DNA of 64,000 bases, from assembly GCA_013388635.1 (NCBI GenBank), contig JACAEX010000080.1, positions 5,803 through 69,802 of the forward strand. Reading direction: 5' to 3'. Both the position numbers and the translations under genes were made by a program. Source of the DNA: Syntrophaceae bacterium. GTDB lineage: Bacteria; Desulfobacterota; BSN033; UBA1163. The notes below the pieces were generated by a model. It made no database searches, was not told the DNA's origin, and was given only the letters and a program-made list of their open reading frames with translations. Of this stretch, positions 1-64,000 are shown piece by piece (position 1 is the stretch's first letter; each line of letters begins with the position of its first letter).

Positions 1-1
1 A

Positions 2-505
2 ATCGATTCGATCGAGCATGGCTATTTTATTACCGATCGGGAGATCGATCTCCTGATCAAGAGGGATCGATGGCTCATTTTAACACCGAGCCCCTATCTT
101 ATGGAGGAACGATTGGAGGCCTTGCCCCTTGAGATGGCTGAGGCTTTCAGACGCGGTCAGCAGGAGGCCGGGGAACGCATGGCCGCTGCGATCAAGGGAG
201 GCGTGAAGTTTGCGGTGGGCAGCGACGCAATCCATGGCCGGCTCGCCCAGGAGATGGAATACCTTGTCAAATTAGGGGCTACGGAGAGGCAGGCGATCAT
301 CGCTGGGACCCGGGATGGAGCCAGGGTCTGCGGTCTTGAACAAGACATCGGAACCCTTGAACCCGGCAGGATCGCTGACATCCTGGCGATTGAGGGCAAC
401 CCATTGAGCGATATCCAGGCGCTTCAGAAGGTCAAAGCTGTGATCTGCAGGGGAAAGCTTTCTTATTCTCAGCAGGGGTGCAGGATGACCTCTCGGTCAA
501 AATGA
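2..505 (+). CDS. amidohydrolase-family protein, C-terminal fragment (5' end lies outside window)
   Basis: Frame is open from the window edge (IDSIEHGYFITDREIDLLIKRDRW precedes the tracked Met at 101). The C-terminal region resembles metal-dependent amidohydrolases (GSDAIHG motif). Confidence 0.5.
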   Translation: MDSIEHGYFITDREIDLLIKRDRWLILTPSPYLMEERLEALPLEMAEAFRRGQQEAGERMAAAIKGGVKFAVGSDAIHGRLAQEMEYLVKLGATERQAIIAGTRDGARVCGLEQDIGTLEPGRIADILAIEGNPLSDIQALQKVKAVICRGKLSYSQQGCRMTSRSK

Positions 506-545
506 GGGACGAGGGAGAATTTCAGGAGATCCAGAAAAAGAGGAG

Positions 546-1355
546 ATGATGGAACTGGAAATAGGCTTTACGGCCTCTCCGAAGCCGGTTGAGGAGTATT
601 TCAAATTTGCGGCTGACAACGGGTTCCCCCGTCTGGACCTGGGCTGTGAGAGCCCGGTCAATTTTCCCCAGACGTTTACAGCGCAGAGGGTCCGGAGGAT
701 CAAAAGACTGGCGGAGAAGCACGGGATCAGGTACGGGCTCCATTCCGCCTCCTTTGTCAATACGGCGGAGATCATGCCCACGGTCCGGAAGGCGTCCGAA
801 GAGCATCTGTTAGAATATATCCGGCTTTCAAAGGAGCTTTCGGCTGAGTATTGTGTGATCCATTGCGGATACCATTTCAGCCTGTTTAAGGAAGTGGTCA
901 TGGAGAACCTTTTGAGGACGTTGCGGGCCGCTGTCCGCCTGGCTGAAAAGATTCGCCTTCCGCTGGTCATCGAAAATATGAATGTGGTCCATCCCGACTG
1001 CGAAATCGTCTACCTTGGGGTGACTGTGGATGAGCTGGCCCAGGTTTTTGGAGCCATCCCCTCTCCCTATCTCGGGCTTGCACTTGATCTCGGTCATGCC
1101 AACCTGCTCCCCGGCGGAGCCGACCCATTCATCGAAACATTCCCGGATAAGATCTGCCATCTTCATATCAGCGATAATAACGGGGTACTGGACCAGCACC
1201 TCCGGGTTGGAGAGGGAAATATAAATTTTAAATCGATCTTTGGCCGACTTGAAGAAATCGGTTTTGCCGGGACCGCCACCTTAGAGGTTTCCTCTGATGA
1301 AGACCGGGTCGAAAGCCGCCGAAGACTCCTGAGCCTTTTAAACCCCGGTCAATAA
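546..1355 (+). CDS. sugar phosphate isomerase/epimerase (xylose-isomerase-like TIM barrel)
   Basis: 269-aa ORF with an RBS-like GGAG upstream. Typical AP-endonuclease-2/xylose-isomerase-like TIM-barrel motifs (HxxHxG-like CVIHCGYHF; ENM metal site VIENMN; LDLGHANL). Confidence 0.7.
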   Translation: MMELEIGFTASPKPVEEYFKFAADNGFPRLDLGCESPVNFPQTFTAQRVRRIKRLAEKHGIRYGLHSASFVNTAEIMPTVRKASEEHLLEYIRLSKELSAEYCVIHCGYHFSLFKEVVMENLLRTLRAAVRLAEKIRLPLVIENMNVVHPDCEIVYLGVTVDELAQVFGAIPSPYLGLALDLGHANLLPGGADPFIETFPDKICHLHISDNNGVLDQHLRVGEGNINFKSIFGRLEEIGFAGTATLEVSSDEDRVESRRRLLSLLNPGQ

Positions 1356-1372
1356 CCAAATCACAATTTGTA

Positions 1373-1401
1373 TTGACAGGCTTTTTCGATTTTGGTATAC
1401 A
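1373..1401 (+). promoter_or_regulatory. sigma70-like promoter (TTGACA-N17-TATACA) upstream of TRAP operon
   Basis: TTGACA at 1373-1378, a 17-nt spacer, then TGgTATACA (extended -10) at 1396-1401. It lies about 120 nt upstream of the dctP start. Confidence 0.4.
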
Positions 1402-1523
1402 AGCATGCAAAATTCAAGGAAGTTCCACTGGACGGGGTCAAAAAAATTTAGCAGCAGGGAGGGTCTTTTTTTTGTCCGGTCATCTTTTGAAGAAGGATGA
1501 CAATTCCGGAGAGGAGGAGAGAG

Positions 1524-2579
1524 ATGAAGAGAGAGTCAGAAGGATTTGCCGGGAAAGGTATTTTTGTCTTAGCCGTAATTGGTTTCATTGTCTTTGGCAT
1601 GACCTTTGGCTATGCTGCAGAACCGGCCAAGGGGAGATTTCCAAAGATGGAGATCAAGCTTGGCCATTCCGGCGTTGTGGAGATGTCCTATCATAAGGGG
1701 TGTGTCAAGTTTGCTGAGCTGATGAAGGAGCGGACGGACGGGGCTGTCACAGTCCATGTCTTCCCAGCGAACCAGCTGGGGAGCGAGAAGGACATGCTGG
1801 AGCAGGTCAAAAACGGCGTCATTCACATCTCTTTGACCGGTCCCAGCATGCTGGGTCAGTTCAAGGGCTGGGGGCCGATCGGTGTGCTCGGCATGCCCTA
1901 CGTTCTGAAGGGCAATACCGAGGATGAGCTTCGGCCCAAACTGATCAAGGTCGCACGCGGGCCCCTCATGAAGGAGCTGAATGAGCGGGCTGCGAAGGAG
2001 AGCGGGATCCGCATCCTTGACATGGGCTGGTGGTACGGGGAAAGACACCTGACCACAAAGACCAAACAGGTGAAAAAGCCTGACGACGTCAAAGGTCTGA
2101 AGATCCGGACCATGGATTCTCCCATGGCCAGGGCCGCGATGGCGGCACTGGGTGCGGCCACTGTCCCCATGCCTGTTGCAGAGCTCTACACCGCCCTTCA
2201 GCTTGGTGTGGTGGAAGGACAGGAGAATCCGCTGAACACGATCTATTCTCACAAGTTCTACGAGGTGCAGAAATACGTGGCGCTCACCGGTCATATGGCG
2301 ATGAACCTTGTCCTGGTGATCAATGATAAGTTCTACCAGAGCCTCTCCCCTGAGCTTCAGAAGATCTTTGTGAAGAGCATGGAGGATGCCGGAGACTTTG
2401 AGAGCGAGATGCAGATTGCGATGAACAAGAAGAATGCGCAGGACCTCAAGGACAAGGGAATGATCATCACGGCGGTCAACAAGGCCGAGTTCGCCGAGCG
2501 GACCAAGGACGCCTGGAAACAGTTTGAACCCGTTTTCGGAAAGGGATTCTACGAAAAGGTGGTCGAAGCTGCCAGGTAG
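1524..2579 (+). CDS. dctP: TRAP transporter substrate-binding protein DctP family
   Basis: Tracked ORF 1497..2579. The second in-frame ATG at 1524 has a GGAGGAG RBS 6-8 nt upstream. Signal-peptide-like N-terminus. DctP-family motifs are present (periplasmic SBP; FYEVQKYVALT tail typical of DctP). Confidence 0.85.
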   Translation: MKRESEGFAGKGIFVLAVIGFIVFGMTFGYAAEPAKGRFPKMEIKLGHSGVVEMSYHKGCVKFAELMKERTDGAVTVHVFPANQLGSEKDMLEQVKNGVIHISLTGPSMLGQFKGWGPIGVLGMPYVLKGNTEDELRPKLIKVARGPLMKELNERAAKESGIRILDMGWWYGERHLTTKTKQVKKPDDVKGLKIRTMDSPMARAAMAALGAATVPMPVAELYTALQLGVVEGQENPLNTIYSHKFYEVQKYVALTGHMAMNLVLVINDKFYQSLSPELQKIFVKSMEDAGDFESEMQIAMNKKNAQDLKDKGMIITAVNKAEFAERTKDAWKQFEPVFGKGFYEKVVEAAR

Positions 2580-2658
2580 GTCCTTACACGTGAAGGGGCG
2601 GGAGATGGCCGATCTTCCGTCCCTCTCTTTTTCTTCCCGATGGAGTCTGAACCCCCCC

Positions 2659-3141
2659 ATGCAGACCATCCGCTTCTTCGTGAAGTACTTTGAAGAGATC
2701 CTGTCCGGGGTCTTCATGGTTCTCATGTTTCTCGCCACCTTTGCCAATGTGCTGGCCCGATATATTTTTAACAGCCCCATCCAGTGGGCGGAAGAGTTTT
2801 CACGGTATGCCTTCATCTGGGTCGTCTTCCTGGGTGCAGTCGTCTGCAGCAAGCACAAGAGGCACATCGGGATTGACTCGTTGGTGAAGATCCTGCCCGG
2901 TCGCATCCAACCATGGGTGTATGTTGCCGCAGATCTGTTTACGCTTGCCCTGATGGTGATCATAATCTGGTATGGCTGGATACTCACCCGATCGGCCACC
3001 CAGATTACGGCGACCCTGCAGATACCACAATACGTCATCTACATCGTCGTCCCGTCCTCTGGAGTCTTGGGAATTTTTTATGGCCTGGGCGATTTCAGGC
3101 GCCATCTCAGGGAGGCCTTGGGAGAAAGGCAGGCGACCTGA
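2659..3141 (+). CDS. dctQ: TRAP transporter small permease DctQ family
   Basis: Tracked ORF 2524..3141. The likely start is the ATG at 2659 (MQTIRFFVKYFEEILSGVFMVLMFLATF...). It is about 160 aa with four hydrophobic segments. Its stop overlaps the dctM start (TGATG). Confidence 0.75.
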   Translation: MQTIRFFVKYFEEILSGVFMVLMFLATFANVLARYIFNSPIQWAEEFSRYAFIWVVFLGAVVCSKHKRHIGIDSLVKILPGRIQPWVYVAADLFTLALMVIIIWYGWILTRSATQITATLQIPQYVIYIVVPSSGVLGIFYGLGDFRRHLREALGERQAT

Positions 3142-4418
3142 TGATCTGGCTCTTCGTGATCATGCTCACGCTTTTTGTCATCAATGTGCCCATTGCGTGG
3201 TCGATGGCCATTGCGGCCACGGTCTACATGGCCTTCGGCCCCCATGTCCCGCTTCAGGGCATGGTTCAGCGGATGATCGGAGGGATCGATACCTTTCCGC
3301 TCTTGGCAATCCCCTTCTTCATCCTTGCGGGGAATTTGATGAATACCGGAGGGATCACTGATCGGCTGGTTCGGCTCGCAAGGGCTATGGTGGGGCACAT
3401 TACCGGAGGTTTGGCCCACGTGGTGGTGGTGACCAACATGATCATGGCGGGCATGTCAGGCTCAGGCGTGGCTGATGCTGCAGGCAGTGGTACGATTCTC
3501 ATCCCGGCCATGAAAAAGGCTGGCTATACCGTTCGTTTTTCTGCAGCAATCGTGGGCGCCGCCAGCACCATCGGTCCGATCATCCCCCCGAGTATTCCCT
3601 TTGTCGTCTACGGCTCGATCGCAAGCGTCTCCATCGGACGGCTTCTTTTAGGGGGGGCAGTCCCAGGGGTGCTGATGGGGATCATGCTGATGATTTTTGT
3701 TTATGTGATTGCCAAGAGGCGGAGGTATCCGAGCGAAAAACGGGCTACGTGGAAGGAGCTCGTTCATGCGGCACTCTATGCGATCCCGCCCATGGGGATG
3801 CCAGCGATCATCCTGGGCGGTATCATCTTTGGAGTGATGACGCCGACAGAGGCGGCAGCCGCTGGTGCAGCCTACGCCTTCATCCTCGGGTTCTTCATCT
3901 ACAGGGAAATCACCTTGGCTCAGATCCCAAGGATTGTCATCGAATCGGTCATGGGGACAGCCTCTATCATGATCATCATGTCCGCCGCACAGCCGTTCAG
4001 TTGGATCCTGACCTATGAGCTGGCCCCCCAGAAGGTCCTCGCCCTCTTTGAGAACGTTCAACTGGCCCAGTGGCAGATCCTATTGATCATCAATGGGGCG
4101 ATGTTCACCATTGGATGCTTTATGGAAAGCCTGTCAGTCATGATCATGGCAGTACCAGTGCTCCTTCCGCTCCTGGAGCATGCAAGAGTGAATCTCGTTC
4201 ACTTCGGGGTCTTCTTCGTCCTCAACTGCATGATCGCGGCGATCACCCCGCCTGTGGGCACTATGATGTATGTGGTCTGTTCCCTGAGCAAGACCTCGAT
4301 TGTCGAGTTTGCGATGGAAGTCTGGCCTTTCGTCATTGCACTGGTCATCGCACTGCTGATCGTGACCTATGTGCCGATTTTGTCCCTTTGGCTTCCCAAC
4401 CTGATCATTCCGGGATGA
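3141..4418 (+). CDS. dctM: TRAP transporter large permease DctM family
   Basis: Tracked ORF 2913..4418. The probable start is the ATG at 3141, overlapping the dctQ stop (MIWLFVIMLTLFVINVPIAW...). It is a polytopic membrane protein with the DctM signature spacing. Confidence 0.85.
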   Translation: MIWLFVIMLTLFVINVPIAWSMAIAATVYMAFGPHVPLQGMVQRMIGGIDTFPLLAIPFFILAGNLMNTGGITDRLVRLARAMVGHITGGLAHVVVVTNMIMAGMSGSGVADAAGSGTILIPAMKKAGYTVRFSAAIVGAASTIGPIIPPSIPFVVYGSIASVSIGRLLLGGAVPGVLMGIMLMIFVYVIAKRRRYPSEKRATWKELVHAALYAIPPMGMPAIILGGIIFGVMTPTEAAAAGAAYAFILGFFIYREITLAQIPRIVIESVMGTASIMIIMSAAQPFSWILTYELAPQKVLALFENVQLAQWQILLIINGAMFTIGCFMESLSVMIMAVPVLLPLLEHARVNLVHFGVFFVLNCMIAAITPPVGTMMYVVCSLSKTSIVEFAMEVWPFVIALVIALLIVTYVPILSLWLPNLIIPG

Positions 4419-4443
4419 AGATAAGAAAGGCCGCACCTCCCCA

Positions 4444-5178
4444 TTGAGCTGCGGACAGGAAAGGGATGTGAAAGCATCGACGATCCAAGAAAGAGCGGTT
4501 ATCGTCCCACCCAATTCGATCTCAGATCAGATCTATGAGGTTCTGAAGGAACGGATTTTGCTCGGCAAGATTGCCCCTGGAGAACGGATCATAGAGAACA
4601 GCATTGCTGAGAGTCTCAAGACAAGCAGGACGCCGGTTCGGGAGGCCTTCCAACGTCTCGTGCAGGACGGACTGGCAGAACGCGTGCCCCAGGGTGGCGT
4701 TCGGGCCACCATTATTACTCCGAGAATGGTCAGGGAGATATTTGGCATTCGAGCGGTATTGGAGGTTTATGCCGTTGAACTGGCGTGTGACCAGATTGAC
4801 GCAGAGACAATTCGTAAACTTAAGGAATTGGCCCGGCAGGCCCGAAAACTCCTCTCCTCGCCTGAGGCGAATCGTTTGGAGGAGTTGATCTCGCTTTGGA
4901 AGATCAATACTTCCTTTCATGAGACCATCTACAGGGCAACAGGGAGTGAATATCTTTTGAAATTAATAGATCAGCTGAACTGTCTGGTCAGACGTTTTCG
5001 ATTCCTCTCAATGAGAAAGACGAGGATACAGGCCTGGGATCAACATGAGCTGATCATCAGATACCTTGAGGATAGAAACAAGAGGGCCCTTGTCGAACTG
5101 ATGAAGGCCCATATCGAACACGCTGCGTCGGACACGCTCAAGGCGCTGGAAAATGATCGGTGGGAGAAGGACGTATAA
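4444..5178 (+). CDS. GntR-family transcriptional regulator (FadR/FCD C-terminal domain)
   Basis: N-terminal winged HTH (SISDQIYEVLKERILLGKIAPGERIIENSIAESLKTSRTPVREAF) plus an FCD-type all-helical C-domain. The tracked start is TTG, so the exact start is uncertain. Confidence 0.7.
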   Translation: MSCGQERDVKASTIQERAVIVPPNSISDQIYEVLKERILLGKIAPGERIIENSIAESLKTSRTPVREAFQRLVQDGLAERVPQGGVRATIITPRMVREIFGIRAVLEVYAVELACDQIDAETIRKLKELARQARKLLSSPEANRLEELISLWKINTSFHETIYRATGSEYLLKLIDQLNCLVRRFRFLSMRKTRIQAWDQHELIIRYLEDRNKRALVELMKAHIEHAASDTLKALENDRWEKDV

Positions 5179-5260
5179 TCCGGTTGATGATTTTTCGTAG
5201 AACTTTAGCTCCCCGATACCGAGCCGCTTCATCGCGCTCCTTGACAAAAACCTCAAATAT

Positions 5261-5274
5261 TGTTAACGTTAACA
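5261..5274 (+). promoter_or_regulatory. perfect 14-bp palindrome TGTTAACGTTAACA overlapping a candidate promoter of the por operon; candidate GntR operator
   Basis: TGTTAACGTTAACA is its own reverse complement and carries two GT-N-AC half-sites, as typical for GntR-family operators. A TTAACA(5269-5274)-N17-TAAAAT(5292-5297) sigma70-like promoter overlaps it. An alternative -35 TTGACA sits at 5241-5246. Confidence 0.35.
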
Positions 5275-5419
5275 CAATTAAGCTGCCTGAATAAAATATT
5301 GAGTGATATTCATGGGTTGTAATTCAACTTCTACTTGTGAAGAAATTTCATTCAGTACTTGAAAAGGTGGCCGGAATATTGTATAGTCCCTCTGTTTCTC
5401 AGGTTTAAGGAGAGTCGAG

Positions 5420-5968
5420 ATGATTGAGATTCGATTTCATGGAAGGGGTGGCCAGGGGTCGGTCACGTGTGCGGAACTGCTCGCTTTGGCAGCGATCGGA
5501 GAAGGGAAGTATGCTCAGGCCTTTCCGAGCTTTGGCCCGGAACGAAGGGGTGCTCCTGTGGTGGCCTTCTGCCGGATCAGCGATCAGCCGATCCGGATCA
5601 GGGCCAATATCTATGAGCCTGACATCGTCGTGGTCCTCGATCCAACTCTTCTGAAGATCGTCAATGTGGCTGCAGGGCTGAAACCCAATGGCATGGTGGT
5701 GACCACAAGCAAAGACAGCCCTGAGGTGGTGAAAGAGGCGTTGGGGATCAATAATCGAGTTGCCGTCGTGGATGCGATCAAGATTGCAATGGAGGTTCTC
5801 GGGGTCCCTATTACGAATACGTCGATGTTAGGATCTTTGACCCGCGCATCGAACCTCGTTCGAAAAGAGTCCTTTATCCCTCCTTTGAAGGAGCGGTTTG
5901 GCCGGATCGCTGAGAAGAATATGGCTGCCTTCGAGCGAGCCTATCAAGAGACCGTCCTCATTCAATAG
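5420..5968 (+). CDS. porG: pyruvate:ferredoxin oxidoreductase gamma subunit
   Basis: MIEIRFHGRGGQGSVTCAELLALAA... is typical of the PorC/PorG gamma subunit. RBS AAGGAGAG lies upstream. Confidence 0.85.
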   Translation: MIEIRFHGRGGQGSVTCAELLALAAIGEGKYAQAFPSFGPERRGAPVVAFCRISDQPIRIRANIYEPDIVVVLDPTLLKIVNVAAGLKPNGMVVTTSKDSPEVVKEALGINNRVAVVDAIKIAMEVLGVPITNTSMLGSLTRASNLVRKESFIPPLKERFGRIAEKNMAAFERAYQETVLIQ

Positions 5969-5993
5969 ATTTCTATCACAAGAGGTGAAAGGA

Positions 5994-6293
5994 ATGACAA
6001 AACCCGATTCGGAATGGAAGTGGAAGGAACTGCCAGAAGGAACAGTCATGCTGGAACCCGGAAACGCCGATCAATATCGGACAGGGGACTGGAAGACCCT
6101 CAAGCCGGTTCTGAATAAAGAGCTCTGTATTCATTGCGGACTGTGCTATATCTTCTGCCCGGACAGCTCCTATAATCTCGACGCAGAGGGATATTTCATC
6201 GTAAACCTTTTCTACTGCAAGGGATGTGGCATCTGTGCAAAAGAGTGTCCCACCGGAGCGATCACGATGGTGGTGGAAGAGGAGGAGAAATAA
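5994..6293 (+). CDS. porD: pyruvate:ferredoxin oxidoreductase delta subunit (2x[4Fe-4S] ferredoxin)
   Basis: The start is an internal ATG of tracked ORF 5898..6293 (MTKPDSEWKWKEL...). Two CxxCxxCxxxCP motifs are present. Its stop overlaps the porA start (TAATG). Confidence 0.85.
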   Translation: MTKPDSEWKWKELPEGTVMLEPGNADQYRTGDWKTLKPVLNKELCIHCGLCYIFCPDSSYNLDAEGYFIVNLFYCKGCGICAKECPTGAITMVVEEEEK

Positions 6294-7468
6294 TGGGAAA
6301 GAGAGTCGGAATGGAGGTTTCGATTGCCGCAGCCGAGGCAGTCAAACAGGCCAATGTGGATGTGATCTCAGCCTACCCCATTACGCCGCAGACCCACGTG
6401 GTTGAGCACCTTTCCGAATTAGTGGCGAACGGAGAGCTGGATGCGGAGTTTTTCTGCGTGGAATCGGAACACTCTGCCCTGAGCGTCTGTGTGGGAAGCG
6501 AGGCGACCGGAGCCAGGTCGTTCACGTGTACGAGTTCTCAGGGACTGGCCCTGATGAGCGAGATCACTTACATCGCCTCAGCTCTGAGACTCCCCATTGT
6601 GATGATCATTGCCAACCGGGCGCTTTCTGCGCCGATCAGCATCTGGAACGACCACAGCGATGTGATGTCGATCCGGGACTGTGGGTGGATCCAGTTTTTT
6701 GCGGAGAACGGGCAGGATGTCTACGACCACGTCTTCATCGCCTACCGATTAGCAGAGGACCGGAACGTTCTTCTCCCTGCCATTATCAATATGGATGGCT
6801 TCACCCTCAGCCATGTGATCGAACCCATCGAGTTCATCGAACAGGAGAAGATCGATCGGTTCCTGCCACCCTATCAGCCTGTTCACCGCCTCCATCCCGA
6901 TCGGCCAGTTTCGATGGGCGGGATCGCATTGCCCCCAATCTTTACGGAGACAAAGAAGGCGCACGAGGTTGCGCTTCAAGGTTCGATGCCCAAGATCTTG
7001 GAGACGTGGAAGGCCTTTGGCGATATGACGGGTCGGTATTACCAACCGGTTGAGACCTATAAGGCGGAAGATGCGGAGACCATCATGGTCATCATGGGAA
7101 GCTTTGGTGAGACCGCCTCTGCGGCAGTTGATTTGATGAGGGAAGAGGGAAGGTCGGTCGGGCTGGCGAAGATCAGGCTGTGGCGGCCCTTCCCCTTCGA
7201 GGCCTTTAAGCAGGCCACGCTCCATGCCAAGCAACTGGTGGTGATAGACCGGGCCATCTCCATCGGAGGGCCTGGCGGACCTGTGGCCTCTGAAGTGAAA
7301 GCCGCGCTCTATGGAGAGCCGATCCGTCCGGTGGTCTATAATTTTGTCGCAGGGCTCGGGGGAAGGGATGTCTCGCCTTCCGATTTTATCAAGATGGTGG
7401 ATAAGGCTGAAATTGAGATTGAGGAAGGGAACCGAGAAGGCTATGAGATTTACGGGGTGAGAGAATGA
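6293..7468 (+). CDS. porA: pyruvate:ferredoxin oxidoreductase alpha subunit
   Basis: [38 protein letters not shown]... is a PorA/VorA-type alpha subunit. The tracked ORF 6224..7468 has an upstream extension that I reject. Confidence 0.9.
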
Positions 7469-8403
7469 CAGAAAAGCTAAATGTTTTTGCGGTTCGAACA
7501 TTGACGCAGAAGGAATATTTTGCACCCGGCCATCGGGCGTGTCAGGGATGTGCAGAGGCACTGGCCGTGCGATTGGTTGCCAAAGCGCTGGGAAGGAATG
7601 TGATCATCGCCTCTGCTACAGGGTGCATGGAGGTCGTCTCGTCTCCTATTCCCTTTACGGCATGGAGAGTCCCATGGTTCCATGTGGCCTTTGAGAACGC
7701 CGCGGCTGTGGCCTCAGGGATTGAATCGGGTTTGAAGGTTTTGATGAGAAAGGGAAGGCTTCCGCGTAAAAAGATCGTGACCATCGCCCTGGCCGGTGAC
7801 GGAGGCACGGCAGACATCGGTCTTCAGGCCCTTTCAGGGGCCCTGGAGAGGGGCCATGACTTCATCTACATCTGCACCGATAATGAGGCCTACATGAACA
7901 CGGGAATCCAGAGATCTTCATCAACGCCTTTCGGTGCGTCGACGACCACCTCTCCCGCTGGGAAGGTGAAGATGGGTCAGATCACCTGGAAGAAGAACAT
8001 GCCTGCGATTGCAGCCGCGCACAACATCCCCTACGTGGCCACGGCCTGCCCGAGCTATCCGATCGATCTTGTCGAGAAGGTGAAGAAGGCGGCCAGCATC
8101 GAGGGGCCAGCCTATCTCCATATCCTTTCTGTCTGTCCTACGGGCTGGAGATCTGCACCCGAGCTTTCGATCAAATTGGGTCGGTTAGCTGTCGAGACAG
8201 GGATTTTCCCGCTCTACGAAGTGGAGCATGGGAAATATCACCTGAGCATCGATTTCCCTCGATTGAGGCCCATTAAAGAATACATCAGACTTCAGGGAAG
8301 GTTTCGACACCTGACCGAGGAGATGATCGGACAGATTGAGGAGCGGGTCCGAAAGGAATACGCGGAACTGAAGGAGAAGGCAGCAAAAGGAGTTGCGAGA
8401 TGA
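7465..8403 (+). CDS. porB: pyruvate:ferredoxin oxidoreductase beta subunit (TPP-binding)
   Basis: GDGG TPP-binding motif ([12 protein letters not shown]) and the cysteine cluster CQGCAE...C are present. There is an ATGA overlap with porA. Confidence 0.9.
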
Positions 8404-8888
8404 CACAATCGGAAATCGAAGCCATCATCGAACGGTATGGAAGAAAGGAATCTTCCATCCTTTCTATTCTTCAGGACATACAGACCAGGGAGAAATACCT
8501 TCCGAGAGAAGCCCTCGAGTATGTGGGCGAGAAACTCCAGATCCCTTTAAATAAGATTTACAGGATTGCAACCTTCTACCGGGCCCTGAGCCTGATGCCT
8601 CGGGGAAGACATGAGGTCTGCGTCTGTATGGGGACGGCCTGTCATGTTCGCGGAGCACAGAGGGTTCTTGATCAACTCAAACTGGAATTGGGCATCGCGC
8701 CTGGAGAGACCACAAAGGATTTAAACTTCACCCTCGAAACGGTCAACTGCCTGGGCGTATGTGCTGCCGGACCGGTTGTGGCGATCGACGGTCAATACTT
8801 TGGAAAGATGAATCCGACCAAGGTGGAAGGGACTTTAAAGCAGTTTCGTTCTGACAAGAAGAAGGAGGCCGCGGATGGGAAGGCTTAG
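8400..8888 (+). CDS. NuoE-like [2Fe-2S] thioredoxin-fold subunit (NADH dehydrogenase 24 kDa / HydC/HoxE family)
   Basis: Cys pattern CVCMGTAC...C...C with the NuoE fold. It is translationally coupled to porB (ATGA overlap) and to the following nuoF-like gene. Confidence 0.85.
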
Positions 8889-10746
8889 TTCTCCTCAGGA
8901 GTTGGAAAAATACAGGGAAGGGATCCGCCGCAGAAGAGACCCCCATCAGGCCTTCATCACGGTTTGCGGGGGAACGGGGTGTCATGCCTCAGGATGTCAT
9001 GCCGTGGTGGATGCCTTCAAAAAGGTCATTCAGGAGAAGGCCAAGGGCAATGGGGTGGGCCTTCGCGTGACAGGGTGTCACGGCTTCTGTGAAAGAGGGC
9101 CATTGGTGGTCCTTCATCCCCAGAAGGTCCTTTACCAGCGAGTCAAACCAGAGGATGCGCCAAAGATCTTTGAAGAGACGGTCCTGAATGGAAAGATTGT
9201 GGAATCCTTGCTTTATGAACATCCGACCACAGGGGAGAAGATCGTTTCGGAAGAGGAGGTCCCCTTCTACAAAAAACAGATGCGGATCATCTTCGGGAAT
9301 AATGGAAGTATCGACCCCGCTCAGATCGAGGACTATCTGGCGGTCGGAGGATATCAAGCCTTATGTAAGGCCCTTTTTTCGATGAAGCCGGAAGAAGTCA
9401 TTCGAGAGGTGAAGAAGGCCAACCTGAGAGGAAGAGGGGGAGGAGGATTCCCGGCTGGTCTGAAGTGGGAACAGTGCCGGAATGCGCCGGGTGAGATCAA
9501 GTATGTGATCTGCAATGCAGATGAAGGAGACCCCGGGGCCTATATGGACCGGAGCCTTTTGGAGGGAAATCCTCATAGCGTACTCGAAGGCATGATCATC
9601 GGGGCCTATGCGATCGGAGCCCATGAAGGGTATGTATTTGTCCGGCACGAATACCCGCTGGCCGTTGTGAATATTGGCATTGCGATCCAACAGGCCCGGG
9701 AATTGGGGCTTCTTGGAAAAGAGATCCTCGGATCGGGATTTTCGTTCGATGTTCAGATCAGCAGGGGAGGCGGGGCCTTTGTAGCAGGAGAATCGACCGC
9801 TCTCATGGCCACGATTGAAGGGAATGTGGGAGAGCCGAGAGCCAAGCACATCCATACGGTCATCAGTGGTCTCTGGGATAGGCCGACCAATCTGAACAAC
9901 GTGGAGACCTGGGCCAATGTACCCCTGATCATCGATCGGGGTGCTGATTGGTACACCCAGATTGGTACCGAGGGGAGCAAAGGGACGAAGATCTTCTCCC
10001 TCGTCGGTAAGGTGAACAATACCGGTCTGGTCGAAGTCCCCATGGGAATTACCCTCAGGGAGATCGTTTATGATATCGGAGGTGGCATCCCGGGAGGAAA
10101 GAAATTAAAAGCCGTGCAAACCGGAGGGCCATCGGGTGGATGCATTCCTGAGTCTCTCATCGATTTGCCTGTGGACTTCGATCGACTTACCGAAGTGGGT
10201 TCCATGATGGGCTCAGGCGGAATGATCGTCATGGACGAGTCGACCTGCATGGTGGACGTGGCCAAGTATTTTATGAACTTCCTCAAGGACGAATCGTGCG
10301 GGAAGTGTACCTCCTGCCGCGAGGGCACGAGACGGATGCATGAGATCCTGATGGAGATTACGGAGGGGAGGGGAACCCTGGACCACCTCGACCTTCTCGA
10401 GGAATTGGGCTGGGTCACTGCTGAGGCTTCCCTCTGCGCCCTGGGAGGGACAGCGCCCAATCCAGTCCTTTCCACCCTTCGCTATTTCCGGGATGAGTAT
10501 AAAGAACATATTCTGAACAAACGATGTCCGGCCAAGGTCTGCCGCGCTCTTCTGAAATACCGGATTCTTTCCGATGTGTGCACGATGTGCGGGAGGTGTG
10601 CGAAGGCCTGCCCGGTTGAGGCGATCAGCGGTAAGGTCAAGACAAAGAAAGAGAAGGGAATCCCTTTCAAGATCGACGAGCAGAAATGTATTAAGTGCGG
10701 GATGTGTTTCGAGTCCTGTAAATTTGAAGCAATCGAAGTCCAATAA
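8875..10746 (+). CDS. NuoF-like NAD(P)H-binding flavoprotein subunit (HydB/HndC architecture)
   Basis: 623 aa. N-terminal thioredoxin-like 2Fe-2S domain (CGGTGCHASGCHAV). NuoF core with FMN/NADH motifs (GRGGGGFPAG) and a 4Fe-4S cluster (ESCGKCTSCREG). Two C-terminal CxxCxxCxxxCP ferredoxin motifs. Confidence 0.85.
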   Translation: MGRLSSPQELEKYREGIRRRRDPHQAFITVCGGTGCHASGCHAVVDAFKKVIQEKAKGNGVGLRVTGCHGFCERGPLVVLHPQKVLYQRVKPEDAPKIFEETVLNGKIVESLLYEHPTTGEKIVSEEEVPFYKKQMRIIFGNNGSIDPAQIEDYLAVGGYQALCKALFSMKPEEVIREVKKANLRGRGGGGFPAGLKWEQCRNAPGEIKYVICNADEGDPGAYMDRSLLEGNPHSVLEGMIIGAYAIGAHEGYVFVRHEYPLAVVNIGIAIQQARELGLLGKEILGSGFSFDVQISRGGGAFVAGESTALMATIEGNVGEPRAKHIHTVISGLWDRPTNLNNVETWANVPLIIDRGADWYTQIGTEGSKGTKIFSLVGKVNNTGLVEVPMGITLREIVYDIGGGIPGGKKLKAVQTGGPSGGCIPESLIDLPVDFDRLTEVGSMMGSGGMIVMDESTCMVDVAKYFMNFLKDESCGKCTSCREGTRRMHEILMEITEGRGTLDHLDLLEELGWVTAEASLCALGGTAPNPVLSTLRYFRDEYKEHILNKRCPAKVCRALLKYRILSDVCTMCGRCAKACPVEAISGKVKTKKEKGIPFKIDEQKCIKCGMCFESCKFEAIEVQ

Positions 10747-10942
10747 AGTCAATGGTCGAAGGGTAACGGCAAGGAGGTCCGTTTCGTTAGGGGGTTAGGT
10801 TTTCAGAGTCTTTTAGCCGTAACCCATTCACGATATACGAAACCGGCTTTGTAACCATAACCCATTGACCATTTCGCTGTTTGTAGGTGACGAAATCGAC
10901 CCAATGACTCAATGATTTGTTCTTGATCAGGAGGAGCAGATA

Positions 10943-11659
10943 ATGATCCCCATTACGATTGATGGCCAGCCTGTTGAGGGAAAAGAGGGTGAGAATATCT
11001 TGCAAGTGGCACTCGATGCGGGATTTGATATTCCCCATCTCTGTTATAACGAAAATGTTAAGCCTTATGGCGCTTGCCGTCTCTGCCTGGTGGAGGTGGT
11101 CCGGAGAGGGAGGTCGAGAATGACCACTGCCTGCACCTATCCTGTCATGGAGGGGATTGAGGTGCTCACCCAATCGGAAAAGGTCTTGCGGGCTCGGCGG
11201 ATGATCATGGAACTTATCCTCGCCATGTGTCCGGGAGATAAACTGATCCAGGACATGGCGAAGCAGATGGGGGTTGAGCAGGTTCGTTTCAAGAAGGACG
11301 ATAATAAAGATTGTATCCTCTGCGGTCTCTGTGCCAGGGTGTGCGATGAAGTGGTGGGTGCCCATGCCATCAGCTTTGCCTTCAGGGGAGATCGGAGAGA
11401 GATGGTGCCTCCGTTTCTCGGGGAGGCGATGAATTGCATTGCCTGTGGAGCTTGCGTGGTTGTCTGTCCGGTGGATGTGATCCGGATGAAAGAGGAGGGG
11501 GATGAGCGGACGATCATCCGGTGGAAGCGGACCCTGAAGATGAAGCAGTGCAAGGTCTGCGGGAACTATTTTGCTCCCTGGTTTCAGCTGGAGAAGTTTA
11601 AAGAAAGGGCCAAGCTCCCGAAGGACTTTTTTGATGTCTGCTTCACCTGTCGGGGTTGA
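10943..11659 (+). CDS. NuoG-N-terminal-like iron-sulfur protein (2Fe-2S plus His/Cys 4Fe-4S and 4Fe-4S dicluster)
   Basis: 238 aa. A plant-type 2Fe-2S ferredoxin start (ITIDGQPVEGKEGENILQVALDAGFDIPHLCY...C...C) is followed by 4Fe-4S motifs (CILCGLCARVCDE; CIACGACVVVCPVD). It lacks any catalytic hydrogenase or FDH domain. RBS GGAGGAG lies upstream. Confidence 0.7.
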   Translation: MIPITIDGQPVEGKEGENILQVALDAGFDIPHLCYNENVKPYGACRLCLVEVVRRGRSRMTTACTYPVMEGIEVLTQSEKVLRARRMIMELILAMCPGDKLIQDMAKQMGVEQVRFKKDDNKDCILCGLCARVCDEVVGAHAISFAFRGDRREMVPPFLGEAMNCIACGACVVVCPVDVIRMKEEGDERTIIRWKRTLKMKQCKVCGNYFAPWFQLEKFKERAKLPKDFFDVCFTCRG

Positions 11660-11719
11660 CATCATCGACGAATTGGAATATAGTTATTTCAATACAGTTT
11701 ATCATAGGGAGTTGCAGGT

Positions 11720-12163
11720 ATGGTGTATGTGAAGTGGGAGCCTTTTCGGGACCTGATGGCCATGCAGGACCGGATGGCCCGACTCTTTGACGAGACGCTA
11801 TCCCGCATCTGGAAGGAGGAGGTTCCCCAGAGAGTCTGGTCTCCTCCGGTCGATATTCTGGAGGGGGAGGGCGAAGTAGTTCTGAAGGTGGATCTGCCCG
11901 AGGTCAACCAGAATGATATCGATATCAAGGTCGAAGAGGACACGCTGATCATTCAAGGGGAGAGAAAGTTCATCAAAGAGACATCCGCTGAGAATGTTCT
12001 CAAAATCGAAAGGCCATATGGAAATTTCCATCGGACCTTTTCCATTCCAAGAATGATTGACCGTGAAAAGATCAGAGCCGCCTATAGAGATGGTGTGCTC
12101 AGGGTTGTCCTGCCCAAGAAGACAGAGGTTCACCGAAAACAGATCCTCGTTGATGAGAGATGA
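11720..12163 (+). CDS. Hsp20/alpha-crystallin family small heat-shock protein
   Basis: 147 aa. Alpha-crystallin domain motifs (VDILEGEGEVVLKVDLPEV...DIDIKVEEDTLIIQGER...RPYGNFHRTFSIP). Confidence 0.85.
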   Translation: MVYVKWEPFRDLMAMQDRMARLFDETLSRIWKEEVPQRVWSPPVDILEGEGEVVLKVDLPEVNQNDIDIKVEEDTLIIQGERKFIKETSAENVLKIERPYGNFHRTFSIPRMIDREKIRAAYRDGVLRVVLPKKTEVHRKQILVDER

Positions 12164-12176
12164 CGGAGAAGGCGAA

Positions 12177-12204
12177 AGGGGCCTGAATCAGGGCCCCTTT
12201 TTTA
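12177..12204 (+). terminator. Rho-independent terminator after hsp20
   Basis: Stem AGGGGCC / GGCCCCT with loop TGAATCA, followed by a T7 run. Confidence 0.6.
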
Positions 12205-12294
12205 TTGTCTAAGAATTTATTCCAATCCCCCGAAAAGAGATTTCGCTCCGATGCGCTCATCCACGGACCCCGGTTAGAATTTTACTCAGCGCAC

Positions 12295-12329
12295 ATAAAA
12301 AAGGCGGCAGGGGTTTATCCCTGCCACCT
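12295..12329 (-). terminator. Rho-independent terminator after the OmpA-domain gene (minus strand)
   Basis: On the minus strand, GGTGGCAGGG-ataaac-CCCTGCCGCC is followed by TTTTTTAT. Confidence 0.5.
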
Positions 12330-12361
12330 CTCAGAGTTCAAATCAATGAAAAACTCAATTT

Positions 12362-13186
12362 CTACGGAATTACCCGGAACTCGACCCTTCTGTTCTTGGC
12401 CCTGCCTTCTTTGGTTGTATTATCTGCAATGGGCTTTATGCTTCCGTACCCTTTTACGATCAACCGATCCTCTGGGATGTTAAACTTATCTTGCAGATAC
12501 TTCTTCGCGCTAAGGGCCCTCTTTTCTGATATCTTCTGGTTCGCGGTTGCCGAGCCGGCTCCATCGGTATGCCCTCCGATTTCCACCTTGAGCTGGGGGT
12601 TTCCTTTAAGGATCATCCCGTTTCGATCCAGCGCCTTGGCTGCCAGAGGGCTGATATTTGTCTTGTTGGGTTCGAAATAGATCGTGTCAAACACCGGAGG
12701 CGCAACCGGTTTTGGTGGAGGAGCTGGTTTGGGTGGGGGAGGCGGTGGCGGCGGAGGAGGCGCTGCTGGTGTAGGCGGTGGCGGCGCAGGAGGCGCCGGA
12801 GGCGGAGGTGCTGCTGGTGTAGGCTCTGGCGGCGTAGGAGGCGCCGGAGGCGGTGGAGGTGGCGCTGGCGGTGCTGGTGGTGCCGGCGGTTTTTCGCAGA
12901 TCCTAATCGCTTCTAAGGACCTCTCTTTCGATATCGCAATGGCTTGGTCTATCTTATCAGTGGGCTTCAACCAAAATTTACGGATCCCATAGTCAGCCAG
13001 AGCCAGGTTCGCCTCCGCGGCAGCGTATTCACAAGGTGCGCACTTTTTTGCTCCGATCAATGTGGCCTTTTGAAATAGATCTTTAGCTTCATCATAGGCC
13101 ATCATGGTCTCTCGGCTAACGGCACATCCTGAAGCGATCATTGCTCCCAAGATAAGAACGATCAACATCATCCACTTCTTGCTCAT
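12362..13186 (-). CDS. OmpA-family lipoprotein with N-terminal DUF4398-like domain and long proline-rich (PAPP) linker
   Basis: Lipoprotein signal (LILGAMIASGC). The C-terminal OmpA peptidoglycan-binding motifs are NTDxxGxxxYNxxLSxxRA-like (HTDGAGSATANQKISEKRALSAKKYL). The linker of roughly 75 aa is almost pure P/A/T. Confidence 0.8.
   Translation of the reverse strand: MSKKWMMLIVLILGAMIASGCAVSRETMMAYDEAKDLFQKATLIGAKKCAPCEYAAAEANLALADYGIRKFWLKPTDKIDQAIAISKERSLEAIRICEKPPAPPAPPAPPPPPPAPPTPPEPTPAAPPPPAPPAPPPPTPAAPPPPPPPPPPKPAPPPKPVAPPVFDTIYFEPNKTNISPLAAKALDRNGMILKGNPQLKVEIGGHTDGAGSATANQKISEKRALSAKKYLQDKFNIPEDRLIVKGYGSIKPIADNTTKEGRAKNRRVEFRVIP
12700..12900 (-). repeat. low-complexity GC-rich (GGN/CCN) tract encoding the Pro/Ala-rich linker
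   Basis: Degenerate repeats of ggcgg/ggagg/gctgg units on the plus strand. They lie within the coding sequence of the OmpA-domain gene. Confidence 0.7.
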
Positions 13187-13213
13187 ATTTCACCCCCTTC
13201 TGTTCTGGTCCTA

Positions 13214-13504
13214 CTATTTCTTCTTCACCTGGGTCAGACCGGACTCAGCAGCAGATTTCGACTGCTCTGCAAATTTCTGAGCTCCCTTAAAATCGTTATT
13301 ATAGAATTCGACTTGAGAGATCCCAAAATTACTCCCGGCGCTGCAATACTCATAGGGAGCCAGTTTTTCTCCTCCTGCTGCTTTGAGTTCGAGAATGAGC
13401 TTCTCCGCATCCTTCATCTCTCTCTTCGCTGAAAAGTAGTAACAACCGGAGAGAAGAAAGGAGAGAAGGACAAATCCCATCAATAATAGATGCGTCTTCT
13501 TCAT
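13214..13504 (-). CDS. DUF4398-like lipoprotein
   Basis: Internal ATG at 13504 (MKKTHLLLMGFVLLSFLLSGC...) with an AGGAGG RBS. The motif APYEY...A...NF is shared with the N-domain of the downstream OmpA-family protein. The tracked N-terminal extension is rejected. Confidence 0.6.
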   Translation of the reverse strand: MKKTHLLLMGFVLLSFLLSGCYYFSAKREMKDAEKLILELKAAGGEKLAPYEYCSAGSNFGISQVEFYNNDFKGAQKFAEQSKSAAESGLTQVKKK

Positions 13505-13561
13505 GGGTACACCTCCTTTCACATTGTTTATAACAATATATAAAAGCGTCCCATTTGTCAA

Positions 13562-13813
13562 TTATTTTTTCTCTTCAAGATATCTTTTAAGACAGTCCGG
13601 GTTGCAAAAAAAATGGTCCTTTCCTCCGACTCTCTTTTTTATGGCGGATCGTTTCGGGATATAGGTCTTGCAATAGGGATCCTCAACCAGTTCTTCCGGC
13701 TCGGATCTTCCATCCCTTCTCTTTCTGAAGAGCAAGATGTCCTTGATCAGGAAGTAGAGAACATAGTAGAAAACGGAGACGAGAATAATGAAAAAGATGA
13801 GTCGAACCATCAC
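13562..13813 (-). CDS. small membrane-anchored YHS/TRASH-like metal-binding domain protein
   Basis: 83 aa with an N-terminal TM helix. The C-terminal DPYCKTY...GGKDHFFCNPDCLKRY matches the YHS-domain pattern (DPVCGM...GKxYYFCSxxC). Confidence 0.5.
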   Translation of the reverse strand: MMVRLIFFIILVSVFYYVLYFLIKDILLFRKRRDGRSEPEELVEDPYCKTYIPKRSAIKKRVGGKDHFFCNPDCLKRYLEEKK

Positions 13814-13885
13814 CAGCCCAGCTTCAAGAAACGACCGTCCGGGAGCACAGGGCGTAGCGAAAAATTTCTTGGTATGCGCCTTGCT

Positions 13886-14386
13886 CTATGCCCTTTGCGT
13901 TTCAATTCTTTCCACCCCCTGATCCTCTTTGATCTCGTCCAGGAGCTCTCCCACACTCTTTTTTAGCACAGGATGGATCAAGTTTCGATCGATCTCGGCA
14001 AGGGGGATGAGGACGAACTGGCGCTCATGAAGGAGAGGATGTGGGATCTGGAGCTCTTCTGTTCTGATCTTCCTATCATCGAACATGAGGATGTCGAGAT
14101 CGATCACGCGCGGACCGTATCGGAACGTTTGTTTGCGGCCCAGACGGGTTTCGATCAGCTTCAGCTCCCGGAGGAGCCTGAGAGGTTCAAGGGCTGTTTC
14201 GATCTTTATCACGCCATTGACGAACCAATCCTGGTCGGTGTAACCCACCGGTTTCGTTTTGAAGAGCGAGGATTTTGCCAGGAGCCTATGGTTATCCACG
14301 ACCAGAATTTCGGCGATGGCCTGTTCGCACTGGTGAACTTTGTTCCCAACGTTTGAACCGATCCCAATATAGGCAATATGGCTCAT
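13886..14386 (-). CDS. folK: 2-amino-4-hydroxy-6-hydroxymethyldihydropteridine diphosphokinase
   Basis: HPPK motifs (IAYIGIGSNVG...GPRVIDLDIL...ERQFVL). The start is taken at an internal ATG (MSHIAYIG). Confidence 0.8.
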   Translation of the reverse strand: MSHIAYIGIGSNVGNKVHQCEQAIAEILVVDNHRLLAKSSLFKTKPVGYTDQDWFVNGVIKIETALEPLRLLRELKLIETRLGRKQTFRYGPRVIDLDILMFDDRKIRTEELQIPHPLLHERQFVLIPLAEIDRNLIHPVLKKSVGELLDEIKEDQGVERIETQRA

Positions 14387-14521
14387 TCTGGCCGGAGAGG
14401 AGAGGCCCCCAGTTTCACCCTGCACCGTTCAAGACCCCGTCTTCTAATCAAGTAAGGAAATCCCTTTTAGGGAGAGATCCTCCCGATCAAAATGGGGGCT
14501 TCAAGGAGATGCGGCACGGGT

Positions 14522-14713
14522 TTACTTTTTCTCCGAGACTTCTTCGCTCTTTTTCGGAGTGACGTCGATCTCTTCCTGGTCCTTGGTCGCCTTCCTGAAG
14601 TTCCGGATCCCTTTACCAATACCCTCACCGATCTGGGGCAGTTTTCCAGCACCAAAAATGATCAGAACGATCACCAGGATCACGATCAACTCCGGCATCC
14701 CTATCCCGAACAT
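14522..14713 (-). CDS. tatA: twin-arginine translocase subunit TatA/E
   Basis: 63 aa. [29 protein letters not shown]... is the canonical TatA N-terminus, followed by a charged tail. Confidence 0.85.
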
Positions 14714-14798
14714 CTTTTCCTCCTTTTAAACCGCAGAGGGCAAAGGGCAGAGCGTTTTGGTTTTACACTGAGCTCTATGCTCCATGCGTCTGTCAGGT

Positions 14799-14893
14799 TG
14801 GCGGAAGTGCATGGGAATCGAACCCACCGCGGACATCTTCTGCCCGCCACTGGATTTGAAGTCCAGGAGGCCCACCAGGACCTAACCACTTCC
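14799..14893 (-). tRNA. selC: tRNA-Sec (selenocysteine tRNA, anticodon UCA)
   Basis: The minus-strand read is GGAAGTGGTTAGGTCCTGGTGGGCCTCCTGGACTTCAAATCCAGTGGCGGGCAGAAGATGTCCGCGGTGGGTTCGATTCCCATGCACTTCCGCCA (95 nt). Anticodon stem CTGGA/TCCAG with loop CTTCAAA gives anticodon TCA. Long variable arm (GCGGGCA-GAAGA-TGTCCGC). T-loop TTCGATT with a 5-bp stem. 7-8 bp acceptor stem and an encoded CCA. Confidence 0.8.
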
Positions 14894-14900
14894 AGCTCTC

Positions 14901-14929
14901 AGAATAATAGGTTTTCTCTTTAAAGTCAA
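14901..14929 (-). promoter_or_regulatory. sigma70-like promoter for selC (TTGACT-N17-TATTCT)
   Basis: On the minus strand, TTGACT-ttaaagagaaaacctat-TATTCT ends 7 nt before the tRNA 5' G. Confidence 0.45.
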
Positions 14930-14973
14930 CCCATTCGAGGGGCTCGGCCGGTTGTCAGAGAGGTCTCCCTCTC

Positions 14974-15234
14974 TCAAAGACCCAGCTTGCTCAGGGTTTG
15001 CGGGCCAGAGATCCTTAGCGTCTTCTCTCGGGAGTGATGGCCCCTGATGATTTTGATTTGGGAGGGCGAGATCTGTAATTCCTCGGCTAAGAACAGGATC
15101 AGGCCGCGGTTTGCTTTTCCCTCAACCGGAGGGGCAGCCACCCTTATCTTCACTCCGTCTCGGTATGGACCGACGATCTCGTTCTTTGCCGATTTTGGTT
15201 GAACGTAAACCTTCAAGATAATGCTTTCCATCAC
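14974..15234 (-). CDS. DUF167 (YggU/UPF0235) family protein
   Basis: 86 aa. The motif VKIRVAAPPVEGKANRGLILFLAEEL is typical of DUF167. The tracked start is GTG. Confidence 0.7.
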   Translation of the reverse strand: MMESIILKVYVQPKSAKNEIVGPYRDGVKIRVAAPPVEGKANRGLILFLAEELQISPSQIKIIRGHHSREKTLRISGPQTLSKLGL

Positions 15235-15282
15235 CGGTTTGATTTGTGCCAGCTGCTATTCTGAGGTCATTCCCTCGGGATA

Positions 15283-15350
15283 ATGGAATAGTGGAACAAT
15301 GGAATAATGAAGACAACCAATTTTCCATCATTCCATTATTTCGTTATTCC
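15283..15350 (-). repeat. array of TGGAAT/ATTCCA hexamer repeats forming an imperfect palindrome
   Basis: ATGGAATA-GTGGAACA-ATGGAATAATGAAG-acaaccaatt-TTCCATCATTCCATT-atttcg-TTATTCC gives three direct and three inverted copies. The coordinates are approximate. The array lies in the pgeF/DUF167 intergenic region and overlaps the pgeF stop. Confidence 0.4.
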
Positions 15351-16127
15351 GATGAATGAGAGTTGTCTTCCTGTCTGACCTTCTCCTCGGTAGGAGAAGA
15401 AGAGCTCCCTGTGGCAGCTGGTGCAGAGATCGATCCTGAAGATCTGCTCTTCTCGAATCCCCTCTTTTTTCATCTGGTCGATATTGATCGCAACAAGGTC
15501 CACGTTCCATCTTCCACCTCCTTTTGGAATGGAGAAGGATTCCCACTCTGGCCGAAAGACCTTGGCATCGATTTCATAGCAACATGGTCCGATGGAGGGG
15601 CCCAGGGCGATGAGGAGGTTTTCTGATAGACAGCCGAATTCTGTCTTCATCCTTCTTAGAACCTTTGTGGTGATACCAAGGCCTGTGCCCGCTCTTCCGG
15701 AATGGATCGCTGCGATCACCTTCCTTTTCCGGTCGGCGACGAAGATGGGAAGGCAGTCCGCTGTGAGGATGCCGAGAAAGATATTGGGGCAATCCGTGAT
15801 CATCGCATCATATTCTAAACGGTGAGCAAGAGCGGTCAGAGGTTCTCTGACCCAGAGAATCTGGTCTTGATGGCTTTGACGAAGAAGAACCAGGCGGCCT
15901 GGATCGAAATCAAACGCCCGGGCAATCAGACTCTTATTATTGGAAACGCGCTCTTCTTTATCACCGTTATCATCGCTCAGGTTGAGAGAATCATAAGGTG
16001 GAGAACTCACCCCTCCCTGACGGCTGAGGAAGGCGTGTTGGAGCCAACCGGTTTTTGAAAGTTCACGGATCTCAAAGTAGGGCAGACCATTTTTCGTTTT
16101 TAGAGAAGATCGATCGATGATGTTCAT
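15336..16127 (-). CDS. pgeF: peptidoglycan editing factor PgeF (YfiH/laccase-domain, purine nucleoside phosphorylase-like)
   Basis: Start at the internal ATG 16127 (MNIIDRSSLKTKNGLPYFEI...). Motifs ADCLPI, GPCCYEI and LCTSCH are present. It is adjacent to rluD, as in E. coli. The tracked 72-aa N-terminal extension is rejected. Confidence 0.8.
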   Translation of the reverse strand: MNIIDRSSLKTKNGLPYFEIRELSKTGWLQHAFLSRQGGVSSPPYDSLNLSDDNGDKEERVSNNKSLIARAFDFDPGRLVLLRQSHQDQILWVREPLTALAHRLEYDAMITDCPNIFLGILTADCLPIFVADRKRKVIAAIHSGRAGTGLGITTKVLRRMKTEFGCLSENLLIALGPSIGPCCYEIDAKVFRPEWESFSIPKGGGRWNVDLVAINIDQMKKEGIREEQIFRIDLCTSCHRELFFSYRGEGQTGRQLSFIGITK

Positions 16128-16156
16128 CTGAATTACCGAACGTAGCCCTAAAGAAT

Positions 16157-17173
16157 TCACCCTCGCCCTCTCCCGTTGGGGGAGAGGGCAGATGTTGTTC
16201 GGCGTGAGCGTAACCGTTCCAGTACTTCGTTCATATCTTGAGGGATCGGAGAAATGAATCGGACCCTTTCCCCTGTTCGGGGATGATCGAACCCCAGTCG
16301 ATGGGCATGAAGGGCCTGGCGATTCATCCTCGCCACACATTCCTTCAAGAAAGGATCATGGATACTCCCCGGTCTTCCCTTCCTTCCATAAACAGGGTCT
16401 CCTAATAGGGGATGGCCCGTCGAGGAGAAATGGACCCGGATCTGGTGGGTCCGACCTGTCTCGGGGAAGACCTCGAGGAGGGTGAAACCATAAAACCTTT
16501 CGATCACCTTCCATCGGGTGATGGCCATCCTTCCCTTTTTGGTGCGAGTGGACATTCGTTTTCTTTCACTCGGATGTCTTCCAATAGGAGAATCGATCAG
16601 GCCTTCATCCTTGCTGAATTGACCATAGGCGATGGCCAGATAGACCTTTTCCACTGTGCGGTTTTTGAATTGCTTGGTCAATTGATGATAGGCCTGATCA
16701 TCTTTGGCAACGACCATCACGCCCGACGTATCCTTATCCAAACGATGGACGATCCCAGGCCGCAAGGTTCCATTAATCCCGCCAAGGTCTTTACAATGAT
16801 GGAGAAGTGCGTTGACCAGCGTGCCGGAAGGGTTTCCAGCGGCTGGATGAACGACCATTCCTGGAGGCTTATCGACGACAATGATCGAAGGGTCCTCATA
16901 GAGGATGTTGAGGGGAAACGGCTCGGGTTTAACGTCGAGCGGCCTGGGCTGAGGAATAATTCCCGATACCCGATCGCCCGGTTTCACCCGCACACCGGGT
17001 TTCGTCGGCCTCTGGTTCAGCAGGATGCTTCCCGCATCGATCAGTTTCTTGATCTGAGAGCGGGAGAGATTGAGATCGGCTTCAGAGAGGAATTGATCGA
17101 GGCGTCTTCCCTCGTCCCGTTTTGTTATGGTGATGGAGAAATGTTTTCCTATCTCAAATCTATTCTCATACAT
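16157..17173 (-). CDS. rluD: 23S rRNA pseudouridine synthase RluD (RluA family)
   Basis: Start at internal ATG 17173 (MYENRFEIGKH...). S4 domain followed by the HRLDKDTSG catalytic motif. Confidence 0.85.
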   Translation of the reverse strand: MYENRFEIGKHFSITITKRDEGRRLDQFLSEADLNLSRSQIKKLIDAGSILLNQRPTKPGVRVKPGDRVSGIIPQPRPLDVKPEPFPLNILYEDPSIIVVDKPPGMVVHPAAGNPSGTLVNALLHHCKDLGGINGTLRPGIVHRLDKDTSGVMVVAKDDQAYHQLTKQFKNRTVEKVYLAIAYGQFSKDEGLIDSPIGRHPSERKRMSTRTKKGRMAITRWKVIERFYGFTLLEVFPETGRTHQIRVHFSSTGHPLLGDPVYGRKGRPGSIHDPFLKECVARMNRQALHAHRLGFDHPRTGERVRFISPIPQDMNEVLERLRSRRTTSALSPNGRGRG

Positions 17174-17231
17174 TGCATGTGGATTGATCGTGCATCTTTC
17201 AAGGATCGTAGAACATAATCTTTTTGGTTCG

Positions 17232-18680
17232 CTATGCACGATGCGCTTTGCTCTCTGCGGTTTTTGCAAGGGCCTTTTCAATTCCGGCGGCTAAGAGAGG
17301 AATCTCTTCATCCGAAATCGTTCTCATGTCCAGGATCAGTCCGTCCTTGCTGATTCGGGAGATGATCGGAGGCTCGGCTTTCCTCAAACCTTCTTCGAGA
17401 CCGTTCACGGACAGATCAACGGGCTTGAGGCGAACGACGACCGTTGGAAGTTCCTGAAGGGGGAGAGCTCCTCCACCGACCTGAGAGATATCCTCCTTGA
17501 GGACCGGGGTTGTCTTCTGCTTAATCCTTTCTGACAGGCTTCTTAGGAGACGCCTTGCCCTCCTCTTCAGTACAGCCCGATCGATTTTCAACATTCGAAG
17601 GGTCGGGATTTCTTCCATCGCCATCTTTTCATCGAGGTAGAGGAGGAGTGTGGATTCGAGCGCAGCTAAGGTCAGCTTGTCGATGCGAAGGGCTCGGGTC
17701 AGGGGATTGATTTTGACGAGGTCTAAGATGGCCTTCTTCCCCAAGATGATTCCGGCCTGGGGACCGCCCAGAAGTTTATCGCCGCTAAAAGTGACCAGGT
17801 CCACACCGGTCTGGATCGCCTCCGGGACAGTGGGTTCTCTTTCCAATCCATATTGACTGAGGTCAAGAAAGCAACCGCTTCCCAAGTCGTGCATCACAGG
17901 GAGGTGATTCTCTTTTCCCAGTTGAACGAGATCTTGGAGAGGGGTATCGGCGGTGAAGCCCATCACCCTGAAGTTGCTGGTATGGACCTTCAGGAGCAAG
18001 GCCGTCTGGGGGCCGATCGCCCTCTGATAGTCGCCGATATAGGTTCGATTCGTCGTCCCGACCTCTCTGAGAAAAGCTCCACTCCGTTTCATCACGTCAG
18101 GGATCCGAAACGCCCCTCCGATCTCGACCAGCTCCCCTCTCGAGACGATCACCTCTTTTCCTTCTGCGATCGTATTGAGGGCCAGCAAGACCGCGCCGGC
18201 GTTGTTGTTCACCACCATGGCCGACTCCGCACCTGAGAGACGGCAGAGGATCCCTTCCACATGGGTATAGCGGCTTCCCCGATCGCCCCGATCGAGGTCG
18301 TATTCCAGATTGGAGTAACCTCTGGCGATCTCTATCATGTGCTGAAGCGCAGAAGGGGCCAGGGGTGATCTTCCGAGATTGGTGTGGATCACCACTCCGG
18401 TCGCATTGATGACGCGACAGAGCCGGGGCTGGATCTGAACGGTGACCTCCCTCTGGAAAAGGGGATAAAGATTCTCGAAGGAGAATATCCCATCGTCAAG
18501 ATCGGAGAGGTCTTCCGTTTTCAGGATCTCTGAACGGAGCCTTTCCAGTCCCTTTCGAACGGCCTCCACCACGACGGCTCGAGGATGGACCTTCAAAAGG
18601 TCAGCCATCTCTGGCCTTGAGAGGATTTCATCGACCTTCGGTATCTTACGAAGGACCTGTTGACGAAGGGAGGGAGACAT
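17232..18680 (-). CDS. selA: L-seryl-tRNA(Sec) selenium transferase
   Basis: 482 aa. SelA motifs are present (INATGVVIHTNLGRS; FSGDKLLGGPQAGII with the PLP lysine). The N-terminus SLRQQVLRKIPKVDEIL resembles E. coli SelA SLYSQLPAIDRLL. Its 5' end overlaps the 3' end of the upstream radical-SAM ORF by about 35 nt. Confidence 0.9.
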   Translation of the reverse strand: MSPSLRQQVLRKIPKVDEILSRPEMADLLKVHPRAVVVEAVRKGLERLRSEILKTEDLSDLDDGIFSFENLYPLFQREVTVQIQPRLCRVINATGVVIHTNLGRSPLAPSALQHMIEIARGYSNLEYDLDRGDRGSRYTHVEGILCRLSGAESAMVVNNNAGAVLLALNTIAEGKEVIVSRGELVEIGGAFRIPDVMKRSGAFLREVGTTNRTYIGDYQRAIGPQTALLLKVHTSNFRVMGFTADTPLQDLVQLGKENHLPVMHDLGSGCFLDLSQYGLEREPTVPEAIQTGVDLVTFSGDKLLGGPQAGIILGKKAILDLVKINPLTRALRIDKLTLAALESTLLLYLDEKMAMEEIPTLRMLKIDRAVLKRRARRLLRSLSERIKQKTTPVLKEDISQVGGGALPLQELPTVVVRLKPVDLSVNGLEEGLRKAEPPIISRISKDGLILDMRTISDEEIPLLAAGIEKALAKTAESKAHRA

Positions 18681-20412
18681 TCGGTTTCCTCCTCATCAGG
18701 AGCGTCTTCACAATCTTGATGAAGTTCATCCGGATGAATCGGGTGGGCCACTCCAGTTCCTTCTTCTCGCAGACCGTTGACATGCTGTAGGCGTGAAGGG
18801 AGAGATCCCCGGGCAAAATCGAATCCAGGGCCCTCTCCCTTTCCTTCGGGTCAGAAAGGGCCATGATCTCGTCGATCTGTTTCATCACCCGGACAGCAGC
18901 CTCGATCCGCCTCTCGACCGATTCAGCCGTCTTTCGGTCGATCAGGCCAAATTCGGCCTTCAGACGATTGAGCCTCTTCCCCGCTTCATAGGTGCTATAG
19001 ACGATTTCATCACGGCTCATCCATCGGGTTTCGTAGTTGAGGATGTATTTCCAGCTGGGGGCCATTAAGGCCTGACGGTGCTCTTCAACGGTCCTGCAGA
19101 AAAGCCGGTATCCATATCTCTCCGGTTCTTCGAAGGCAGCGCTTCCAGGGTCTAAGAAAGGGGCGAGGGGAGAGATGAAGGGAATGAGTTTCGGATAGGG
19201 CTGGAATCGCTTTAAGAGGTATTGGCAGTAATCAACCGTCTCCAGCACCGAGTGATAGGTCTGCCCTGGAAGACCGGTCATGAAGAAGAGATCGATCCGT
19301 TTGGAACCGAGGTCAATGGCATCGCCGATCATCCTCTCCAGAGATTTGTTGTCATAAGGCCTTCCGAAGGTCTTTCGAACCTCTTCGTCGTGCGATTCCG
19401 GAGAGATCTCGATATTGAAATTCGGAATGGCCTCGGCAATCCTTTCGAGTCGATCCCTTGAGGGAGGGACAAAGAATTCGAAGGCGATGTGATTGGTGAT
19501 CCGCCTCTTTTTCATCTCCTGAAGAAAGGTGAGGCCATAGGCCTCACCGGGCTGGAAGATATCGCCGATGATCATCACCGGCGCGAGGAGGTGGTCTGCG
19601 ATATGGAAGATATCCTGGGCCAGAAGCCTTGGGTCTCGGTAGGCGGGTCTCCTCCGGTTAGCCATGGACCGAAACGTCTGGGACGAGCCGCCGCACGTTT
19701 TGCAGTGATAGCTACATCCGCGGCAGGTGAAGACCGCCGTAACCGGATAGGTGTACCAGTCGATAAAAGGCTGGTAACCCACGGGATCGGCATACCTGAC
19801 CACCTTCTTCATGATGTGGCGGTAGTCGATCGCCATGTCGTCGAGGTTCTCCGGCACGTAGGAGAGGGGATTGACCCGAATCCCATTTCCTCCGTCGCGG
19901 TAGGTGAGATTGGGAATATTTTGGAAATCTCCCTTTCCCTTGATCGCCCGGAGGAGCTGGAGAAGAGGCTTCTCCGTGGAATCTCCTTTGACCACAAAAT
20001 CGACGAAAGGATATTGGCGGAGGATCTCCTCGTGATAGTAGGTGGCGGAGAGACCGCCTAAAATGACCGGTGTTTCAGGGTGAAATCTCTTGATGATCTC
20101 CGCCAGAGCCAGCGCGCCCTGGACATGGGCCATCCAGTGAAGATCGAGACCGAAGGCCACGGGCTTACTCTTTTGGATGAGCCGTTCCACATCGAACCTT
20201 CTATCCTTCAGCATCTTCAAAGCGATATTGATAATCCTCACCCGGAGGCCGTGGCGTTCCAGGTATTCTGAGAGGCTGGCAAATCCAATCGGGTACATCT
20301 CAAAGATAGGGGTTGACGGAACGACATCACTGATCGGGCCATGGATCCCGGGTCTTTTCCTGAAATCGTAAAGGGTAGGGGGGTGGAGAAGGATCAGGTC
20401 AATGGTGGCCAT
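18646..20412 (-). CDS. B12-binding-domain radical SAM protein (class B; BchE/HpnJ-like)
   Basis: 588 aa. N-terminal cobalamin-binding Rossmann-like domain (DLILLHPP...YPIGFASLSEYL...VILGG). Radical-SAM CxxxCxxC motif (CSYHCKTC). Confidence 0.8.
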   Translation of the reverse strand: MATIDLILLHPPTLYDFRKRPGIHGPISDVVPSTPIFEMYPIGFASLSEYLERHGLRVRIINIALKMLKDRRFDVERLIQKSKPVAFGLDLHWMAHVQGALALAEIIKRFHPETPVILGGLSATYYHEEILRQYPFVDFVVKGDSTEKPLLQLLRAIKGKGDFQNIPNLTYRDGGNGIRVNPLSYVPENLDDMAIDYRHIMKKVVRYADPVGYQPFIDWYTYPVTAVFTCRGCSYHCKTCGGSSQTFRSMANRRRPAYRDPRLLAQDIFHIADHLLAPVMIIGDIFQPGEAYGLTFLQEMKKRRITNHIAFEFFVPPSRDRLERIAEAIPNFNIEISPESHDEEVRKTFGRPYDNKSLERMIGDAIDLGSKRIDLFFMTGLPGQTYHSVLETVDYCQYLLKRFQPYPKLIPFISPLAPFLDPGSAAFEEPERYGYRLFCRTVEEHRQALMAPSWKYILNYETRWMSRDEIVYSTYEAGKRLNRLKAEFGLIDRKTAESVERRIEAAVRVMKQIDEIMALSDPKERERALDSILPGDLSLHAYSMSTVCEKKELEWPTRFIRMNFIKIVKTLLMRRKPNVSLPSSTGPS

Positions 20413-20417
20413 GTCAA

Positions 20418-21563
20418 TTATCTCGCGGACTGGGCTTTCTTCGGTTCTGGAAATTTTGATAGATAGAGATCGACCATCTTTCGGATGCGAGGGTCATCTT
20501 TCGTACTTTCGCCGAGCAGGAAGATCGCATTGGTAAATTCGTTCTTTCCCTGGAGTTGTCTGAGGTTTCGCTCAACCTCCTCTTTTGCCTTTTGCCATTG
20601 GGCCTTTTCGGCCTCTGTTGCCCCTTTTTCCATCAATCGATAGTGGAGGCTCCTCAGGCCCTGTTCCATGGTCTGCTTGGCCGCGGTGTTGTAAAAGAAG
20701 GGTTCTCGATTATGAAAGGTAAGATCGATTCTTCCCGCATACATTCCCTTCGGGGCGGTCTGGAGGACGATCGTTCTGTTATAAGCGACACGGGGATAGG
20801 GAAGGTTGATCCCTGTATGACTGCCTATGATGAGGTGAATTCCAGAAAGGGTGTTTGCCAACTCCAGATCCTTGGGATAGCCCAGGTGGCTCAAGAGGAT
20901 GACGAGATCGGTTTTGGGTTGAAGTTCTTTGATCATGTTCTGGGCCGTTTCAACAGGAGATTTGAGGATCAGGCCTTTTTTTCTAAGATCTCCTTCGCCC
21001 AGGAAAAGATCAGGGGAGAGAAGGCCAAAGATACCTATTCGCAGACCGTCGATCTCTTTTAAGAGATAGGGCTGAAAAAGAGGTTTTCCTGATGACTCAT
21101 CAAAGAGGTTGGCAGAGAGGAGAGGGAAATTGGCCTTCTTCGCAATCTCTAAGAGGAAGTCCTTCCCGAGGGTGAGATCGTCATCGCCAACCCCCAGGGC
21201 GTCATAACCCATCAGATTGAAACTCTCGATGATCAGGTGAGCCCTTTCAGCGACCATCTTCAGCTCATCTTCCTGAACGGGCTTAGAAAACTTCTTAAAT
21301 AGAAGATCGCCTGCATCTAAGACCAGCACTCGTTTTTCAGCCTCCCTCGTTTCCCTCACCCATGTTGCCCTTCTGGCCAGACCGCCAAAACGATTCCTCG
21401 GGTCTCAGCCAGGACAGGGCTCGATCTCCCCATTGATATTATTGCTGTAAAGGATCGTAAGGTTCTTGACCGGGTTTTGGGCATGACAAGGGATGCTCGG
21501 ATTTGCCCAGAGAAACCCCAAGATCGAAAGGAGGATAAATAGCAGTTTTGCAGGCCCCATCAT
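20418..21563 (-). CDS. candidate selenoprotein: secreted 5'-nucleotidase-like metallophosphoesterase-domain protein with in-frame TGA (CPGU motif)
   Basis: The minus-strand frame runs from ATGATG at 21563 (GAGGGG RBS) through 52 codons (MMGPAKLLFILLSILGFLWANPSIPCHAQNPVKNLTILYSNNINGEIEPCPG). It then hits TGA at 21405-21407 and continues in frame (DPRNRFGGLARRATWV) into tracked ORF 20418..21359, whose annotated start is GTG. Homology to the UshA-type N-domain is continuous across the TGA. If the TGA is a true stop, the gene is split or a pseudogene. Confidence 0.5.
21405..21407 (-). other. in-frame TGA (putative Sec codon) in metallophosphoesterase-like gene
   Basis: Codon 53 of the 20418..21563 reading frame. 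Local context is C-P-G-TGA, a CxxU-like motif. Confidence 0.45.
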
Positions 21564-21879
21564 TTACCCCTCAATTCAATCAAATTCATATATACCCCAT
21601 CCCTCCCTTAGAGTCAAATAGGGACAGCGCCCATTAAACATAATTTTTTGCTTCGATAGATGAGACAAGATTGGCGTTGAAACCTTTTGGGGAATCCCGG
21701 CTTTCTCAGGATTTCAGCAATCCAGAACGTTGGCTGCTCAGTGCGGGCAAGGATCTTCTTCCGCATGAATTGTGAGGATCGCTCGATTTAGGGTGGAAAT
21801 AGGATTTTATCCACCTACACAGAGGACCACGAGGTTTGCGGTGTGGGGATTCGATACTCGTATATCCTTTTCTGATCAA

Positions 21880-22722
21880 TTATGAAGTCCAGGGGTTTGG
21901 GACGGGCCGATTATACCCTTTCTGAGAGGCTAAGATGTCGAGATGGAGAGTAGCCACATCCTCTAAGATTGGTTCACATTCTTCGATCTTTCTCAGGTCG
22001 ATGGTCTTGATATATTGATGGCATTTTTCGCAAAGGTCGATGCGATAGGCTTCCTCCCCCTCGGCATAGAAGTATTGCAGGGAGCCCCGTTCTTTGTTTC
22101 CGCAGAAAGGACATGACAGTCTATCGATTCGCCACTCAAATCCGCAATAGGAGCAGAGGAGGTAACGTTTTCCTCCCTCGCCTTTCAAGAGAGCAAAGGA
22201 GGGTAGGGAACCACAGATCGGGCAGTGGCCTTTGAGCCAGGTTTCAGCATCCACTTCTTGACCGAGCCTTTTCACCCCTTCCTCAAGAGAGGGCTTCAAG
22301 CTTTCATGAAGAAGGAAGAGAAAGACCTTCCGATCCATTTCGAATTGATCAGCCACCTTTTCTCCTTCTATCTCTCCGGTGAACACCTTCTTCAGATCGA
22401 ATCTTTTTTGGCTGATAACCTCCCGGATCTTTTCCACCTGCTCAGCCATATGAGGGGTTGCCTCTTTTGCAATGTTGCAGAGCGAGTGAAATAAAAGAGA
22501 GGAGGCCTCAAGGTCCACCGGGAAATCCTTTCTTTCGAGCATTGAAAAGCCTTCCCTGGCCAACAGCTCCTTCCACTCCTTTTTGAGATGAACGGGTTCG
22601 ACTTTCAAGGAATCTTTGATCTTCTCCTGCTCTTCCCTGACTTGCTGGTAGAAGTTCAGGATCTCTGTGTAGCCGGGTCGCTTCTTTTTGAGATGCTGAA
22701 TCCTTTTTCTTAGCTTTTCCAA
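21880..22722 (-). CDS. fdhE: formate dehydrogenase accessory protein FdhE
   Basis: 280 aa with four CxxC pairs (CPICG...CSYCG...CPFCG...CEKCH), the characteristic FdhE arrangement. Confidence 0.8.
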   Translation of the reverse strand: MEKLRKRIQHLKKKRPGYTEILNFYQQVREEQEKIKDSLKVEPVHLKKEWKELLAREGFSMLERKDFPVDLEASSLLFHSLCNIAKEATPHMAEQVEKIREVISQKRFDLKKVFTGEIEGEKVADQFEMDRKVFLFLLHESLKPSLEEGVKRLGQEVDAETWLKGHCPICGSLPSFALLKGEGGKRYLLCSYCGFEWRIDRLSCPFCGNKERGSLQYFYAEGEEAYRIDLCEKCHQYIKTIDLRKIEECEPILEDVATLHLDILASQKGYNRPVPNPWTS

Positions 22723-23121
22723 AGAAACTCTCCTAACCTCCCTCTATTCCGCTCTTGACTTAAGGGGGGATGAAGGGGGGTCATGAAAGAAACGGGCTTG
22801 TTTCGGAACTTCCATACCCAAAACAAGCCCTTCCGTTTCCCCGTCCCCCATCGGAGACTGTGTTATAACTTGCCAGAAACCGTTTCCGTTGCCACACAGA
22901 AGAGGCGGTCAGGTGACGAAGCCTTAAGGCGGAAACCTCTTATTCGATCAGCTTCTGAGTCCCAAGCCGAAGAAAGAAATCGCATTTCCCACAAGGCCGA
23001 TGACCCATAACTTTAAATGACCGCATCCTAAGGCTGAGGATGCCTGACTGCCTCTCCCACCTGGACCAGCTCCCTATCACGATTCCGACAAAGTCTCTCG
23101 ATAGGGAGGAAGAGTAAGGGA

Positions 23122-23856
23122 TTACCCGATCGTCATGCTTCTCAGGGGTTGAAAGATACGTCTAAGGGCCATCTTCCTTGTGATCCCGATCGTATTGTCC
23201 GCCACAGCTCTCTTATGATACTTCTTGGGATCGTCCACGAGGAGGTAAATCACCCTCACGTCATCCGGATTGGCCAGCATGGCTTCCTGATAAAGACCTT
23301 TGACTTCTTCGAGCCTCTTGTTTGCCCTCTCCAGGATCTCCCTCCGATCACCGAAACTCATCGCTCCGGTGGGACAGGTCTTGACGCAGGCAGGCAGCAT
23401 TCCCTCCTTGACCCTGTCGAAACACATTGTGCATTTCGCCATGGTTCCAGAAGCGGGATGGAACCTTGGGATGTCGTAGGGACAGGCCTCTCGGATCTCT
23501 TTAAACTCGTCGGCCTTTATCTTCACCTTCGGGTTGAAAACCACTGCCCCGGTCTTTTCGTCCTGGATGATGGCGCCCTTTGCCTTCCCGTCTGCCACCT
23601 CTTTGCAGGGAGGGGTGAGACAGTGGCGACATTGATCCGGGAAGAAATACCATTTCGGTTCCCCTCCGGGTATTGCCACCTCATTGAATCTTACCAACTT
23701 AAACGTGTAAACGGAAAGATCAGCTGGATTTTGATGATTTCCTCGCTGAAGGGTTTTCGTCCCAGGATTCTTATTCCACTGCTTGCAGGCGATCTGGCAG
23801 CCTCGGCAGGCAGTACATTTCGTCGTGTCGATAAAGAAAGATTTTCCTTCTGTCAT
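23122..23856 (-). CDS. fdhB: formate dehydrogenase iron-sulfur (beta) subunit, FdnH/HybA-like 4x[4Fe-4S]
   Basis: Multiple CxxCxxCxxxCP motifs (CTACRGCQIACK; CRHCLTPPCKEV; CPYD; CTMC...CVKTCP). A GAGGAGGTGAG RBS lies 6-8 nt upstream. It sits immediately downstream of fdhA. Confidence 0.85.
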   Translation of the reverse strand: MTEGKSFFIDTTKCTACRGCQIACKQWNKNPGTKTLQRGNHQNPADLSVYTFKLVRFNEVAIPGGEPKWYFFPDQCRHCLTPPCKEVADGKAKGAIIQDEKTGAVVFNPKVKIKADEFKEIREACPYDIPRFHPASGTMAKCTMCFDRVKEGMLPACVKTCPTGAMSFGDRREILERANKRLEEVKGLYQEAMLANPDDVRVIYLLVDDPKKYHKRAVADNTIGITRKMALRRIFQPLRSMTIG

Positions 23857-23872
23857 TTATCTCACCTCCTCC

Positions 23873-26800
23873 TCAGCCCTTTTTCGCGGCCGGTTTTTGC
23901 GTGATCTTGCGAACGTTGGCCATAAAGGCCTTGGATTCCGGAATCATGGTATTGGGATCACCGATCGTAGGAGTGAGGAGATTCGCACTCTCTCCTCCGT
24001 CCTTTGGGTGGAGCCAGCCAAAATGCCACGGAATTCCTATCTGGTGAACGGTCTGCCCGGCGACGTTGAACGGCTTCAGCCGAGAGGTCACAATAGCCAC
24101 GGCCACGAGCCTTCCCCTTGGAGTTTCCACAGACACCCGGTCACCGTTTTTGATCCCTCGCAGCTTGGCCAGTTCGATGCTCATCTCACAAAAGACCTGA
24201 GGTTCAGCCTCAATCAGCCAGGGCAGCCATCGGGTCAATACGCCGGTCTGCCAGTGTTCGGTAACCCGGTAGGTGCTGCAAACAAAGGGGTATCTCGGAT
24301 CGCAGGTCGCAAATGTGTCCGGACCTCCCTCGAAGATCTTGACCACAGGGTTGATCCTCTGGCTGGACATCAGATTCTTCTCGATCGGACATTCGAGAGG
24401 CTCGTAGTGTTCAGGGAAAGGACCGTCCTTCAAGCCAGGTCCGAAGATGGATGATACTCCATCGGGTTTCATAATGAACGGATAGGCTCCGGTGGTCCCC
24501 ATGGGAGGCACGGCATTGTCAGGGACGTCGCCTATCCATTTCTTTTCCGTCGGGTCCCATCTGAGGAGGGGCCGTTTTGGGTCTCGAGGATTTCCGTCAA
24601 GATCCACTGAGGCTCTGTTGTAGATGATTCTGCGATTCAGTGGCCAGCACCATGACCACTCGGGATAGAGGCCCAATCCGGTCGGGTCGGTCTTCTTTCT
24701 ACGGGCAGCCATATTCCCGGCCTCGGTATAGCTGGCAGAATAGAGCCAGTTCCCGCAAGAGGTCGTCCCATCATCTTTTAAAGCGACAAAATTGGGAACT
24801 AATTTGCCGGTCGTGAGATCGTAGCCGTTGATCTCTTTTGCAACCTTATGGATATCAAAATGGCCACCGGATTCGTAGTCCCACTTCAGGTTTAAAATCG
24901 GCTCCGGGAAGGCCCCCTTTTCCTTTTCATAGAGGGCCCGAACCTTCTTAAAGAGTTCATATATGATATCGCCATCGGGCTTCGCCTCTCCAGGAGGATT
25001 GGCACATTTATAGCGCCATTGCATCCAGCGACCGCTGTTCGAGATGCTTCCTTCTTTTTCGAGGAAGGCGGCACAGGGGAGCTGGAAGACCTCGGTCTTG
25101 ATCTTCTTCGGATCCATTCCCGGGCCCTTCCAGAACGATCCTGTCTCGCTGTCGAAGACGTTGACATTGACCATCCAGTCAAGCTTTGCCAAGGCCTGGC
25201 GGACCTTTCCCGCATGGGCGCTTGAACAAGCAGGATTCATTCCCCAGGCAAAGAAACCGGTGAAGGTCCCTTTATACATCTCATCGAAGAGATTTAACCA
25301 TGAGGCATCCTGAGTCGGATCGAGTTTGGGCATCCACGAGTATCCAAAATCGTTCTCTTTCGTCGCTTTCTCTCCAAACATCGATTTTAAGAAGCTCACT
25401 AGGTATTTGGGCCGGTGTCTCCACCAGTTCACACTTCTTGGGTCCTTCGTCGTCGGAGTCGTCTTATTGTAGTCGGCAATGGTTGGCCACTGGGCCCTTG
25501 GAGTGGGTAAATACCCGGGGAGGATATGGAAAAGCAATCCCTGATCGGTTGACCCCTGGACATTGGATTCACCCCGGAGGGCGTTGACACCTCCTCCTGC
25601 AATCCCCATATTTCCGAGGAGATCCTGGATGATCGCCATGGCTCGAATGTTCTGGACGCCGACCGTATGCTGAGTCCATCCCATCGCGTAGAGGACGGTC
25701 CCTGCTTTATCAGGGGCACCTGTTGAGCCATATGCCTTGTAGACGTTTTCCAGGTCGGCCATCGGGGTTCCAGTAATTTCAGAGACCTTTTGGAGGGTAT
25801 AGCGGGAATAATGTTTCTTCAGGATCTGGAAGACGCATCGTGGGTCTTGAAGGGTCATATCCCTCTTCGGAATCCCATTTTCGTCCTTCTCCAAAGCCCA
25901 GGTCGATTGATCATAAGCCCTCTTGACCGGATCATAGCCTGAAAAGAGGCCGTCATCAAAACTATACTTGGGGTTGACGATGAATGAGGCATTGGTATAG
26001 TTCTTGACATAAAATTCATCGTAGAGGTTGTGGTCGAGAATATACTTGATCATGCCTCCGAGAAAGGCGATATCGGTTCCCGAACGAAGCCGCACAAAGA
26101 GATCGGCCTTTGTCGAGGTCCGGGTGAATCTGGGATCCACATGGATAAAGATCGCCCCTCTATCCTTCGCGGCCTGAATCCATTTAAAAGAGACCGGGTG
26201 ATTCTCGGCCACGTTTCCACCCATGTTTAGGATCACATCCGCGTTTCTGAAGTCGATATAATGATTGGTCATTGCACCGCGTCCGTACGACTCTGCCAGA
26301 GCCGCTACCGTGGCGCTGTGTCAGATACGGGCCTGATGTTCGATATAGACGATCCCCAATGCCCTGAGGAACTTCTGATAGAGCCAGCATTCCTCATTGT
26401 CCAGGGCCGCGCTTCCAACGGATGCGATTCCATTGGTTCGATTGACCACCTGGCCCTGTGAATTTTTCTCCATAAAGCTTGCGTCACGGCTCTTCTTGAT
26501 GTTGGCCGCGATCTTATTCAGGGCCCATTCCCAGCTCACCTCTTTCCAGGTGGTGCTGTATGGGGCACGATAACGGACCTTCTGAAGCCGATGTGGATTG
26601 ACAGCGATTTGATAACTCGAGGCCCCTTTGGCGCAGAGAGCTCCTTCGTTGATGGGATGGTCAGGATCTCCCTCGGCGTTAATCACCTTTCCTTTGGCAT
26701 CGGTGTGAACGATGATTCCACAGCCGACCGAGCAGAAACAACAGATCGACGTCGTCTCCTTCGCACCCTTGATTCTAAGTTGTTGGGCATAGACATCCGC

Positions 26801-26890
26801 AGCGGACAGATCGAACCCCAGGCCGCCCATCACCGTCCCTGCAGCAGTGGCGCCCGAGATCTTTAAAAAGGTTCTTCGGGTAATCTTCAT
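23873..26890 (-). CDS. fdhA: formate dehydrogenase catalytic subunit, selenocysteine-containing, Tat-exported (FdnG/FdhA)
   Basis: Two tracked ORFs (26321..26890 and 23873..26272) are joined in frame through the TGA at 26321-26323. This gives ...GIVYIEHQARI-U-HSATVAALAESYGRGAMTNHYIDFRNADVIL..., the conserved Sec active-site context of FdnG/FdhF. The N-terminus has a twin-arginine signal (TRRTFLKISGATAAG) and a CxxCxxxC 4Fe-4S motif. Confidence 0.9.
26284..26309 (-). promoter_or_regulatory. putative SECIS hairpin downstream of fdhA UGA
   Basis: On the minus strand, after an 11-nt spacer from the UGA, GCGGCUC-UGGCA-GAGUCGU can form a roughly 7-bp GC-rich stem-loop. The spacing fits bacterial SECIS elements. 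It was folded by eye only. Confidence 0.3.
26321..26323 (-). other. UGA selenocysteine codon of fdhA
   Basis: It is the stop codon of tracked ORF 26321..26890. The frame continues into ORF 23873..26272 with the consensus Sec-FDH sequence. Confidence 0.85.
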
Positions 26891-26913
26891 AGCTATTTAT
26901 TCACCTTCCTTTC

Positions 26914-26929
26914 TTGAAATTTTGAAATC
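26914..26929 (-). repeat. TTGAAAT tandem motif in fdhA upstream region
   Basis: The plus strand reads ttgaaattttgaaatc, about 25-40 nt upstream of the fdhA start. The same ATTTCAA/TTGAAAT unit recurs in the lysA-upstream palindrome. Confidence 0.4.
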
Positions 26930-27059
26930 CGGAGTCAAATTCACCTCCTTTCCACACGTATAAAAATTCAGGGGAATCGACTGAGGATGATGATTTTCTT
27001 ACGAGATTCCCCTTCTTTGATCGTCATCTTTTTTAGGATTGGGCTAAGAATGTGGGAAG

Positions 27060-27557
27060 TCAAAGAGCATTGTGAAAGATACCACAAACGTTTTTTTTGT
27101 CAAGAAAAAAGTTTGCAAATTTCTTCATCCCGGAAAAAGCACTCACAATCGGCTTTCTCGTATCCGGATCGTCCGATAGCTCAAAGTTGAGTTGCTCTGA
27201 AAGGAGGCTAAGGGTTCTTTTTTTATCTGTCGGATGGATCCAGAGATCGTGGTCTGCTGTAAGAACGGGTGCACCATACAAGATGATGGCTCGACGACCA
27301 ACGATGAGGTATCGGATCTTATGGCGATTAAAGCTTCTTATGAGGTCAACGAATTTAACTTCTTTTCTGGTTTCATCCGTTTTTAAACCAAACTTATTGA
27401 TGAAGGTCTGAATTTCTTCCCATTCCCTGTCTATGTATGGTAGCCGTTCGACAGGGGAAAACTTAGAAAACCAGAGAAGGTCCTCGGCAAGCTGACGTTG
27501 TCTCCATAAGGGGATATCCTTAAGGGATTTTGGATATACGATCTTTTTTAAAGCCAT
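27060..27557 (-). CDS. hypothetical protein in AT-rich segment (possible nucleotidyltransferase-fold protein)
   Basis: 165-aa ORF in a region that looks lower in GC than its neighbours. The motif KIRYLIVGRRAIILYGAPVLTADHDLWIHP resembles a minimal nucleotidyltransferase fold (G[GS]x9-13DxD). The function is unassigned. Confidence 0.3.
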   Translation of the reverse strand: MALKKIVYPKSLKDIPLWRQRQLAEDLLWFSKFSPVERLPYIDREWEEIQTFINKFGLKTDETRKEVKFVDLIRSFNRHKIRYLIVGRRAIILYGAPVLTADHDLWIHPTDKKRTLSLLSEQLNFELSDDPDTRKPIVSAFSGMKKFANFFLDKKNVCGIFHNAL

Positions 27558-27635
27558 TCCCTCTCCTTTAAAAATAATCTAACATTTTCAGAAGAAATTT
27601 TTAATATAAAAAATGCAGGAACCGTCTAACTCTTT

Positions 27636-28586
27636 TTAAAACAAAGCCTGGACAAATTCGTTGGCATTAAACTCTTTGAGATCGTCGATCCCCTCGCCCA
27701 CGCCAATGTAGCGAATGGGAATTTTGAGCTCTTCGGTGATCCCCACAATGATCCCGCCCTTGGCCGTTCCATCCAGTTTGGTAAGGGCAATGCCTGTTAC
27801 GCCGATCACTTCGTTAAAAAGTTTTGCCTGAGAGATGGCATTCTGACCGGTTGTGGCATCGAGGACGAGAAGGATTTCATGGGGCGCGCCCGGACATTCC
27901 CTTCCGATAATCCGCTTTACCTTCTTCAACTCTTCCATGAGGTTGACCTTGGTGTGAAGCCTTCCTGCTGTATCGATGAAGACGAGATCGATCTCTCTGG
28001 CTTTGGCGGCGTGGATGGAGTCGAAGGCAACGGCTGATGGGTCTGAGCCCCTGGATTGCCTGATCAGATCGGCTCCGACCCGATTGGCCCAGACCTCCAG
28101 CTGCTCGACTGCTGCAGCCCGAAAGGTGTCGGCCGCACCGATCAGGACCTTCCTCCCCTGGGATGAGTATTGGTGGGCGATCTTGGCAATGGTCGTTGTC
28201 TTGCCTGTGCCGTTGACGCCAACCACCATGAAGACAAAGGGTCTGGTCTGTGAGAAGTCGATGAAGAGGGGTTTCTCTCCTGATCTGAGGATTCGAAGCA
28301 TCTCCTGTTTAATGAATTCTTTGACCTTATCCGGTTCCTTTAGCTCCCCCTTTTTCAGTCCCTGCCGGACACCTTCGAGCAGTTGATCCGACGTCTTCAC
28401 ACCCAGATCGGCAGCGAAGAGGAGACCTTCAAGCTCATCTAAGAGCCCCTCGTCGATCGTCTTCTTCCCTAAAAAGAGGCGGTCCATCTGCTCCACAAAA
28501 CCCTGGTGGGTTTTTGAGAGGCCCTTTCTTAATTTTTCAAAAAAAGCCATGGCTTCCTCTCCTGCGATTGATTCCGATCCTAACAC
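27636..28586 (-). CDS. ftsY: signal recognition particle receptor FtsY
   Basis: NG domain with GVNGTGKTTTIAKIA, DTAGR and TKLDGTAKGG motifs. Confidence 0.9.
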   Translation of the reverse strand: MLGSESIAGEEAMAFFEKLRKGLSKTHQGFVEQMDRLFLGKKTIDEGLLDELEGLLFAADLGVKTSDQLLEGVRQGLKKGELKEPDKVKEFIKQEMLRILRSGEKPLFIDFSQTRPFVFMVVGVNGTGKTTTIAKIAHQYSSQGRKVLIGAADTFRAAAVEQLEVWANRVGADLIRQSRGSDPSAVAFDSIHAAKAREIDLVFIDTAGRLHTKVNLMEELKKVKRIIGRECPGAPHEILLVLDATTGQNAISQAKLFNEVIGVTGIALTKLDGTAKGGIIVGITEELKIPIRYIGVGEGIDDLKEFNANEFVQALF

Positions 28587-28668
28587 CCTGGAGGGTCAAA
28601 ATCAAATAATCCTGGATTGGCCGTTTCTGAAAAAAAGCGGGCGGGGAGGAATTTAAAATTGCTCGCTC

Positions 28669-28696
28669 AAAAAAAAGGCGAGGTTTTGACCTCGCC
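28669..28696 (-). terminator. Rho-independent terminator downstream of dnaK
   Basis: On the minus strand, GGCGAGGT-caaa-ACCTCGCC is followed by a T8 run. Confidence 0.6.
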
Positions 28697-28723
28697 CTCT
28701 CTTCACGTTCTTTTCATGAAGGA

Positions 28724-30640
28724 TTATTTTTTTACGTCCTCGAAATCGGCATCGACCACATCCTCCTGGCTGGCTCGCCTCGGGCCTTCCTGAGCTCCTG
28801 CCTCAGCACCGGCTCCTGCCGCTCCAGCTCCCTTTGAGGCTTTGGCATACATCGCCTCCGCCAATTTATGGGAGGAACGGGTGAGGTCTTCCTGTGCCGA
28901 TTTGATCGTGCCCGGGTCATTCGACTCCATCGCCTTTTTCGCCTTGGCGATGGCCTCTTCGATGTTCTGTTTATCAGCGGCCTCGATCTTATCGCTGTAT
29001 TCCTTCAGAGATTTTTCGGTCGTGTAGATCAGGCTATCGAGCTGGTTTCTCGCCTCGGCCAGTTCCCGTCTCTTCTTATCCTCTGCCGCATGGGCCTCGG
29101 CGTCCCTGACCATCTTTTTGATTTCCTCTTCCGTCAAGCCGCTCGAAGCAGTGATCCGGATCGATTGTTCCTTGCCTGTCCCGAGGTCTTTTGCGGAGAC
29201 ATGGACAATCCCATTGGCATCGATATCGAAGGTGACCTCAATCTGCGGAACCCCTCTCGGAGCAGGAGGGATGCCGACCAGCTCAAACTGGCCCAGGGTC
29301 TTATTATCCGCGGCCATCTCCCTTTCTCCCTGAAGCACATGGATCGTCACTGCTGGCTGGTTATCCGATGCCGTTGAGAAGATCTGACTCTTCCTCGTGG
29401 GGATCGTCGTATTTCGCTCGATCAGCCTCGTAAAAACACCACCCAGCGTTTCGATTCCAAGGGAGAGGGGGGTGACGTCCAGGAGCAACACATCCTTGAC
29501 CTCGCCCTTCAGAACGCCTGCCTGAATGGCTGCCCCGATCGCCACGGCCTCGTCAGGGTTGACGCTCTTGTTCGGTTCCTTTCCGAAGATCGCCTTCACC
29601 TTCTCCTGCACCTTGGGCATCCGGGTCATGCCGCCGACCAGAATCACCTCATCAATATCCCTGGGCGAAAGCCCGGCGTCCGCAAGGGCCTGACGGCAGG
29701 GTCCCTCCACCATCTCAATCAGATCCTCTGTCAGTTTTTCCAGCTTAGCACGGGTCAGCTTCATATTCAGATGCTTCGGCCCAGAGGCGTCAGCCGTGAT
29801 GAAGGGAAGGTTGATATCGGTCTCCATCATGGAGGAGAGCTCAATCTTCGCCTTTTCAGCAGCCTCTTTCAGCCGCTGGAGGGCCATTCGATCCTTTCTC
29901 AGATCGATCCCCTGATCCTTTCGAAATTCATCGGCTAAGTAGTCGATGATCCGCTGGTCAAAGTCATCTCCACCGAGGTGGGTGTTTCCATTGGTCGATT
30001 TGACCTCGAAGACGCCCTCGCCTAACTCTAAGATCGAGATATCGAAGGTCCCGCCTCCCAGATCGAAGACAGCGATCTTCTCATCCTTCTTCTTGTCCAA
30101 TCCGTAAGCGAGAGAGGCGGCTGTCGGCTCGTTGATGATTCGGATGACATTGAGGCCTGCAATCCTTCCCGCATCCTTGGTCGCCTGTCGTTGACTGTCG
30201 TTGAAGTAGGCCGGGACCGTGATCACCGCATCGGTCACCTTTTCACCGAGATAGGCCTCTGCCGTCTCCTTCATCTTCTGAAGGATGAAGGCGGAGATTT
30301 CAGGAGGGCTGTAGTCCTTATCCCTCACCCTGACCCACGCATCCCCGTTCTTGTTTTCGACGATCTTGTAGGGAAGGATCTTGCGGTCCTTCACCACCTC
30401 TGGATCGTTATACTTCCTTCCCATCAGACGCTTGATGGAGAAGATCGTATTCTCAGAGTTTGTGATCGCCTGCCGTTTGGCAATCTGTCCCACCACTCTT
30501 TCACCTTTATCTGTAAAGGCAACGACGGAAGGAGTGGTTCGGCTCCCCTCGGGGTTGGCGATCACCACCGGGTCGCCTCCTTCCATGACTGCCACTACAG
30601 AGTTCGTTGTTCCTAAATCAATTCCAATTGTTTTTGCCAT
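28724..30640 (-). CDS. dnaK: molecular chaperone DnaK (Hsp70)
   Basis: 638 aa. Canonical Hsp70 signatures are present (IDLGTTNS; DLGGGTFD; [11 protein letters not shown]). Confidence 0.95.
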
Positions 30641-30674
30641 TGTCTTTCCCCCTTCTTAAACGTAGTATGAACGA

Positions 30675-31289
30675 TCATTCCGTTACCTGAGCCTCCTTCT
30701 CGATCGGCTTCGATACCGAGACAGTAGCCGGTCTCAAGAGACGGTCGTTGAATAGATAGCCTTTCTGAAATTCCTCCACCACCTGATTCGGTTCGTATTG
30801 ATCCGTTGGCACCACCAAGATCGCCTCGTGAAGGGCCGGATCGAAGGGCTTTCCGCGCGACTCAAACGAAGAGAGCCCAAACCTCCGCAGCTCCTGAAGA
30901 AGCTGCTGAATTGTTAGCCGCACGCCCTCGATCAGAACGCCCGTGTCCTCCACCTTTTCAGCGTGATTGACCGCCCTCTCCAGATTGTCGATAAAAGGGA
31001 GGATGGTCCTCATCAAATCCTCGTTTGCAAACTTGGTCCAATCCTCCTTCTCTCTCGCTGCCCTTTTCTTGTAGTTATCAAAGTCAGCAGCCACCCTCAG
31101 CAAGCGGTCGTAATGTTCCTTGGCCTCCTTTTCTTTCTCCTCCAATTTCTTCTTCAATTCCTCTATCTCCTTTTCCTTCTCTTCCAGGTGCATCTGGGGT
31201 TCCTGGCCGAGGTGATCGAGGAGAGTCTCGCTTCTCTCCCCTTCTGAAGTTCCCTGATGCTTATTCTTTCCTTCCTTCTTTTCACCCAT
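30675..31289 (-). CDS. grpE: nucleotide exchange factor GrpE
   Basis: C-terminal GrpE domain plus an acidic/lysine-rich N-terminal tail. The start is uncertain. The tracked TTG is at 31334. The in-frame ATG at 31289 has a GGGAG RBS. Confidence 0.8.
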   Translation of the reverse strand: MGEKKEGKNKHQGTSEGERSETLLDHLGQEPQMHLEEKEKEIEELKKKLEEKEKEAKEHYDRLLRVAADFDNYKKRAAREKEDWTKFANEDLMRTILPFIDNLERAVNHAEKVEDTGVLIEGVRLTIQQLLQELRRFGLSSFESRGKPFDPALHEAILVVPTDQYEPNQVVEEFQKGYLFNDRLLRPATVSVSKPIEKEAQVTE

Positions 31290-31341
31290 TCTTCTTACTC
31301 CCATCTTTTCGTGCATCAAATTCGAAACAGTCAAAGCAGGT

Positions 31342-32376
31342 TTAGGGGGCCTCCAGAACCTCTGTCAGAAGCTTCGCCGTATAATCGACCAGAGGAATCA
31401 CCCTCGAATAGTTCATCCGACGGGGTCCGATCACCCCTAAGGCTCCCCAGACCTTTCCTGGACAGCCATAGGTCGAGGTGACCAGACTGCAGTTCTCCAT
31501 TTCCTGGACCTGGCTTTCAGAGCCGATTGCGATCTGCACACCCCTGGGTTGCATCAACTTGTCCAGAAGTTTGACCATGGTCGCCTTTTCTTCAAAGGCC
31601 CGGAAGAGATCGGTCATCCTTGAAATGTTACAGAACTCAGGTTCCTGAAGGATGTTCGACCTCCCCTCGATGAACACATCGGTCTCGTCGATGGAGGAGA
31701 GGGCCTTTTCTCCCAATTTGAGCGCCTGTTCCAGCAGGCGGTCATAAGCATTCTTTTCCACCCTCATCTGTTCGAGAAGTTTTTCTCTGGCCTGCAGAAG
31801 GGTGAGCCCGCTGAGGAGATCGTTCATGTAATCCGAGAGACGATCCAGCTGGGATTGAGAGAGGTCTTCATTCACCTCGATCATCCGGTTGTGGACCAGG
31901 CCAGTGGTGCTCACCAGAATGGCCAGGACCAGATACTTCCTCAATCTCACAAACTCAATATGCTGAAGCAGGACGGAACTCATCCTCGGGGCCCAGACCA
32001 CGGCCAGATAGTGAGAGGATGAGGAGAGGATCCGGCATGTTTCACGAAACAGATCTTTGACTTCGGTTTGATGGCCGAAGTATTTGGAGCGGATCTGCTG
32101 CTTTTCCTCGTCACTCAAGGCGCGGACGTCGAGAATAGAATCGACATAGAATCGGAACCCCTTCTCCGTCGGAACCCTCCCTGCTGAAGGGTAGGGTTGA
32201 AAGATCAAGCCGAGCTCCTCCAGATCGGCCATGATGTTTCGGATCGTAGCAGGGCTGAGGTTGAGCCTCGATGCCTTTGAAACCGCTTTCGAACCCACCG
32301 GTTCAGCAGTAAGGATGTAATCCTCGACAATATTCTTAAGAACGAGTCTCATTCGCTCAGAAATCGAAAAAACCAT
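31342..32376 (-). CDS. hrcA: heat-inducible transcription repressor HrcA
   Basis: 344 aa. N-terminal winged HTH (LTAEPVGSKAVSKASRLNLSPATIRNIMADLEELG) and the HrcA C-domain. It is the first gene of hrcA-grpE-dnaK. Confidence 0.85.
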   Translation of the reverse strand: MVFSISERMRLVLKNIVEDYILTAEPVGSKAVSKASRLNLSPATIRNIMADLEELGLIFQPYPSAGRVPTEKGFRFYVDSILDVRALSDEEKQQIRSKYFGHQTEVKDLFRETCRILSSSSHYLAVVWAPRMSSVLLQHIEFVRLRKYLVLAILVSTTGLVHNRMIEVNEDLSQSQLDRLSDYMNDLLSGLTLLQAREKLLEQMRVEKNAYDRLLEQALKLGEKALSSIDETDVFIEGRSNILQEPEFCNISRMTDLFRAFEEKATMVKLLDKLMQPRGVQIAIGSESQVQEMENCSLVTSTYGCPGKVWGALGVIGPRRMNYSRVIPLVDYTAKLLTEVLEAP

Positions 32377-32450
32377 AAATCCCTCTCGGTCTTGGCCAGC
32401 CTCGTCTCGGAGGTTGATCGGTTAGGAATAAGTGTCCTATTTTTAAGTAA

Positions 32451-32479
32451 AAAATAATAACGGGCACACGGTTTGTCAA
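32451..32479 (-). promoter_or_regulatory. sigma70-like promoter upstream of hrcA (TTGACA-N17-TATTTT)
   Basis: The minus strand reads CTTGACA-aaccgtgtgcccgttat-TATTTT, about 75 nt upstream of the hrcA ATG. No canonical CIRCE (TTAGCACTC-N9-GAGTGCTAA) was seen. Confidence 0.3.
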
Positions 32480-32498
32480 GAAAATGGATGAGGCTGGA

Positions 32499-33500
32499 CT
32501 ACTCTTCTTCTAATATATTTTTAACAATATTTTCAGGGGGTTCTGTCTGGTCCCATGGCTCGGCTGCGTAGAAGAACTGCTCGAATGCGCGATGATAGTG
32601 AGTCCATTTCGATCCCGGCTGGACTTCGGCTCTTAGAAATTGTTTAATTCCATTAATCTTTGCATCCATGTCATCAAGATAGTGGAGCATCACCGCCTCT
32701 AAGGTCATAGGCCTTTTGGGAGAACCCCAACTATATTGACCGTGATGGCTGATGAGGAGGTGTTTTAGCAGCATTGAAAGATCTTTTGGGAAATCGGGTA
32801 GTTGACGGATTTTAGCTTCCACCCTTTCGATTCCAAGAACGATGTGGCCGAGGAGGCGCCCCTCATCGGAGTAGCCAAAAGACCGCCGGTAGGAGAGCTC
32901 ATCCACCTTGCCCAGGTCGTGGAGAATGGATCCTGTGATGAGCAGGTCGATGTTCAGGCCGGGGTAGTGGCTCGCGTTGTTCAGTACCAGCTGGGTTAGG
33001 GAAAGGGTATGCTCCAACAGGCCGCCCAAACAGGTATGGTGAAGCCAGGTGGAGGCAGGGGCGATCCTAAACTTTTCCACAAAGGCCGTATCTTCCCAGA
33101 AGAGGCGCAGAAGCTGGCTGAGGTGTTCGTTTCGGACCTGCTGACCGATTTCGATAAGAGACTGAAGCATCTCCTCGATATTTTTTTCAGTCATGGGGAA
33201 GAAGTCGGAGAGAGCGATTTCCTCCTCTTTGAGTTTCTCGATATGAGTGACATTGATTTGGAGACGATCCTGAAAAGAGACTGCTTTCCCCTTTACCAGG
33301 ACGAAGTCATCCCTCTCAAAAGATCCCTCGAACGCCTCCACGGACGTCCAAATCCTGGCTTCTATCTCACCTGAACGGTCGGTCAGTTTCAGCTTCAGGT
33401 AGGGATTTCCGTTTCTTGTCACACCCGAGGATTTTTCTTTGACGAGAAAGGATGAGTCCACATGGTCGTTCTCTCTGATCTCATGAATATAGGTTTTCAT
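32499..33500 (-). CDS. YhaM-like 3'-5' exoribonuclease (OB-fold plus HD domain)
   Basis: HD-domain motifs (HHTCLGGLLEHT...HDLGK...SHHG) follow an N-terminal OB-fold. Start at the internal ATG 33500 (MKTYIHEIRE). The tracked start at 33533 is TTG. Confidence 0.7.
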   Translation of the reverse strand: MKTYIHEIRENDHVDSSFLVKEKSSGVTRNGNPYLKLKLTDRSGEIEARIWTSVEAFEGSFERDDFVLVKGKAVSFQDRLQINVTHIEKLKEEEIALSDFFPMTEKNIEEMLQSLIEIGQQVRNEHLSQLLRLFWEDTAFVEKFRIAPASTWLHHTCLGGLLEHTLSLTQLVLNNASHYPGLNIDLLITGSILHDLGKVDELSYRRSFGYSDEGRLLGHIVLGIERVEAKIRQLPDFPKDLSMLLKHLLISHHGQYSWGSPKRPMTLEAVMLHYLDDMDAKINGIKQFLRAEVQPGSKWTHYHRAFEQFFYAAEPWDQTEPPENIVKNILEEE

Positions 33501-33624
33501 CAAATTTACCCAACCTGTAAAAACAGAGGTCAATGGTCATAAGGTTAAGGCTAAGATGCCCGTTTCCTCAAGGGGTAGTGTCTTTGGTCTTTAAGATCTT
33601 TTGACCGTAACCCTTCGACTATCT

Positions 33625-34632
33625 TCACTTGAAGTGTTCAAAACCCAGGCGATCAGGTGAATATTCTCTTCCATCTCTTTGGACGATGCGGAGTCCTTTT
33701 TTTCGATGGACAATTTCTCCGATACGGGTGATCGGTATCCTTAAGGAGTGGGATAGGGTTAAGATCTCCTTCCTCTTTTCTGGAGGTGCAGTGAAAAGGA
33801 GTTCGTAATCCTCACCTCCGGCAAGGGCGATCTCATAAAGATCTTTCGAATAGGAGCGGATCCACTTCCGGTAAGGCCTCGAGAGGGGAAGCTGTTCCTC
33901 CCGGATCCGAGCCCCTACCTTGCTCTCTTTCAGGAGATGGGTTGTATCGATCAGGAGGCCATCACTGACATCGATCATCGCCGTTGCCAGACGATGGCCT
34001 GCAATCGCCTGGCCCAATTCGATTCTCGGTCGGGGAGAGAGGTGCTTCTCAATCAATCGGCTGGCGTCTCCCTTCGCTCCTCCTTTCTCAAGCATCCTTA
34101 GCCCCAGAGCAGCGTCGCCCAGTGTTCCAGAGACAAAGAGATCATCGCCGACTCTTGCCCCTTTTCTGAAGAGAAGGCCTCCTTTCGTTCCTTCTCCGAG
34201 GAGGCAGATGTTGATGATGATCCTCGGAGAGAGCGAGGTATCCCCTCCCACAAGATCGACTCCGAAGCGCCTCGAGCCGTCTTTTAACCCGCGGTAGAAT
34301 GAGGTGACAAAGGAAAGGCTGAGGTTCTTTGGAAGACCAAGGGAGATCAGAAAGTATTTCGGCACGCCGCCCATCGCGGCAATGTCGCTGAGATTGACGG
34401 CTATGGCCTTCCTTCCCAATCGGTAAGGATCGCTCCAGGAGCGCTTGAAGTGGATGTCTTCGATGAGGATGTCAGTGGTGGCGAGCAGGACTTTGCGACG
34501 CATCTCGATCACAGCCACGTCATCTCCGATACCTTGGAGCAGGGCCGGATCAGATGAGCCCGTCCACCTTCTGATTCGATCGATGATGCCGAATTCACCT
34601 ATTTCCCGTAGGATTTTGTCAGTCACTCTCAA
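33625..34632 (-). CDS. thiL: thiamine-monophosphate kinase
   Basis: The AIR-synthase-related fold has the ThiL signature (EFGIIDRI...GDDVAVI...LLATTDILIEDIHF...GGDTS). The start is TTG. Confidence 0.8.
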   Translation of the reverse strand: MRVTDKILREIGEFGIIDRIRRWTGSSDPALLQGIGDDVAVIEMRRKVLLATTDILIEDIHFKRSWSDPYRLGRKAIAVNLSDIAAMGGVPKYFLISLGLPKNLSLSFVTSFYRGLKDGSRRFGVDLVGGDTSLSPRIIINICLLGEGTKGGLLFRKGARVGDDLFVSGTLGDAALGLRMLEKGGAKGDASRLIEKHLSPRPRIELGQAIAGHRLATAMIDVSDGLLIDTTHLLKESKVGARIREEQLPLSRPYRKWIRSYSKDLYEIALAGGEDYELLFTAPPEKRKEILTLSHSLRIPITRIGEIVHRKKGLRIVQRDGREYSPDRLGFEHFK

Positions 34633-34649
34633 CTCCGAACTCTGAACTC

Positions 34650-37001
34650 CTAACTCCTATTCTTGGCGAGAGCGATCCGTAGGACTTCGTCCATATGTTT
34701 GACGGGCAGAAAGTCGATCTTCTTCCGGACGTAGGATGGAAGATCGGTAAGGTCCTTCTTGTTCAGATATGGGATGACAACCTTCTTGATATTGTTTCGC
34801 AAGGCGGCCAGGGCCTTCTCCTTCAGCCCCCCTACCGGCAGGACCCTTCCCCTCAGGGTGATCTCACCCGTCATGGCTACGTCTTTTCGGATGGGAGTAC
34901 CGGTGAGGACGGAGATCAGGGCGACAGCCATGGTAATCCCTGCGGAGGGCCCATCCTTCGGAATAGCCCCGGCAGGGACATGGATATGGATCTCCTTGTT
35001 ATTGAAGGCCTCGGGCTTAATCCGATACGCCTTGCTTTTCGAGCGGGCGTAAGTCAGGGCGGCCTGGGCCGACTCCTTCATCACCTCTCCCAGGTGACCC
35101 GTGAGGATGAGATTGCCCTTGCCCGGAGTGGTGGAGGCCTCCACATGAAGGATTTCACCACCGGTCTCTGTCCAGGCCAGACCCGTGGCCACGCCGATTT
35201 CATTCCGCTTCTGTTCTTCATCGGGTAAGAAGGGGGGAGGGCCCAAAAATCGATGAATATTTCTGGTATGGATGACGGTCTTTTCTTTCTTTCCCTCTGC
35301 CACTTTCCTTGCTACCTTCCGACAGATGGAGGCCAGTTGCCTCTCAAGGTTCCGAAGGCCTGCCTCCTGAGTATATTGAGAGATGATCTGGAGGATCGCC
35401 TTATCGGAGATCTGGAGTTCCTTCGGGCTGATCCCATTCTCCTCCATCTGCCGTGGCAGGAGGAAGGTTCGGGCGATCTTAACTTTTTCGATATCGGTGT
35501 ATCCGGGAAGGTGGATGATCTCCATCCGGTCTCTGAGAGCGCTCGGGATGGGATCGGTCAGGTTCCCTGTCGTGATAAACATGACCTTGGAGAGATCGAA
35601 GGGAACGTTGAGGTAATGGTCGCTGAACGCATAGTTCTGCTCCGGGTCGAGGACCTCCAGAAGGGCAGACGCGGGGTCTCCACGGAAGTCATTCCCGATC
35701 TTGTCCACCTCGTCCATCATAAAGACTGGGTTATTGGTACCGGCCTGTTTGATCGATTGGATGATCCTTCCTGGCATGGCACCGATATAGGTCCGGCGAT
35801 GTCCGCGTATCTCAGCCTCGTCCCGAATTCCGCCGAGGGAGATCCTGACAAATTTCCTGCCCAGCGCTCTGGCGATCGATCTTCCCAGAGAGGTTTTTCC
35901 CACTCCTGGGGGGCCGATGAAGCAGAGGATGGGCCCCTTCATCTTTCTCTTCAATTTGCGAACGCTCAGGAATTCTAAAATGCGTTCTTTCACCTTTTCC
36001 AGGTTGTAATGATCCTCATCCAGGACCTTCTTGGCCTTTCGAATATCGAGGCTGTCGACGGTCGATCTGGACCAGGGCATCTCCACCAGCCAGTCGAGGT
36101 AGGTGCGGACCATGGAGGCCTCTGCCGCATCGGGATGCATCTGCTCCAACCGACTCAGTTCGCGTCGGGCCTCCTTCTCCACCTCTTTTGGCATATTTGC
36201 CTTTTTGATCTTCTGACGAAGTTCTCTCAATTCCTTGGTCCGTTCATCCACCTCTCCGAGTTCACTTCGGATGGCCCTCATCTGCTCTCGGAGAAAGTAT
36301 TCCCTCTGACTTTTTGTGATCTCCTCCTTTGCCTGGGACTGGATCTTCGCCTGCATGGTGAGGACCTGGACCTCTTTTCCGAGAACCTCGTTGAGTGCCC
36401 GAAGTCTCTGGACAGGGTCGAAGATCTCCAGAATCTCTTGGGCCTTCTCCACGGTCAAATCCAAATTGGAGGCAACCAGATCAGCCAATCTTCCGGGATC
36501 GTCGACGCTTTCGAGGACGAACATCAGATCGGGCGAAAGGAGCTTTCCGTAAGAGACGATCCTCTCCAGCTGTTCTTTGACATTCCTCATCAGGGCTTCG
36601 GTCTCAAGGGTGATCTCCGTAATGAAGGGGTCTTTTATATTTTCTAACCTCACAAGAAAGAAAGGGGTGGTCCGGAGGACTTCTTTGATCGAGGCCTTGG
36701 AGAGACCCTGGATGAGGATCTTGACCTTTCCGTCAGGAAGCTTAAGCATCTTCATCACGATGGCCACTGTGCCCACTTGATAGAGGTCTTTCAGGGAGGG
36801 TTCCTCTTCGTTAAGATTTTGTTGGGCCACCAGGAAGATCAGTCGGTCCTTGGAGAGGGCCTCTTCCAGCGCCTTGATCGATTTTTCCCGGCTTATAAAG
36901 AGGGGGAGGACCATATAAGGAAAGACGACGATATCCCTGACGGGAAGGAGAGGAAGTGTTTCAGGAAGGGAGAGCAGGTCTTGTTCAGATCTTTTTTCCA
37001 T
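34650..37001 (-). CDS. lon: ATP-dependent Lon protease
   Basis: 783 aa. LON N-domain, AAA+ motifs ([11 protein letters not shown]) and the proteolytic Ser-Lys dyad region (PKDGPSAGI). Confidence 0.95.
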
Positions 37002-37473
37002 AACGTTCTAATATCTTTTGAATCAGATTGGAGGTCGAGGAGCCTTCTACAAAGGGAAGGAGGATGACCTCTCCACCCGATCCTTCGACCACCTCCCTTC
37101 CCACGATGGCCTCCTTGGTCCAGTCCCCGCCCTTGACGAGAACGTCAGGCTGAAGGGAGGAGATTAGCTCGAGAGGGGTCTTTTCATCAAATATGGTAAT
37201 GTAATCCACACATCCAAGGCTTGAGAGGATCTCTGCCCTCTCCTCCTGAGGAAGGATCGGTCGTTCAGGCCCTTTTAAGCTGCGGACCGAGGCATCGCTG
37301 TTCAACCCAACGACCAGTACATCACCAAGAGATTTGGCACTCTCGAGATACCGAACGTGGCCGAGATGGAGAAGATCGAAACAACCATTGGTGAAGACGA
37401 TTCGTCTTCCTTCTTTCTTGAGATCCTTGACAATCCGGCGAAGATCTTCTCTTGTCTGAATCTTTTCCTTCAA
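36985..37473 (-). CDS. D-glycero-beta-D-manno-heptose 1-phosphate adenylyltransferase-like cytidylyltransferase (RfaE domain II family)
   Basis: 162 aa. [13 protein letters not shown] nucleotidyltransferase motif and [17 protein letters not shown]. The start is TTG and overlaps the first codons of lon. Confidence 0.7.
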
Positions 37474-37526
37474 TGATTTCCTCTATTGAAACCGTATCAG
37501 ATTTAATACCCACAGTCAACGACCTA

Positions 37527-37768
37527 TTGGGGTCAGGTCTTGAAATATCATTTTTTGTTTACCTTTTCCCTCCCTGTCACTTTCCTTACCGCGGTATCGT
37601 CCTTTCTGCTGGATATTTATCCAGACCCGGCCGGTTTACAAATTGTACCAAGTGGCCATGGCCTCCGGGCTATGAAGGGAACCCCCCTGATCCTGATCGT
37701 CTCCGAATATCTTCTACCTCGTAACCAATCTAACAAAGATAAACTTATATTTCAAGACCTGACCCCAA
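37527..37768 (+). mobile_element. MITE-like element: 242 bp bounded by perfect 22-bp terminal inverted repeats
   Basis: TTGGGGTCAGGTCTTGAAATAT at 37527-37548 and its exact reverse complement ATATTTCAAGACCTGACCCCAA at 37747-37768. The roughly 198-bp interior has no convincing coding capacity; tracked ORFs 37452..37724 and 37540..37788 run through the repeats. It sits in the divergent rfaE-like/gntR intergenic region. Confidence 0.5.
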
Positions 37769-37823
37769 CTGGTGAAATTTTGTCTTGACAAGAATAATTA
37801 TCCGTGATACCAGAATCTTTAAA

Positions 37824-37851
37824 ATATATTAAAAATATTTTTTTAATATAT
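37824..37851 (+). promoter_or_regulatory. AT-rich palindrome ATATATTAAAAA-tat-TTTTTTAATATAT upstream of gntR
   Basis: Near-perfect dyad 25 nt upstream of the GntR ATG. It could be a candidate autoregulatory operator or an UP element. A TTGACA sits at about 37785. Confidence 0.3.
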
Positions 37852-37875
37852 CGGAATGGACGTCGGAGATAGGTC

Positions 37876-38520
37876 ATGAAGAGGAACGCCAGGAGCAAGA
37901 AAGCCGTTGTTTACGAGAACCTGAAGAACAGGATTATCAACAACCTCATCAAGCCAGGGGAACCTCTCAATGAGGGCAGCCTTTCAAAAGAGCTTAAAAT
38001 CAGCAAAACCCCGGTCAGGGAGGCACTGCAGCAGCTTGAAAAGGAGGGGTTTGTTGAAAATATCCCCGTAAAGGGAGCTTTCGTCTCCAAGATTTCTGTT
38101 CAGGACATCAGAGAGCTATTCGAGATAAGGGAGATCTTGGAATGTGAGGTGATCAAGCGGGCGGTGAACAAGGTGGATCCAGCCAAGGTCAGACTCCTCA
38201 GGGATAGGTTCGTCTCTTCCGAAAGCGAGAATAGCCGATCTGCTCCGAGTCACTTCAGGTCCGGAGATCAGATCCATACCTTTATTTTTGAGACCTTCGG
38301 GAACCGTCGTTTAATGGAGATTTATAAAAGGCTTCAGGATCATGTGGTCAGAAACCGCATCTTTTTCTTCGATCAATCACATCCGGGGCGGTCCGAAGAG
38401 TCCTTTAAAGAGCACCTGGAGATATTGGATGCCTTAGAGGCAAAAGATCCTTTAAGAGCGGAGCAGGCGGTCAGAAGCCACCTCAGAAACTCCTTAGAAT
38501 ATCTGAAAAAGATCTTATGA
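37876..38520 (+). CDS. GntR-family transcriptional regulator (FCD domain)
   Basis: 214 aa. HTH LSKELKISKTPVREALQQLEKEGFV plus an FCD C-domain. Confidence 0.8.
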   Translation: MKRNARSKKAVVYENLKNRIINNLIKPGEPLNEGSLSKELKISKTPVREALQQLEKEGFVENIPVKGAFVSKISVQDIRELFEIREILECEVIKRAVNKVDPAKVRLLRDRFVSSESENSRSAPSHFRSGDQIHTFIFETFGNRRLMEIYKRLQDHVVRNRIFFFDQSHPGRSEESFKEHLEILDALEAKDPLRAEQAVRSHLRNSLEYLKKIL

Positions 38521-38550
38521 AACAAAGAGTCGAGAGGGAGGGATCCATCC

Positions 38551-39222
38551 GTGATCCATGTCATCACCCAGATTGAGAGGCCTCCAAAGGAATTGATCGA
38601 TCGATTTCGTGGGATCGGGACGGCTACCGTTCATGAAGCATCCGGGAGAAAGGGGGCGGTCGATCCGGCGATCAAGCCGATCAGCAGAGGGGTTCGGATC
38701 TGTGGTCCTGCTTTCACGGTTCAGTGCCATCCCCTGGACAACCTGATGCTCCACAAGGCTCTGGAAAAGGCTCAGCCTGGAGATGTCCTGGTGGCAACGG
38801 TTGGAGGACATTATGAAGGCGGCTATTTCGGGGGGTTGATGGCCACCTCCGCCCTCGCCAAAAAGATCGGGGGTTTGGCGATTGACGGGTGCATCCGGGA
38901 TTCTGCTGAAATCATCAGAATGGGATTTCCGATATTCTGCCGTGGGTTCTGCATTCGTGGAACGACCAAGACGGTCCTGGGTTCGATCAATCATCCAACT
39001 CTTTTTGGTGGGGTCTTGGTCAACCCCGGCGATTTGATCCTCGGGGATGATGACGGCATGGTTGTTGTTGAGCGGACAGAATCCGAAGAGGTACTGGAGA
39101 AATCGATCAAAAGGGCAGAGGCGGAGAAGTTGAAATCGGAGAAACTGAAAGCCGGGATCTCCAGCGTCGAGCTGAACCAATTGGAAAAGGTCTTCGAATT
39201 TTTAGGCCTGGTTGAAGGTTAG
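38551..39222 (+). CDS. RraA-family protein (4-hydroxy-4-methyl-2-oxoglutarate aldolase / oxaloacetate decarboxylase-like)
   Basis: 223 aa. RraA/MenG-like fold motifs (GDVLVATVGG...GGLMA...IDGCIRD). GTG start with a GAGAGGGAGGG RBS. Confidence 0.7.
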   Translation: MIHVITQIERPPKELIDRFRGIGTATVHEASGRKGAVDPAIKPISRGVRICGPAFTVQCHPLDNLMLHKALEKAQPGDVLVATVGGHYEGGYFGGLMATSALAKKIGGLAIDGCIRDSAEIIRMGFPIFCRGFCIRGTTKTVLGSINHPTLFGGVLVNPGDLILGDDDGMVVVERTESEEVLEKSIKRAEAEKLKSEKLKAGISSVELNQLEKVFEFLGLVEG

Positions 39223-39226
39223 TTTC

Positions 39227-40273
39227 ATGAAAATTCAGGTAGAAAAATTGAAGGAGGCCTCGGTCCAGATCCTAAGGGGGTTAAAGGCCACCGATGAGGA
39301 GGCAGCCTTGGTGGCAGAGTGTCTGGTCCGGGCCGAGATGAGGGGGATCGATACCCACGGGGTCTATTTTTTGAAACTTCTATCGGACCGGATTGATGCT
39401 CAGATGATCCGTATTCCCACCGCTCTGAAGGTGATCCGCGAAGACAAGACGACTGCGGTCCTCGACGGAGGGAATGGATTAGGCCAGGTCGCCGCTCATC
39501 GGGCCATGAAGATGAGCATTCAAAAGGCCCGGGATTTCGGGACGGGAATGACACTCATCCGAAACACAAACCATGTCGGTATCCTTGCCTTCTATACTCT
39601 CATGGCGGCTGAGCAAGGAGTGGTCGGAATCATGATGAGCAATTCAGCCCCTTCGATGTCCCCCTGGGGAGGGGCAGAGCCTTTTTTAGGGACGAACCCA
39701 CTCTCCATTGCCATTCCAGGCGGTTTAGATGGTCCTGTCGTGCTGGATATGTCGTCGAGCGTCGTTGCCCGGGGAAAGATTCGACGGGCCGAGCGAATGA
39801 AGGAAAGCATCCCCTTGGGTTGGGCTCTCGATGAGACAGGGTCTCCAACCACAGACCCTGCGGCTGCCCTAAGGGGTACGCTCCTGCCTATCGGGGGTCC
39901 AAAGGGGTATGGCTTGGCCCTGATGATCGATATCCTTGCCGGCCTGCTTTCCGGTTCGCGGTATGGCCCTGAGGTCAAGACGTTTCACCAGCCCGAGGGA
40001 CCAACCGGAATCGGCGTCTTCACCATGGCCATCGATATTGAGAGATTTATGCCTCTTCCCCAATTCAGACGATTGATGGAATCTTACGTCACATCGATCA
40101 AGGGGACGAGGAAGGCGAAAGGGGTTTCCAGGATCTATCTACCAGGAGAGATCGAACGCGAAAAAGAGAAGCAGAGCTCAGCAGAGGGGATTGAGATTGG
40201 TTCAGAGCTGGCAAAGGATCTGAACACCCTTCTTCAAAAAGCTGGGAGCCGGCTGAGATTGGGGGAAGAGTAG
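39227..40273 (+). CDS. Ldh_2-family NAD(P)H-dependent oxidoreductase (malate/L-sulfolactate/ureidoglycolate dehydrogenase-type)
   Basis: Family motifs are present (GIDTHG...NHVG...GTNPLSIA...GGPKGYGLALMIDILAG). The ATG at 39227 is preferred over the tracked TTG at 39212. Confidence 0.8.
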   Translation: MKIQVEKLKEASVQILRGLKATDEEAALVAECLVRAEMRGIDTHGVYFLKLLSDRIDAQMIRIPTALKVIREDKTTAVLDGGNGLGQVAAHRAMKMSIQKARDFGTGMTLIRNTNHVGILAFYTLMAAEQGVVGIMMSNSAPSMSPWGGAEPFLGTNPLSIAIPGGLDGPVVLDMSSSVVARGKIRRAERMKESIPLGWALDETGSPTTDPAAALRGTLLPIGGPKGYGLALMIDILAGLLSGSRYGPEVKTFHQPEGPTGIGVFTMAIDIERFMPLPQFRRLMESYVTSIKGTRKAKGVSRIYLPGEIEREKEKQSSAEGIEIGSELAKDLNTLLQKAGSRLRLGEE

Positions 40274-40280
40274 AAGGGCC

Positions 40281-42011
40281 ATGAAGTGGATTATTCGAGT
40301 CAATACGAGAACCGGGAAGATTACGAAGCAGGAGGCCTCAGCCGAGGAGAGGCGATGGGGAGGCCGACTGCTGGTCTCAAAATTCCTTCTGAGAGAGGTC
40401 CCTCCCACATGCGATCCCCTTGGACGTCACAACAAGCTGATCATCGCCCCAGGGCTCTTAGGAGATACCCTGGTGACTACGGCCGGCAAGTTTTCAGTTG
40501 GAGGCAAGAGCCCGCTGACGCGTGGCGTTAAGGAGAGCGATGTCGGAGGAGAGGCCGGGAAGAAGATGGCCAGGCTCGGGATCAAGGCCCTGGTGCTGGA
40601 GGATATTCCTGAAAGAGCCGTGACGAAGATCCTCACGATCACCGCGAATCAAATCGCGCTCTCCGATTCTCCTGAGTTGGGAGGGAAGCCTGTCTCGGAG
40701 ACGATTCAACTCCTCCGGAGGCGCTTCGGTGGCCAGGTCGGAATGATCTGCATCGGCCCCGCGGGAGAGATGAAGATGGCAAGCGCAGGTGTAGCGGTGA
40801 CCGATGTCCAGGATGTACAGATCCGCTACGCGGCCAGAGGAGGGCTGGGCGCGGTGATGGGCTCCAAAGGGATTAAGGCGATCGTCGTGGATGATGCAGA
40901 GGCTGTGCCGGTTCAGGTTTCTGATGAGGCCCTTCTTCGAGAGGCAAGCAAAGCCCTGGCTCAAGCCATCTTAGCCGATCCCAAGACAGAAAACAGACAT
41001 CGGTATGGAACCCCTGCAATCCTCATGGTGGCAAATGAAATCGGCCTTCTTCCAACTCGAAATTTCAGCGCGGGTCAGTTTGAAAAAGCAGAGGAGATCG
41101 CTGGAGAACGGATCGCCGAAGTGATCGGGGCGCGTGGGGGGGAGGGGTGTTCAGGGGCACCCTGTTTGAGAGGCTGCGTGATTTCATGCTCCAATGTCTT
41201 TCCAGACCCATCGGGGAAGAAGACGGTTGCCTCGATCCAATATGAGAACATCGCCCTTCTTGGGCCAAACTGTGGGATTGGCGACCTTGACAGCATCGCG
41301 GAGCTGAACCGTCTTTGCAATGAGGTGGGTGTGGATACGATCGAGACCGGAGCTGCGATAGCGGTCGCCATGGAGGCCGGGGTGATTTCATTCGGTGACG
41401 CCCAAGGGGCCAAAGACCTGGTTCGGCAGATCGGCCAGGGCACCTACCTTGGACGGATCCTTGGAAATGGGGTGGTGATCACGGGCCGCGTATTGGGCGC
41501 AAGGCGTATCCCGGCTGTTAAGGGTCAGGCGATTCCAGGCTATGATCCTCGTGCATTGAAGGGCAACGGCGTCACCTACATCACTTCTCCAATGGGAGCG
41601 GACCACACCGCCGGAAATGCCTTCGAGACCGCTCAGTCCATCAATCCAATCGGTAAAGAAAATCAGGTTGAGATTTCGAGGAGGCTTCAGATCAGAGCAG
41701 CTATCCTCGACACCATGGGCCTATGTCTTTTCACTCGGCCTCCCTTTGTAAAGAGACCAGAACTCTTTGCTCATTTCTTGAGGGGACGCTACGGATGGAA
41801 CGTGGGTTACGAAGACGTCCAGCGAATTGGGATCGATGCGCTGGAGACAGAAAGAGAGTTTAACCGGCGTGCCGGGGTTTCAGAAGAGTTTTATGATATT
41901 CCGGAATTCATGAGGGAAGAACCGCTGCCTCCGAGAAATTCTGTTTTCGACCTCTCTCTGGAGGAGGTGCAGCGAATCTGGGAGGTCAAGATCCCGAACG
42001 ATATGTTTTAG
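40281..42011 (+). CDS. aldehyde:ferredoxin oxidoreductase (tungsten/molybdopterin AOR family)
   Basis: 576 aa. AOR N-domain (MKWIIRVNTRTGKITKQE...) and the C-terminal domains with CxxC 4Fe-4S ligands (RGGEGCSGAPC...C). Confidence 0.9.
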   Translation: MKWIIRVNTRTGKITKQEASAEERRWGGRLLVSKFLLREVPPTCDPLGRHNKLIIAPGLLGDTLVTTAGKFSVGGKSPLTRGVKESDVGGEAGKKMARLGIKALVLEDIPERAVTKILTITANQIALSDSPELGGKPVSETIQLLRRRFGGQVGMICIGPAGEMKMASAGVAVTDVQDVQIRYAARGGLGAVMGSKGIKAIVVDDAEAVPVQVSDEALLREASKALAQAILADPKTENRHRYGTPAILMVANEIGLLPTRNFSAGQFEKAEEIAGERIAEVIGARGGEGCSGAPCLRGCVISCSNVFPDPSGKKTVASIQYENIALLGPNCGIGDLDSIAELNRLCNEVGVDTIETGAAIAVAMEAGVISFGDAQGAKDLVRQIGQGTYLGRILGNGVVITGRVLGARRIPAVKGQAIPGYDPRALKGNGVTYITSPMGADHTAGNAFETAQSINPIGKENQVEISRRLQIRAAILDTMGLCLFTRPPFVKRPELFAHFLRGRYGWNVGYEDVQRIGIDALETEREFNRRAGVSEEFYDIPEFMREEPLPPRNSVFDLSLEEVQRIWEVKIPNDMF

Positions 42012-42106
42012 AGGAGGGCGAAGGAAGAAGTTCGGAGTTATGAGTTCAGAGAAGGAGACGAGGATCAGAGGAGCGTTCTTTGTCCGAGAAAAAGGAGGGC
42101 TCTTAG

Positions 42107-42853
42107 ATGGAATTGAAGGAATTGGTGGCCATTGTCACAGGTGGAGGGAAAGGGATCGGGAAGACCATTGCTGAAAAGTTTTACGGAGAGGGGGCCAGGG
42201 TGGCGATATGGGACATCGACCTTTCCTCCGCTGAGAATTTAGCCATTTCATTGGATCCTTCAGGCGATAGGACGATGGCGGTTAAGGTGGATATTACCAA
42301 TGAGGGAGAAGTTGCCAACGGGACTTCCGAGGTGCTCAAAAAGTTTAAACGGATTGACATCCTTGTCAACAATGCGGGAATTTCCCGGCACAGACCCATT
42401 GAAGAGATGAGCCTTGAAATTTTTGAGTCGGTCCTGAAGGTCAATTTGACCGGGACGTTTCTCTGTTGCCGGGCGGTCACCCCGATAATGAAAAAACAGG
42501 GAGGAGGAAAAATCATCAATATTGCCTCCCTCGGAGGCCGAACGGGTCGACCCGGAGTCGGGATCAATTATGCCGCATCCAAGGCAGGGGTCATCGGCTT
42601 AACCCAGACCCTGGCCCGAGAACTCGGGCCTTCCGGGATTTATGTGAATGCCATTGCTCCAGGCCCCATCCTGACGGAACAGACCAAACAGTATCCAGCA
42701 GAAGTCTTCGCAACATGGAATGTGGGCCGGGCCATCCAAAAAGATGGTCTGCCAGAGGATGTGGCCGACGCAGCCATCTTCCTCGGTTCAGCCCGTTCTG
42801 ATTGGGTGACGGGTGTCACCTTAGATGTCAATGGAGGGATCCTCATAAGGTAG
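42107..42853 (+). CDS. SDR-family oxidoreductase (3-oxoacyl-ACP reductase-like)
   Basis: TGGGKGIGKTIA Rossmann motif, the NNAG motif and the YxxxK catalytic motif (YAASKAG). Confidence 0.85.
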   Translation: MELKELVAIVTGGGKGIGKTIAEKFYGEGARVAIWDIDLSSAENLAISLDPSGDRTMAVKVDITNEGEVANGTSEVLKKFKRIDILVNNAGISRHRPIEEMSLEIFESVLKVNLTGTFLCCRAVTPIMKKQGGGKIINIASLGGRTGRPGVGINYAASKAGVIGLTQTLARELGPSGIYVNAIAPGPILTEQTKQYPAEVFATWNVGRAIQKDGLPEDVADAAIFLGSARSDWVTGVTLDVNGGILIR

Positions 42854-42910
42854 ATCTCCTGCCTCTCCTCTGAAGGAAAAGGCGGGCGGAAATCTGAAAA
42901 TTAGGAGACG

Positions 42911-43273
42911 ATGATGTCCGAGCTAAAAGTTGTCCATATGAAGGATGTGAAAGGCGAGCGTCGAGACCCTCCCCGAATGTCGTGGATCCTCGTTTCTGAA
43001 AAGACCGTGGGGTCGCAGAATCTGGCCATGGGAGTCAACGAGACCTATCCAGGGGGCATGGTACCGGAACACAAGCATGAGAATGAAGAGGAGGTCATGT
43101 TTTTTGTTTCAGGGAGAGGAGTCTTTGTGACTGAAGACAGGGAGATTCCCCTTGAGCCAGGCGTCTGCATCTACAATCCGCCCGGCAAGCTTCACCAGAT
43201 TTTGAATACGGGGGACGAGGTCTTGAGATTCATCTGGATCTATTCCCCGCAGTTACCCAGCCATAGGAAGTGA
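42911..43273 (+). CDS. cupin-domain protein
   Basis: 120 aa. Cupin motifs G(x)5HxH(x)3-4E...G and PxGxxHxxxN (PEHKHENEEEVMFFVSGRG...PPGKLHQILNTG). Confidence 0.7.
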   Translation: MMSELKVVHMKDVKGERRDPPRMSWILVSEKTVGSQNLAMGVNETYPGGMVPEHKHENEEEVMFFVSGRGVFVTEDREIPLEPGVCIYNPPGKLHQILNTGDEVLRFIWIYSPQLPSHRK

Positions 43274-43313
43274 TGGTGAAAGGTAAAAAGTATATTAAAT
43301 GAGGAGGATAAAG

Positions 43314-44279
43314 ATGGGAAATTGGAAGTTACCACCGGAAGGCGGGCACATGGATAAGCCCAGCAAGATCTATTTCCAGACGATGACGAAAAAGGATGTG
43401 GAGGAGCGGCTTAAGAAGAACGATCTGATCCTCATCCCGCTCGGCTCCACAGAGAACCATGGAGCGGCCGGTCCCTACGGCGAGGATATCTTTATGGTGA
43501 CCCGAATGGCAGAGGAGGTGGCCAGGGTAACCGGGTGTACGGTCGCTCATCCGGTCTGTTACGGATCCCACCCCTATCATCATTTGGGACAGCCCGGAAC
43601 CGTCGTCATTCCGGACGATGTCTTCTCCGCTTATCTCAGGGCGATCATGGCCGGTTTCTGGAACACGGGTTTCCGGAAACAGATCTTCATGAGCCTCCAC
43701 GGCCAGGAGTATATCGTCCCCTCGGCGATCAATGAGTTCGGGAAGAAGTACCAGGTCCCTGCGATCATCATCTTCCTCGACATCCCGAGGATCATGGGAG
43801 ACACCTTAAAGGATAAGGCCCACGGAGGCCCTTATGAGAATCCGTTCCAGCATGCCTGTGAAGCAGAGACCTCCCTCTCGATGGCCCTCTTCCCTGAGAT
43901 GGTCAAGCTCGAAGATGCCGAGGACAATACACCCTGGGGATTTTTGCCTCCGGGCCATCTGGACAGGGGAGGGGACATCTACGGGAATCCGATCCCAGGC
44001 CATTGCCAGATCGGTTGCGGCGGCATTGAATGCGTCATCTATCCTGAGGGGGTCATCGGAAAGCCCTCGCTGGCCGACCCGAGAAAGGCATACAAGAGCG
44101 TTGAAGTCTACCTCGATTATGTGAAGAAACTTCACGACGATATTATGGCCAAGTTTCCTGCAGGGGTGTTGCCTGAGAGCAAATATTTGAGCCAGCGACC
44201 CAAGGAGGAGATTGAGGCTCTCCTGAAGGGCCCGATGAAAGGTGGAAGGCATCTCTATACCGTAGCCTTTCCGCCATAA
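43314..44279 (+). CDS. creatininase-family amidohydrolase
   Basis: LIPLGSTENHG motif of the creatininase family, with a GAGGAGG RBS before the ATG at 43314. The tracked ORF starts at 43299. Confidence 0.75.
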   Translation: MGNWKLPPEGGHMDKPSKIYFQTMTKKDVEERLKKNDLILIPLGSTENHGAAGPYGEDIFMVTRMAEEVARVTGCTVAHPVCYGSHPYHHLGQPGTVVIPDDVFSAYLRAIMAGFWNTGFRKQIFMSLHGQEYIVPSAINEFGKKYQVPAIIIFLDIPRIMGDTLKDKAHGGPYENPFQHACEAETSLSMALFPEMVKLEDAEDNTPWGFLPPGHLDRGGDIYGNPIPGHCQIGCGGIECVIYPEGVIGKPSLADPRKAYKSVEVYLDYVKKLHDDIMAKFPAGVLPESKYLSQRPKEEIEALLKGPMKGGRHLYTVAFPP

Positions 44280-44354
44280 CGAATAACCGCATTGAACAAA
44301 GGATATTCCTACGCTCTGCCCTTTGCGATTCGCGATTCAAAGAGGGGGATTTTT

Positions 44355-45386
44355 ATGAAAGCGATTATTAAGGCAAGTCAGGAGGCAGGATCTCTTGAGG
44401 TCAAAGAGCTTCCCGTGCCAAAGCCGGGTCCGGGTGAAATCCTTGTCCAGATGAAGGCTGCGGGGATCTGTTACAGCGATGTGATGATCCTCACGAATAA
44501 GTATAAAGGGAGAGTGCCTGTTCCCATCCCGTTGATCATGGGACATGAGGGAGCAGGCGTGGTGGCAGAGGTGGGTCAAGGGGTGGGTCACGTTAAGCCT
44601 GGAGACAGAGTAGGACTCAATCCCCTGTGGGGCTGCGGGCAATGTGTAAACTGTCTGAACGGATTTCCGAACATGTGTATGCAGTGGAGACACCTTGGCA
44701 TCACCTGCGACGGGACGTTTGCCGAATACCGGGTGGTGCCTGATTTTGTCGCTTACAAATTGCCGGAAAGCATTTCGATGATCGATGCTGCATTTCTTGA
44801 GCCCATCAGCCTGACCGTCCGAACCCTCGAGCATGTGAGACCCATGGTAGGAGATACCGTGGCCATCATTGGCCCTGGGTCGATCGGCATGTTTCATCTC
44901 CAGGCCTTTAAGTCAGCCGGAGCTTCGGTCGTCATCGTGATCGGTCTTGATCAGGATGCGAAACGATTTGAGGTTGCGAAGAGGCTTGGGGCGGATTTGA
45001 TTGTCAACGGCAGCAAAGAGGATGTGGTGAAACGGGTCAAAGAGATTACAAACGGGGCAGGGGTGGATATCGTGGTGGAGACAGCCAATCATCCTTCAAC
45101 CGTTCCTCTTGCCATCAACCTGGCAGCCGCCAGAGGCCGTGTGGTTCTCTTCGGTCTCTATCCCGAGGCCACCATGAGTCCGCTCACCTTTTTGAGGAGT
45201 GGTCTAACCATGGCTGGAGATGTGGCAGTCGTTCCAAGACAGTTTCTCAGAGCCATCCGCTGGGTGGAACATAAGAAGGTGTTGGCTGAGCCGATGATTA
45301 GCCGACGGTTTAAGCTGGATCAGGCGAAAGAGGCATTCGAGGCTTTTTACCAGGGAGATATTGTAAAGGTGCCTTTTGAGATGTAG
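44355..45386 (+). CDS. zinc-dependent alcohol dehydrogenase (MDR family, threonine/sorbitol dehydrogenase-like)
   Basis: GHEGAG zinc site, GCGQCVNCLNG structural zinc Cys4, and GPGSIG NAD motif. Start at the internal ATG 44355 with an AGAGGGGG RBS. Confidence 0.85.
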   Translation: MKAIIKASQEAGSLEVKELPVPKPGPGEILVQMKAAGICYSDVMILTNKYKGRVPVPIPLIMGHEGAGVVAEVGQGVGHVKPGDRVGLNPLWGCGQCVNCLNGFPNMCMQWRHLGITCDGTFAEYRVVPDFVAYKLPESISMIDAAFLEPISLTVRTLEHVRPMVGDTVAIIGPGSIGMFHLQAFKSAGASVVIVIGLDQDAKRFEVAKRLGADLIVNGSKEDVVKRVKEITNGAGVDIVVETANHPSTVPLAINLAAARGRVVLFGLYPEATMSPLTFLRSGLTMAGDVAVVPRQFLRAIRWVEHKKVLAEPMISRRFKLDQAKEAFEAFYQGDIVKVPFEM

Positions 45387-45516
45387 GGGCTTTCCCAGAA
45401 AAAAGATTCCTCACTTTGCTTGGAAAGAGAAACGACCTCTCCCCGTCCGAGGCGAAGCTGAGGCAATCTACTTTGGGTATCAACCGGGGAGGGATTAAAG
45501 AAAGGAGGAAGGAGAG

Positions 45517-46548
45517 ATGAGAAGGTTTCAGTTGTTTTCAGGTATCATGGTCGGTCTGTTTGTCATAGCCTTGGCCATTGCGCCTGCTTGGGCGGCTCCC
45601 ATTGAGATCAAGTTTGGCCATGTCGATCCACCCGATGTCTGTACATCCAAAAAGGGAGCGGCCGGCGCAGCCTTTAAGAATATTGTGGAGGCTGAAACAG
45701 CGGGTGGCGTAGAGGTCAAGGTCTTTCCGGCCGGTCAGCTCGGCGGAGAGCGGGAGTTGATCGAGGCCACCAAACTTGGGACCATCCAGATGTGCATGGT
45801 CTCTGCGGCAATCGCAGGATATTATAAGGAAGCCCAGGTGCTGGATATTCCCTATCTCTTTTCTTCGGCTCCTGTTGCCTGGAAGGTGATGGATGGCCGG
45901 TTTGGAAAAGAGATGGCAGAGGACTGTCTGAAGAAGACAGGAATGCGAGTCCTGGCCTACGGAGAGACGGGGTTCAGGAACTTCACCACCTCGGTCCGGC
46001 TGATCAAATCGCCTGCCGACATGAAGGGCCTGAAAATCCGAGTCATGGAGAGCCCGGTCTATATCAATATGGTCAAGGCGCTTGGAGCTGCTCCCACTCC
46101 GATCGCCTGGCCTGAGACCTATACCGCTCTTCAACAGAAGGTCGTGGATGGCCAGGAGAATCCGGTTTCCGTGATCCTTTCCGTCAAATTTTTTGAGGTT
46201 CAAAAATACCTGACGCTCGATGGCCATTCCTACGGTGTGGATTTCATTCTGATCAACGATAAATTTTTCCAGGGCCTTCCCAAAGAGACCCAACATATCC
46301 TAAAGACAGCGGCCATCAATGCCGGCCTGATCGGAAGGGGGATTCAACAACTCAACTCAGCCATTGGGGTCTCCCAATTGAAAGAAAAGGGGATGGAGGT
46401 CTATTCTCCCAATCCCAAAGAAAGGGCGATGTTCCGGGAGGCAGCGCAGAAGCCGGTCATGGAGTACATCGAAAAGCAGATTGGAAAGGCCTGGATCGAT
46501 AAATTGATGAAGGCGGTAAAAGAGGCTGAGGCTGAATTGGCCAAGTGA
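45517..46548 (+). CDS. dctP: TRAP transporter substrate-binding protein DctP family (second system)
   Basis: 343 aa. Signal peptide, DctP family, with a strong AGGAGGAAGGAGAG RBS. Confidence 0.85.
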   Translation: MRRFQLFSGIMVGLFVIALAIAPAWAAPIEIKFGHVDPPDVCTSKKGAAGAAFKNIVEAETAGGVEVKVFPAGQLGGERELIEATKLGTIQMCMVSAAIAGYYKEAQVLDIPYLFSSAPVAWKVMDGRFGKEMAEDCLKKTGMRVLAYGETGFRNFTTSVRLIKSPADMKGLKIRVMESPVYINMVKALGAAPTPIAWPETYTALQQKVVDGQENPVSVILSVKFFEVQKYLTLDGHSYGVDFILINDKFFQGLPKETQHILKTAAINAGLIGRGIQQLNSAIGVSQLKEKGMEVYSPNPKERAMFREAAQKPVMEYIEKQIGKAWIDKLMKAVKEAEAELAK

Positions 46549-46623
46549 TCTGACGGAATCCCCCCGATCCCTCTCAACAAAGGAGGGGGAGGGGGGATTG
46601 AAACGAGGGGATTGTCTTTAGCC

Positions 46624-47133
46624 ATGGAGAAATTTCAAAACCGGATCCTCCGGGTCGAAGAGGGTTTACATGGGTTGATGAGGTGGACCCTTTTTCTGAT
46701 TACAGGGGCTATGACTGGGATCGTCCTCCTCGGGGTTCTCTTTCGGTATATCCTGAGAGCTCCACTTCCCTGGTCAGAGGAATTGGCCCGATATCTGATG
46801 GTATGGGGTGCCTCTCTTGGGGCCTCGGTCGCCTACCGGGAGGGAGCCCATATCGCGATCACCATCCTCGTTGATAAGTTCCACGGGATGACGGGTCGGG
46901 TGATCACATCGATCACTCAAATCATCGTCATTGTCTTTATGACCATCATCGTGTTCAAGGGGTTTGTTCTTGTTTTTGAGCTTTCAGGACAGACCTCTCC
47001 TGCGATGGAGATTCCCATGGCGTGGCCCTATTTGGCGATTCCCGTCGGTTGTCTCTTCATTCTCTTTGAGGCCGTCATCACCACGTTTTGGAAGGGCCAG
47101 CGTATGGGAAAGAAAGGGACGGAGCCCTTATGA
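46624..47133 (+). CDS. dctQ: TRAP transporter small permease DctQ family (second system)
   Basis: Start at ATG 46624 (MEKFQNRILRVEEGLHGLMRWTLFLITGA...). Four TM segments. ATGA overlap with dctM. Confidence 0.75.
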   Translation: MEKFQNRILRVEEGLHGLMRWTLFLITGAMTGIVLLGVLFRYILRAPLPWSEELARYLMVWGASLGASVAYREGAHIAITILVDKFHGMTGRVITSITQIIVIVFMTIIVFKGFVLVFELSGQTSPAMEIPMAWPYLAIPVGCLFILFEAVITTFWKGQRMGKKGTEPL

Positions 47134-48413
47134 ATCTCCTGATCGCGATCAGCTTTTTCGTGTCTTTGGCGTTGGGGATTCCCATTGCCTTTGTGATGGG
47201 AATCAGCGCTTTGGCAGCCCTCTTTGCGCTGCCCAATGTGCCACTCCACCTGATCCCTCAGCGGCTCTTCACAGGCATGGACTCTTTTCCCATCATGGCC
47301 GTCCCCTTCTTTATCCTCGGTGGTGATCTGATGAACGCTGCAAAGATTACGGACCGGATTCTTGATTTTTCCAAGCTGCTGGTGGGGAGGATCCGGGGCG
47401 GGCTGGGCCATGTCAATATTGTGGGCAGCATGTTTTTTGCTGGGATCAGCGGTTCCGCAGTGGCGGATGCCTCATGTCTTGGGTCCATACTGATTCCGGC
47501 CATGCAAAAGGATGGTTATGAGGTTCATTACGCCTCTGCGATCACCGCGTCAGCAGCCATCATCGGTCCGATTATCCCTCCGAGCATTCCCATGGTGGTG
47601 CTTGCCCTGGTGGCGAACCTCTCCGTAGGGGCGCTCTTTTTAGGCGGGGTGCTGCCAGGGGTTTTTATCGGGCTGGGATTGATGGCGGTGAACTATGTGA
47701 TCTCAAGAAGAAGAGATTATGCGAGGGTTAACCAACCCCTGACGTTCAGGATATTTTTCAGTACCCTTATCGGCGCCATCATTCCTCTTCTGATGCCGCT
47801 GATCATCATGGGAGGAATTCTGAGCGGGGTTTTCACCCCTACGGAAGCGGCTTCCATTGCTGTGGCCTATGCCCTTTTTGTGGGGTTCTTCGTTCTTCGG
47901 ACCCTCACGCTGAAAGACCTTCCGAGGATCTTTTTCAGGAGCGCGGTCGCTACCAGCACGATCCTGATTGTGATGGCAATGGCCAATGCCTTCAGCTGGA
48001 TTCTGGCGACCCAGCAGATCCCTCAACAGGTTAGCCAGTTCATCTTTTCCATCTCCAGGGATCCTTATGTCATCCTTTTTCTGATCAATATCTTTCTCCT
48101 GATCGTGGGTTGTTTCCTGGAGGGGCTGGCCGCCATCATTCTGATCGTCCCGATCCTCATGCCTGTGGTGACACAGCTTGGAATCCACCCCATCCATTTT
48201 GCCCTGATCGTGGTGGTCAACCTGATGATCGGTCTCCTGACACCGCCCCTGGGGCTCTGCCTCTTTGTGGTCTGCGGTATTTCCAAGATAAAGCTCGGGC
48301 CCCTTTTTAAAGAGGTCGTCCCATTCCTGATCGTGGAGATCGTCATTCTATTCGTGATCACCTATATGCCCTGGTTTACGCTGACCCTTCCTCGCCTGTT
48401 TAAGCTTTTGTGA
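47130..48413 (+). CDS. dctM: TRAP transporter large permease DctM family (second system)
   Basis: Start at ATG 47130 (MNLLIAISFFVSLALGIPIAFVMG...). Paralogous to dctM at 3141. Confidence 0.85.
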   Translation: MNLLIAISFFVSLALGIPIAFVMGISALAALFALPNVPLHLIPQRLFTGMDSFPIMAVPFFILGGDLMNAAKITDRILDFSKLLVGRIRGGLGHVNIVGSMFFAGISGSAVADASCLGSILIPAMQKDGYEVHYASAITASAAIIGPIIPPSIPMVVLALVANLSVGALFLGGVLPGVFIGLGLMAVNYVISRRRDYARVNQPLTFRIFFSTLIGAIIPLLMPLIIMGGILSGVFTPTEAASIAVAYALFVGFFVLRTLTLKDLPRIFFRSAVATSTILIVMAMANAFSWILATQQIPQQVSQFIFSISRDPYVILFLINIFLLIVGCFLEGLAAIILIVPILMPVVTQLGIHPIHFALIVVVNLMIGLLTPPLGLCLFVVCGISKIKLGPLFKEVVPFLIVEIVILFVITYMPWFTLTLPRLFKLL

Positions 48414-48472
48414 CCCCTGTTTTACCGATTTCAGACTTGACAATCCTCCGGGATTCCTTTAGTTTTTAAAAA

Positions 48473-49078
48473 ATGAAAAACCGTCTCATCCTGGCCTCAA
48501 GGTCTCCCCGTCGATATGAGTTGCTCAAACAAATCGGTCTTGATTTCGATGTGATCCCGAGCGGGATCGAAGAGGACTTCGTTCCTGACGAGTCTCCCAG
48601 GGAACATGTGATTCGATTGGCAGAGGCAAAGGCCTTCGATGTAGGGAACCGATACCCTGACCGTTGGGTGATTGCCGCGGATACCATGGTCTATGTGGAT
48701 GGTGATGTCTTAGGAAAGCCGAAGACCATGGAAGAGGCCATGGAGATGTTGAAACGCCTCAGCGGAAGGGAACACCGGGTGTTGACCGGATTTTCTGTCC
48801 GGCACTTTGGGAAAGGGATCCGAGATCAGGAGGCGGTCGAGACGGCGGTGAGGGTGAAGGGCCTGACACCTGCTGAGATGGACTGGTATGTCCGGACAGG
48901 AGAGCCTTTTGATAAGGCAGGAGGTTATGCGATTCAAGGGATCGGATCCTTCATGATCGAGTCGATCCGGGGATCATACACCAATGTGGTGGGCCTTCCG
49001 GTCTGCGAGGTGATTCAGATGCTCAATCGCCTGGGGGCCCTGACCATTGCAGATTTCAGATTGCAGATTTCAGATTGA
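48473..49078 (+). CDS. maf: Maf-family nucleoside triphosphate pyrophosphatase
   Basis: LILASRSPRR...GKP...ADTVV-type Maf motifs (ILASRSPRRYELLKQIG; IAADTMVYVDGDVLGKP). Confidence 0.85.
   Translation: MKNRLILASRSPRRYELLKQIGLDFDVIPSGIEEDFVPDESPREHVIRLAEAKAFDVGNRYPDRWVIAADTMVYVDGDVLGKPKTMEEAMEMLKRLSGREHRVLTGFSVRHFGKGIRDQEAVETAVRVKGLTPAEMDWYVRTGEPFDKAGGYAIQGIGSFMIESIRGSYTNVVGLPVCEVIQMLNRLGALTIADFRLQISD
49049..49076 (+). repeat. 2 x 14-bp tandem repeat (GCAGATTTCAGATT; heptad AGATTNC x4) inside the maf 3' end
   Basis: The plus strand reads gcagatttcagatt gcagatttcagatt and encodes the Maf C-terminal IADFRLQISD. It ends at the yggS TTG start. Confidence 0.7.
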
Positions 49079-49761
49079 ATATGTCATCCATCAAAGAAAA
49101 TTATGTAAAAGTGATAGAGCGAGTGGAGAAGGCAGCGAAGAGATCGGGAAGAGATCCAAAGGAGATCAAGCTGGTTGCTGTCTCCAAGACGGTGGAGCCT
49201 GCTCGCATCAAAGAGGCCATCGAGGCCGGAGTCTCCATTCTTGGTGAGAACTACGTTCAGGAGGCGCAGAGGAAGATCGAGGAGATCGGTCGATCAGTCT
49301 CCTGGCATTTCATCGGACACCTTCAATCGAACAAGGCAAAGTATGCGGTCCGACTTTTTGATATGATACACTCTTTGGACAGTATCGCCCTGGCCGAGGA
49401 GTTGAACCGGAGAGCTGAAAGAGAAGGCAAGGTGATGGAAGTGATGATCGAGGTCAATCTCTCCGGAGAGGCCAGCAAATTTGGTGCGGAAGGTGAGAAG
49501 GCCTTGGACATCGCAAGAAGGGTTCTGGATCTTAAGAATCTTTCATTAGTGGGATTGATGACCATGCCACCCTACTTCGATTCGCCTGAGATGAGCAGGC
49601 CATACTTCATTCAACTTCGAGAGTTAAAGGAGAGGATGGCAGCGCAAGGCATCTCTCTAAGGGAGCTTTCCATGGGCATGTCGAATGACTTTGAAATCGC
49701 CATCGAAGAAGGGGCCACCTATGTGAGGGTGGGAACAGCGATCTTTGGACCACGAAGATGA
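49075..49761 (+). CDS. yggS: YggS-family pyridoxal-phosphate homeostasis protein
   Basis: PLP-binding lysine context (KLVAVSKT) and the alanine-racemase N-domain-like barrel. TTG start overlapping the maf stop. Confidence 0.85.
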   Translation: MNMSSIKENYVKVIERVEKAAKRSGRDPKEIKLVAVSKTVEPARIKEAIEAGVSILGENYVQEAQRKIEEIGRSVSWHFIGHLQSNKAKYAVRLFDMIHSLDSIALAEELNRRAEREGKVMEVMIEVNLSGEASKFGAEGEKALDIARRVLDLKNLSLVGLMTMPPYFDSPEMSRPYFIQLRELKERMAAQGISLRELSMGMSNDFEIAIEEGATYVRVGTAIFGPRR

Positions 49762-50837
49762 ACAAAAGAGTTCAAAGTTCAAAGTTCAAAGTTCGAAGTT
49801 TTAAGTCCCAATTGGGAAGTATCACCCTTCTTGGAATAGTATTGATGATATTAGGTGGTTGTGGTGTGAAGGGGCGGCCTGTTCCCTGGGAGACAGTTGT
49901 TCCCAAGAGGATCGTCGACCTTGAGGCCATTCCGCGGGATGGCCATCTTCTCTTGGAATGGACCTCTCCAAAGGAGAATACCGACAAATCACCTCTCGTT
50001 GATCTGGTCAAGTTTCAAATCTTCAGGTCAGAAGGGATTCTCGTCGAGGACGGATGCAAGGGATGTGGGGAGAGAAGGAGAGTGGTCTATGAGATGAAGT
50101 TGGAGGGGAAGGAGGAGATGAAGAGCAGAAGGATGTCCGTCCTGCTTGAGGATCATGAGGCGAGAAGGGTCTATGTCTACGAGGTGGTTTCCATCAACCG
50201 GCGAGGGCACCCCAGTTCTCCCTCCAATCCGGTTTGGGTCTATTGGGATCATCCACCCGAACCACCGAAGATGTTGAAAGGAGAAGGAGGAGATAAGAGG
50301 GTGGACCTCTCATGGGAAGCCGTGGAGGAGGCAACAGGGTATAACGTTTACAGAAGGTTGGCGGACGAGGCCTTTCCGACCAGGCCTCTCAACAGAGAGC
50401 CTCTGACTGTGACCGGGTATACAGATCTCAATGTGGAGAATGAAAAGCAGTATATCTATTCCGTCAGGGCATTGAGACGGGTGGTCAAGACCGATGTTGA
50501 AGGAAAGGGGTCTCCTGACCTTCCGGTCACCCCTGTGGATCTCGTTCCACCCAGCGCTCCTCTGGGCCTTACGGCCATCCCTGTCAAAAATGGGATAGAG
50601 CTGAGCTGGAACAGGAATCGAGAGCCGGACCTGTTGGGTTATTACGTTTACCGGAGAAAGTCAGGGGAGAGGGACTTCAAGAGATTGCATGAGACTCCTC
50701 TGGAGAAGGAGGCCTACTTTGACACTCAGGTTGAGTTGGAGCAGAATTATGACTATGCGGTGACGGCAGTGGATAACTCGGCCCGAAGAAACGAAAGCCC
50801 ATTGTCTGAGGAAGTGAGAGTGAAATATATCTATTGA
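49758..50837 (+). CDS. lipoprotein with three fibronectin-type-III-like repeats
   Basis: Lipobox LGGCG. There are three repeats of about 100 aa, each with LxW...GYxVYR...PL...Y.D........Y.Y.V.A.D..G..S. Confidence 0.6.
   Translation: MNKRVQSSKFKVRSFKSQLGSITLLGIVLMILGGCGVKGRPVPWETVVPKRIVDLEAIPRDGHLLLEWTSPKENTDKSPLVDLVKFQIFRSEGILVEDGCKGCGERRRVVYEMKLEGKEEMKSRRMSVLLEDHEARRVYVYEVVSINRRGHPSSPSNPVWVYWDHPPEPPKMLKGEGGDKRVDLSWEAVEEATGYNVYRRLADEAFPTRPLNREPLTVTGYTDLNVENEKQYIYSVRALRRVVKTDVEGKGSPDLPVTPVDLVPPSAPLGLTAIPVKNGIELSWNRNREPDLLGYYVYRRKSGERDFKRLHETPLEKEAYFDTQVELEQNYDYAVTAVDNSARRNESPLSEEVRVKYIY
49769..49800 (+). repeat. heptad tandem repeat (AGTTCAA)x4.5 at the 5' end of the lipoprotein gene
   Basis: The plus strand reads agttcaa agttcaa agttcaa agttcga agtt and encodes KFKVRSFKS near the N-terminus. 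Confidence 0.7.
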
Positions 50838-50840
50838 TCG

Positions 50841-50917
50841 CAGATTTCAGATTTAAGATTTCAAATTGAGGTTTCTATCTTTTCAATCTGAAATTTGAAA
50901 TTTGAAATCTGAAATTT
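50841..50917 (+). repeat. large imperfect palindrome built from ATTTCAA/AGATTTC heptads between the lipoprotein gene and lysA
   Basis: The left arm cagatttcagatttaagatttcaaatt and the right arm aatctgaaatttgaaatttgaaatctgaaattt are near reverse complements, separated by about 17 nt. The structure ends 16 nt before the lysA ATG. Confidence 0.6.
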
Positions 50918-50932
50918 CATGCGGAGGGAAGG

Positions 50933-52189
50933 ATGCATTTTTTTGAATATCAGGACCATCAGCTTCATTGTGAGGGGGTTCCGGTTGAAGCGATCGCTGA
51001 GAAGGTGGGGACCCCTTTCTATCTTTACAGTTACCATACTCTGGTGAGGCATTTTACCGTCTTTGATAAGGCCTTCGATGGAATTCCTCATTTAGTCTGC
51101 TATTCTGCCAAGGCCAATTCCAATCTGGCACTTCTCCGTCTCTTCGTCAACCTCGGAGGGGGTGTCGATATCGTCTCCGGAGGGGAGCTCTACCGGGCCC
51201 TTCAAGCCGGGGCCGATCCGCAAAAGATCGTCTTTTCGGGAGTGGGGAAGAGGCCCGACGAGATCGAGTACGGCCTGAGGGCAGGGATCCTCATGTTCAA
51301 TGTAGAATCTTCCCAGGAGCTCCAGGCGCTCGACGAGGTGGCCGGTCGCATCGGAAAAAAGGCGAGCATTTCGATCCGGGTCAACCCTGACATCGATCCT
51401 AAAACCCATCCCTATATCTCCACTGGACTGAAGCAGAATAAATTTGGGATCGATATCCTCCGGGCGCCGATGGCTTATCGCATGGCCACGCAGTTGCCGA
51501 ACCTGAAGATCGTAGGGATCGACTGCCATATCGGTTCGCAGCTGATCGAAGTGGAGCCGGTGATCGAGGCCCTGCGAAAGCTGAAACGGCTGGTCGAGGA
51601 TCTGAGAAAAGAGGGGATAGAAATCCGATACCTGGATTTAGGAGGGGGTCTCGGCATCACCTATGAGGATGAAGAGCCTCCCCATCCCACGGATTATGCG
51701 GCCAGTATCCTGGAAGAGATCAAAGGATTCGGTTGCACCCTGATCCTGGAACCGGGCCGGGTGATTGTGGGCAATGCGGGGATTCTGGTTTCAAAGGTCC
51801 TCTATATGAAAGAGAACGAGGAGAAGCAATTTGTCATTGTCGATGCGGGCATGAACGATCTGGTCCGGCCGAGCTACTATGGCTCCTATCATCAGATCCT
51901 TCCGGTGAAGGAGGAGGCACGGGAGGAGATCGTGGCAGACGTGGTCGGTCCGATCTGCGAGTCGAGCGACTTTTTGGCCAAGGGACGGAGGATGCCGAAG
52001 GTCAAACCCGGTGAGTTGATCGCTGTGATGAGCGCGGGCGCGTACGGGTTTTCCATGTCGACCAACTATAACTCGAGGCCGAGGGTGGCTGAGGTGATGG
52101 TTCGGGACGATCAGATGTATGTCATCCGGCGGAGAGAGGGTTATGAGGATCTGATTCGAGGAGAAGAGATACCGGAGTTCTTGCTCTGA
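50933..52189 (+). CDS. lysA: diaminopimelate decarboxylase
   Basis: 418 aa. Fold-III PLP decarboxylase motifs (YSAKANSN with the lysine; GGG; EPGR; SDF). Confidence 0.9.
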   Translation: MHFFEYQDHQLHCEGVPVEAIAEKVGTPFYLYSYHTLVRHFTVFDKAFDGIPHLVCYSAKANSNLALLRLFVNLGGGVDIVSGGELYRALQAGADPQKIVFSGVGKRPDEIEYGLRAGILMFNVESSQELQALDEVAGRIGKKASISIRVNPDIDPKTHPYISTGLKQNKFGIDILRAPMAYRMATQLPNLKIVGIDCHIGSQLIEVEPVIEALRKLKRLVEDLRKEGIEIRYLDLGGGLGITYEDEEPPHPTDYAASILEEIKGFGCTLILEPGRVIVGNAGILVSKVLYMKENEEKQFVIVDAGMNDLVRPSYYGSYHQILPVKEEAREEIVADVVGPICESSDFLAKGRRMPKVKPGELIAVMSAGAYGFSMSTNYNSRPRVAEVMVRDDQMYVIRRREGYEDLIRGEEIPEFLL

Positions 52190-52354
52190 AAATTCGAGGC
52201 ATCCCAAAGGGATCAATCCGAAACAAATCCAAATGACCCAAGCACTCAATTCGAAACGAAAAGCAGCAATGTTCAGGACATTTGGCCATTCGAATTTTAA
52301 ATTTGTTTCGAGTTTCGATATTCGAATTTCGGATTTTCAAAACCGGAGGTTTTG

Positions 52355-53176
52355 GTGAAGATTCCTTTCATGAAGATGAGCGGGAGCGGCAATGACTTCA
52401 TCCTGATCGATCATCGTATTCCGTTTCTCGGTCAGGACGAGATGAAAGGTTTTGCCTGCAAGGTCTGCCAGAGAAGAGTCTCTGTCGGTGCGGATGGCCT
52501 GATCCTGATCGAGAAATCGGAAAGGGCAGATTTCAGATGGCGGTTCTTCAATGCCGACGGAAGCGAGGCAGAGATGTGCGGCAACGGCGGCCGTTGCGCG
52601 GCCCGCTTTGCCAATTTGAAAGGGATCGCCGGGCCTTCGCTGACCTTTGAGACCCTGGCCGGGATCGTGTCTGCAGAAGTCAATGGAAAACGGGTAAAGC
52701 TGGAAATGACCAAACCCCACGGCCTGAAGCTGGACGAAAAGATTTCAATCGAAGGGAAGGATGTGATGCTCTCAAGCATCAACACCGGAGTCCCTCATGC
52801 TATCTTGTTCTTGAAAGATCTTGAACAGGTCGATGTGGTTCAAACGGGAAAGGCGATCCGATTCCATCCCCATTTCAAACCAGCTGGGACGAATGTGAAT
52901 TTTGTTCAGGTGGAGAATCCTTCCCGGCTTTCCATCCGGACTTATGAACGGGGAGTGGAGGATGAGACCCTGGCCTGTGGCACCGGTGCAGTGGCCTCGG
53001 CCCTGGTCTCTGCTTTTAAGGGATTGGTGAGCTCGCCGGTTTCGATCAGGACCCGGGGGGGCGAGATCCTCACGGTCTATTTTGAGATGGAAGACCGGGA
53101 CGTAAAGAGGGTCTTCTTTGAAGGAGATGTCCGTATCATTTATGAAGGTGAGATATGGGAGGAGGGGTACCGATGA
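52355..53176 (+). CDS. dapF: diaminopimelate epimerase
   Basis: N-terminal KMSGSGNDF, two catalytic Cys regions (GNGGRC; ACGTGAVA). The GTG at 52355 is 6 nt after GGAGG. The tracked TTG is at 52352, and an ATG at 52370 is also possible. Confidence 0.85.
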   Translation: MKIPFMKMSGSGNDFILIDHRIPFLGQDEMKGFACKVCQRRVSVGADGLILIEKSERADFRWRFFNADGSEAEMCGNGGRCAARFANLKGIAGPSLTFETLAGIVSAEVNGKRVKLEMTKPHGLKLDEKISIEGKDVMLSSINTGVPHAILFLKDLEQVDVVQTGKAIRFHPHFKPAGTNVNFVQVENPSRLSIRTYERGVEDETLACGTGAVASALVSAFKGLVSSPVSIRTRGGEILTVYFEMEDRDVKRVFFEGDVRIIYEGEIWEEGYR

Positions 53177-53973
53177 AAGAGATCAGGGCGATCCTCGTGG
53201 GAGCAGCGGGGAGGATGGGGGCAAGGCTTGTTCATATCATCCAGGAGACAGCCGGGATAAAACTCTTTCGAGCGATTGAGCGGCCGGACCATCCCTCGAT
53301 CGGAAAGGATATCGGAGAGATCGTTGGCCTTGGAAATTTAGGGATTCCACTGGAGGGGAGGTTGAGAGAAGGAGGCGATGTGATCATCAATTTCAGCAGT
53401 CCTCAGGCCTCCTTAGAAAGTCTGGAGTTTGCCAACCAGGCAGGTCTGGCCATTGTGATCGGTACCACAGGCTTAAGTCCGGAGCAGATGGAGAGGGTGA
53501 GGGAGCTTTCGAAAGGCACACGCTGCGTCATGGCGCCCAATATGAGCGTCGGGATGAATGTGATGTTTCGCATCGTTCAGGAGATCGCCCGAGTGTTGGG
53601 CCCGGATTATGATATTGAAATCCTGGAGGCCCATCATCGTTTGAAGAAGGATTCTCCGAGCGGGACAGCCGTAAGGCTGGGAGAATTGATTGCCAGCGCC
53701 CTCGACAGAGACTTTGGAAAGGTGGGTGTTTATGGAAGAAAGGGCATGGTTGGTGAACGAAAAAGGGAGGAGATCGGGATGCAGGTGATCCGGGCAGGCG
53801 ATATCGTCGGAGAACACACGGTCCTCTTCGGAGGGATCGGAGAGCGTCTGGAGATCACCCACCGTGCTCACAGCCGGGACAACTTTGCTCGCGGGGCAGT
53901 GAGGGCTGCCCTCTGGGTGGTCGGCCAGCCCAACGGCCTTTATGACATGCAGGATGTGTTGGGATTGAGATAG
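53173..53973 (+). CDS. dapB: 4-hydroxy-tetrahydrodipicolinate reductase
   Basis: Start at ATG 53173 (MKEIRAILVGAAGRMG), with an ATGA overlap with dapF. E(L/A)HH motif (LEAHHRLKKDSPSGTA). Confidence 0.9.
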   Translation: MKEIRAILVGAAGRMGARLVHIIQETAGIKLFRAIERPDHPSIGKDIGEIVGLGNLGIPLEGRLREGGDVIINFSSPQASLESLEFANQAGLAIVIGTTGLSPEQMERVRELSKGTRCVMAPNMSVGMNVMFRIVQEIARVLGPDYDIEILEAHHRLKKDSPSGTAVRLGELIASALDRDFGKVGVYGRKGMVGERKREEIGMQVIRAGDIVGEHTVLFGGIGERLEITHRAHSRDNFARGAVRAALWVVGQPNGLYDMQDVLGLR

Positions 53974-54032
53974 ATGAGACGATGTCAAATCTCAAATTTT
54001 TTGCCTCGCCTTTGGCGGGATAGGCGGGAGTT

Positions 54033-55304
54033 TCACTGTGGAGATTTTTCAGGGGTTTCCTCAGAGAGGAGCCTATCGACCAGCTGGATGGGGTGGAGAA
54101 CGGTGATCTGATCGCTTTCGTCCATATTGCCGCTGATGGTGACGCGGCAGCCCGGACATCCGGTGACCACGATGGAGGCCCCTGTCTCACGAATGTTCTT
54201 GATCTTGTTCGCCGTGATCCCTTTGGAGACATCGGGAAAATCGAACTGAAAGGATCCGCCTCCGCCGCAGCAGACATTGGCATCCTTCATTTCAACAAAC
54301 TCCACCCCGGGCAGCGCCTTCAGGATCTTTCGAGGGGCCTGGCTCACTCCCTGGGCACGGACCAGGTGGCAGGGGTCGTGATAGGTGACCCGGATCTTCG
54401 GTCGATTCCGGTCTTTGCGAAACGGAAGCAGGTCTATCCGTTCTGCCACGTACTCCAGGACATCGAGCGTTTTCCCCTTAAGGATTTCGGCCTTTGAAGT
54501 GTCCATCCCTTTACGCCTGAGCAGGGCGATGTACTCTTTCTTAAAGGCAGCCCCGCAGGTGGCACAGTCGACCAGGACTGCATCGAGGTCTTCCCGTGCC
54601 AGGGTTGAGATGTTCTTCTCCACGCTCTTCATCGGAATCTCTTCCTCTCCGGAGAGGATCGCGGCAACGCCGCAGCAGTCCTGGCCGGATGGGATCTCGA
54701 TCTCCAGGTGGAGCCTCTTCAGTACATTGACCACGGCCTGGCCCACCTCCTCTGCAAAGTAATTCGTAAAGCAGCCGGTGAAGTAATAGACCCGGCCTCT
54801 GACCTCGCCTTCGGGCAGGACCAGGCCGTTGAAGCGGTCCCGGAATGGTTTTGGATTGACCCTGGGCAATCTTTCAACCGGGATATTTCCCAACCGCATG
54901 CCCTTGGCAAAGGTCTCAAGCAGCCAGTTTCGGCCAAGCCTTGCCAAGACAGAGGTCGAGTGAAGAAGTTTCTCGTTTGTCAGTAATTTATAGATAAGAC
55001 GCTTCTTCCAGTTCAGCCCGTATGTCTTGACCAGTTCGGTCCTTAAATCGGTAAAGACATGGTCGTGCTGGACTCCGCTCGGACAGTTGACCACGCAATT
55101 CTCACAGAGAAGGCAGGTGAGGAGGATCTCTTTGAATCGCGGAGAGAGCTCCATCCCGCCCTCTAAGTAACTCTTCACTAGCTGGACTTTACCCCTCGGG
55201 CTGGCCGCCTCCATCAGAAGTTGCTGGTAGACCGGACAGGCTGAAATGCAGAGCCCGCATTTATTACAGCGGTAGACCAGGTCTTTGGTTTCTTGTAGAT
55301 CCAT
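54033..55304 (-). CDS. (Fe-S)-binding subunit of FAD-linked oxidase (GlcF/LutA-like; 2x4Fe-4S plus two CCG domains)
   Basis: CxxCxxCxxxCP x2 near the N-terminus and two cysteine-rich CCG-type domains (CCGGGG...). Confidence 0.8.
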   Translation of the reverse strand: MDLQETKDLVYRCNKCGLCISACPVYQQLLMEAASPRGKVQLVKSYLEGGMELSPRFKEILLTCLLCENCVVNCPSGVQHDHVFTDLRTELVKTYGLNWKKRLIYKLLTNEKLLHSTSVLARLGRNWLLETFAKGMRLGNIPVERLPRVNPKPFRDRFNGLVLPEGEVRGRVYYFTGCFTNYFAEEVGQAVVNVLKRLHLEIEIPSGQDCCGVAAILSGEEEIPMKSVEKNISTLAREDLDAVLVDCATCGAAFKKEYIALLRRKGMDTSKAEILKGKTLDVLEYVAERIDLLPFRKDRNRPKIRVTYHDPCHLVRAQGVSQAPRKILKALPGVEFVEMKDANVCCGGGGSFQFDFPDVSKGITANKIKNIRETGASIVVTGCPGCRVTISGNMDESDQITVLHPIQLVDRLLSEETPEKSPQ

Positions 55305-55323
55305 CCATTACTCCAAAAGCGGT

Positions 55324-56706
55324 TCAGACGATTCGGACGACCTTGTCAGGATTGAGGATATTGAAGGGATCAAATGCCTTTTTCAGAGTTCGAGTGATCT
55401 CCATCGCTACCTCACCTATTTCATAGGGAAGGATCTCCCTCTTGGCGATCCCAATGCCATGTTCTCCGGTCAGGGTTCCGCCTAACTCCACAGCCTTGAT
55501 CGAAATCTCATCGATCGCCTTGACCACCCTTTCCATCTCTTCCTTATTCCGGATATCGGTCAGGATCTGGGGATGGAGGTTTCCATCTCCGGCATGGGCC
55601 ACGATCGGGATCAAGAGGTTATATTTCCGGGCGATCTTGGCCACCTCCTGAAACATGTCGACCAGCTTCGTGACCGGGACTGTACAGTCCTCTGCAATTG
55701 CAGTCGGCCTCAATCTCGCCTCAGCCCCGTAAGCCGATCGCCTCGCCCTCCAGATCTCCTCGTTCTCCTCTGCGGTCTTGGCGACCTTAATCTCATGGGC
55801 TCCCATCTCCCGGCAGAGTTTGGTCAGCCTTTCTGCCTGGTCGATGACGCCGGCCTCGGGTCCATCGACCTCGATCAGAAGCAGGGCTTCGGCCTCTCGG
55901 GGAAGACCGATGTGCGTATAGTCTTCGATAATGTTGATAAATACCTTGTCCAGAAGCTCCAGGGCAACCGGAAGGATCCCTCTCTCGAGGACCTTCACCA
56001 CGGTCTGCCCGGCATCGCTCAGATTCTTGTAGGCTGCCTGCAAGGTCCTCCGAGACTCAGGAAGGGGCAGAAGTTTGAGCGTGATCTCTGTGATCAGGCC
56101 CAGGGTTCCTTCAGAACCACAGAAGAGCTGGGTCAGATTGTATCCGGTCACATTCTTGATCGTCTTTCCACCTGTGTGCAGGATTTGACCCGAGGCTAAG
56201 ACGACCTCCAGACCGAGGAGGTAATCCTTGGTCACACCGTACTTCACGGCCCTGGGCCCGCCTGCATTTTCTGCCACGTTTCCTCCCATGGTCGTGACCG
56301 CCATGCTCCCAGGGTCAGGCGGATAGTAGAGGCCGTATTTGGTCAGCTCCTTCTGAAATTCCATATTGACCACACCGGGCTGCAACACGGCCACCCGATT
56401 CTCCTTATCGATGTCGAGGATCTTGTTCATCTTCGTGAAGCAGAGGACAATCCCTCCCTGTGTCGGTACAGATCCGCCTGTCAGGTTCGTTCCTGCTCCC
56501 CGGGCCGTGACCGGGATCCTCTCCCGAGAGGCCACCTTCATGATCTTTGAGACCTCTTCTGTTGTGATCGGAAGAAGGACGACCTCCGGTTGGGCCTGGA
56601 CCATGAAGGCATCATAGGAATAGAGCATCAGGTCTTCCTTGTTATCCAGGTACCTCCCGTCTCCCACAATAGCCCGGAGTTCCTTCTTGACCTCTTTGCC
56701 AATCAT
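55324..56706 (-). CDS. FAD-binding oxidoreductase (GlcD / D-lactate dehydrogenase-like)
   Basis: FAD-binding PCMH domain (RGAGTNLTGG) and the VAO-type C-domain. The start at ATG 56706 (MIGKEV) has a GGGAGG RBS. The tracked start is 56718. Confidence 0.8.
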   Translation of the reverse strand: MIGKEVKKELRAIVGDGRYLDNKEDLMLYSYDAFMVQAQPEVVLLPITTEEVSKIMKVASRERIPVTARGAGTNLTGGSVPTQGGIVLCFTKMNKILDIDKENRVAVLQPGVVNMEFQKELTKYGLYYPPDPGSMAVTTMGGNVAENAGGPRAVKYGVTKDYLLGLEVVLASGQILHTGGKTIKNVTGYNLTQLFCGSEGTLGLITEITLKLLPLPESRRTLQAAYKNLSDAGQTVVKVLERGILPVALELLDKVFINIIEDYTHIGLPREAEALLLIEVDGPEAGVIDQAERLTKLCREMGAHEIKVAKTAEENEEIWRARRSAYGAEARLRPTAIAEDCTVPVTKLVDMFQEVAKIARKYNLLIPIVAHAGDGNLHPQILTDIRNKEEMERVVKAIDEISIKAVELGGTLTGEHGIGIAKREILPYEIGEVAMEITRTLKKAFDPFNILNPDKVVRIV

Positions 56707-56740
56707 AAAACCTCCCATCCGCCGCTCCCGGCCTGATCCG

Positions 56741-57967
56741 CTACTTTTTCTCCTTCTTCACCTCATTGACGATCTTCTTGAACTCACTCTCCTTCAGCGT
56801 TCTCTTCAGATCATGGGCCTTGAGTTTCACCCGTCTCAGGACCTCCATGCTTTCCTCTTCGGTCAGGTTGATCCCTAACTTCGCAGACCAGATTAAGATG
56901 TTATCGATCCCGCTCTTCTTGCCCATCAGGATCTCTGGTTTTTTGTGTCCGACGAAATCAGGCCGAACAGGATAGACCGTCGTCGGATCTTTCTCAAAGA
57001 CATTTCTGAACCACCCGGTGACGATCCCGGACTCGATGTTATAGGCCCCCTCTCCGATGAAGGGACGGTTGGCCGGAACGGCTGTGCCTGAGAGTTTCTG
57101 TACCAGCTCGGAGAGCTCGTTGAGCTTGCCGTAGTTGATCCCCACATCGATATTGTACATCGTGAGCAGGGCCAGGGCGGTCTCCTCCATGGGCGTGTTG
57201 CCAGCTCGCTCTCCGATCCCGGTCACGGTGGAATGAATCACTTCAGCGCCGGCCAGGACGGCCATGATGGTGTTTGCCACGCCGAGGCCAAAGTCGGAGT
57301 GGAAATGGATCTCCAGGGGTTTGGAGACCCTCTCTTTGACCTTCTTGGTGAAGTAGCTTGCGCCGTGAGGCGAGAGCACCCCAAAGGTGTCGACCAGCGT
57401 GAAGGCATCCATATGGCCTTCCTTGGATACGCGGTCGATCAGGTCAAGCAACCAGTTCATCTCCGTCCTCGTTCCGTCGATGGTGAAGAAGACCGTGTAG
57501 AGTCCCTGCTCCCTGGCATAGGCCGTGGCCTTGATGGAGAGGTCGATCGCCTTTTCGAGAGGCCACTTGTAGGCGTGTTCGATCAGGTGGGCGCTGGCAG
57601 GGATCTCGATCACAATCCCTCGGACGCCACAATCAACCGCCCTTTTCACATCGTCCACCATGCAACGGCAGAAACAGAAGATCTCTGGACCGAGGTCTCG
57701 CTTGACGATCTCCTTGATCGCCGCCTCATCGAGCGGTGAGACAGCGGGCATGCCCGCCTCAATTCGATGCACGCCTGCCTCTGCCAGTTTTTCAGCGATT
57801 CGGATCTTGTCGTCCTTGGTAAAGGTGATCCCGGCCTGTTGTTCACCGTCCCGTAGGGTAATATCGTGGATCTTCACCCTCTTGGGCGGATGAAAATCTT
57901 TGGTCATCTCCTCCACGTAATTCCAGGGGCTGACAAACCAGTTTTCCGTTTTCCAGGGTGTGCTCAT
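56741..57967 (-). CDS. HMGL-like (pyruvate carboxyltransferase) family: 2-isopropylmalate/homocitrate/citramalate synthase-type enzyme
   Basis: DxxLRDGEQ motif (HDITLRDGEQQAG) and HxH metal site (IHFHSDFG). Start at the internal ATG 57967 with a GGAGGAG RBS. Confidence 0.75.
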   Translation of the reverse strand: MSTPWKTENWFVSPWNYVEEMTKDFHPPKRVKIHDITLRDGEQQAGITFTKDDKIRIAEKLAEAGVHRIEAGMPAVSPLDEAAIKEIVKRDLGPEIFCFCRCMVDDVKRAVDCGVRGIVIEIPASAHLIEHAYKWPLEKAIDLSIKATAYAREQGLYTVFFTIDGTRTEMNWLLDLIDRVSKEGHMDAFTLVDTFGVLSPHGASYFTKKVKERVSKPLEIHFHSDFGLGVANTIMAVLAGAEVIHSTVTGIGERAGNTPMEETALALLTMYNIDVGINYGKLNELSELVQKLSGTAVPANRPFIGEGAYNIESGIVTGWFRNVFEKDPTTVYPVRPDFVGHKKPEILMGKKSGIDNILIWSAKLGINLTEEESMEVLRRVKLKAHDLKRTLKESEFKKIVNEVKKEKK

Positions 57968-58070
57968 CTGCTTTCTCCTCCCTTTGTATGAAAAGTTTCT
58001 ATTTAAACTATAACCCAACCTGAGCGATTCAGCATCTCTGAGGGAGAGCAGACATTCTAATCCGTTTACC

Positions 58071-59426
58071 TCATCGGAGATCGCTCCGGGTCACAAATCT
58101 TCCCCATCCCGGTTCTCCGATCACCTCTCCCTCCTGCATGACGATTTTCCCACGGACCATGGTCATCACCACATCTCCTGTAATTTCCCTTCCGTGGTAT
58201 GGCGTCCAGCCGCATTTGGAGACAACCTTTGAGTTATCCAGGACCCTCTTGCGTCTCATGTCGACAAAGATCAGGTCCGCGTCGCAGCCGACCGAAAGAG
58301 ATCCTTTCTGACCTGTCAAGCCGTAGATCGCCGCAGGCCTTTCGCTCCGGACACGGACGACCTGGGAGATCGTGATTCTCCCATGAGCCACGCCGTCCAA
58401 GAGGAGCGGGGTGACGGTCTCCACGCCCGGGATGCCGAACGGCGCTGACCAGATATCGTTCCAGCCTCCCTCCTTTTCAGAGGCGGGATAGGGGCAATGA
58501 TCCGAGTTGACCATATCGATCAGGCCTTGAGCCAGGCACTTCCACATCCTCTCCATCTCTTCCCTCTTCCGGGGCGGAGGTGTAAATTTGACAAAAGGCC
58601 CTTTTGTCCTGAAGTCCTCTTCAGTTAAGGTGAGGTACTGCGCACAGGTCTCTGTGTAGATCGGAACCCCCTGAACCCGGGCCTGAGCCATCTGCTCTGC
58701 GAGAGAGGGAAGGCTCGTATGGGCAACGGCCACGCGCGCACCGGTCTGCTTCGCAACATAGATCAGGGTCTGAACAGATAGCTCCTCTGCCTCCGGACAT
58801 CTCCATTCCGGGATCAGTTGAGGATCCTTTCTCCCCTGTCTTCGGAGCTGCTCCTCCCTCTTCTTGAGAAGGGAGTCCTCCTCGCAGTGGAAGAGGGCGA
58901 TCCCGTTGAATCGCCGGATCTCGGTGAGGATCTCCATCAGGTGGCCGGGCAGGATCGCATCAGCCTCGTGCACGGCACAGGTGTACCCTTTGAAACCCAG
59001 GGCACCTGCCTCCCACATTCCGCGCAATGCCTCCAGATTGGTATAGTTCAGACCTCCCAAGAGCCCGAAGTCCACCACCGCCCGTTTCTGCAGATGGTCT
59101 CTCTTCTCCAGCAGCTCTTTCGCACCGAAGATCTCAGGAATGGTTCGATGGTGATCGATCACCATGGTCACGCCGCCTCGAGCGGCTGCCCTGGTCCCTG
59201 TTGTAAAATCCTCCCGCTCCGTATAACCAGGGTCCATCATGTGGACATGTCCATCAATAGCCCCGGGAAGGACGTAAAGTCCCTTCGCATCGATGATTTC
59301 CCGGGGTCGCTCTTTTAGGGATTGCGCAATCCCCACAATCCTTCCCTGGTCGATATAGAGAACTCCGGGATAGATCCTTTGTGAATCGACCAGGAGTCCA
59401 TTGGTCACGGCGAGATCGAGGCTCAT
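58071..59426 (-). CDS. cyclic amidohydrolase (dihydroorotase/dihydropyrimidinase/allantoinase family)
   Basis: HxH motif (IDGHVHM) and a later MVIDHHRT. 451 aa. Confidence 0.75.
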   Translation of the reverse strand: MSLDLAVTNGLLVDSQRIYPGVLYIDQGRIVGIAQSLKERPREIIDAKGLYVLPGAIDGHVHMMDPGYTEREDFTTGTRAAARGGVTMVIDHHRTIPEIFGAKELLEKRDHLQKRAVVDFGLLGGLNYTNLEALRGMWEAGALGFKGYTCAVHEADAILPGHLMEILTEIRRFNGIALFHCEEDSLLKKREEQLRRQGRKDPQLIPEWRCPEAEELSVQTLIYVAKQTGARVAVAHTSLPSLAEQMAQARVQGVPIYTETCAQYLTLTEEDFRTKGPFVKFTPPPRKREEMERMWKCLAQGLIDMVNSDHCPYPASEKEGGWNDIWSAPFGIPGVETVTPLLLDGVAHGRITISQVVRVRSERPAAIYGLTGQKGSLSVGCDADLIFVDMRRKRVLDNSKVVSKCGWTPYHGREITGDVVMTMVRGKIVMQEGEVIGEPGWGRFVTRSDLR

Positions 59427-59480
59427 CTTCTTATCTCTCCTTTCTGGTGGAGATTCTGATCGGTCTCTTCAAATCCAAAA

Positions 59481-60329
59481 TCATCTCTTCCGGTGGGCCT
59501 GAAACGAGGCCATCACGATCGCAGAGACCTTCTTGGCCCTGATCCCTAATCTTTCAAGGGCGAGGAGGCTCAGTTCTTCGAGAGGGGCTGATGGAGGAAG
59601 CTCTCTCTCCAGATCTGAAACGATTTCGTCGATCCGCTTGATATAGCGAAGGCCATCTTCCATCACTTTGTAGATCTGATCGCCTGAGATGGGATCGTGC
59701 CAGGAGGAGAAGAGATATTTCACCCCGGACACCTTCTGTAACTTTTCGATAGATCGGATCGAGGCCTTTGGGTCTGCATAAATAGGCAAAGCGCCAGCAG
59801 CCGGGATCGCATCTCCGGAAAAGAGCGCCCCTTCTTCTTCGTCAAGAAAGGAGACCGCACCCAAGGAATGTCCGGGCGTCTCCAGGACCCTGATCGTCTT
59901 TCCCTCGTCCCATGGGATCACGTCCCCTTCTCTCAGATCCCGGCTGATCGGGACAGGACCTTCCACCAGCTCAAAGAAATTGAGGATGGGCCTCTCCTGG
60001 TGCTGTTTCTTCACATCCTCGATCCATGGCCTATCTACGGGATGAGCGGCAAAAGAGGCCTGGGAATTTTTCTTAATCCCGAGACACCCGCCGATATGGT
60101 CAGGATGGGCATGGGTGAGGAGGACCATGGAGATCTCCTCTGGAGATCGGTTCATCTTTCTGATGTAGTCGAGGAGCGTGGAGCTTGAAGAGGCCACGCC
60201 TGTATCGATCAGGCAGATCTTTTTCCCGAAGAGGATGTAAGAATAGACCGAGCGATCCGCATAGAGCCCTTCGCCCACGGATAGCCGAAAGTGATGTTTG
60301 AGGGCGTGAATCGTGTCGGTGATTTTCAT
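59481..60329 (-). CDS. MBL-fold metallo-hydrolase
   Basis: HxHxDH motif (THAHPDHIGG) and a downstream His. Confidence 0.75.
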   Translation of the reverse strand: MKITDTIHALKHHFRLSVGEGLYADRSVYSYILFGKKICLIDTGVASSSSTLLDYIRKMNRSPEEISMVLLTHAHPDHIGGCLGIKKNSQASFAAHPVDRPWIEDVKKQHQERPILNFFELVEGPVPISRDLREGDVIPWDEGKTIRVLETPGHSLGAVSFLDEEEGALFSGDAIPAAGALPIYADPKASIRSIEKLQKVSGVKYLFSSWHDPISGDQIYKVMEDGLRYIKRIDEIVSDLERELPPSAPLEELSLLALERLGIRAKKVSAIVMASFQAHRKR

Positions 60330-60384
60330 CTCTTGATCTCCTTATCCCCACCGGTGATGAGAATCCCTCTCTTCAGGTTGTGAA

Positions 60385-61080
60385 TCAGACTCCGAGGTAA
60401 CGCTCCTTGATCTCACGGTTTTCCCAGAGTTCCTGGGGCGTAGAGGAATGGACGATTTTCCCCTTGCTCATCACATGGGTGTAGTCCGCAAATTTTATGG
60501 CAAAGGAGAGGTTCTGTTCGACCAGAAAGATCGACAGGCCCTCTCCTTTGAGCTGCCGGATTGCATCGCCCACCTCACGGACCAGGACCGGTGCCAGACC
60601 CTCTGTGGGTTCGTCCATCAGCAGGAAGATCGGATTGGATATCAGGGCCCTGGCAATGGCCAGCATCTGCTGTTCCCCGCCGCTCAGTTCGTTTCCCCGA
60701 TGCCGATCCCTTTCCCTGAGACGGGGGAAGAGAGCGAAGACCTTTTCAAAGTCCCAGGCCTGGCTGCCCGAGGTCCGTGCAGCAATGGCCAGGTTCTCTT
60801 TCACGGTCAGCGAGGGGAATATCCGTCTCCCCTGGGGAACGAGTCCCATACGGAGGCGGATGATCTTATATGAAGACAGGCGGGTGATATCCATCTCGTT
60901 GAAGAGGATTTGGCCTCTTCGGGCTGGCGTAAATCCGACGATCGATCTGATCAGAGTGGTCTTCCCAACGCCGTTTCGGCCGAGAAGGGCGACCACCGTC
61001 CCTTTGGCAACCTCGAGGCTGATCCCCTGGAGGACGTAGCTATCTCCGTAGTAGGTGTGGATATCGATGACCCTTAGCAT
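60385..61080 (-). CDS. livF: branched-chain amino acid ABC transporter ATP-binding protein (LivF-like)
   Basis: Walker A (GRNGVGKTT), ABC signature (LSGGEQQ) and Walker B (LLMDEPT). Confidence 0.85.
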   Translation of the reverse strand: MLRVIDIHTYYGDSYVLQGISLEVAKGTVVALLGRNGVGKTTLIRSIVGFTPARRGQILFNEMDITRLSSYKIIRLRMGLVPQGRRIFPSLTVKENLAIAARTSGSQAWDFEKVFALFPRLRERDRHRGNELSGGEQQMLAIARALISNPIFLLMDEPTEGLAPVLVREVGDAIRQLKGEGLSIFLVEQNLSFAIKFADYTHVMSKGKIVHSSTPQELWENREIKERYLGV

Positions 61081-61085
61081 ACGCC

Positions 61086-61883
61086 TTACTCCGCGCCCAG
61101 GTAGATCTCCTGGACGGTAGGATTATTCCTGATCTCCTCCTTTGTCCCTTCGGCAAGAAATTTTCCTTGATAGAGGACCGTTATCTTTTCTGCGAACTCA
61201 AAGGCCACGTCCATGTCGTGTTCGATCAACAGAATGGTGATCTTTGGATCCAATCTCTTCAGCAGAAGGGTCAGCGCATGGGTTTCTGCTGAAGAGAGCC
61301 CTGCGGCCGGCTCGTCGAGAAGAAGGAGGTGAGGCTTTCCCGCAAGGGCAATGGCGACCTCGATCTGTCTCTGATCCCCGTGGGAGAGATTCTTGACCAG
61401 CTCGTTCCGTTTATCCCAGAGGTCAAATTCTTTCAAAAGTTGGTCGCACCGATCCCTGAGGTGGTGATAAGAGGTGACGGGTCGGAACATCACAAATTTG
61501 GTCCGGCTCAAGGCCTGGCAGGCCATCAGGATATTTTCCGCCACGGTCAGGTTCGGAAAGAGATTGGTGATTTGATACGTCCTCGCAATCCCTAATGCTG
61601 CCCGACGATAGGGAGGGAGTTTGCTCACATCCTTCTGGAAGAAGAGGATCCTCCCCTCTGTGGCTGGATAGACTCCGCTGATCATATTGAAGAGCGTGGT
61701 CTTGCCTGCGCCGTTCGGGCCCATCAGGACCCGCCTCTCTCCTTGCTCGATCGTCAGATTGACCCCGTCCACCGCCCGGAGGCCACCGAAATCCTTTGAG
61801 AGGTTCTCAATCACCAGACACGGCACAGAATCCTTCACAAAGAGAGTACAGTCCTTTTTCTCATCTGTTTCAGTTTTGGCCAT
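61086..61883 (-). CDS. livG: branched-chain amino acid ABC transporter ATP-binding protein (LivG-like)
   Basis: Walker A (GPNGAGKTT), LSHGDQRQ signature and LLLLDEPAAG. Confidence 0.85.
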   Translation of the reverse strand: MAKTETDEKKDCTLFVKDSVPCLVIENLSKDFGGLRAVDGVNLTIEQGERRVLMGPNGAGKTTLFNMISGVYPATEGRILFFQKDVSKLPPYRRAALGIARTYQITNLFPNLTVAENILMACQALSRTKFVMFRPVTSYHHLRDRCDQLLKEFDLWDKRNELVKNLSHGDQRQIEVAIALAGKPHLLLLDEPAAGLSSAETHALTLLLKRLDPKITILLIEHDMDVAFEFAEKITVLYQGKFLAEGTKEEIRNNPTVQEIYLGAE

Positions 61884-61992
61884 CGATCATCACTTCTCCA
61901 CGAGGCATCTGAGATCTGAACGCTTCGTCACTCTTCAGTCCCATCTTTTTAGGGCGTGGGAGGAGTTCGATCTCCCCCACGCCAGCCTTTCA

Positions 61993-63237
61993 CTAAGGTT
62001 TGAGCGGAGGAAATTCCCTTGAGTAGACAGGCTGTTTCAGGAACTCCTCGGGTTTGTACTTCCAGAACTGCGAGACGTTCGGATAGGTATAGATGACAGT
62101 GTTCTGAAGTTCGCCGCGAACCCTCTCCACCTTGCGGATATAGACATTTTGAATCGGATTCCCATAATCATCCAGCCTGAAATTCCCCCGGGGGACATCC
62201 CTGAGCTCAACCTTTCTCAAGGCTTCCATGAACTTGGGCCTGTTCTCGACGTCTCCGTTGATCGCCTTGATCGCCTCGATAATCCATCTGGCTCCGGTGT
62301 ACGTTCCCTCCGAGTAGTAGGAAGCCGCCTTCTTTGCCTTTTCACGGAAGGCCTTGACAAACTTTTTGTTGGCCGGGTTATCCAGAACCTCGCTGTAATG
62401 AAGGGCTGTTATGATCCCTATGGCCTCATCTCCCATGGATGGAAGCGCATGCTCATCCGTTGTCGTTCCTCCTCCGATCAGAGGAAGTCTTCCTTTGAGA
62501 CCAAACTCCTGATACTGTTTGGTGAACTGAAGCGCGGACCGACCGGTGAACATGGCGTAGACCGCATCCGCTTCCTTGGAGATCTGTGCGAGGTAGGGAC
62601 TGAAATCGGTGACGGTCAAGGGGATCCATATCTTCTGGATGATCTTTCCTCCTGCTTCCTCAAAGGTCTTCTGGAAGCCTCCTACATTCTCCCAACCAAA
62701 GGCATAGTCTAAGGACATCGTGGCGATCTTCCTGAATTTCAGGACGTTGTAGGCATACTCTCCAAAAGGGTGGTTTGGCTGGCTGCTGTTCCAGCCTGTC
62801 CGGACAATCCATTTGGCCCTCTGCCGCTGGGTGAGGTCATCCGGAGCCATGATCGGATAGGTCATGGGGATCTCCTTGGAGTCGATATAAGGAGCGAGGG
62901 CATAGCCGGTGGAGGCCATCAAACCTCCGGACATGACATGGACCCCGTCCTTTTCCACTAACTTTCTCGTCTTCGTAAGGCCTGTCGCAGGAGTGGCCTC
63001 GTCGTCCTCGACAAAGAGCTCGATCTTGCGGCCTGCTACCTGGTAGCCGATCTCTTCAAGGTAGAGCTGGAAACCTGCTAACATGTCCTTTCCATTTGCC
63101 GCCATACCACCCGATAGGGGTGTGATAAATCCAATCTTGATCGGACCCCTGGCCTGAGCCCAAGGGGTCGAAGGGTTCAGTGCGATTAGGCTTCCCAGAA
63201 CCATAGCCAAAAATACCCAGAACAGAACCTTTCTCAT
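61993..63237 (-). CDS. ABC transporter substrate-binding protein (LivK/LivJ family)
   Basis: 414 aa with a signal peptide. Type I periplasmic binding fold. GGAGGAG RBS. Confidence 0.85.
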   Translation of the reverse strand: MRKVLFWVFLAMVLGSLIALNPSTPWAQARGPIKIGFITPLSGGMAANGKDMLAGFQLYLEEIGYQVAGRKIELFVEDDEATPATGLTKTRKLVEKDGVHVMSGGLMASTGYALAPYIDSKEIPMTYPIMAPDDLTQRQRAKWIVRTGWNSSQPNHPFGEYAYNVLKFRKIATMSLDYAFGWENVGGFQKTFEEAGGKIIQKIWIPLTVTDFSPYLAQISKEADAVYAMFTGRSALQFTKQYQEFGLKGRLPLIGGGTTTDEHALPSMGDEAIGIITALHYSEVLDNPANKKFVKAFREKAKKAASYYSEGTYTGARWIIEAIKAINGDVENRPKFMEALRKVELRDVPRGNFRLDDYGNPIQNVYIRKVERVRGELQNTVIYTYPNVSQFWKYKPEEFLKQPVYSREFPPLKP

Positions 63238-63294
63238 AATCTCCTCCTCATATAATATATTTGGAAAATGAGCATAGGCGTAGCGCCTACTCTT

Positions 63295-64000
63295 CTAAAC
63301 GATCCCTTTTAGTTCGGTCTTCTTCTCACCCCCTTTGAGCCAATCCCGGATAAGGTTGACGAGCCCCTGCGGAGCATAGAGAATTGTGAGGATATAGATC
63401 GTTCCCAGGATGAGCAGCCAGCGCTGGGTGTAGGCACTGATGAAGTTCTTCAGGAAGACGATAATCCCCGCGCCCAGGGCCGGGCCGACCAGGGTTCCCG
63501 GACCACCTAAGATGACCATCAGGATGATCTCGATCGATGCGGTGAGATCCATATTATAAGGGCTGATGAAACCGTCAAAATAGGCCCACAGGACACCCGC
63601 TACACTGCCAAAGGCCGCTGCAGAAACGTAACTCAGGTACTTGTGGAGCCATGTATGATAACCCAGAACCCGCATCCGGGATTCGCTTTCCCGAATCCCC
63701 TTGAGACTGTGGCCAAAAGGCGATCGGACATAGATCGCCATCAGGATCAGGCAGACCAGAAAGAAGACGAGGATCATATAATAATAGGTGAGAGGGTCCT
63801 TCAGGGAGAGAGGCAGCCCGAGATCGGGTCTCGGGATCCCAGAGATGCCGTTGTCCCCTCCGGTCATCGTGACCCAGCGGAAGGCGAGTCCCCAGAGGAC
63901 CATTCCCAAGGCCAATGTGATGATCAGAAAATAGACTCCAGTCGCATGAGCGACCAGCAGGCCAAAGATCATACTGATCGCGGTTGCGACTCCAATCCCA
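63295..64000 (-). CDS. branched-chain amino acid ABC transporter permease (LivM/LivH family), 5' end probably beyond window
   Basis: Polytopic membrane protein. The ORF appears to run to the window edge, so the tracked Met at 63972 is probably internal. Confidence 0.65.
   Translation of the reverse strand, partial: GIGVATAISMIFGLLVAHATGVYFLIITLALGMVLWGLAFRWVTMTGGDNGISGIPRPDLGLPLSLKDPLTYYYMILVFFLVCLILMAIYVRSPFGHSLKGIRESESRMRVLGYHTWLHKYLSYVSAAAFGSVAGVLWAYFDGFISPYNMDLTASIEIILMVILGGPGTLVGPALGAGIIVFLKNFISAYTQRWLLILGTIYILTILYAPQGLVNLIRDWLKGGEKKTELKGIV

What the first reader, a model, noticed from the sequence alone, without database searches (positions are those of the whole stretch)
37876..48413. 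GntR-controlled catabolic cluster combining RraA-like aldolase, Ldh_2 dehydrogenase, tungsten AOR, SDR, cupin, creatininase-family hydrolase, Zn-ADH and a TRAP importer
- Eleven co-oriented genes with short gaps look like one substrate-specific pathway.
- The mix includes an Ldh_2 enzyme (the family of sulfolactate, malate and ureidoglycolate dehydrogenases), an RraA-like C-C lyase, an aldehyde:ferredoxin oxidoreductase and two alcohol dehydrogenases. This points to an anaerobic route that converts an imported hydroxy-acid or sulfonated-acid (or diol) to aldehyde and acid intermediates.
- I cannot assign the substrate. Sulfolactate or DHPS-type and hydroxy-dicarboxylate pathways are the nearest established analogies.
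Basis: inference. Interest (0 to 1): 0.55.

Follow-up and report, generated by a model that had tools for sequence, protein, structure and literature searches.

The report
Anaerobic ring-opening operon, probably for quinate
This is a real eleven-gene operon, conserved across many anaerobic bacteria, whose enzyme set best fits an undescribed oxygen-free route that opens the ring of the plant acid quinate by hydrolysis and ends in pyruvate and oxaloacetate.

Summary

Two points change the interpretation:
- The "creatininase-family hydrolase" is an IolN-type ring-opening C-C hydrolase (NCBIfam 519 bits, cutoff 245).
- The RraA-like protein belongs to the clade of 4-carboxy-4-hydroxy-2-oxoadipate (CHA) aldolases.

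The block RraA-Ldh_2-AOR-cupin-IolN is collinear in 42 of 59 related loci with enough flank. These come from Syntrophales, Spirochaetota, NC10, thermophilic Clostridia and Anaerolineae. The ring dehydrogenases and the transporter are swapped between loci.

Four clues point to the substrate:
- The TRAP binding protein keeps the carboxylate-binding arginine.
- Thirty-two percent of the loci carry dehydroquinase or shikimate-dehydrogenase genes.
- None has equivalogs of the Thermotoga inositol enzymes IolG, IolM or IolO.
- Nothing specific to sulfonates is present.

Best reading (inference, confidence about 0.5): quinate is oxidised twice on the ring, and IolN opens the ring by hydrolysis. The cupin then isomerises the product, the tungsten AOR oxidises the aldehyde, and Ldh_2 forms CHA. 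The aldolase cleaves CHA to pyruvate and oxaloacetate. Every enzyme is used once, and carbon and electrons balance.

I found no description of such a route in the searchable literature. It needs biochemical proof.

The parts
37785..37851 (+). Promoter-like -35 box (TTGACA, 37785-37790) followed by a perfect 12-nt inverted repeat, ATATATTAAAAA-N4-TTTTTAATATAT (37824-37851). Candidate operator of the GntR/FCD regulator.
   Evidence: Sequence. Inverted repeat I2, 100% complementary. TTGACA is invariant and the AT-rich palindrome is conserved upstream of gntR in 6 of 6 orthologous loci. Function as an operator is inferred.
37876..38520 (+). GntR-family regulator with an FCD effector domain (FadR subfamily)
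   Evidence: PF00392 59.7 bits and PF07729 85.5 bits. No NCBIfam equivalog is reached. A GntR/FCD gene heads the cluster in most related loci.
38551..39222 (+). RraA-like class II aldolase of the HMG/CHA-aldolase (LigK/GalC/ProA) clade. Proposed last step: CHA to pyruvate + oxaloacetate.
   Evidence: NF006731 220.7 bits (cutoff 179); TIGR02798 205.5 bits (cutoff 304.5). Best PDB hit is 3NOJ, 168 bits over the full length; the next hit scores 74 bits. R116/D117/E192 align with R123/D124/E199 of 3NOJ. R116 and D117 are conserved in at least 95% of 42 orthologs.
39212..40273 (+). Ldh_2-family 2-hydroxyacid dehydrogenase (likely start 39227). Proposed step: 2-hydroxy acid to 2-oxo acid, forming CHA.
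   Evidence: PF02615 400 bits. It is below every NCBIfam equivalog cutoff (sulfolactate DH 297.6/500, AllD 240.8/356). Closest structures are 1V9N (malate DH) and 2X06 (sulfolactate DH).
40281..42011 (+). Aldehyde:ferredoxin oxidoreductase family enzyme, 576 aa (presumably tungsten; the metal cannot be read from sequence). Proposed step: aldehyde to carboxylate.
   Evidence: AFOR_N 183 bits and AFOR_C 238.7 bits. Best PDB hit is 1AOR, 234.6 bits. C295, C299, C303 and C482 are conserved in 50-51 of 51 orthologs. A 100% identical protein is annotated from a Syntrophaceae MAG. Three orthologs sampled at 81-83% identity all lie in the same cluster.
42107..42853 (+). Short-chain dehydrogenase/reductase. 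Proposed ring secondary-alcohol dehydrogenase.
   Evidence: adh_short 201.5 bits. Only generic FabG-like NCBIfam matches. Present in 26 of 59 loci; absent where extra Zn-ADH or GFO dehydrogenases are present.
42911..43273 (+). Small single-domain metal cupin (120 aa). Proposed ketol-aldehyde isomerase acting on the ring-opened product.
   Evidence: Cupin_2 61.7 bits. The H53-x-H55...E59/E60 and H95 motif is conserved in 40 orthologs. Only weak generic PDB matches. Co-occurs with IolN in 50 of 59 loci. The role is inferred.
43299..44279 (+). IolN-type hydrolase of the creatininase fold (likely start 43314, 321 aa). Proposed hydrolytic opening of a cyclic 1,3-diketone.
   Evidence: NF041098 3-dehydro-scyllo-inosose hydrolase 519.1 bits (cutoff 245), versus creatininase TIGR04448 74.4 bits (cutoff 235). 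Only 33-43 bits to solved creatininases. More than 1100 homologs.
44292..45386 (+). Zn-dependent medium-chain alcohol dehydrogenase (likely start 44355, 343 aa). Proposed second ring dehydrogenase.
   Evidence: ADH_N 106.5 bits and ADH_zinc_N 84.1 bits. IolM equivalog 199.9 bits (cutoff 450) and Tdh 225 bits (cutoff 458), both below cutoff.
45517..46548 (+). TRAP solute-binding protein DctP with a signal peptide. Proposed to bind a carboxylate.
   Evidence: PF03480 287.8 bits. SiaP R147K/E/A mutant entries score 1.4, 2.3 and 2.8 bits below wild type, so the query has Arg in that column. R175 is conserved in at least 95% of 46 cluster-linked DctPs.
46612..47133 (+). TRAP small membrane subunit DctQ
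   Evidence: PF04290 117.9 bits.
47088..48413 (+). TRAP large membrane subunit DctM (likely start 47130)
   Evidence: PF06808 403.2 bits. TIGR00786 428.7 bits.

Best explanation
This is a GntR-regulated operon of a strictly anaerobic Syntrophaceae bacterium. It imports and fully degrades a carbocyclic polyhydroxy-carboxylate, most likely quinate, without oxygen and without aromatising the ring.

Proposed route (the order is inferred):
1. The TRAP system imports quinate.
2. The SDR and the Zn-ADH oxidise the C3 and C5 hydroxyls. This gives 3-dehydroquinate and then 3,5-didehydroquinate, a cyclic 1,3-diketone.
3. The IolN-type hydrolase cleaves a ring C-C bond. The product is HOCH2-CO-CH2-C(OH)(COOH)-CH2-COOH.
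4. The cupin isomerises the terminal ketol to the 2-hydroxy-aldehyde.
5. The tungsten AOR oxidises the aldehyde to the acid and reduces ferredoxin.
6. Ldh_2 oxidises the 2-hydroxy acid to 4-carboxy-4-hydroxy-2-oxoadipate (CHA).
7. The RraA-like aldolase splits CHA into pyruvate and oxaloacetate.

Net: quinate + 2 H2O -> pyruvate + oxaloacetate + 8 [H].

What is shown: the gene families, the conservation of the cluster, the carboxylate-type binding protein, and the association with shikimate-pathway-type genes in relatives.

What is inferred: the identity of the substrate, the order of steps, and the role of each dehydrogenase and of the cupin.
For: 1. A ring-opening enzyme is present. IolN equivalog scores 519 bits (cutoff 245), and the creatininase model only 74 bits.

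2. The aldolase's closest characterised relative cleaves CHA. CHA is a C7 acid whose tertiary carbinol carrying COOH and two CH2 arms is exactly C1 of quinate. NF006731 is above cutoff. 3NOJ scores 168 bits, with the catalytic Arg/Asp/Glu conserved.

3. In Lachnospiraceae variants the lyase is HMG-CoA-lyase-like instead (229 bits). That is another enzyme for a CH2-C(OH)(X)-CH2-CO substrate.

4. The substrate is an acid. The Arg147-equivalent is present in DctP, and this Arg restricts TRAP systems to carboxylates (PMC4646407). The regulator is of the FCD type. Other loci use HAAT ABC or MFS transporters, and none of the recurrent neighbour gene clusters annotated is a sugar-type transporter.

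5. Twenty-seven of 84 related loci carry DHquinase_I, DHquinase_II or shikimate-dehydrogenase genes within 10 kb, often inside the operon. IolN proteins from loci with and without these genes are equally similar (69% between groups versus 71-72% within). They therefore look like one functional family.

6. RraA+Ldh_2+AOR+cupin are co-oriented with IolN in 42 of 59 loci across at least five phyla. The reverse association held for 3 of 3 AOR orthologs sampled.

7. The dehydrogenase set varies (SDR+ZnADH, 2 ZnADH, or 2 GFO+2 ZnADH at the same chromosomal site in L086) while the core stays fixed. This is expected if two interchangeable ring oxidations feed a fixed lower pathway.

8. Every enzyme is used once, and carbon and redox balance (chemistry, inference).
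Against: - There are no experimental data of any kind.
- The IolN family is very conserved (54-100% identity among the 85 loci compared), and its only characterised member acts on a diketo-inositol, not a quinate derivative.
- GFO_IDH_MocA (18 loci) and AP_endonuc_2 (30 loci) neighbours also fit an inositol theme.
- The window itself has no dehydroquinase or shikimate dehydrogenase.
- The aldolase misses the stricter TIGR02798 cutoff. It has Gly where the P. putida enzyme has Asp102.
- The cupin, SDR and Zn-ADH have no specific homology-based assignment.
- The closest solved binding proteins (4NQ8, 4PAK, 4PDH, 4PDD) bind small acyclic hydroxy-acids as far as I recall, not quinate.
- 3,5-didehydroquinate is not, to my knowledge, an established metabolite.
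Confidence: 0.5

Rival explanations
1. Inositol catabolism. A Thermotoga-type upper pathway (two dehydrogenations of myo- or scyllo-inositol, then IolN hydrolysis to 5-dehydro-L-gluconate) is joined to a new lower pathway in which cupin, AOR, Ldh_2 and the RraA-like aldolase process the hexonate.
For: IolN equivalog 519 bits. Many homologs are named 3-dehydro-scyllo-inosose hydrolase by NCBI and JGI. GFO_IDH_MocA and AP_endonuc_2 neighbours resemble the IolG and IolO/IolE superfamilies. The T. maritima pathway is documented (Rodionova 2013, as summarised in PMC5931981).
Against: - No Zn-ADH in any cluster type reaches the IolM cutoff (183-225 bits, cutoff 450).
- GFO scores 150 bits against the IolG cutoff of 355.
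- The AP_endonuc_2 proteins hit no NCBIfam model.
- The transporter keeps the carboxylate-binding Arg, and free inositols have no carboxylate.
- The cluster has no dehydratase or kinase to turn 5-dehydro-L-gluconate into a 2-oxo-3-deoxy acid for a pyruvate aldolase.
- The enrichment of dehydroquinase and shikimate-dehydrogenase genes is left unexplained.
Confidence: 0.2
2. Catabolism of an acyclic sugar acid or lactone, for example ascorbate-derived 2,3-diketo-L-gulonate or a hexuronate or aldarate. The creatininase-fold enzyme would act as a lactonase or diketone hydrolase. The aldolase would release an aldehyde that AOR oxidises, as in non-phosphorylative Entner-Doudoroff routes.
For: Ldh_2 and DctM give sub-threshold matches to YiaK (164 bits) and YiaN (275 bits) of the E. 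coli diketogulonate system. The closest solved binding proteins bind small polyhydroxy acids (ligands from memory). Aldolase plus AOR is a logical pairing. One related locus carries an SGL-family lactonase.
Against: All these matches are far below the equivalog cutoffs. The kinase, decarboxylase and epimerases of the yiaK-S system, and sugar-acid dehydratases, are absent. It does not explain why the hydrolase belongs so firmly to the IolN family, or why dehydroquinases co-occur.
Confidence: 0.1
3. Degradation of an N-heterocycle or ureide. The creatininase-fold enzyme would be a cyclic amidohydrolase, the cupin a ureidoglycine-aminohydrolase-like enzyme, and Ldh_2 a ureidoglycolate-dehydrogenase-like enzyme.
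For: The cupin gives weak hits to (S)-ureidoglycine aminohydrolase (E about 1e-6), and Ldh_2 scores 240.8 bits to AllD. Creatinase_N/Peptidase_M24 and Asp_Glu_race genes lie near some related clusters.
Against: Creatininase model 74 bits versus IolN 519 bits. AllD is below its cutoff of 356. RraA aldolase, AOR, SDR and Zn-ADH have no role in such a route. No urease, amidase or carbamate-handling genes are in the cluster. The M24 genes lie outside the conserved core, in only 6 loci.
Confidence: 0.05
4. One reading: a sulfolactate/DHPS-type organosulfonate pathway.
For: The best NCBIfam match of Ldh_2 is L-sulfolactate dehydrogenase (297.6 bits). 2X06 is the second-best structure. TRAP systems can carry sulfonates (8T9T, an isethionate binder, is among the hits).
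Against: The score is well below the cutoff of 500. No sulfo-lyase, glycyl-radical desulfonating enzyme, sulfoacetaldehyde acetyltransferase or sulfite exporter was annotated in the window cluster or in the related loci whose genes were annotated.
Confidence: 0.03

Closest known systems
Thermotoga maritima inositol pathway (IolG, IolM, IolN, IolO; Rodionova et al. 2013, PMID 23441918, as summarised in PMC5931981)
   Same: Same logic for the upper part: two successive dehydrogenations of a cyclohexane polyol give a cyclic 1,3-diketone, which an IolN-type creatininase-fold hydrolase opens. The window protein passes the NCBIfam IolN equivalog.
   Different: - No IolG, IolM or IolO equivalogs.
- A carboxylate-type TRAP importer and a GntR/FCD regulator, where T. 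maritima, as I recall, uses a sugar ABC system and a ROK-family regulator.
- A completely different lower pathway (cupin, AOR, Ldh_2, RraA aldolase).
- Dehydroquinase and shikimate-dehydrogenase neighbours in relatives.
Lower protocatechuate 4,5-cleavage and gallate pathways: CHA aldolase LigK/GalC/ProA (PDB 3NOJ)
   Same: The RraA-like protein is a full-length homolog (168 bits) with the catalytic Arg-Asp pair and the C-terminal Glu. The proposed end products, pyruvate and oxaloacetate, are the same.
   Different: In the known pathways CHA is made by oxygen-dependent ring cleavage of aromatics (LigAB/GalA, then LigI/LigJ/GalB). None of those genes is in this cluster. The organism is an anaerobe, and CHA would be reached from a non-aromatic ring by hydrolysis. 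TIGR02798 is below cutoff, and the Asp102 equivalent is Gly.
Classical quinate/shikimate catabolism (quinate/shikimate dehydrogenase, dehydroquinase, dehydroshikimate dehydratase to protocatechuate)
   Same: Same proposed substrate and same first intermediate, 3-dehydroquinate. Related loci contain dehydroquinases and shikimate-dehydrogenase-family genes.
   Different: The known route aromatises to protocatechuate and then needs oxygenases (established knowledge). Here no dehydratase to protocatechuate is evident, and the ring is proposed to be opened hydrolytically.
Anaerobic phloroglucinol/resorcinol degradation (hydrolytic opening of cyclic 1,3-diones)
   Same: Same chemical principle: strict anaerobes open six-membered rings by hydrolysing a cyclic beta-diketone (from memory; not tested here).
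   Different: Different substrates (reduced phenols), different enzyme families as far as I recall, and CoA-dependent downstream steps. No AOR or RraA aldolase.
E. coli yiaK-S 2,3-diketo-L-gulonate system
   Same: An Ldh_2 dehydrogenase is combined with a TRAP importer in one operon. Sub-threshold matches to YiaK and YiaN.
   Different: Scores are far below the cutoffs. No LyxK/SgbH/SgbU/SgbE equivalents. IolN, AOR and the RraA aldolase are absent from the E. coli system.

Membership tests
IolN, 3-dehydro-scyllo-inosose hydrolase (NCBIfam NF041098) | Whole-protein HMM score above the curated cutoff | tested here: met
   519.1 bits against a cutoff of 245. The creatininase equivalog scores only 74.4 bits against 235.
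IolN, 3-dehydro-scyllo-inosose hydrolase (NCBIfam NF041098) | Creatininase-fold binuclear metal site residues | tested here: inconclusive
   E52, H54, D63, H134 and E137 are invariant in 12 diverse homologs and at least 95% conserved in 63. Their mapping to the creatininase metal ligands rests on my memory of the creatininase structures, not on a structural alignment.
IolN, 3-dehydro-scyllo-inosose hydrolase (NCBIfam NF041098) | Hydrolysis of 3-dehydro-scyllo-inosose to 5-dehydro-L-gluconate | not testable with these tools
   Enzyme assay needed. The sequence of the characterised T. maritima enzyme could not be retrieved for direct comparison.
Thermotoga-type inositol catabolic pathway | IolM (scyllo-inosose 3-dehydrogenase) equivalog next to IolN | tested here: not met
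   The window Zn-ADH scores 199.9 bits against a cutoff of 450. Zn-ADHs from other cluster types score 183-225 bits.
Thermotoga-type inositol catabolic pathway | IolG (inositol 2-dehydrogenase) and IolO (5-keto-L-gluconate epimerase) | tested here: not met
   The window cluster has no GFO_IDH_MocA or AP_endonuc_2 gene. GFO from a related locus scores 150.6 bits against 355. AP_endonuc_2 neighbours hit no NCBIfam model.
HMG/CHA aldolase (LigK/GalC/ProA clade of the RraA-like family) | Equivalog HMM score | tested here: inconclusive
   NF006731 scores 220.7 bits, above its cutoff of 179. TIGR02798 scores 205.5 bits, below its cutoff of 304.5.
HMG/CHA aldolase (LigK/GalC/ProA clade of the RraA-like family) | Catalytic Arg123, metal ligand Asp124, Glu199' and Asp102 (P. 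putida numbering, from memory of Wang et al. 2010) | tested here: inconclusive
   R116, D117 and E192 align with R123, D124 and E199. The Asp102 position is Gly95. R116 and D117 are at least 95% conserved in 42 orthologs.
HMG/CHA aldolase (LigK/GalC/ProA clade of the RraA-like family) | Cleavage of CHA to pyruvate + oxaloacetate | not testable with these tools
   Enzyme assay needed.
Tungsten aldehyde:ferredoxin oxidoreductase (AOR family) | AFOR_N and AFOR_C domains, four [4Fe-4S] cysteines, active-site Glu and His | tested here: met
   183 and 238.7 bits. 1AOR 234.6 bits, with the Cys cluster, the Glu of 'YE' and the His of 'DH' aligned. C295/C299/C303/C482 are conserved in 50-51 of 51 orthologs. 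Residue roles are from memory of the P. furiosus structure.
Tungsten aldehyde:ferredoxin oxidoreductase (AOR family) | Tungsten (not molybdenum) cofactor, and the physiological aldehyde substrate | not testable with these tools
   Metal analysis and an enzyme assay are needed.
L-sulfolactate dehydrogenase (ComC/SlcC-type Ldh_2) | Equivalog HMM score (NF040650) | tested here: not met
   297.6 bits against a cutoff of 500.
Organosulfonate (sulfolactate/DHPS) catabolic cluster | A desulfonating enzyme and a sulfite export or handling gene in the cluster | tested here: not met
   No such Pfam family occurs among the 11 window genes, their flanks, or the annotated genes of the related loci examined.
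DctP-type TRAP transporter for organic acids | P, Q and M subunits, and the conserved Arg equivalent to SiaP Arg147 | tested here: met
   Pfam DctP, DctQ and DctM. SiaP R147K/E/A entries score 1.4, 2.3 and 2.8 bits below wild type. R175 is at least 95% conserved. The role of the Arg is from PMC4646407.

The most novel reading that the evidence does not exclude
A widespread, previously undescribed, oxygen-independent and non-aromatising pathway for hydroaromatic plant acids. It would handle quinate directly, shikimate through dehydroquinase in relatives, and conceivably gallate, which is formally the dehydrated form of 3,5-didehydroquinate. The ring is opened hydrolytically by an IolN-type enzyme. 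A dedicated clade of tungsten AOR helps convert the product to CHA. The route would therefore converge on the same intermediate as the aerobic protocatechuate 4,5-cleavage and gallate pathways.
Probability: 0.4. Interest if true: 0.8.

Novelty: new variant of a known kind. Interest (0 to 1): 0.62.

Why it matters
Quinate and shikimate are among the most abundant soluble plant acids. They are freed, for example, from chlorogenic acids, and they reach anoxic soils, sediments, digesters and guts.

The textbook routes aromatise them to protocatechuate and then need oxygen. As far as I know, no gene-level pathway explains how strict anaerobes mineralise them.

If the proposal is right, this conserved cluster supplies that pathway. 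The IolN family it is built around has more than 1100 sequence clusters at 90% identity. The proposal would also:
- give a physiological role to a distinct, abundant clade of tungsten AOR;
- extend IolN-type ring hydrolysis beyond inositols;
- show an anaerobic entry to CHA.

It would correct an automatic annotation ("3-dehydro-scyllo-inosose hydrolase", "creatinine amidohydrolase") that now propagates through thousands of metagenomic proteins. The prediction can be tested directly with a few recombinant proteins and three cultured carriers.

Tried and rejected
- **Literature.** Ten full-text searches combined quinate, shikimate, hydroaromatic, anaerobic, AOR, CHA, IolN, creatininase, dehydroquinate and TRAP. 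None found a description of this cluster or of an anaerobic hydrolytic quinate route. The Rodionova 2013 paper is not held.
- **Direct comparison with the characterised T. maritima IolN.** A second homolog search seeded with a Thermotogae MAG protein, the representative search and cluster look-ups did not return the T. maritima sequence. Its identity to the window protein stays unknown.
- **Promoter and terminator scans.** Counts were at shuffle level (7 versus 6.8 expected; 19 versus 13.8). They add nothing beyond showing no obvious intergenic terminator.
- **Rfam.** No match at E <= 0.1 in 37000-49000.
- **AP_endonuc_2 neighbour.** No PDB sequence hit and no NCBIfam hit, so its role is open.
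- **Type-D 304-aa protein and the 210-aa protein.** No Pfam family even at E <= 1.
- **HAAT binding protein of type-D loci.** Only distant matches to Leu/Ile/Val binders, so no ligand hint.
- **Accessory genes in the window.** tblastn for dehydroquinase, shikimate dehydrogenase, GFO and the IolN-linked AP_endonuc_2 lineage found none.
- **Rejected readings.**
  - Sulfonate pathway: scores below cutoff and no desulfonation genes.
  - Creatinine or ureide degradation: IolN versus creatininase scores, and no role for the remaining enzymes.
  - AOR as a BamB-type ring reductase: only 55.7 bits to 4Z3W against 234.6 bits to 1AOR, and no gene for an electron-transfer partner subunit in the cluster.

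Full report
**1. Observation**

Each matches the stated Pfam family with a strong score: GntR+FCD, RraA-like, Ldh_2, AFOR_N+AFOR_C, SDR, Cupin_2, Creatininase, Zn-ADH, DctP, DctQ and DctM.

Ribosome-binding sites and ortholog lengths suggest later starts for five genes: Ldh_2 at 39227, the hydrolase at 43314, Zn-ADH at 44355, DctQ at 46624 and DctM at 47130. Intergenic gaps are then 4-130 nt.

The flanks are housekeeping genes. Lon and a cytidylyltransferase lie upstream on the opposite strand. Maf, a YggS-like gene, LysA, DapF and DapB lie downstream.

The AOR protein is 100% identical to one annotated from a Syntrophaceae MAG. Other window genes fit a strict anaerobe: SelA, 2-oxoacid:ferredoxin oxidoreductase, NuoEF-like proteins and a B12-radical-SAM protein.

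**2. One unit, conserved**

Consensus promoter and terminator scans are at background level and show no convincing intergenic terminator. No Rfam element is present.

Upstream of gntR there is a TTGACA box (37785-37790) and a perfect 12-nt inverted repeat (37824-37851). Both are conserved upstream of gntR in six orthologous loci. This fits one regulated, probably autoregulated, promoter.

I used the hydrolase as an anchor.
- A homolog search found more than 1100 sequence clusters; the 120 best are 63-92% identical.
- A scan of one genome per species returned at least 581 matching stretches, of which the best 80 loci were fetched.
- By tblastn, RraA-like, Ldh_2, AOR and cupin genes are all present and co-oriented with the hydrolase in 42 of the 59 loci that have at least 5.5 kb of upstream sequence.
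- Carriers include Syntrophales and other Thermodesulfobacteriota, Spirochaetota, NC10, thermophilic Clostridia (Thermovenabulum, Fervidicola), Anaerolineae and the isolate Desulfacinum infernum DSM 9756.

The reverse association also holds. Three AOR orthologs sampled at 81-83% identity all sit in the same cluster.

One of them, L086, lies at the same chromosomal site as the window: HrcA, AIR-synthase-like, Lon and cytidylyltransferase, then the cluster, then Maf. It has two GFO and two Zn-ADH genes instead of SDR plus Zn-ADH.

So the core is RraA-Ldh_2-AOR-cupin-hydrolase. The ring dehydrogenases and the transporter (several TRAP lineages, HAAT-type ABC, MFS) are interchangeable.

**3. What the proteins are**

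*Hydrolase.* The "creatininase-family hydrolase" scores 519 bits on the NCBIfam equivalog for IolN, 3-dehydro-scyllo-inosose hydrolase (cutoff 245). It scores only 74 bits on the creatininase equivalog and 33-43 bits on solved creatininases. [quoted passage not shown]

*Aldolase.* The RraA-like protein passes NF006731, [quoted passage not shown] (220.7 bits, cutoff 179). It does not pass the stricter TIGR02798. Its best solved relative by far is the Pseudomonas putida HMG/CHA aldolase 3NOJ (168 bits; the next hit scores 74). R116, D117 and E192 align with the catalytic or metal-site residues R123, D124 and E199. The Asp102 position is Gly. R116 and D117 are conserved in orthologs.

*AOR.* It is closest to Pyrococcus furiosus AOR (234.6 bits). 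Four cysteines (C295, C299, C303, C482) are conserved in 50-51 of 51 orthologs.

*Ldh_2.* It is below all equivalog cutoffs, with sulfolactate DH at 297.6 against 500. It is closest to archaeal malate and sulfolactate dehydrogenases. This makes it a 2-hydroxy-acid dehydrogenase for an acid that carries a second acidic group.

*Other enzymes.* The cupin keeps the His/His/Glu/His metal motif but has only generic relatives. The SDR and Zn-ADH are generic. The Zn-ADH is not an IolM equivalog (199.9 against 450).

*Binding protein.* DctP has a signal peptide and keeps the arginine equivalent to SiaP Arg147. The PDB entries of SiaP R147K, R147E and R147A score 1.4, 2.3 and 2.8 bits lower than wild type against the window protein. 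This is what an Arg-Arg match in that column predicts. R175 is conserved in at least 95% of 46 cluster-linked DctPs. That arginine restricts TRAP systems to carboxylate (rarely sulfonate or phosphate) ligands (PMC4646407).

**4. Substrate inference**

The cluster must handle an imported acid that is, or becomes, a cyclic 1,3-diketone. Four independent observations point to the quinate skeleton.

(a) The aldolase's nearest characterised relative cleaves CHA. CHA is a C7 tricarboxylate whose tertiary carbinol, bearing COOH and two CH2 arms, is structurally C1 of quinate.

(b) In Lachnospiraceae the same hydrolase is linked to an HMG-CoA-lyase-like protein (229 bits) instead of RraA, Ldh_2, AOR and cupin. 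HMG-CoA has the same CH2-C(OH)(X)-CH2-CO motif as the predicted ring-opened product.

(c) Twenty-seven of 84 distinct loci carry type I or type II dehydroquinase and/or a shikimate-dehydrogenase-family gene within 10 kb of the hydrolase. These genes are often inside the operon, and all seven Lachnospiraceae loci have one. By my rough estimate a genome has one or two such genes among thousands. Chance would then place one in such a neighbourhood in about 1% of cases.

(d) Hydrolases from loci with and without these neighbours are equally similar: 69% between groups against 71-72% within. The family does not split by context.

Chemically, two ring oxidations of quinate give 3-dehydroquinate and then the symmetric 3,5-didehydroquinate. 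This is the direct analogue of diketo-inositol. Hydrolysis gives HOCH2-CO-CH2-C(OH)(COOH)-CH2-COOH. Ketol-aldehyde isomerisation, aldehyde oxidation and 2-hydroxy-acid oxidation then give CHA. Aldol cleavage gives pyruvate and oxaloacetate.

This uses the SDR, Zn-ADH, hydrolase, cupin, AOR, Ldh_2 and aldolase once each. It balances as quinate + 2 H2O -> pyruvate + oxaloacetate + 8 [H]. Precedents for the isomerase step exist, such as IolB and hydroxypyruvate isomerase acting on ketol/aldehyde pairs (from memory).

The gene order agrees with two modules: RraA-Ldh_2-AOR (4- and 7-nt gaps) and SDR-cupin-hydrolase-ZnADH.

A variant cannot be excluded: a dehydrogenase oxidises the primary alcohol directly, and AOR makes the 2-oxo acid. 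All of this paragraph is inference.

**5. Rivals**

*Inositol reading (0.2).* Supporting it are the IolN annotation and the GFO_IDH_MocA (18 loci) and AP_endonuc_2 (30 loci) neighbours. Against it:
- No IolG, IolM or IolO equivalog occurs in any cluster type.
- The importer is of the carboxylate type.
- There is no dehydratase or kinase that would give a pyruvate aldolase a substrate from 5-dehydro-L-gluconate.
- The shikimate-pathway-type neighbours stay unexplained.

*Acyclic sugar-acid reading (0.1).* This would be, for example, diketogulonate. It rests on far-sub-threshold YiaK and YiaN matches.

*Ureide or heterocycle reading (0.05).* It rests on weak cupin and AllD similarities and on occasional M24 and racemase neighbours.

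**6. Comparison with known systems, and novelty**

The upper half works like the Thermotoga inositol pathway, and the last step works like LigK/GalC of the aerobic protocatechuate 4,5-cleavage and gallate pathways. The cluster is a member of neither. The defining partner enzymes of both are absent.

The known quinate/shikimate routes aromatise to protocatechuate (established knowledge). Ten full-text searches found no description of this cluster or of an anaerobic hydrolytic quinate route.

In a library of 1.84 billion 50%-identity representatives, the hydrolase family collapses to one full-length representative (P0220, 59% identity). The next full-length relatives are 38-43% identical, including a Thermococcus group that NCBI also names IolN.

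I rate this a new variant of a known kind. It is a catabolic operon assembled from known families into what is probably a new pathway. Interest is 0.62. The conservation and the completeness of the chemical fit are striking, and the prediction is directly testable. The substrate assignment is still inference.

**7. Limits**

- The 80 loci are the best matches to the query and are therefore biased toward close relatives.
- My ORF calling in the loci was crude, and some genes were masked by shadow ORFs. The counts therefore rely on tblastn.
- The sequence of the characterised T. maritima enzyme could not be retrieved.
- These items come from memory, not from tools: residue roles in 3NOJ, 1AOR and creatininase; the ligands of 4NQ8, 4PAK, 4PDH and 4PDD; and older physiological reports of quinate-fermenting anaerobes.

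Noticed in passing
window 546-10746 (+): A second GntR/FCD regulator (4444-5178) sits with an AP_endonuc_2 protein (546-1355) and a TRAP system (DctP 1497-2579, DctM 2913-4418). It is followed by 2-oxoacid:ferredoxin oxidoreductase gamma, alpha and beta subunits (5420-8403) and NuoE/NuoF-like proteins (8400-10746). The AP_endonuc_2 is not the lineage found next to IolN in other genomes.
   Followed up: partly
window 54033-63972 (-): Another uncharacterised catabolic-looking cluster: a HAAT-type ABC transporter (Peripla_BP_6, two ATPases, a permease), a metallo-beta-lactamase-fold protein, an amidohydrolase, a 425-aa HMGL-like protein, and an FAD-linked oxidase with a CCG/4Fe-4S partner.
   Followed up: no
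L066, L070, L074, L076, L077, L080, L081 (Blautia, Faecalicatena, Hespellia): A gut Lachnospiraceae variant. IolN sits with two Zn-ADHs, AP_endonuc_2, an OYE/pyridine-nucleotide-disulfide reductase, type I dehydroquinase, MFS and TRAP transporters, and an HMG-CoA-lyase-like protein. RraA, Ldh_2, AOR and cupin are absent. It may be a different lower branch for the same ring-opened product.
   Followed up: partly
L055, L068, L069, L072, L073, L078, L079, L083 (Anaerolineae, Thermoflexales, a Thermotogae MAG): A variant with an IclR regulator, cupin, a conserved 304-aa protein with no Pfam family (E <= 1), IolN, AOR, Ldh_2 and a HAAT ABC transporter, but no RraA-like aldolase. The 304-aa protein may replace the lyase.
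   Followed up: partly
L022 11591-13376; also L025, L037, L063, L071: A recurring trio of two tandem type II dehydroquinase genes plus an AP_endonuc_2 gene, adjacent to or inside the IolN cluster. The AP_endonuc_2 protein has no PDB or NCBIfam match, so whether it is a dehydroshikimate-dehydratase-like enzyme or an isomerase is open.
   Followed up: partly
L087 15270-16091: An SGL/gluconolactonase-family gene lies between two DctP genes inside an otherwise typical cluster. It may be a lactonase for a lactone form of the substrate.
   Followed up: no
L086 (GCA_026415035.1, JAOAHX010000004.1): The same chromosomal site as the window (Lon, cytidylyltransferase, then the cluster, then Maf). The SDR+Zn-ADH pair is replaced by two GFO_IDH_MocA and two Zn-ADH genes, and the TRAP gene order differs. 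This shows module swapping at a fixed locus.
   Followed up: yes
window 49758-50837 (+): A 359-aa protein between yggS and lysA whose only match is a C-terminal fibronectin type III-like domain.
   Followed up: no

Follow-up and report, generated by a model that had tools for sequence, protein, structure and literature searches.

Degenerate heptanucleotide arrays, many paired into predicted hairpins, at the junctions of a conserved maf-lysA-dapF operon in an uncultured Syntrophales lineage

The window analysed here is a 64-kb stretch of the genome of a Syntrophaceae bacterium. It carries the genes maf, yggS, lip, lysA, dapF and dapB in that order, with degenerate tandem arrays of 7-nt units at the junctions that we call J1 (maf-yggS), J2 (yggS-lip), J3 (lip-lysA) and J4 (lysA-dapF). 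Five of the six period-7 arrays in the window fall within 49041-52336. At the 3' end of maf (ORF 48473-49078), the sequence GCAGATTTCAGATT is indeed present, as the original prediction had it, at both 49049-49062 and 49063-49076, and it codes for the last 10 residues of Maf, a protein that ends in ...LTIADFRLQISD*. The J1 array as a whole (49046-49077, plus strand) consists of 4.6 ATTGCAG/ATTTCAG units, or of a 14-nt unit repeated twice, and specifies Maf residues 192-201 (IADFRLQISD); on 49046-49077, TRF reports both a period of 14 (2.3 copies, 100% matches) and a period of 7 (4.6 copies, 84%). Since the Pfam Maf domain ends at residue 186 of 201, the array codes for a C-terminal tail; it also provides the TGA stop of maf, and the ATG of yggS comes next, at 49081. 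The length of this tail is fixed in most of the related loci (15 aa past the domain in 52 of 69), and the tail is retained even where its codons are non-periodic.

Right behind the yggS stop, the J2 array (49764-49807, plus strand; TRF period-7 row at 49769-49800) contains 4.6 copies of AGTTCAA and, if lip starts at the ATG at 49758, encodes the n-region of the lipoprotein signal peptide (RVQSSKFKVRSFKS). One relative (L021) has an identical array type at this junction, while others have long non-coding heptad hairpins there and some carry TTTGGGA arrays. At J4, where related units had also been reported in the dapF leader, we find a long imperfect hairpin (52187-52351, plus strand; -41.1 kcal/mol, z = -2.2), the left arm of which is partly decayed (AATCCGAAACAAATCCAAATGACC); its right arm carries a GTTTCGA/ATTTCGG array (TTTCGAR, 52304-52336; TRF period-7 row at 52306-52336). 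A near-identical intact form of this hairpin occurs in L016, L025 and L006.

The lip-lysA junction contains two inverted arrays, predicted to form an imperfect stem of ~30 bp whose base links the lip stop to a point ~14 nt upstream of the lysA ATG. The left arm (50841-50869, plus strand; CAGATTT CAGATTT AAGATTT CAAATTG A) starts 3 nt past the lip stop codon (50835-50837); after a loop at 50870-50882 (GGTTTCTATCTTT), the right arm (50883-50917; TCAATCTG AAATTTG AAATTTG AAATCTG AAATTT) follows as the reverse complement of the left, and TRF returns period-7 rows at 50841-50867 and 50885-50917. The large palindrome claimed for the lysA leader is thus real, with arms of 29 nt (50841-50869 and 50883-50911) that are 86% complementary and have 13 nt between them, and the period-7 signal extends to 50917, precisely the 16 nt 5' of the lysA ATG (50933) that had been noted. 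RNA folding, the check proposed at the outset, gives for 50830-50940 -31.2 kcal/mol and z = -2.9 against dinucleotide shuffles; the J3 spacer folded alone gives z = -6 against mononucleotide shuffles. The hairpin (50841-50911) stops just 5' of the lysA ribosome-binding site, and the Shine-Dalgarno (SD) region and ATG (50922-50935, GGAGGGAAGG) lie directly 3' of the stem. Among T3-type relatives the loop is not conserved (35% identity, vs 80-84% for the arms).

Elsewhere in the window, a CGGAGTT-type array on the minus strand (34625-34661; AGGAGTT AGGAGTT CAGAGTT CGGAGTT GAGAGT) overlaps ORF 34650-37001 at its stop and ORF 33625-34632 at its start, two unrelated genes, and a two-unit remnant (GATGTCAAATCTCAAATTT, 53978-54000, plus strand) lies right behind the dapB stop, where relatives have an AATGTCA array. 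The motif reported upstream of fdhA is present as written (26914-26929), but it has only two copies, at a period of 8, and is not by itself beyond chance; the sequence concerned (CGGATTTCAAAATTTCAAG, minus strand, 26914-26931, immediately 5' of the fdhA Shine-Dalgarno) is at best a doubtful, decayed relative. Nor does ATTTCAA stand up as a dispersed upstream motif, being barely enriched in the window (21 occurrences vs 13.2 +/- 3.6 expected, with 3 of 100 shuffles reaching 21). With up to 3 mismatches, CAGATTTCAGATTT has 22 matches against 10 +/- 3.4 expected, a figure reached by 0 of 100 shuffles, and the close matches are concentrated at 49050-49077 and 50841-50918.

The maf repeat and the lysA-leader palindrome turn out to be two local representatives of a class of degenerate heptanucleotide arrays found across a whole clade. 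In this uncultured Syntrophales lineage, such arrays fill the spaces between the genes of the conserved maf-yggS-lip-lysA-dapF-dapB operon, and in ~115 related loci they were found at every junction type from maf to dapF. The gene order is constant in ~33 species; it is the spacers that vary. Our sample comprised 64 kb of the host genome and, for its relatives, windows no longer than 21 kb; it included ~0.55 Mb of non-operon sequence from 116 loci, and the clade statistics were computed without correction for shared ancestry. Counting distinct spacers, J1 is occupied in 46%, J2 in 29%, J3 in 65% and J4 in 38%, compared with 3.3% for other co-directional spacers; the array density is 38 per 100 kb within the operon and only 6 outside. 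The 1.08 Mb of clade loci contain 238 arrays of period 7 (22 per 100 kb), as against 23, 39 and 11 of periods 6, 8 and 9 (1-4 per 100 kb), so that period 7 is ~6- to 20-fold commoner than other periods; in distant loci there are only 5 period-7 arrays in 0.41 Mb. By a crude ORF model 80% of the DNA is coding, yet only 17 of the 238 (7%) are located well inside coding sequence. By spacer orientation, arrays occupy 16 of 480 spacers between co-directional genes, 6 of 86 between convergent and 1 of 86 between divergent genes. In a sister group (L026-L028, L030, L031 and L033) the operon is retained, with a spacer of 22-67 nt that lacks the J3 array, which indicates that the element is dispensable.

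The spacers show no sequence conservation between species. Lineages use different units (CAGATTT, CGGAWTK, CGGAGTT, CAATTGA or GCTCAAA), and each left arm fits its own right arm: the pairing of own arms averages -30.9 kcal/mol, vs -19.1 for arms combined across species (permutation p < 1e-4 over at least 5 unit types, kinship ignored). A domain of at least 15 pairs is predicted in 70 of the 79 distinct J3 spacers, and its placement is uniform, with medians of 0 nt from the lip stop to the start of the stem (within 3 nt in 56 of the 70) and 14 nt from its end to the lysA ATG. Folding z-scores of J3 spacers fall below -3 in 16 of 31 species. As to the CGG>CAG change seen in all window-type units, CpG methylation and deamination can be set aside as its source, CpG observed/expected being equal in T3 and T1 genomes (0.73-0.87).

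For the window's own arrays, a search of Logan for conspecific sequences gave only identical contigs (L001 and L002) and the genome and metagenome scans gave LysA identities of 89% at most; the micro-evolution of the arrays was therefore read from other species pairs. Two modes of change are evident. First, arrays lengthen and shorten in 7-nt steps, which bears out the suggestion that the family propagates by slippage: strains with 98-99% identical flanks differ by whole units, L009 from L136 at three arrays (6 v 3, 3 v 4 and 5 v 3 units) and L123/L128 from L132 by 2 v 4 units. Second, whole spacers, from the stop codon through the SD, behave as discrete cassette types that are swapped and recombined among near-identical strains. 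Thus, L124/L134 and L135 have flanks 97-98% identical and unrelated J3 sequences, L124 and L134 differ from each other at J4, and L014 and L016 are 96-97% identical and carry different cassette types. These swaps were seen in metagenome contigs, with conspecific flanks on both sides. The replaced blocks extend exactly from stop codon to start codon, without duplications, and in every case the replacement cassette is another heptad hairpin. L146 is the one clear recombinant, combining T2 and T1b with the crossover within the shared TCCGAACTCCG. Conversely, a cassette type can be shared by genomes with no more than 67-78% identity in the flanking genes. Within each type, arm identity is 80-89% and loop identity 35-70%; loops and SD regions drift while the arms stay conserved, and in T1 and T2 the right, lysA-side arm is slightly better conserved than the left.

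The STRRs of Calothrix and Nostoc reportedly go back to work by Mazel in 1990. The Syntrophales arrays have the hallmarks of the STRR/LSSR class, namely 7-nt head-to-tail units, an excess of period 7, a non-coding bias and copy-number polymorphism in close strains. They share with it the degenerate tandem copies, the strongly intergenic location, the lineage-restricted abundance and several unit families common to different genera. Arrays of this type are known from cyanobacteria, Xanthomonas and Beggiatoaceae, and the Syntrophales (Thermodesulfobacteriota) are a new lineage for them. They differ from the class as known in being short (3-6 units), in occurring mostly as inverted pairs that close an entire spacer, in being concentrated in one operon where they reach into coding termini, and in forming discrete cassette alleles exchanged among conspecific strains. 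In several bacterial phyla, no class of long SSR is more abundant than heptanucleotide arrays, which have no demonstrated function (PMC4692102, PMC4679880); the LSSR survey of Mrazek (2007), as relayed in PMC4679880, proposed 7-nt slippage as their origin. The intergenic heptamers GGGAATC of Xanthomonas and GGGGAYT of Nostoc are mostly transcribed, and no function was found for them (Rehm et al. 2015, PMC4692102). Like our arrays, they lie between the same genes in related species with extensive variation in length and sequence, sit near ORF ends, are rarer between divergent genes and include some inverted pairs; unlike these G-tract units, with their G-quadruplexes, the window units are without G-tracts, and hairpins are the rule here (PMC4692102). 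A G-quadruplex repeat of the GGGAATC type is in fact excluded for the window, as at least four G3 tracts are required and CAGATTT, AGTTCAA and TTTCGAA have none. The TAACTGA direct repeats lie upstream of start codons in Beggiatoaceae, cyanobacteria and Bacteroidetes, and a post-transcriptional role has been suggested for them (MacGregor 2015, PMC4679880). Here too 2-6 heptamer copies end a few nt before a start codon with no link to gene function, but TAACTGA is one dominant heptamer genome-wide with almost no inverted copies, whereas the Syntrophales have many unit families, typically as inverted pairs (PMC4679880). With REP/BIME and REPIN sequences the arrays share imperfect hairpins, a location in transcribed intergenic DNA of operons and a species-specific sequence (Bertels & Rainey 2011, PMC3116915); they differ in that their arms are tandem heptads rather than a unique 20-35-mer and that no dispersed high-copy identical copies were found and no RAYT (Y1 transposase) was noticed beside them.

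What might such arrays do? We give about even weight to the reading that they are STRR/LSSR-type heptanucleotide arrays, kept by slippage and recombination, that form generic intercistronic hairpins and may act in the processing or stability of the mRNA or in coupling translation. In the polycistronic transcript the two arms would fold into a long A/U-rich stem-loop that is generic rather than lysine-responsive. In E. coli, REP sequences can stabilise mRNA 3' ends. By analogy with such REP-type hairpins, the stem could serve as an intercistronic module, either holding back exonucleases or being cut by a double-strand RNase. With the stop codon and the SD at opposite ends of one stem, the hairpin could also insulate lysA translation from lip termination, or couple the two; a ribosome at the lip stop would have to melt the base of the stem beside the SD. 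The 7-nt architecture would let either arm slip in register and still pair, which would explain how pairing survives such rapid turnover. J1 would stand apart from the other junctions, as its translation product is a Maf tail of fixed length, and the J1 DNA would be homogenised in step with J3, the right arm of which (50883-50917) is 88% complementary to the J1 array.

A quite possible alternative, though one to which we give distinctly less weight, is that the arrays are functionless by-products: slippage, intra-array conversion and recombination would regenerate them in a tolerant spacer, template switching would supply the inverted pairs, and the hairpin would have no role. The hypervariability and unit indels fit this, as does the lack of J3 arrays in the sister group, and a 7-nt slippage bias has already been put forward for other bacteria (Mrazek 2007, as represented in PMC4679880 and PMC4692102). 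The arms are often unequal in length (L005, L123 and L154, for instance, have 2 units against 4), and L009, L029 and L038 each have two arrays that are non-complementary. Compensatory double changes within a type, as scored by RNAalifold, are absent or nearly so (0 of 22 pairs in T2, 3 of 26 in T3, 1 of 11 in T1), the stems being conserved; arm complementarity could consequently stem from inverted duplication or conversion rather than selection. Comparisons of the strands point the same way at J3. Over all spacers the sense strand folds more stably than the antisense in 34 of 52 (p = 0.003, kinship ignored), as would suit transcribed spacers, and J3 alone has no such preference (10 sense, 9 antisense) and no excess of G.U over A.C mismatches (19 v 21); taken over all junctions, the G.U v A.C and sense v antisense tests give a weak signal (p = 0.003 and p = 0.06), and at J3 they give none. 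Against a mere by-product, occupancy is 29-65% at the operon junctions and 3.3% in the remaining co-directional spacers, unrelated cassette types have the same stop-to-SD geometry, and a heptad hairpin reappears in every replacement cassette. Moreover, the arms are kept at 80-89% within a type while loops and SD drift and the flanking genes are only 67-78% identical.

A bolder view, which we consider unlikely, is that the operon spacers are discrete, anciently maintained heptad-hairpin alleles. It would draw on the observation that types differ within 96-98% identical strains and that the same type spans flanks only 67-78% identical, and on the Maf-tail and lysA-leader arrays, 1.8 kb apart, switching unit type together. 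If true, it would imply one of two things: an active mechanism that homogenises or writes 7-nt units specifically, or selection, balancing or diversifying, on a module that acts at the RNA level; the latter might take the form of long-range pairing of the maf 3' end with the right arm of the lysA leader, or of escape from an RNA-targeting antagonist. It would then be the first functional handle on the 35-year-old STRR puzzle.

It is less probable still that the arrays are a platform for a single-strand RNA-binding protein of loose specificity and a footprint of ~7 nt (a cold-shock domain, S1, or CsrA on GGA units), whose cooperative binding tunes downstream translation, an idea already proposed for the TAACTGA repeats (PMC4679880). 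Arrays that end directly at the SD or start codon, the GGA or GGAG present in many unit types and the slightly better conserved lysA-side arm of T1 and T2 are all compatible with it. However, the window units CAGATTT and AGTTCAA have no GGA, most arrays are predicted to be base-paired rather than single-stranded, and the coexistence of at least 5 unrelated unit sequences argues against a sequence-specific factor.

A mobile palindromic element inserted between the genes, whether REPIN/REP/MITE-like or integron attC-like, seems improbable. Such an origin would suit a hairpin of ~100 nt in transcribed intergenic DNA, polymorphic in presence and type among strains, and other small palindromes do insert into these arrays. 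Nevertheless, no cassette loop was found a second time, matches elsewhere being limited to array arms (and mostly to the J1 Maf tail), and T2 has 0 matches outside J3 in the ~0.55 Mb of non-operon sequence from the 116 loci. There is no target-site duplication, and the only terminal inverted repeats are the arrays themselves. Taking the candidates singly, REP/REPIN fails as no dispersed near-identical copies were found in the ~0.55 Mb outside the operon, a MITE as the replaced blocks have no duplications and no copies at unrelated sites, and an integron attC as the gene order is fixed in ~33 species, in contrast to the variable content of integron cassettes, with no integrase evident in the window ORF lists.

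More doubtful again are contingency (phase-variation) repeats, in which gain or loss of units would shift the frame of the maf C-terminus or lip N-terminus and switch the lipoprotein on or off; the J1 and J2 arrays of the window do lie inside ORF ends and 7 is not divisible by 3, but the Maf tail has its fixed 15 aa in 52 of 69 loci, the units are few (4-5) and imperfect, J2 is non-coding in most relatives and these are housekeeping genes. Least credible of all is the option first listed for the palindrome, an attenuator or terminator, taken here as lysA-specific and as stopping or tuning transcription into lysA according to lysine: a stable stem does occupy the lysA leader, but it has no leader peptide and no U-tract (the stem is A/U-rich and followed by CATGCGGAGG, not G+C-rich and followed by a U-tract), like elements stand at every operon junction and at 34625-34661, the sequence is not conserved, conspecific strains carry unrelated cassettes, and the sister group keeps the operon without the J3 array. 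A promoter and terminator consensus scan gave no terminator-like site and no sigma-70 match at any array, and an Rfam scan of 48000-53500 under an E-value threshold gave no family and no lysine riboswitch (L-box), only miRNA-hairpin noise (29.6 bits vs a gathering score of 83).

For annotators, the heptad arrays are neither riboswitches nor terminators, and they make protein termini variable (in the Maf tail and in the n-region of the lipoprotein) and mislead start-codon calls. For the biology of the Syntrophales, the locus constitutes a natural series of ~115 orthologous operons with a fixed coding frame. Throughout the series the position of the arrays and the stop-to-SD geometry of the hairpin are kept, whereas the units change in sequence and number and even entire cassettes are replaced. 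This makes structural selection, self-renewal by mutation and recombination separable by experiment at this operon.

The window derives from an uncultured member of the Syntrophaceae/Syntrophales (Thermodesulfobacteriota), and a 22.9-kb contig identical to it occurs in the Logan sample SRR10095340. The closest genomes, MAGs filed under Syntrophaceae, Thermodesulfobacteriota or delta proteobacterium, reach LysA identities of at most 89%. The maf repeat and the lysA palindrome sit in a row of co-directional genes: TRAP dctPQM, maf (48473-49078), yggS (49081-49761), lip (an fn3 lipoprotein gene starting at 49758 or 49845 and ending at 50837), lysA (50933-52189), dapF (52352-53176) and dapB (53155-53973). 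The order maf-yggS-lip-lysA-dapF-dapB is conserved in about 33 species representatives and most of 80 metagenome contigs; we label the junctions J1 (maf>yggS), J2 (yggS>lip), J3 (lip>lysA) and J4 (lysA>dapF). In the public annotation lip begins at 49845 (MILGGCG...). A start at ATG 49758, in an ATGA overlap with the stop codon of yggS, gives lip a complete lipoprotein signal peptide (n-region, h-region and LGGC lipobox), and with this start the AGTTCAA array would be translated.

The original prediction of a coding repeat in maf and a palindrome before lysA is confirmed. In maf, GCAGATTTCAGATT stands at 49049-49062 and again at 49063-49076 (TRF period 14, 100% matches); the array codes for ...IADFRLQISD, provides the TGA and, since the Pfam Maf domain covers the 201-residue protein only as far as residue 186, encodes the Maf tail. 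The 29-nt arms of the lysA leader (50841-50869 and 50883-50911) are 86% complementary, and the last base of the array, 50917, lies 16 nt 5' of the ATG. The leader folds at -31.2 kcal/mol (z = -2.9, dinucleotide shuffles; z = -6 for the spacer alone, mononucleotide shuffles), and the dapF leader (52187-52351) likewise forms an extended, imperfect hairpin (-41.1 kcal/mol, z = -2.2). The 64-kb window contains six period-7 arrays, five of them within 49041-52336; the only one outside the operon, an AGGAGTT/CGGAGTT array on the minus strand (34625-34661), also spans a stop codon and the start codon that follows it. The family 14-mer, allowing up to 3 mismatches, has 22 matches against 10 +/- 3.4 expected; ATTTCAA by itself, proposed to recur before other genes, is not convincingly enriched. 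The motif noted upstream of fdhA is present as written, but as two copies at period 8. The fdhA locus has an in-frame TGA at 26321-26323 (minus strand; context IEHQARI*HSATVAAL), and the ORFs 26321-26890 and 23873-26272, which share a frame, appear to form a single FdhA-type formate dehydrogenase that contains selenocysteine and has an N-terminal twin-arginine signal. Elsewhere in the window, a GGN-rich repeat at 12738-12890 (periods 9, 18 and 48) is probably a glycine-rich coding repeat, and ATAATGGA is repeated 3.8 times with period 8 at 15280-15309.

Degenerate 7-nt arrays occupy J1 to J4 in most genomes. Across 116 clade loci (1.08 Mb) there are 238 period-7 arrays, against 23, 39 and 11 of periods 6, 8 and 9; only 17 of the 238 lie deep in coding sequence, despite 80% of the DNA being coding. 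Array density per 100 kb is 38 within the operon and 6 outside. With a strict detector, arrays were found in 46%, 29%, 65% and 38% of the distinct J1, J2, J3 and J4 spacers, and elsewhere in 3.3% of co-directional, 7% of convergent and 1.2% of divergent ones. Distant loci (LysA identity <60%, mostly Gammaproteobacteria) contain 5 period-7 arrays in 0.41 Mb. Four loci with LysA identities of 60-63%, from Syntrophobacterales, Desulfohalobiaceae and other Thermodesulfobacteriota MAGs (L043, L044, L054, L055), carry many, often as inverted pairs, with quite different units (TAACTAA, CAGGTTT, ACCTCTG, GGCAGCA, ATCCGAA and others); the phenomenon appears to reach far outside the Syntrophales clade.

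The J3 unit varies by lineage, and with few exceptions the second array is the reverse complement of its partner. Cassette types are T1 (CGGAWTK), T2 (CGGAGTT), T3 (CAGATTT; the window and the related loci L018, L153, L161, L162, L095 and L156), T4 (CAATTGA/CAATGAT) and T5 (GCTMAWA with CAATGAC); CAGTAAG is a further unit. Left arms paired with the right arm from the same spacer average -30.9 kcal/mol, against -19.1 for cross-species combinations (0 of 10,000 permutations as low). The exceptions, L009, L029 and L038, each have two non-complementary arrays; in L009 and L136, AGCTCAA/AGTTCAA, GGGAAAA and CAATGAC arrays lie adjacent, no two of them complementary. Among 79 distinct J3 spacers of 60-200 nt, 70 have an MFE fold domain of at least 15 pairs. 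By median, this domain begins 0 nt past the stop codon of lip (within 3 nt in 56 of the 70) and stops 14 nt short of the lysA ATG, immediately 5' of the Shine-Dalgarno sequence (SD). Within types, identity is 80-89% in arms, 35-70% in loops and 38-61% in SD regions; compensatory double changes in the stems are rare (3/26, 0/22 and 1/11 pairs).

Slippage, one of the origins initially suggested for the repeats, is supported by whole-unit differences between strains with flanks 98-99% identical: 6 vs 3, 3 vs 4 and 5 vs 3 units in the three adjacent arrays of L009 and L136, and 2 vs 4 in L123/L128 and L132. A 17-nt unit, gttgagttacaagaaca, present three times in the L128 J4 spacer and once in that of L132 (flanks 99.7% identical), is a tandem duplication of a period other than 7. 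Entire cassettes are also exchanged: J3 is unrelated between L124/L134 and L135, whose yggS, lip and lysA are 98% identical, and between L014 and L016 (lip 97%, lysA 96%, dapF 96%), the swapped block spanning exactly lip stop to lysA start, SD included. J4 differs wholly between L124 and L134. In 23 close pairs (both 300-nt flanks at least 95% identical), J3 was identical in 13, similar in 6 and strongly different in 4. The J3 of L146 is recombinant, with a T2 left arm and loop (as in L130) and a T1b right end (as in L148) joined within shared TCCGAACTCCG. The window, L018 and L156 share T3, yet their flanking genes are only 67-78% identical, no closer than those of the window and L012, which has another type. 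Slippage and recombination are shown to maintain these arrays.

A GC-rich palindrome of about 48 nt (cccctcacccctccctctcccctcgggggagagggaggggtgagggg and variants) lies centrally in heptad hairpins at J3 (L016, L021, L097, L108, L110, L147) and also at J1, J2 or J4 (L006, L009, L011, L012, L013, L019, L021); it resembles a dispersed REP-like element that takes hairpin loops as targets or takes their place. The 20-nt palindrome CCTGCCTGCCGGYAGGCAGG is inserted in the left J3 arms of both L096 and L156, at an equivalent point in T1 and T3 arrays (after GCG or GCA, before ATTGCRGA); it is similar to small dispersed repeats that lie within the heptamer arrays of cyanobacteria. At J3 of L003, L083 and L107 the heptad hairpin gives way to a double-hairpin element (gccctgaacc..ggttcagggc tgccctgcacc..ggtgcaggg), which in L004, L013, L029, L032 and L034 follows the Maf tail; several Maf tails end in ...P* because the stop lies in its GCCCTGA.

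Beyond the Pfam domain, 52 of 69 loci have a Maf tail of 15 aa (consensus LGAIT-I-S-E-x-G-[ILM]-R-I-x-[DE]). In most genomes the tail is encoded by a heptad array, of which all three frames are read. It is kept with non-periodic codons in L023, L004 and L026-L033, and so is constrained as a peptide. In the window class, CAG replaces CGG in all four units, altering five residues together. J1 has more 7-mers in common with the J3 in the same genome than with the J3 of others (0.144 vs 0.092, p = 0.0008), and CAGATTK tails occur in 3 of the 4 T3 loci that include maf, against 1 of 57 others (L020; Fisher p ~4e-4, uncorrected for phylogeny). The window J1 array (49046-49079) is 88% complementary over 34 nt to the J3 right arm (50885-50917), 1.8 kb away; in the window, L018 and L156, Maf tail and lysA leader have a common unit type. 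CpG deamination was tested as the cause of the CGG-to-CAG change and rejected. The likeness may reflect gene conversion or long-range RNA pairing, conversion being the simplest guess.

Heptanucleotides are the commonest long SSR units of several phyla, and polymerase has been proposed to have a bias towards slipping by 7 nt (Mrazek 2007, as summarised in PMC4679880). Two intergenic families, GGGAATC in Xanthomonas and GGGGAYT in Nostoc, recur at the same gene junctions of related species with differing length and sequence; some copies are inverted, divergent genes are under-represented as neighbours, most copies are transcribed, and they have no known function (PMC4692102); Beggiatoaceae TAACTGA repeats finish just before start codons (PMC4679880). 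The Syntrophales arrays, of which we found no description in open-access text, have all these general traits and very probably belong to the same STRR/LSSR-type class. They differ in lineage, in their A/T-rich units without G-tracts, in the inverted pairs that regularly close the spacer between stop codon and SD, in their concentration in one operon and in their discrete cassette alleles.

That the arrays are purely neutral and self-renewing in origin is a strong rival, if less likely than not. An array is not needed in every genome: a sister group (L026-L028, L030, L031, L033) has J3 spacers of 22-67 nt with no arrays. Over all hairpin spacers, the sense strand folds better than the antisense strand in 34 of 52 (p = 0.003), but J3 has no such preference (sense better in 10, antisense in 9). 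The attenuator or terminator initially envisaged is not supported: the array region matched no Rfam family, and no intrinsic terminator or sigma-70 promoter was matched at any array. Other readings were rejected: a lysA-specific element (arrays of one class stand at all operon junctions), a REPIN/MITE-like element (in about 0.55 Mb of sequence outside the operon only the arms recur, and never a complete cassette with its loop), an attC-like site (gene content is fixed) and a contingency switch at J1 (tail length is fixed).

The evidence leans towards a transcript-level element. Arrays favour transcribed spacers and avoid divergent ones, though the counts are small. At 1x1 mismatches, with G.U pairing disallowed, G.U and A.C number 67 and 46 (p = 0.06; 19 and 21 in J3), and G.G against C.C (77 vs 4) marks a purine excess on the sense strand. 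We would only tentatively grant the arrays a structure-dependent function. In the most likely mechanism they would fold into generic intercistronic stem-loops, with possible roles in processing or stabilising the mRNA or in translational coupling.
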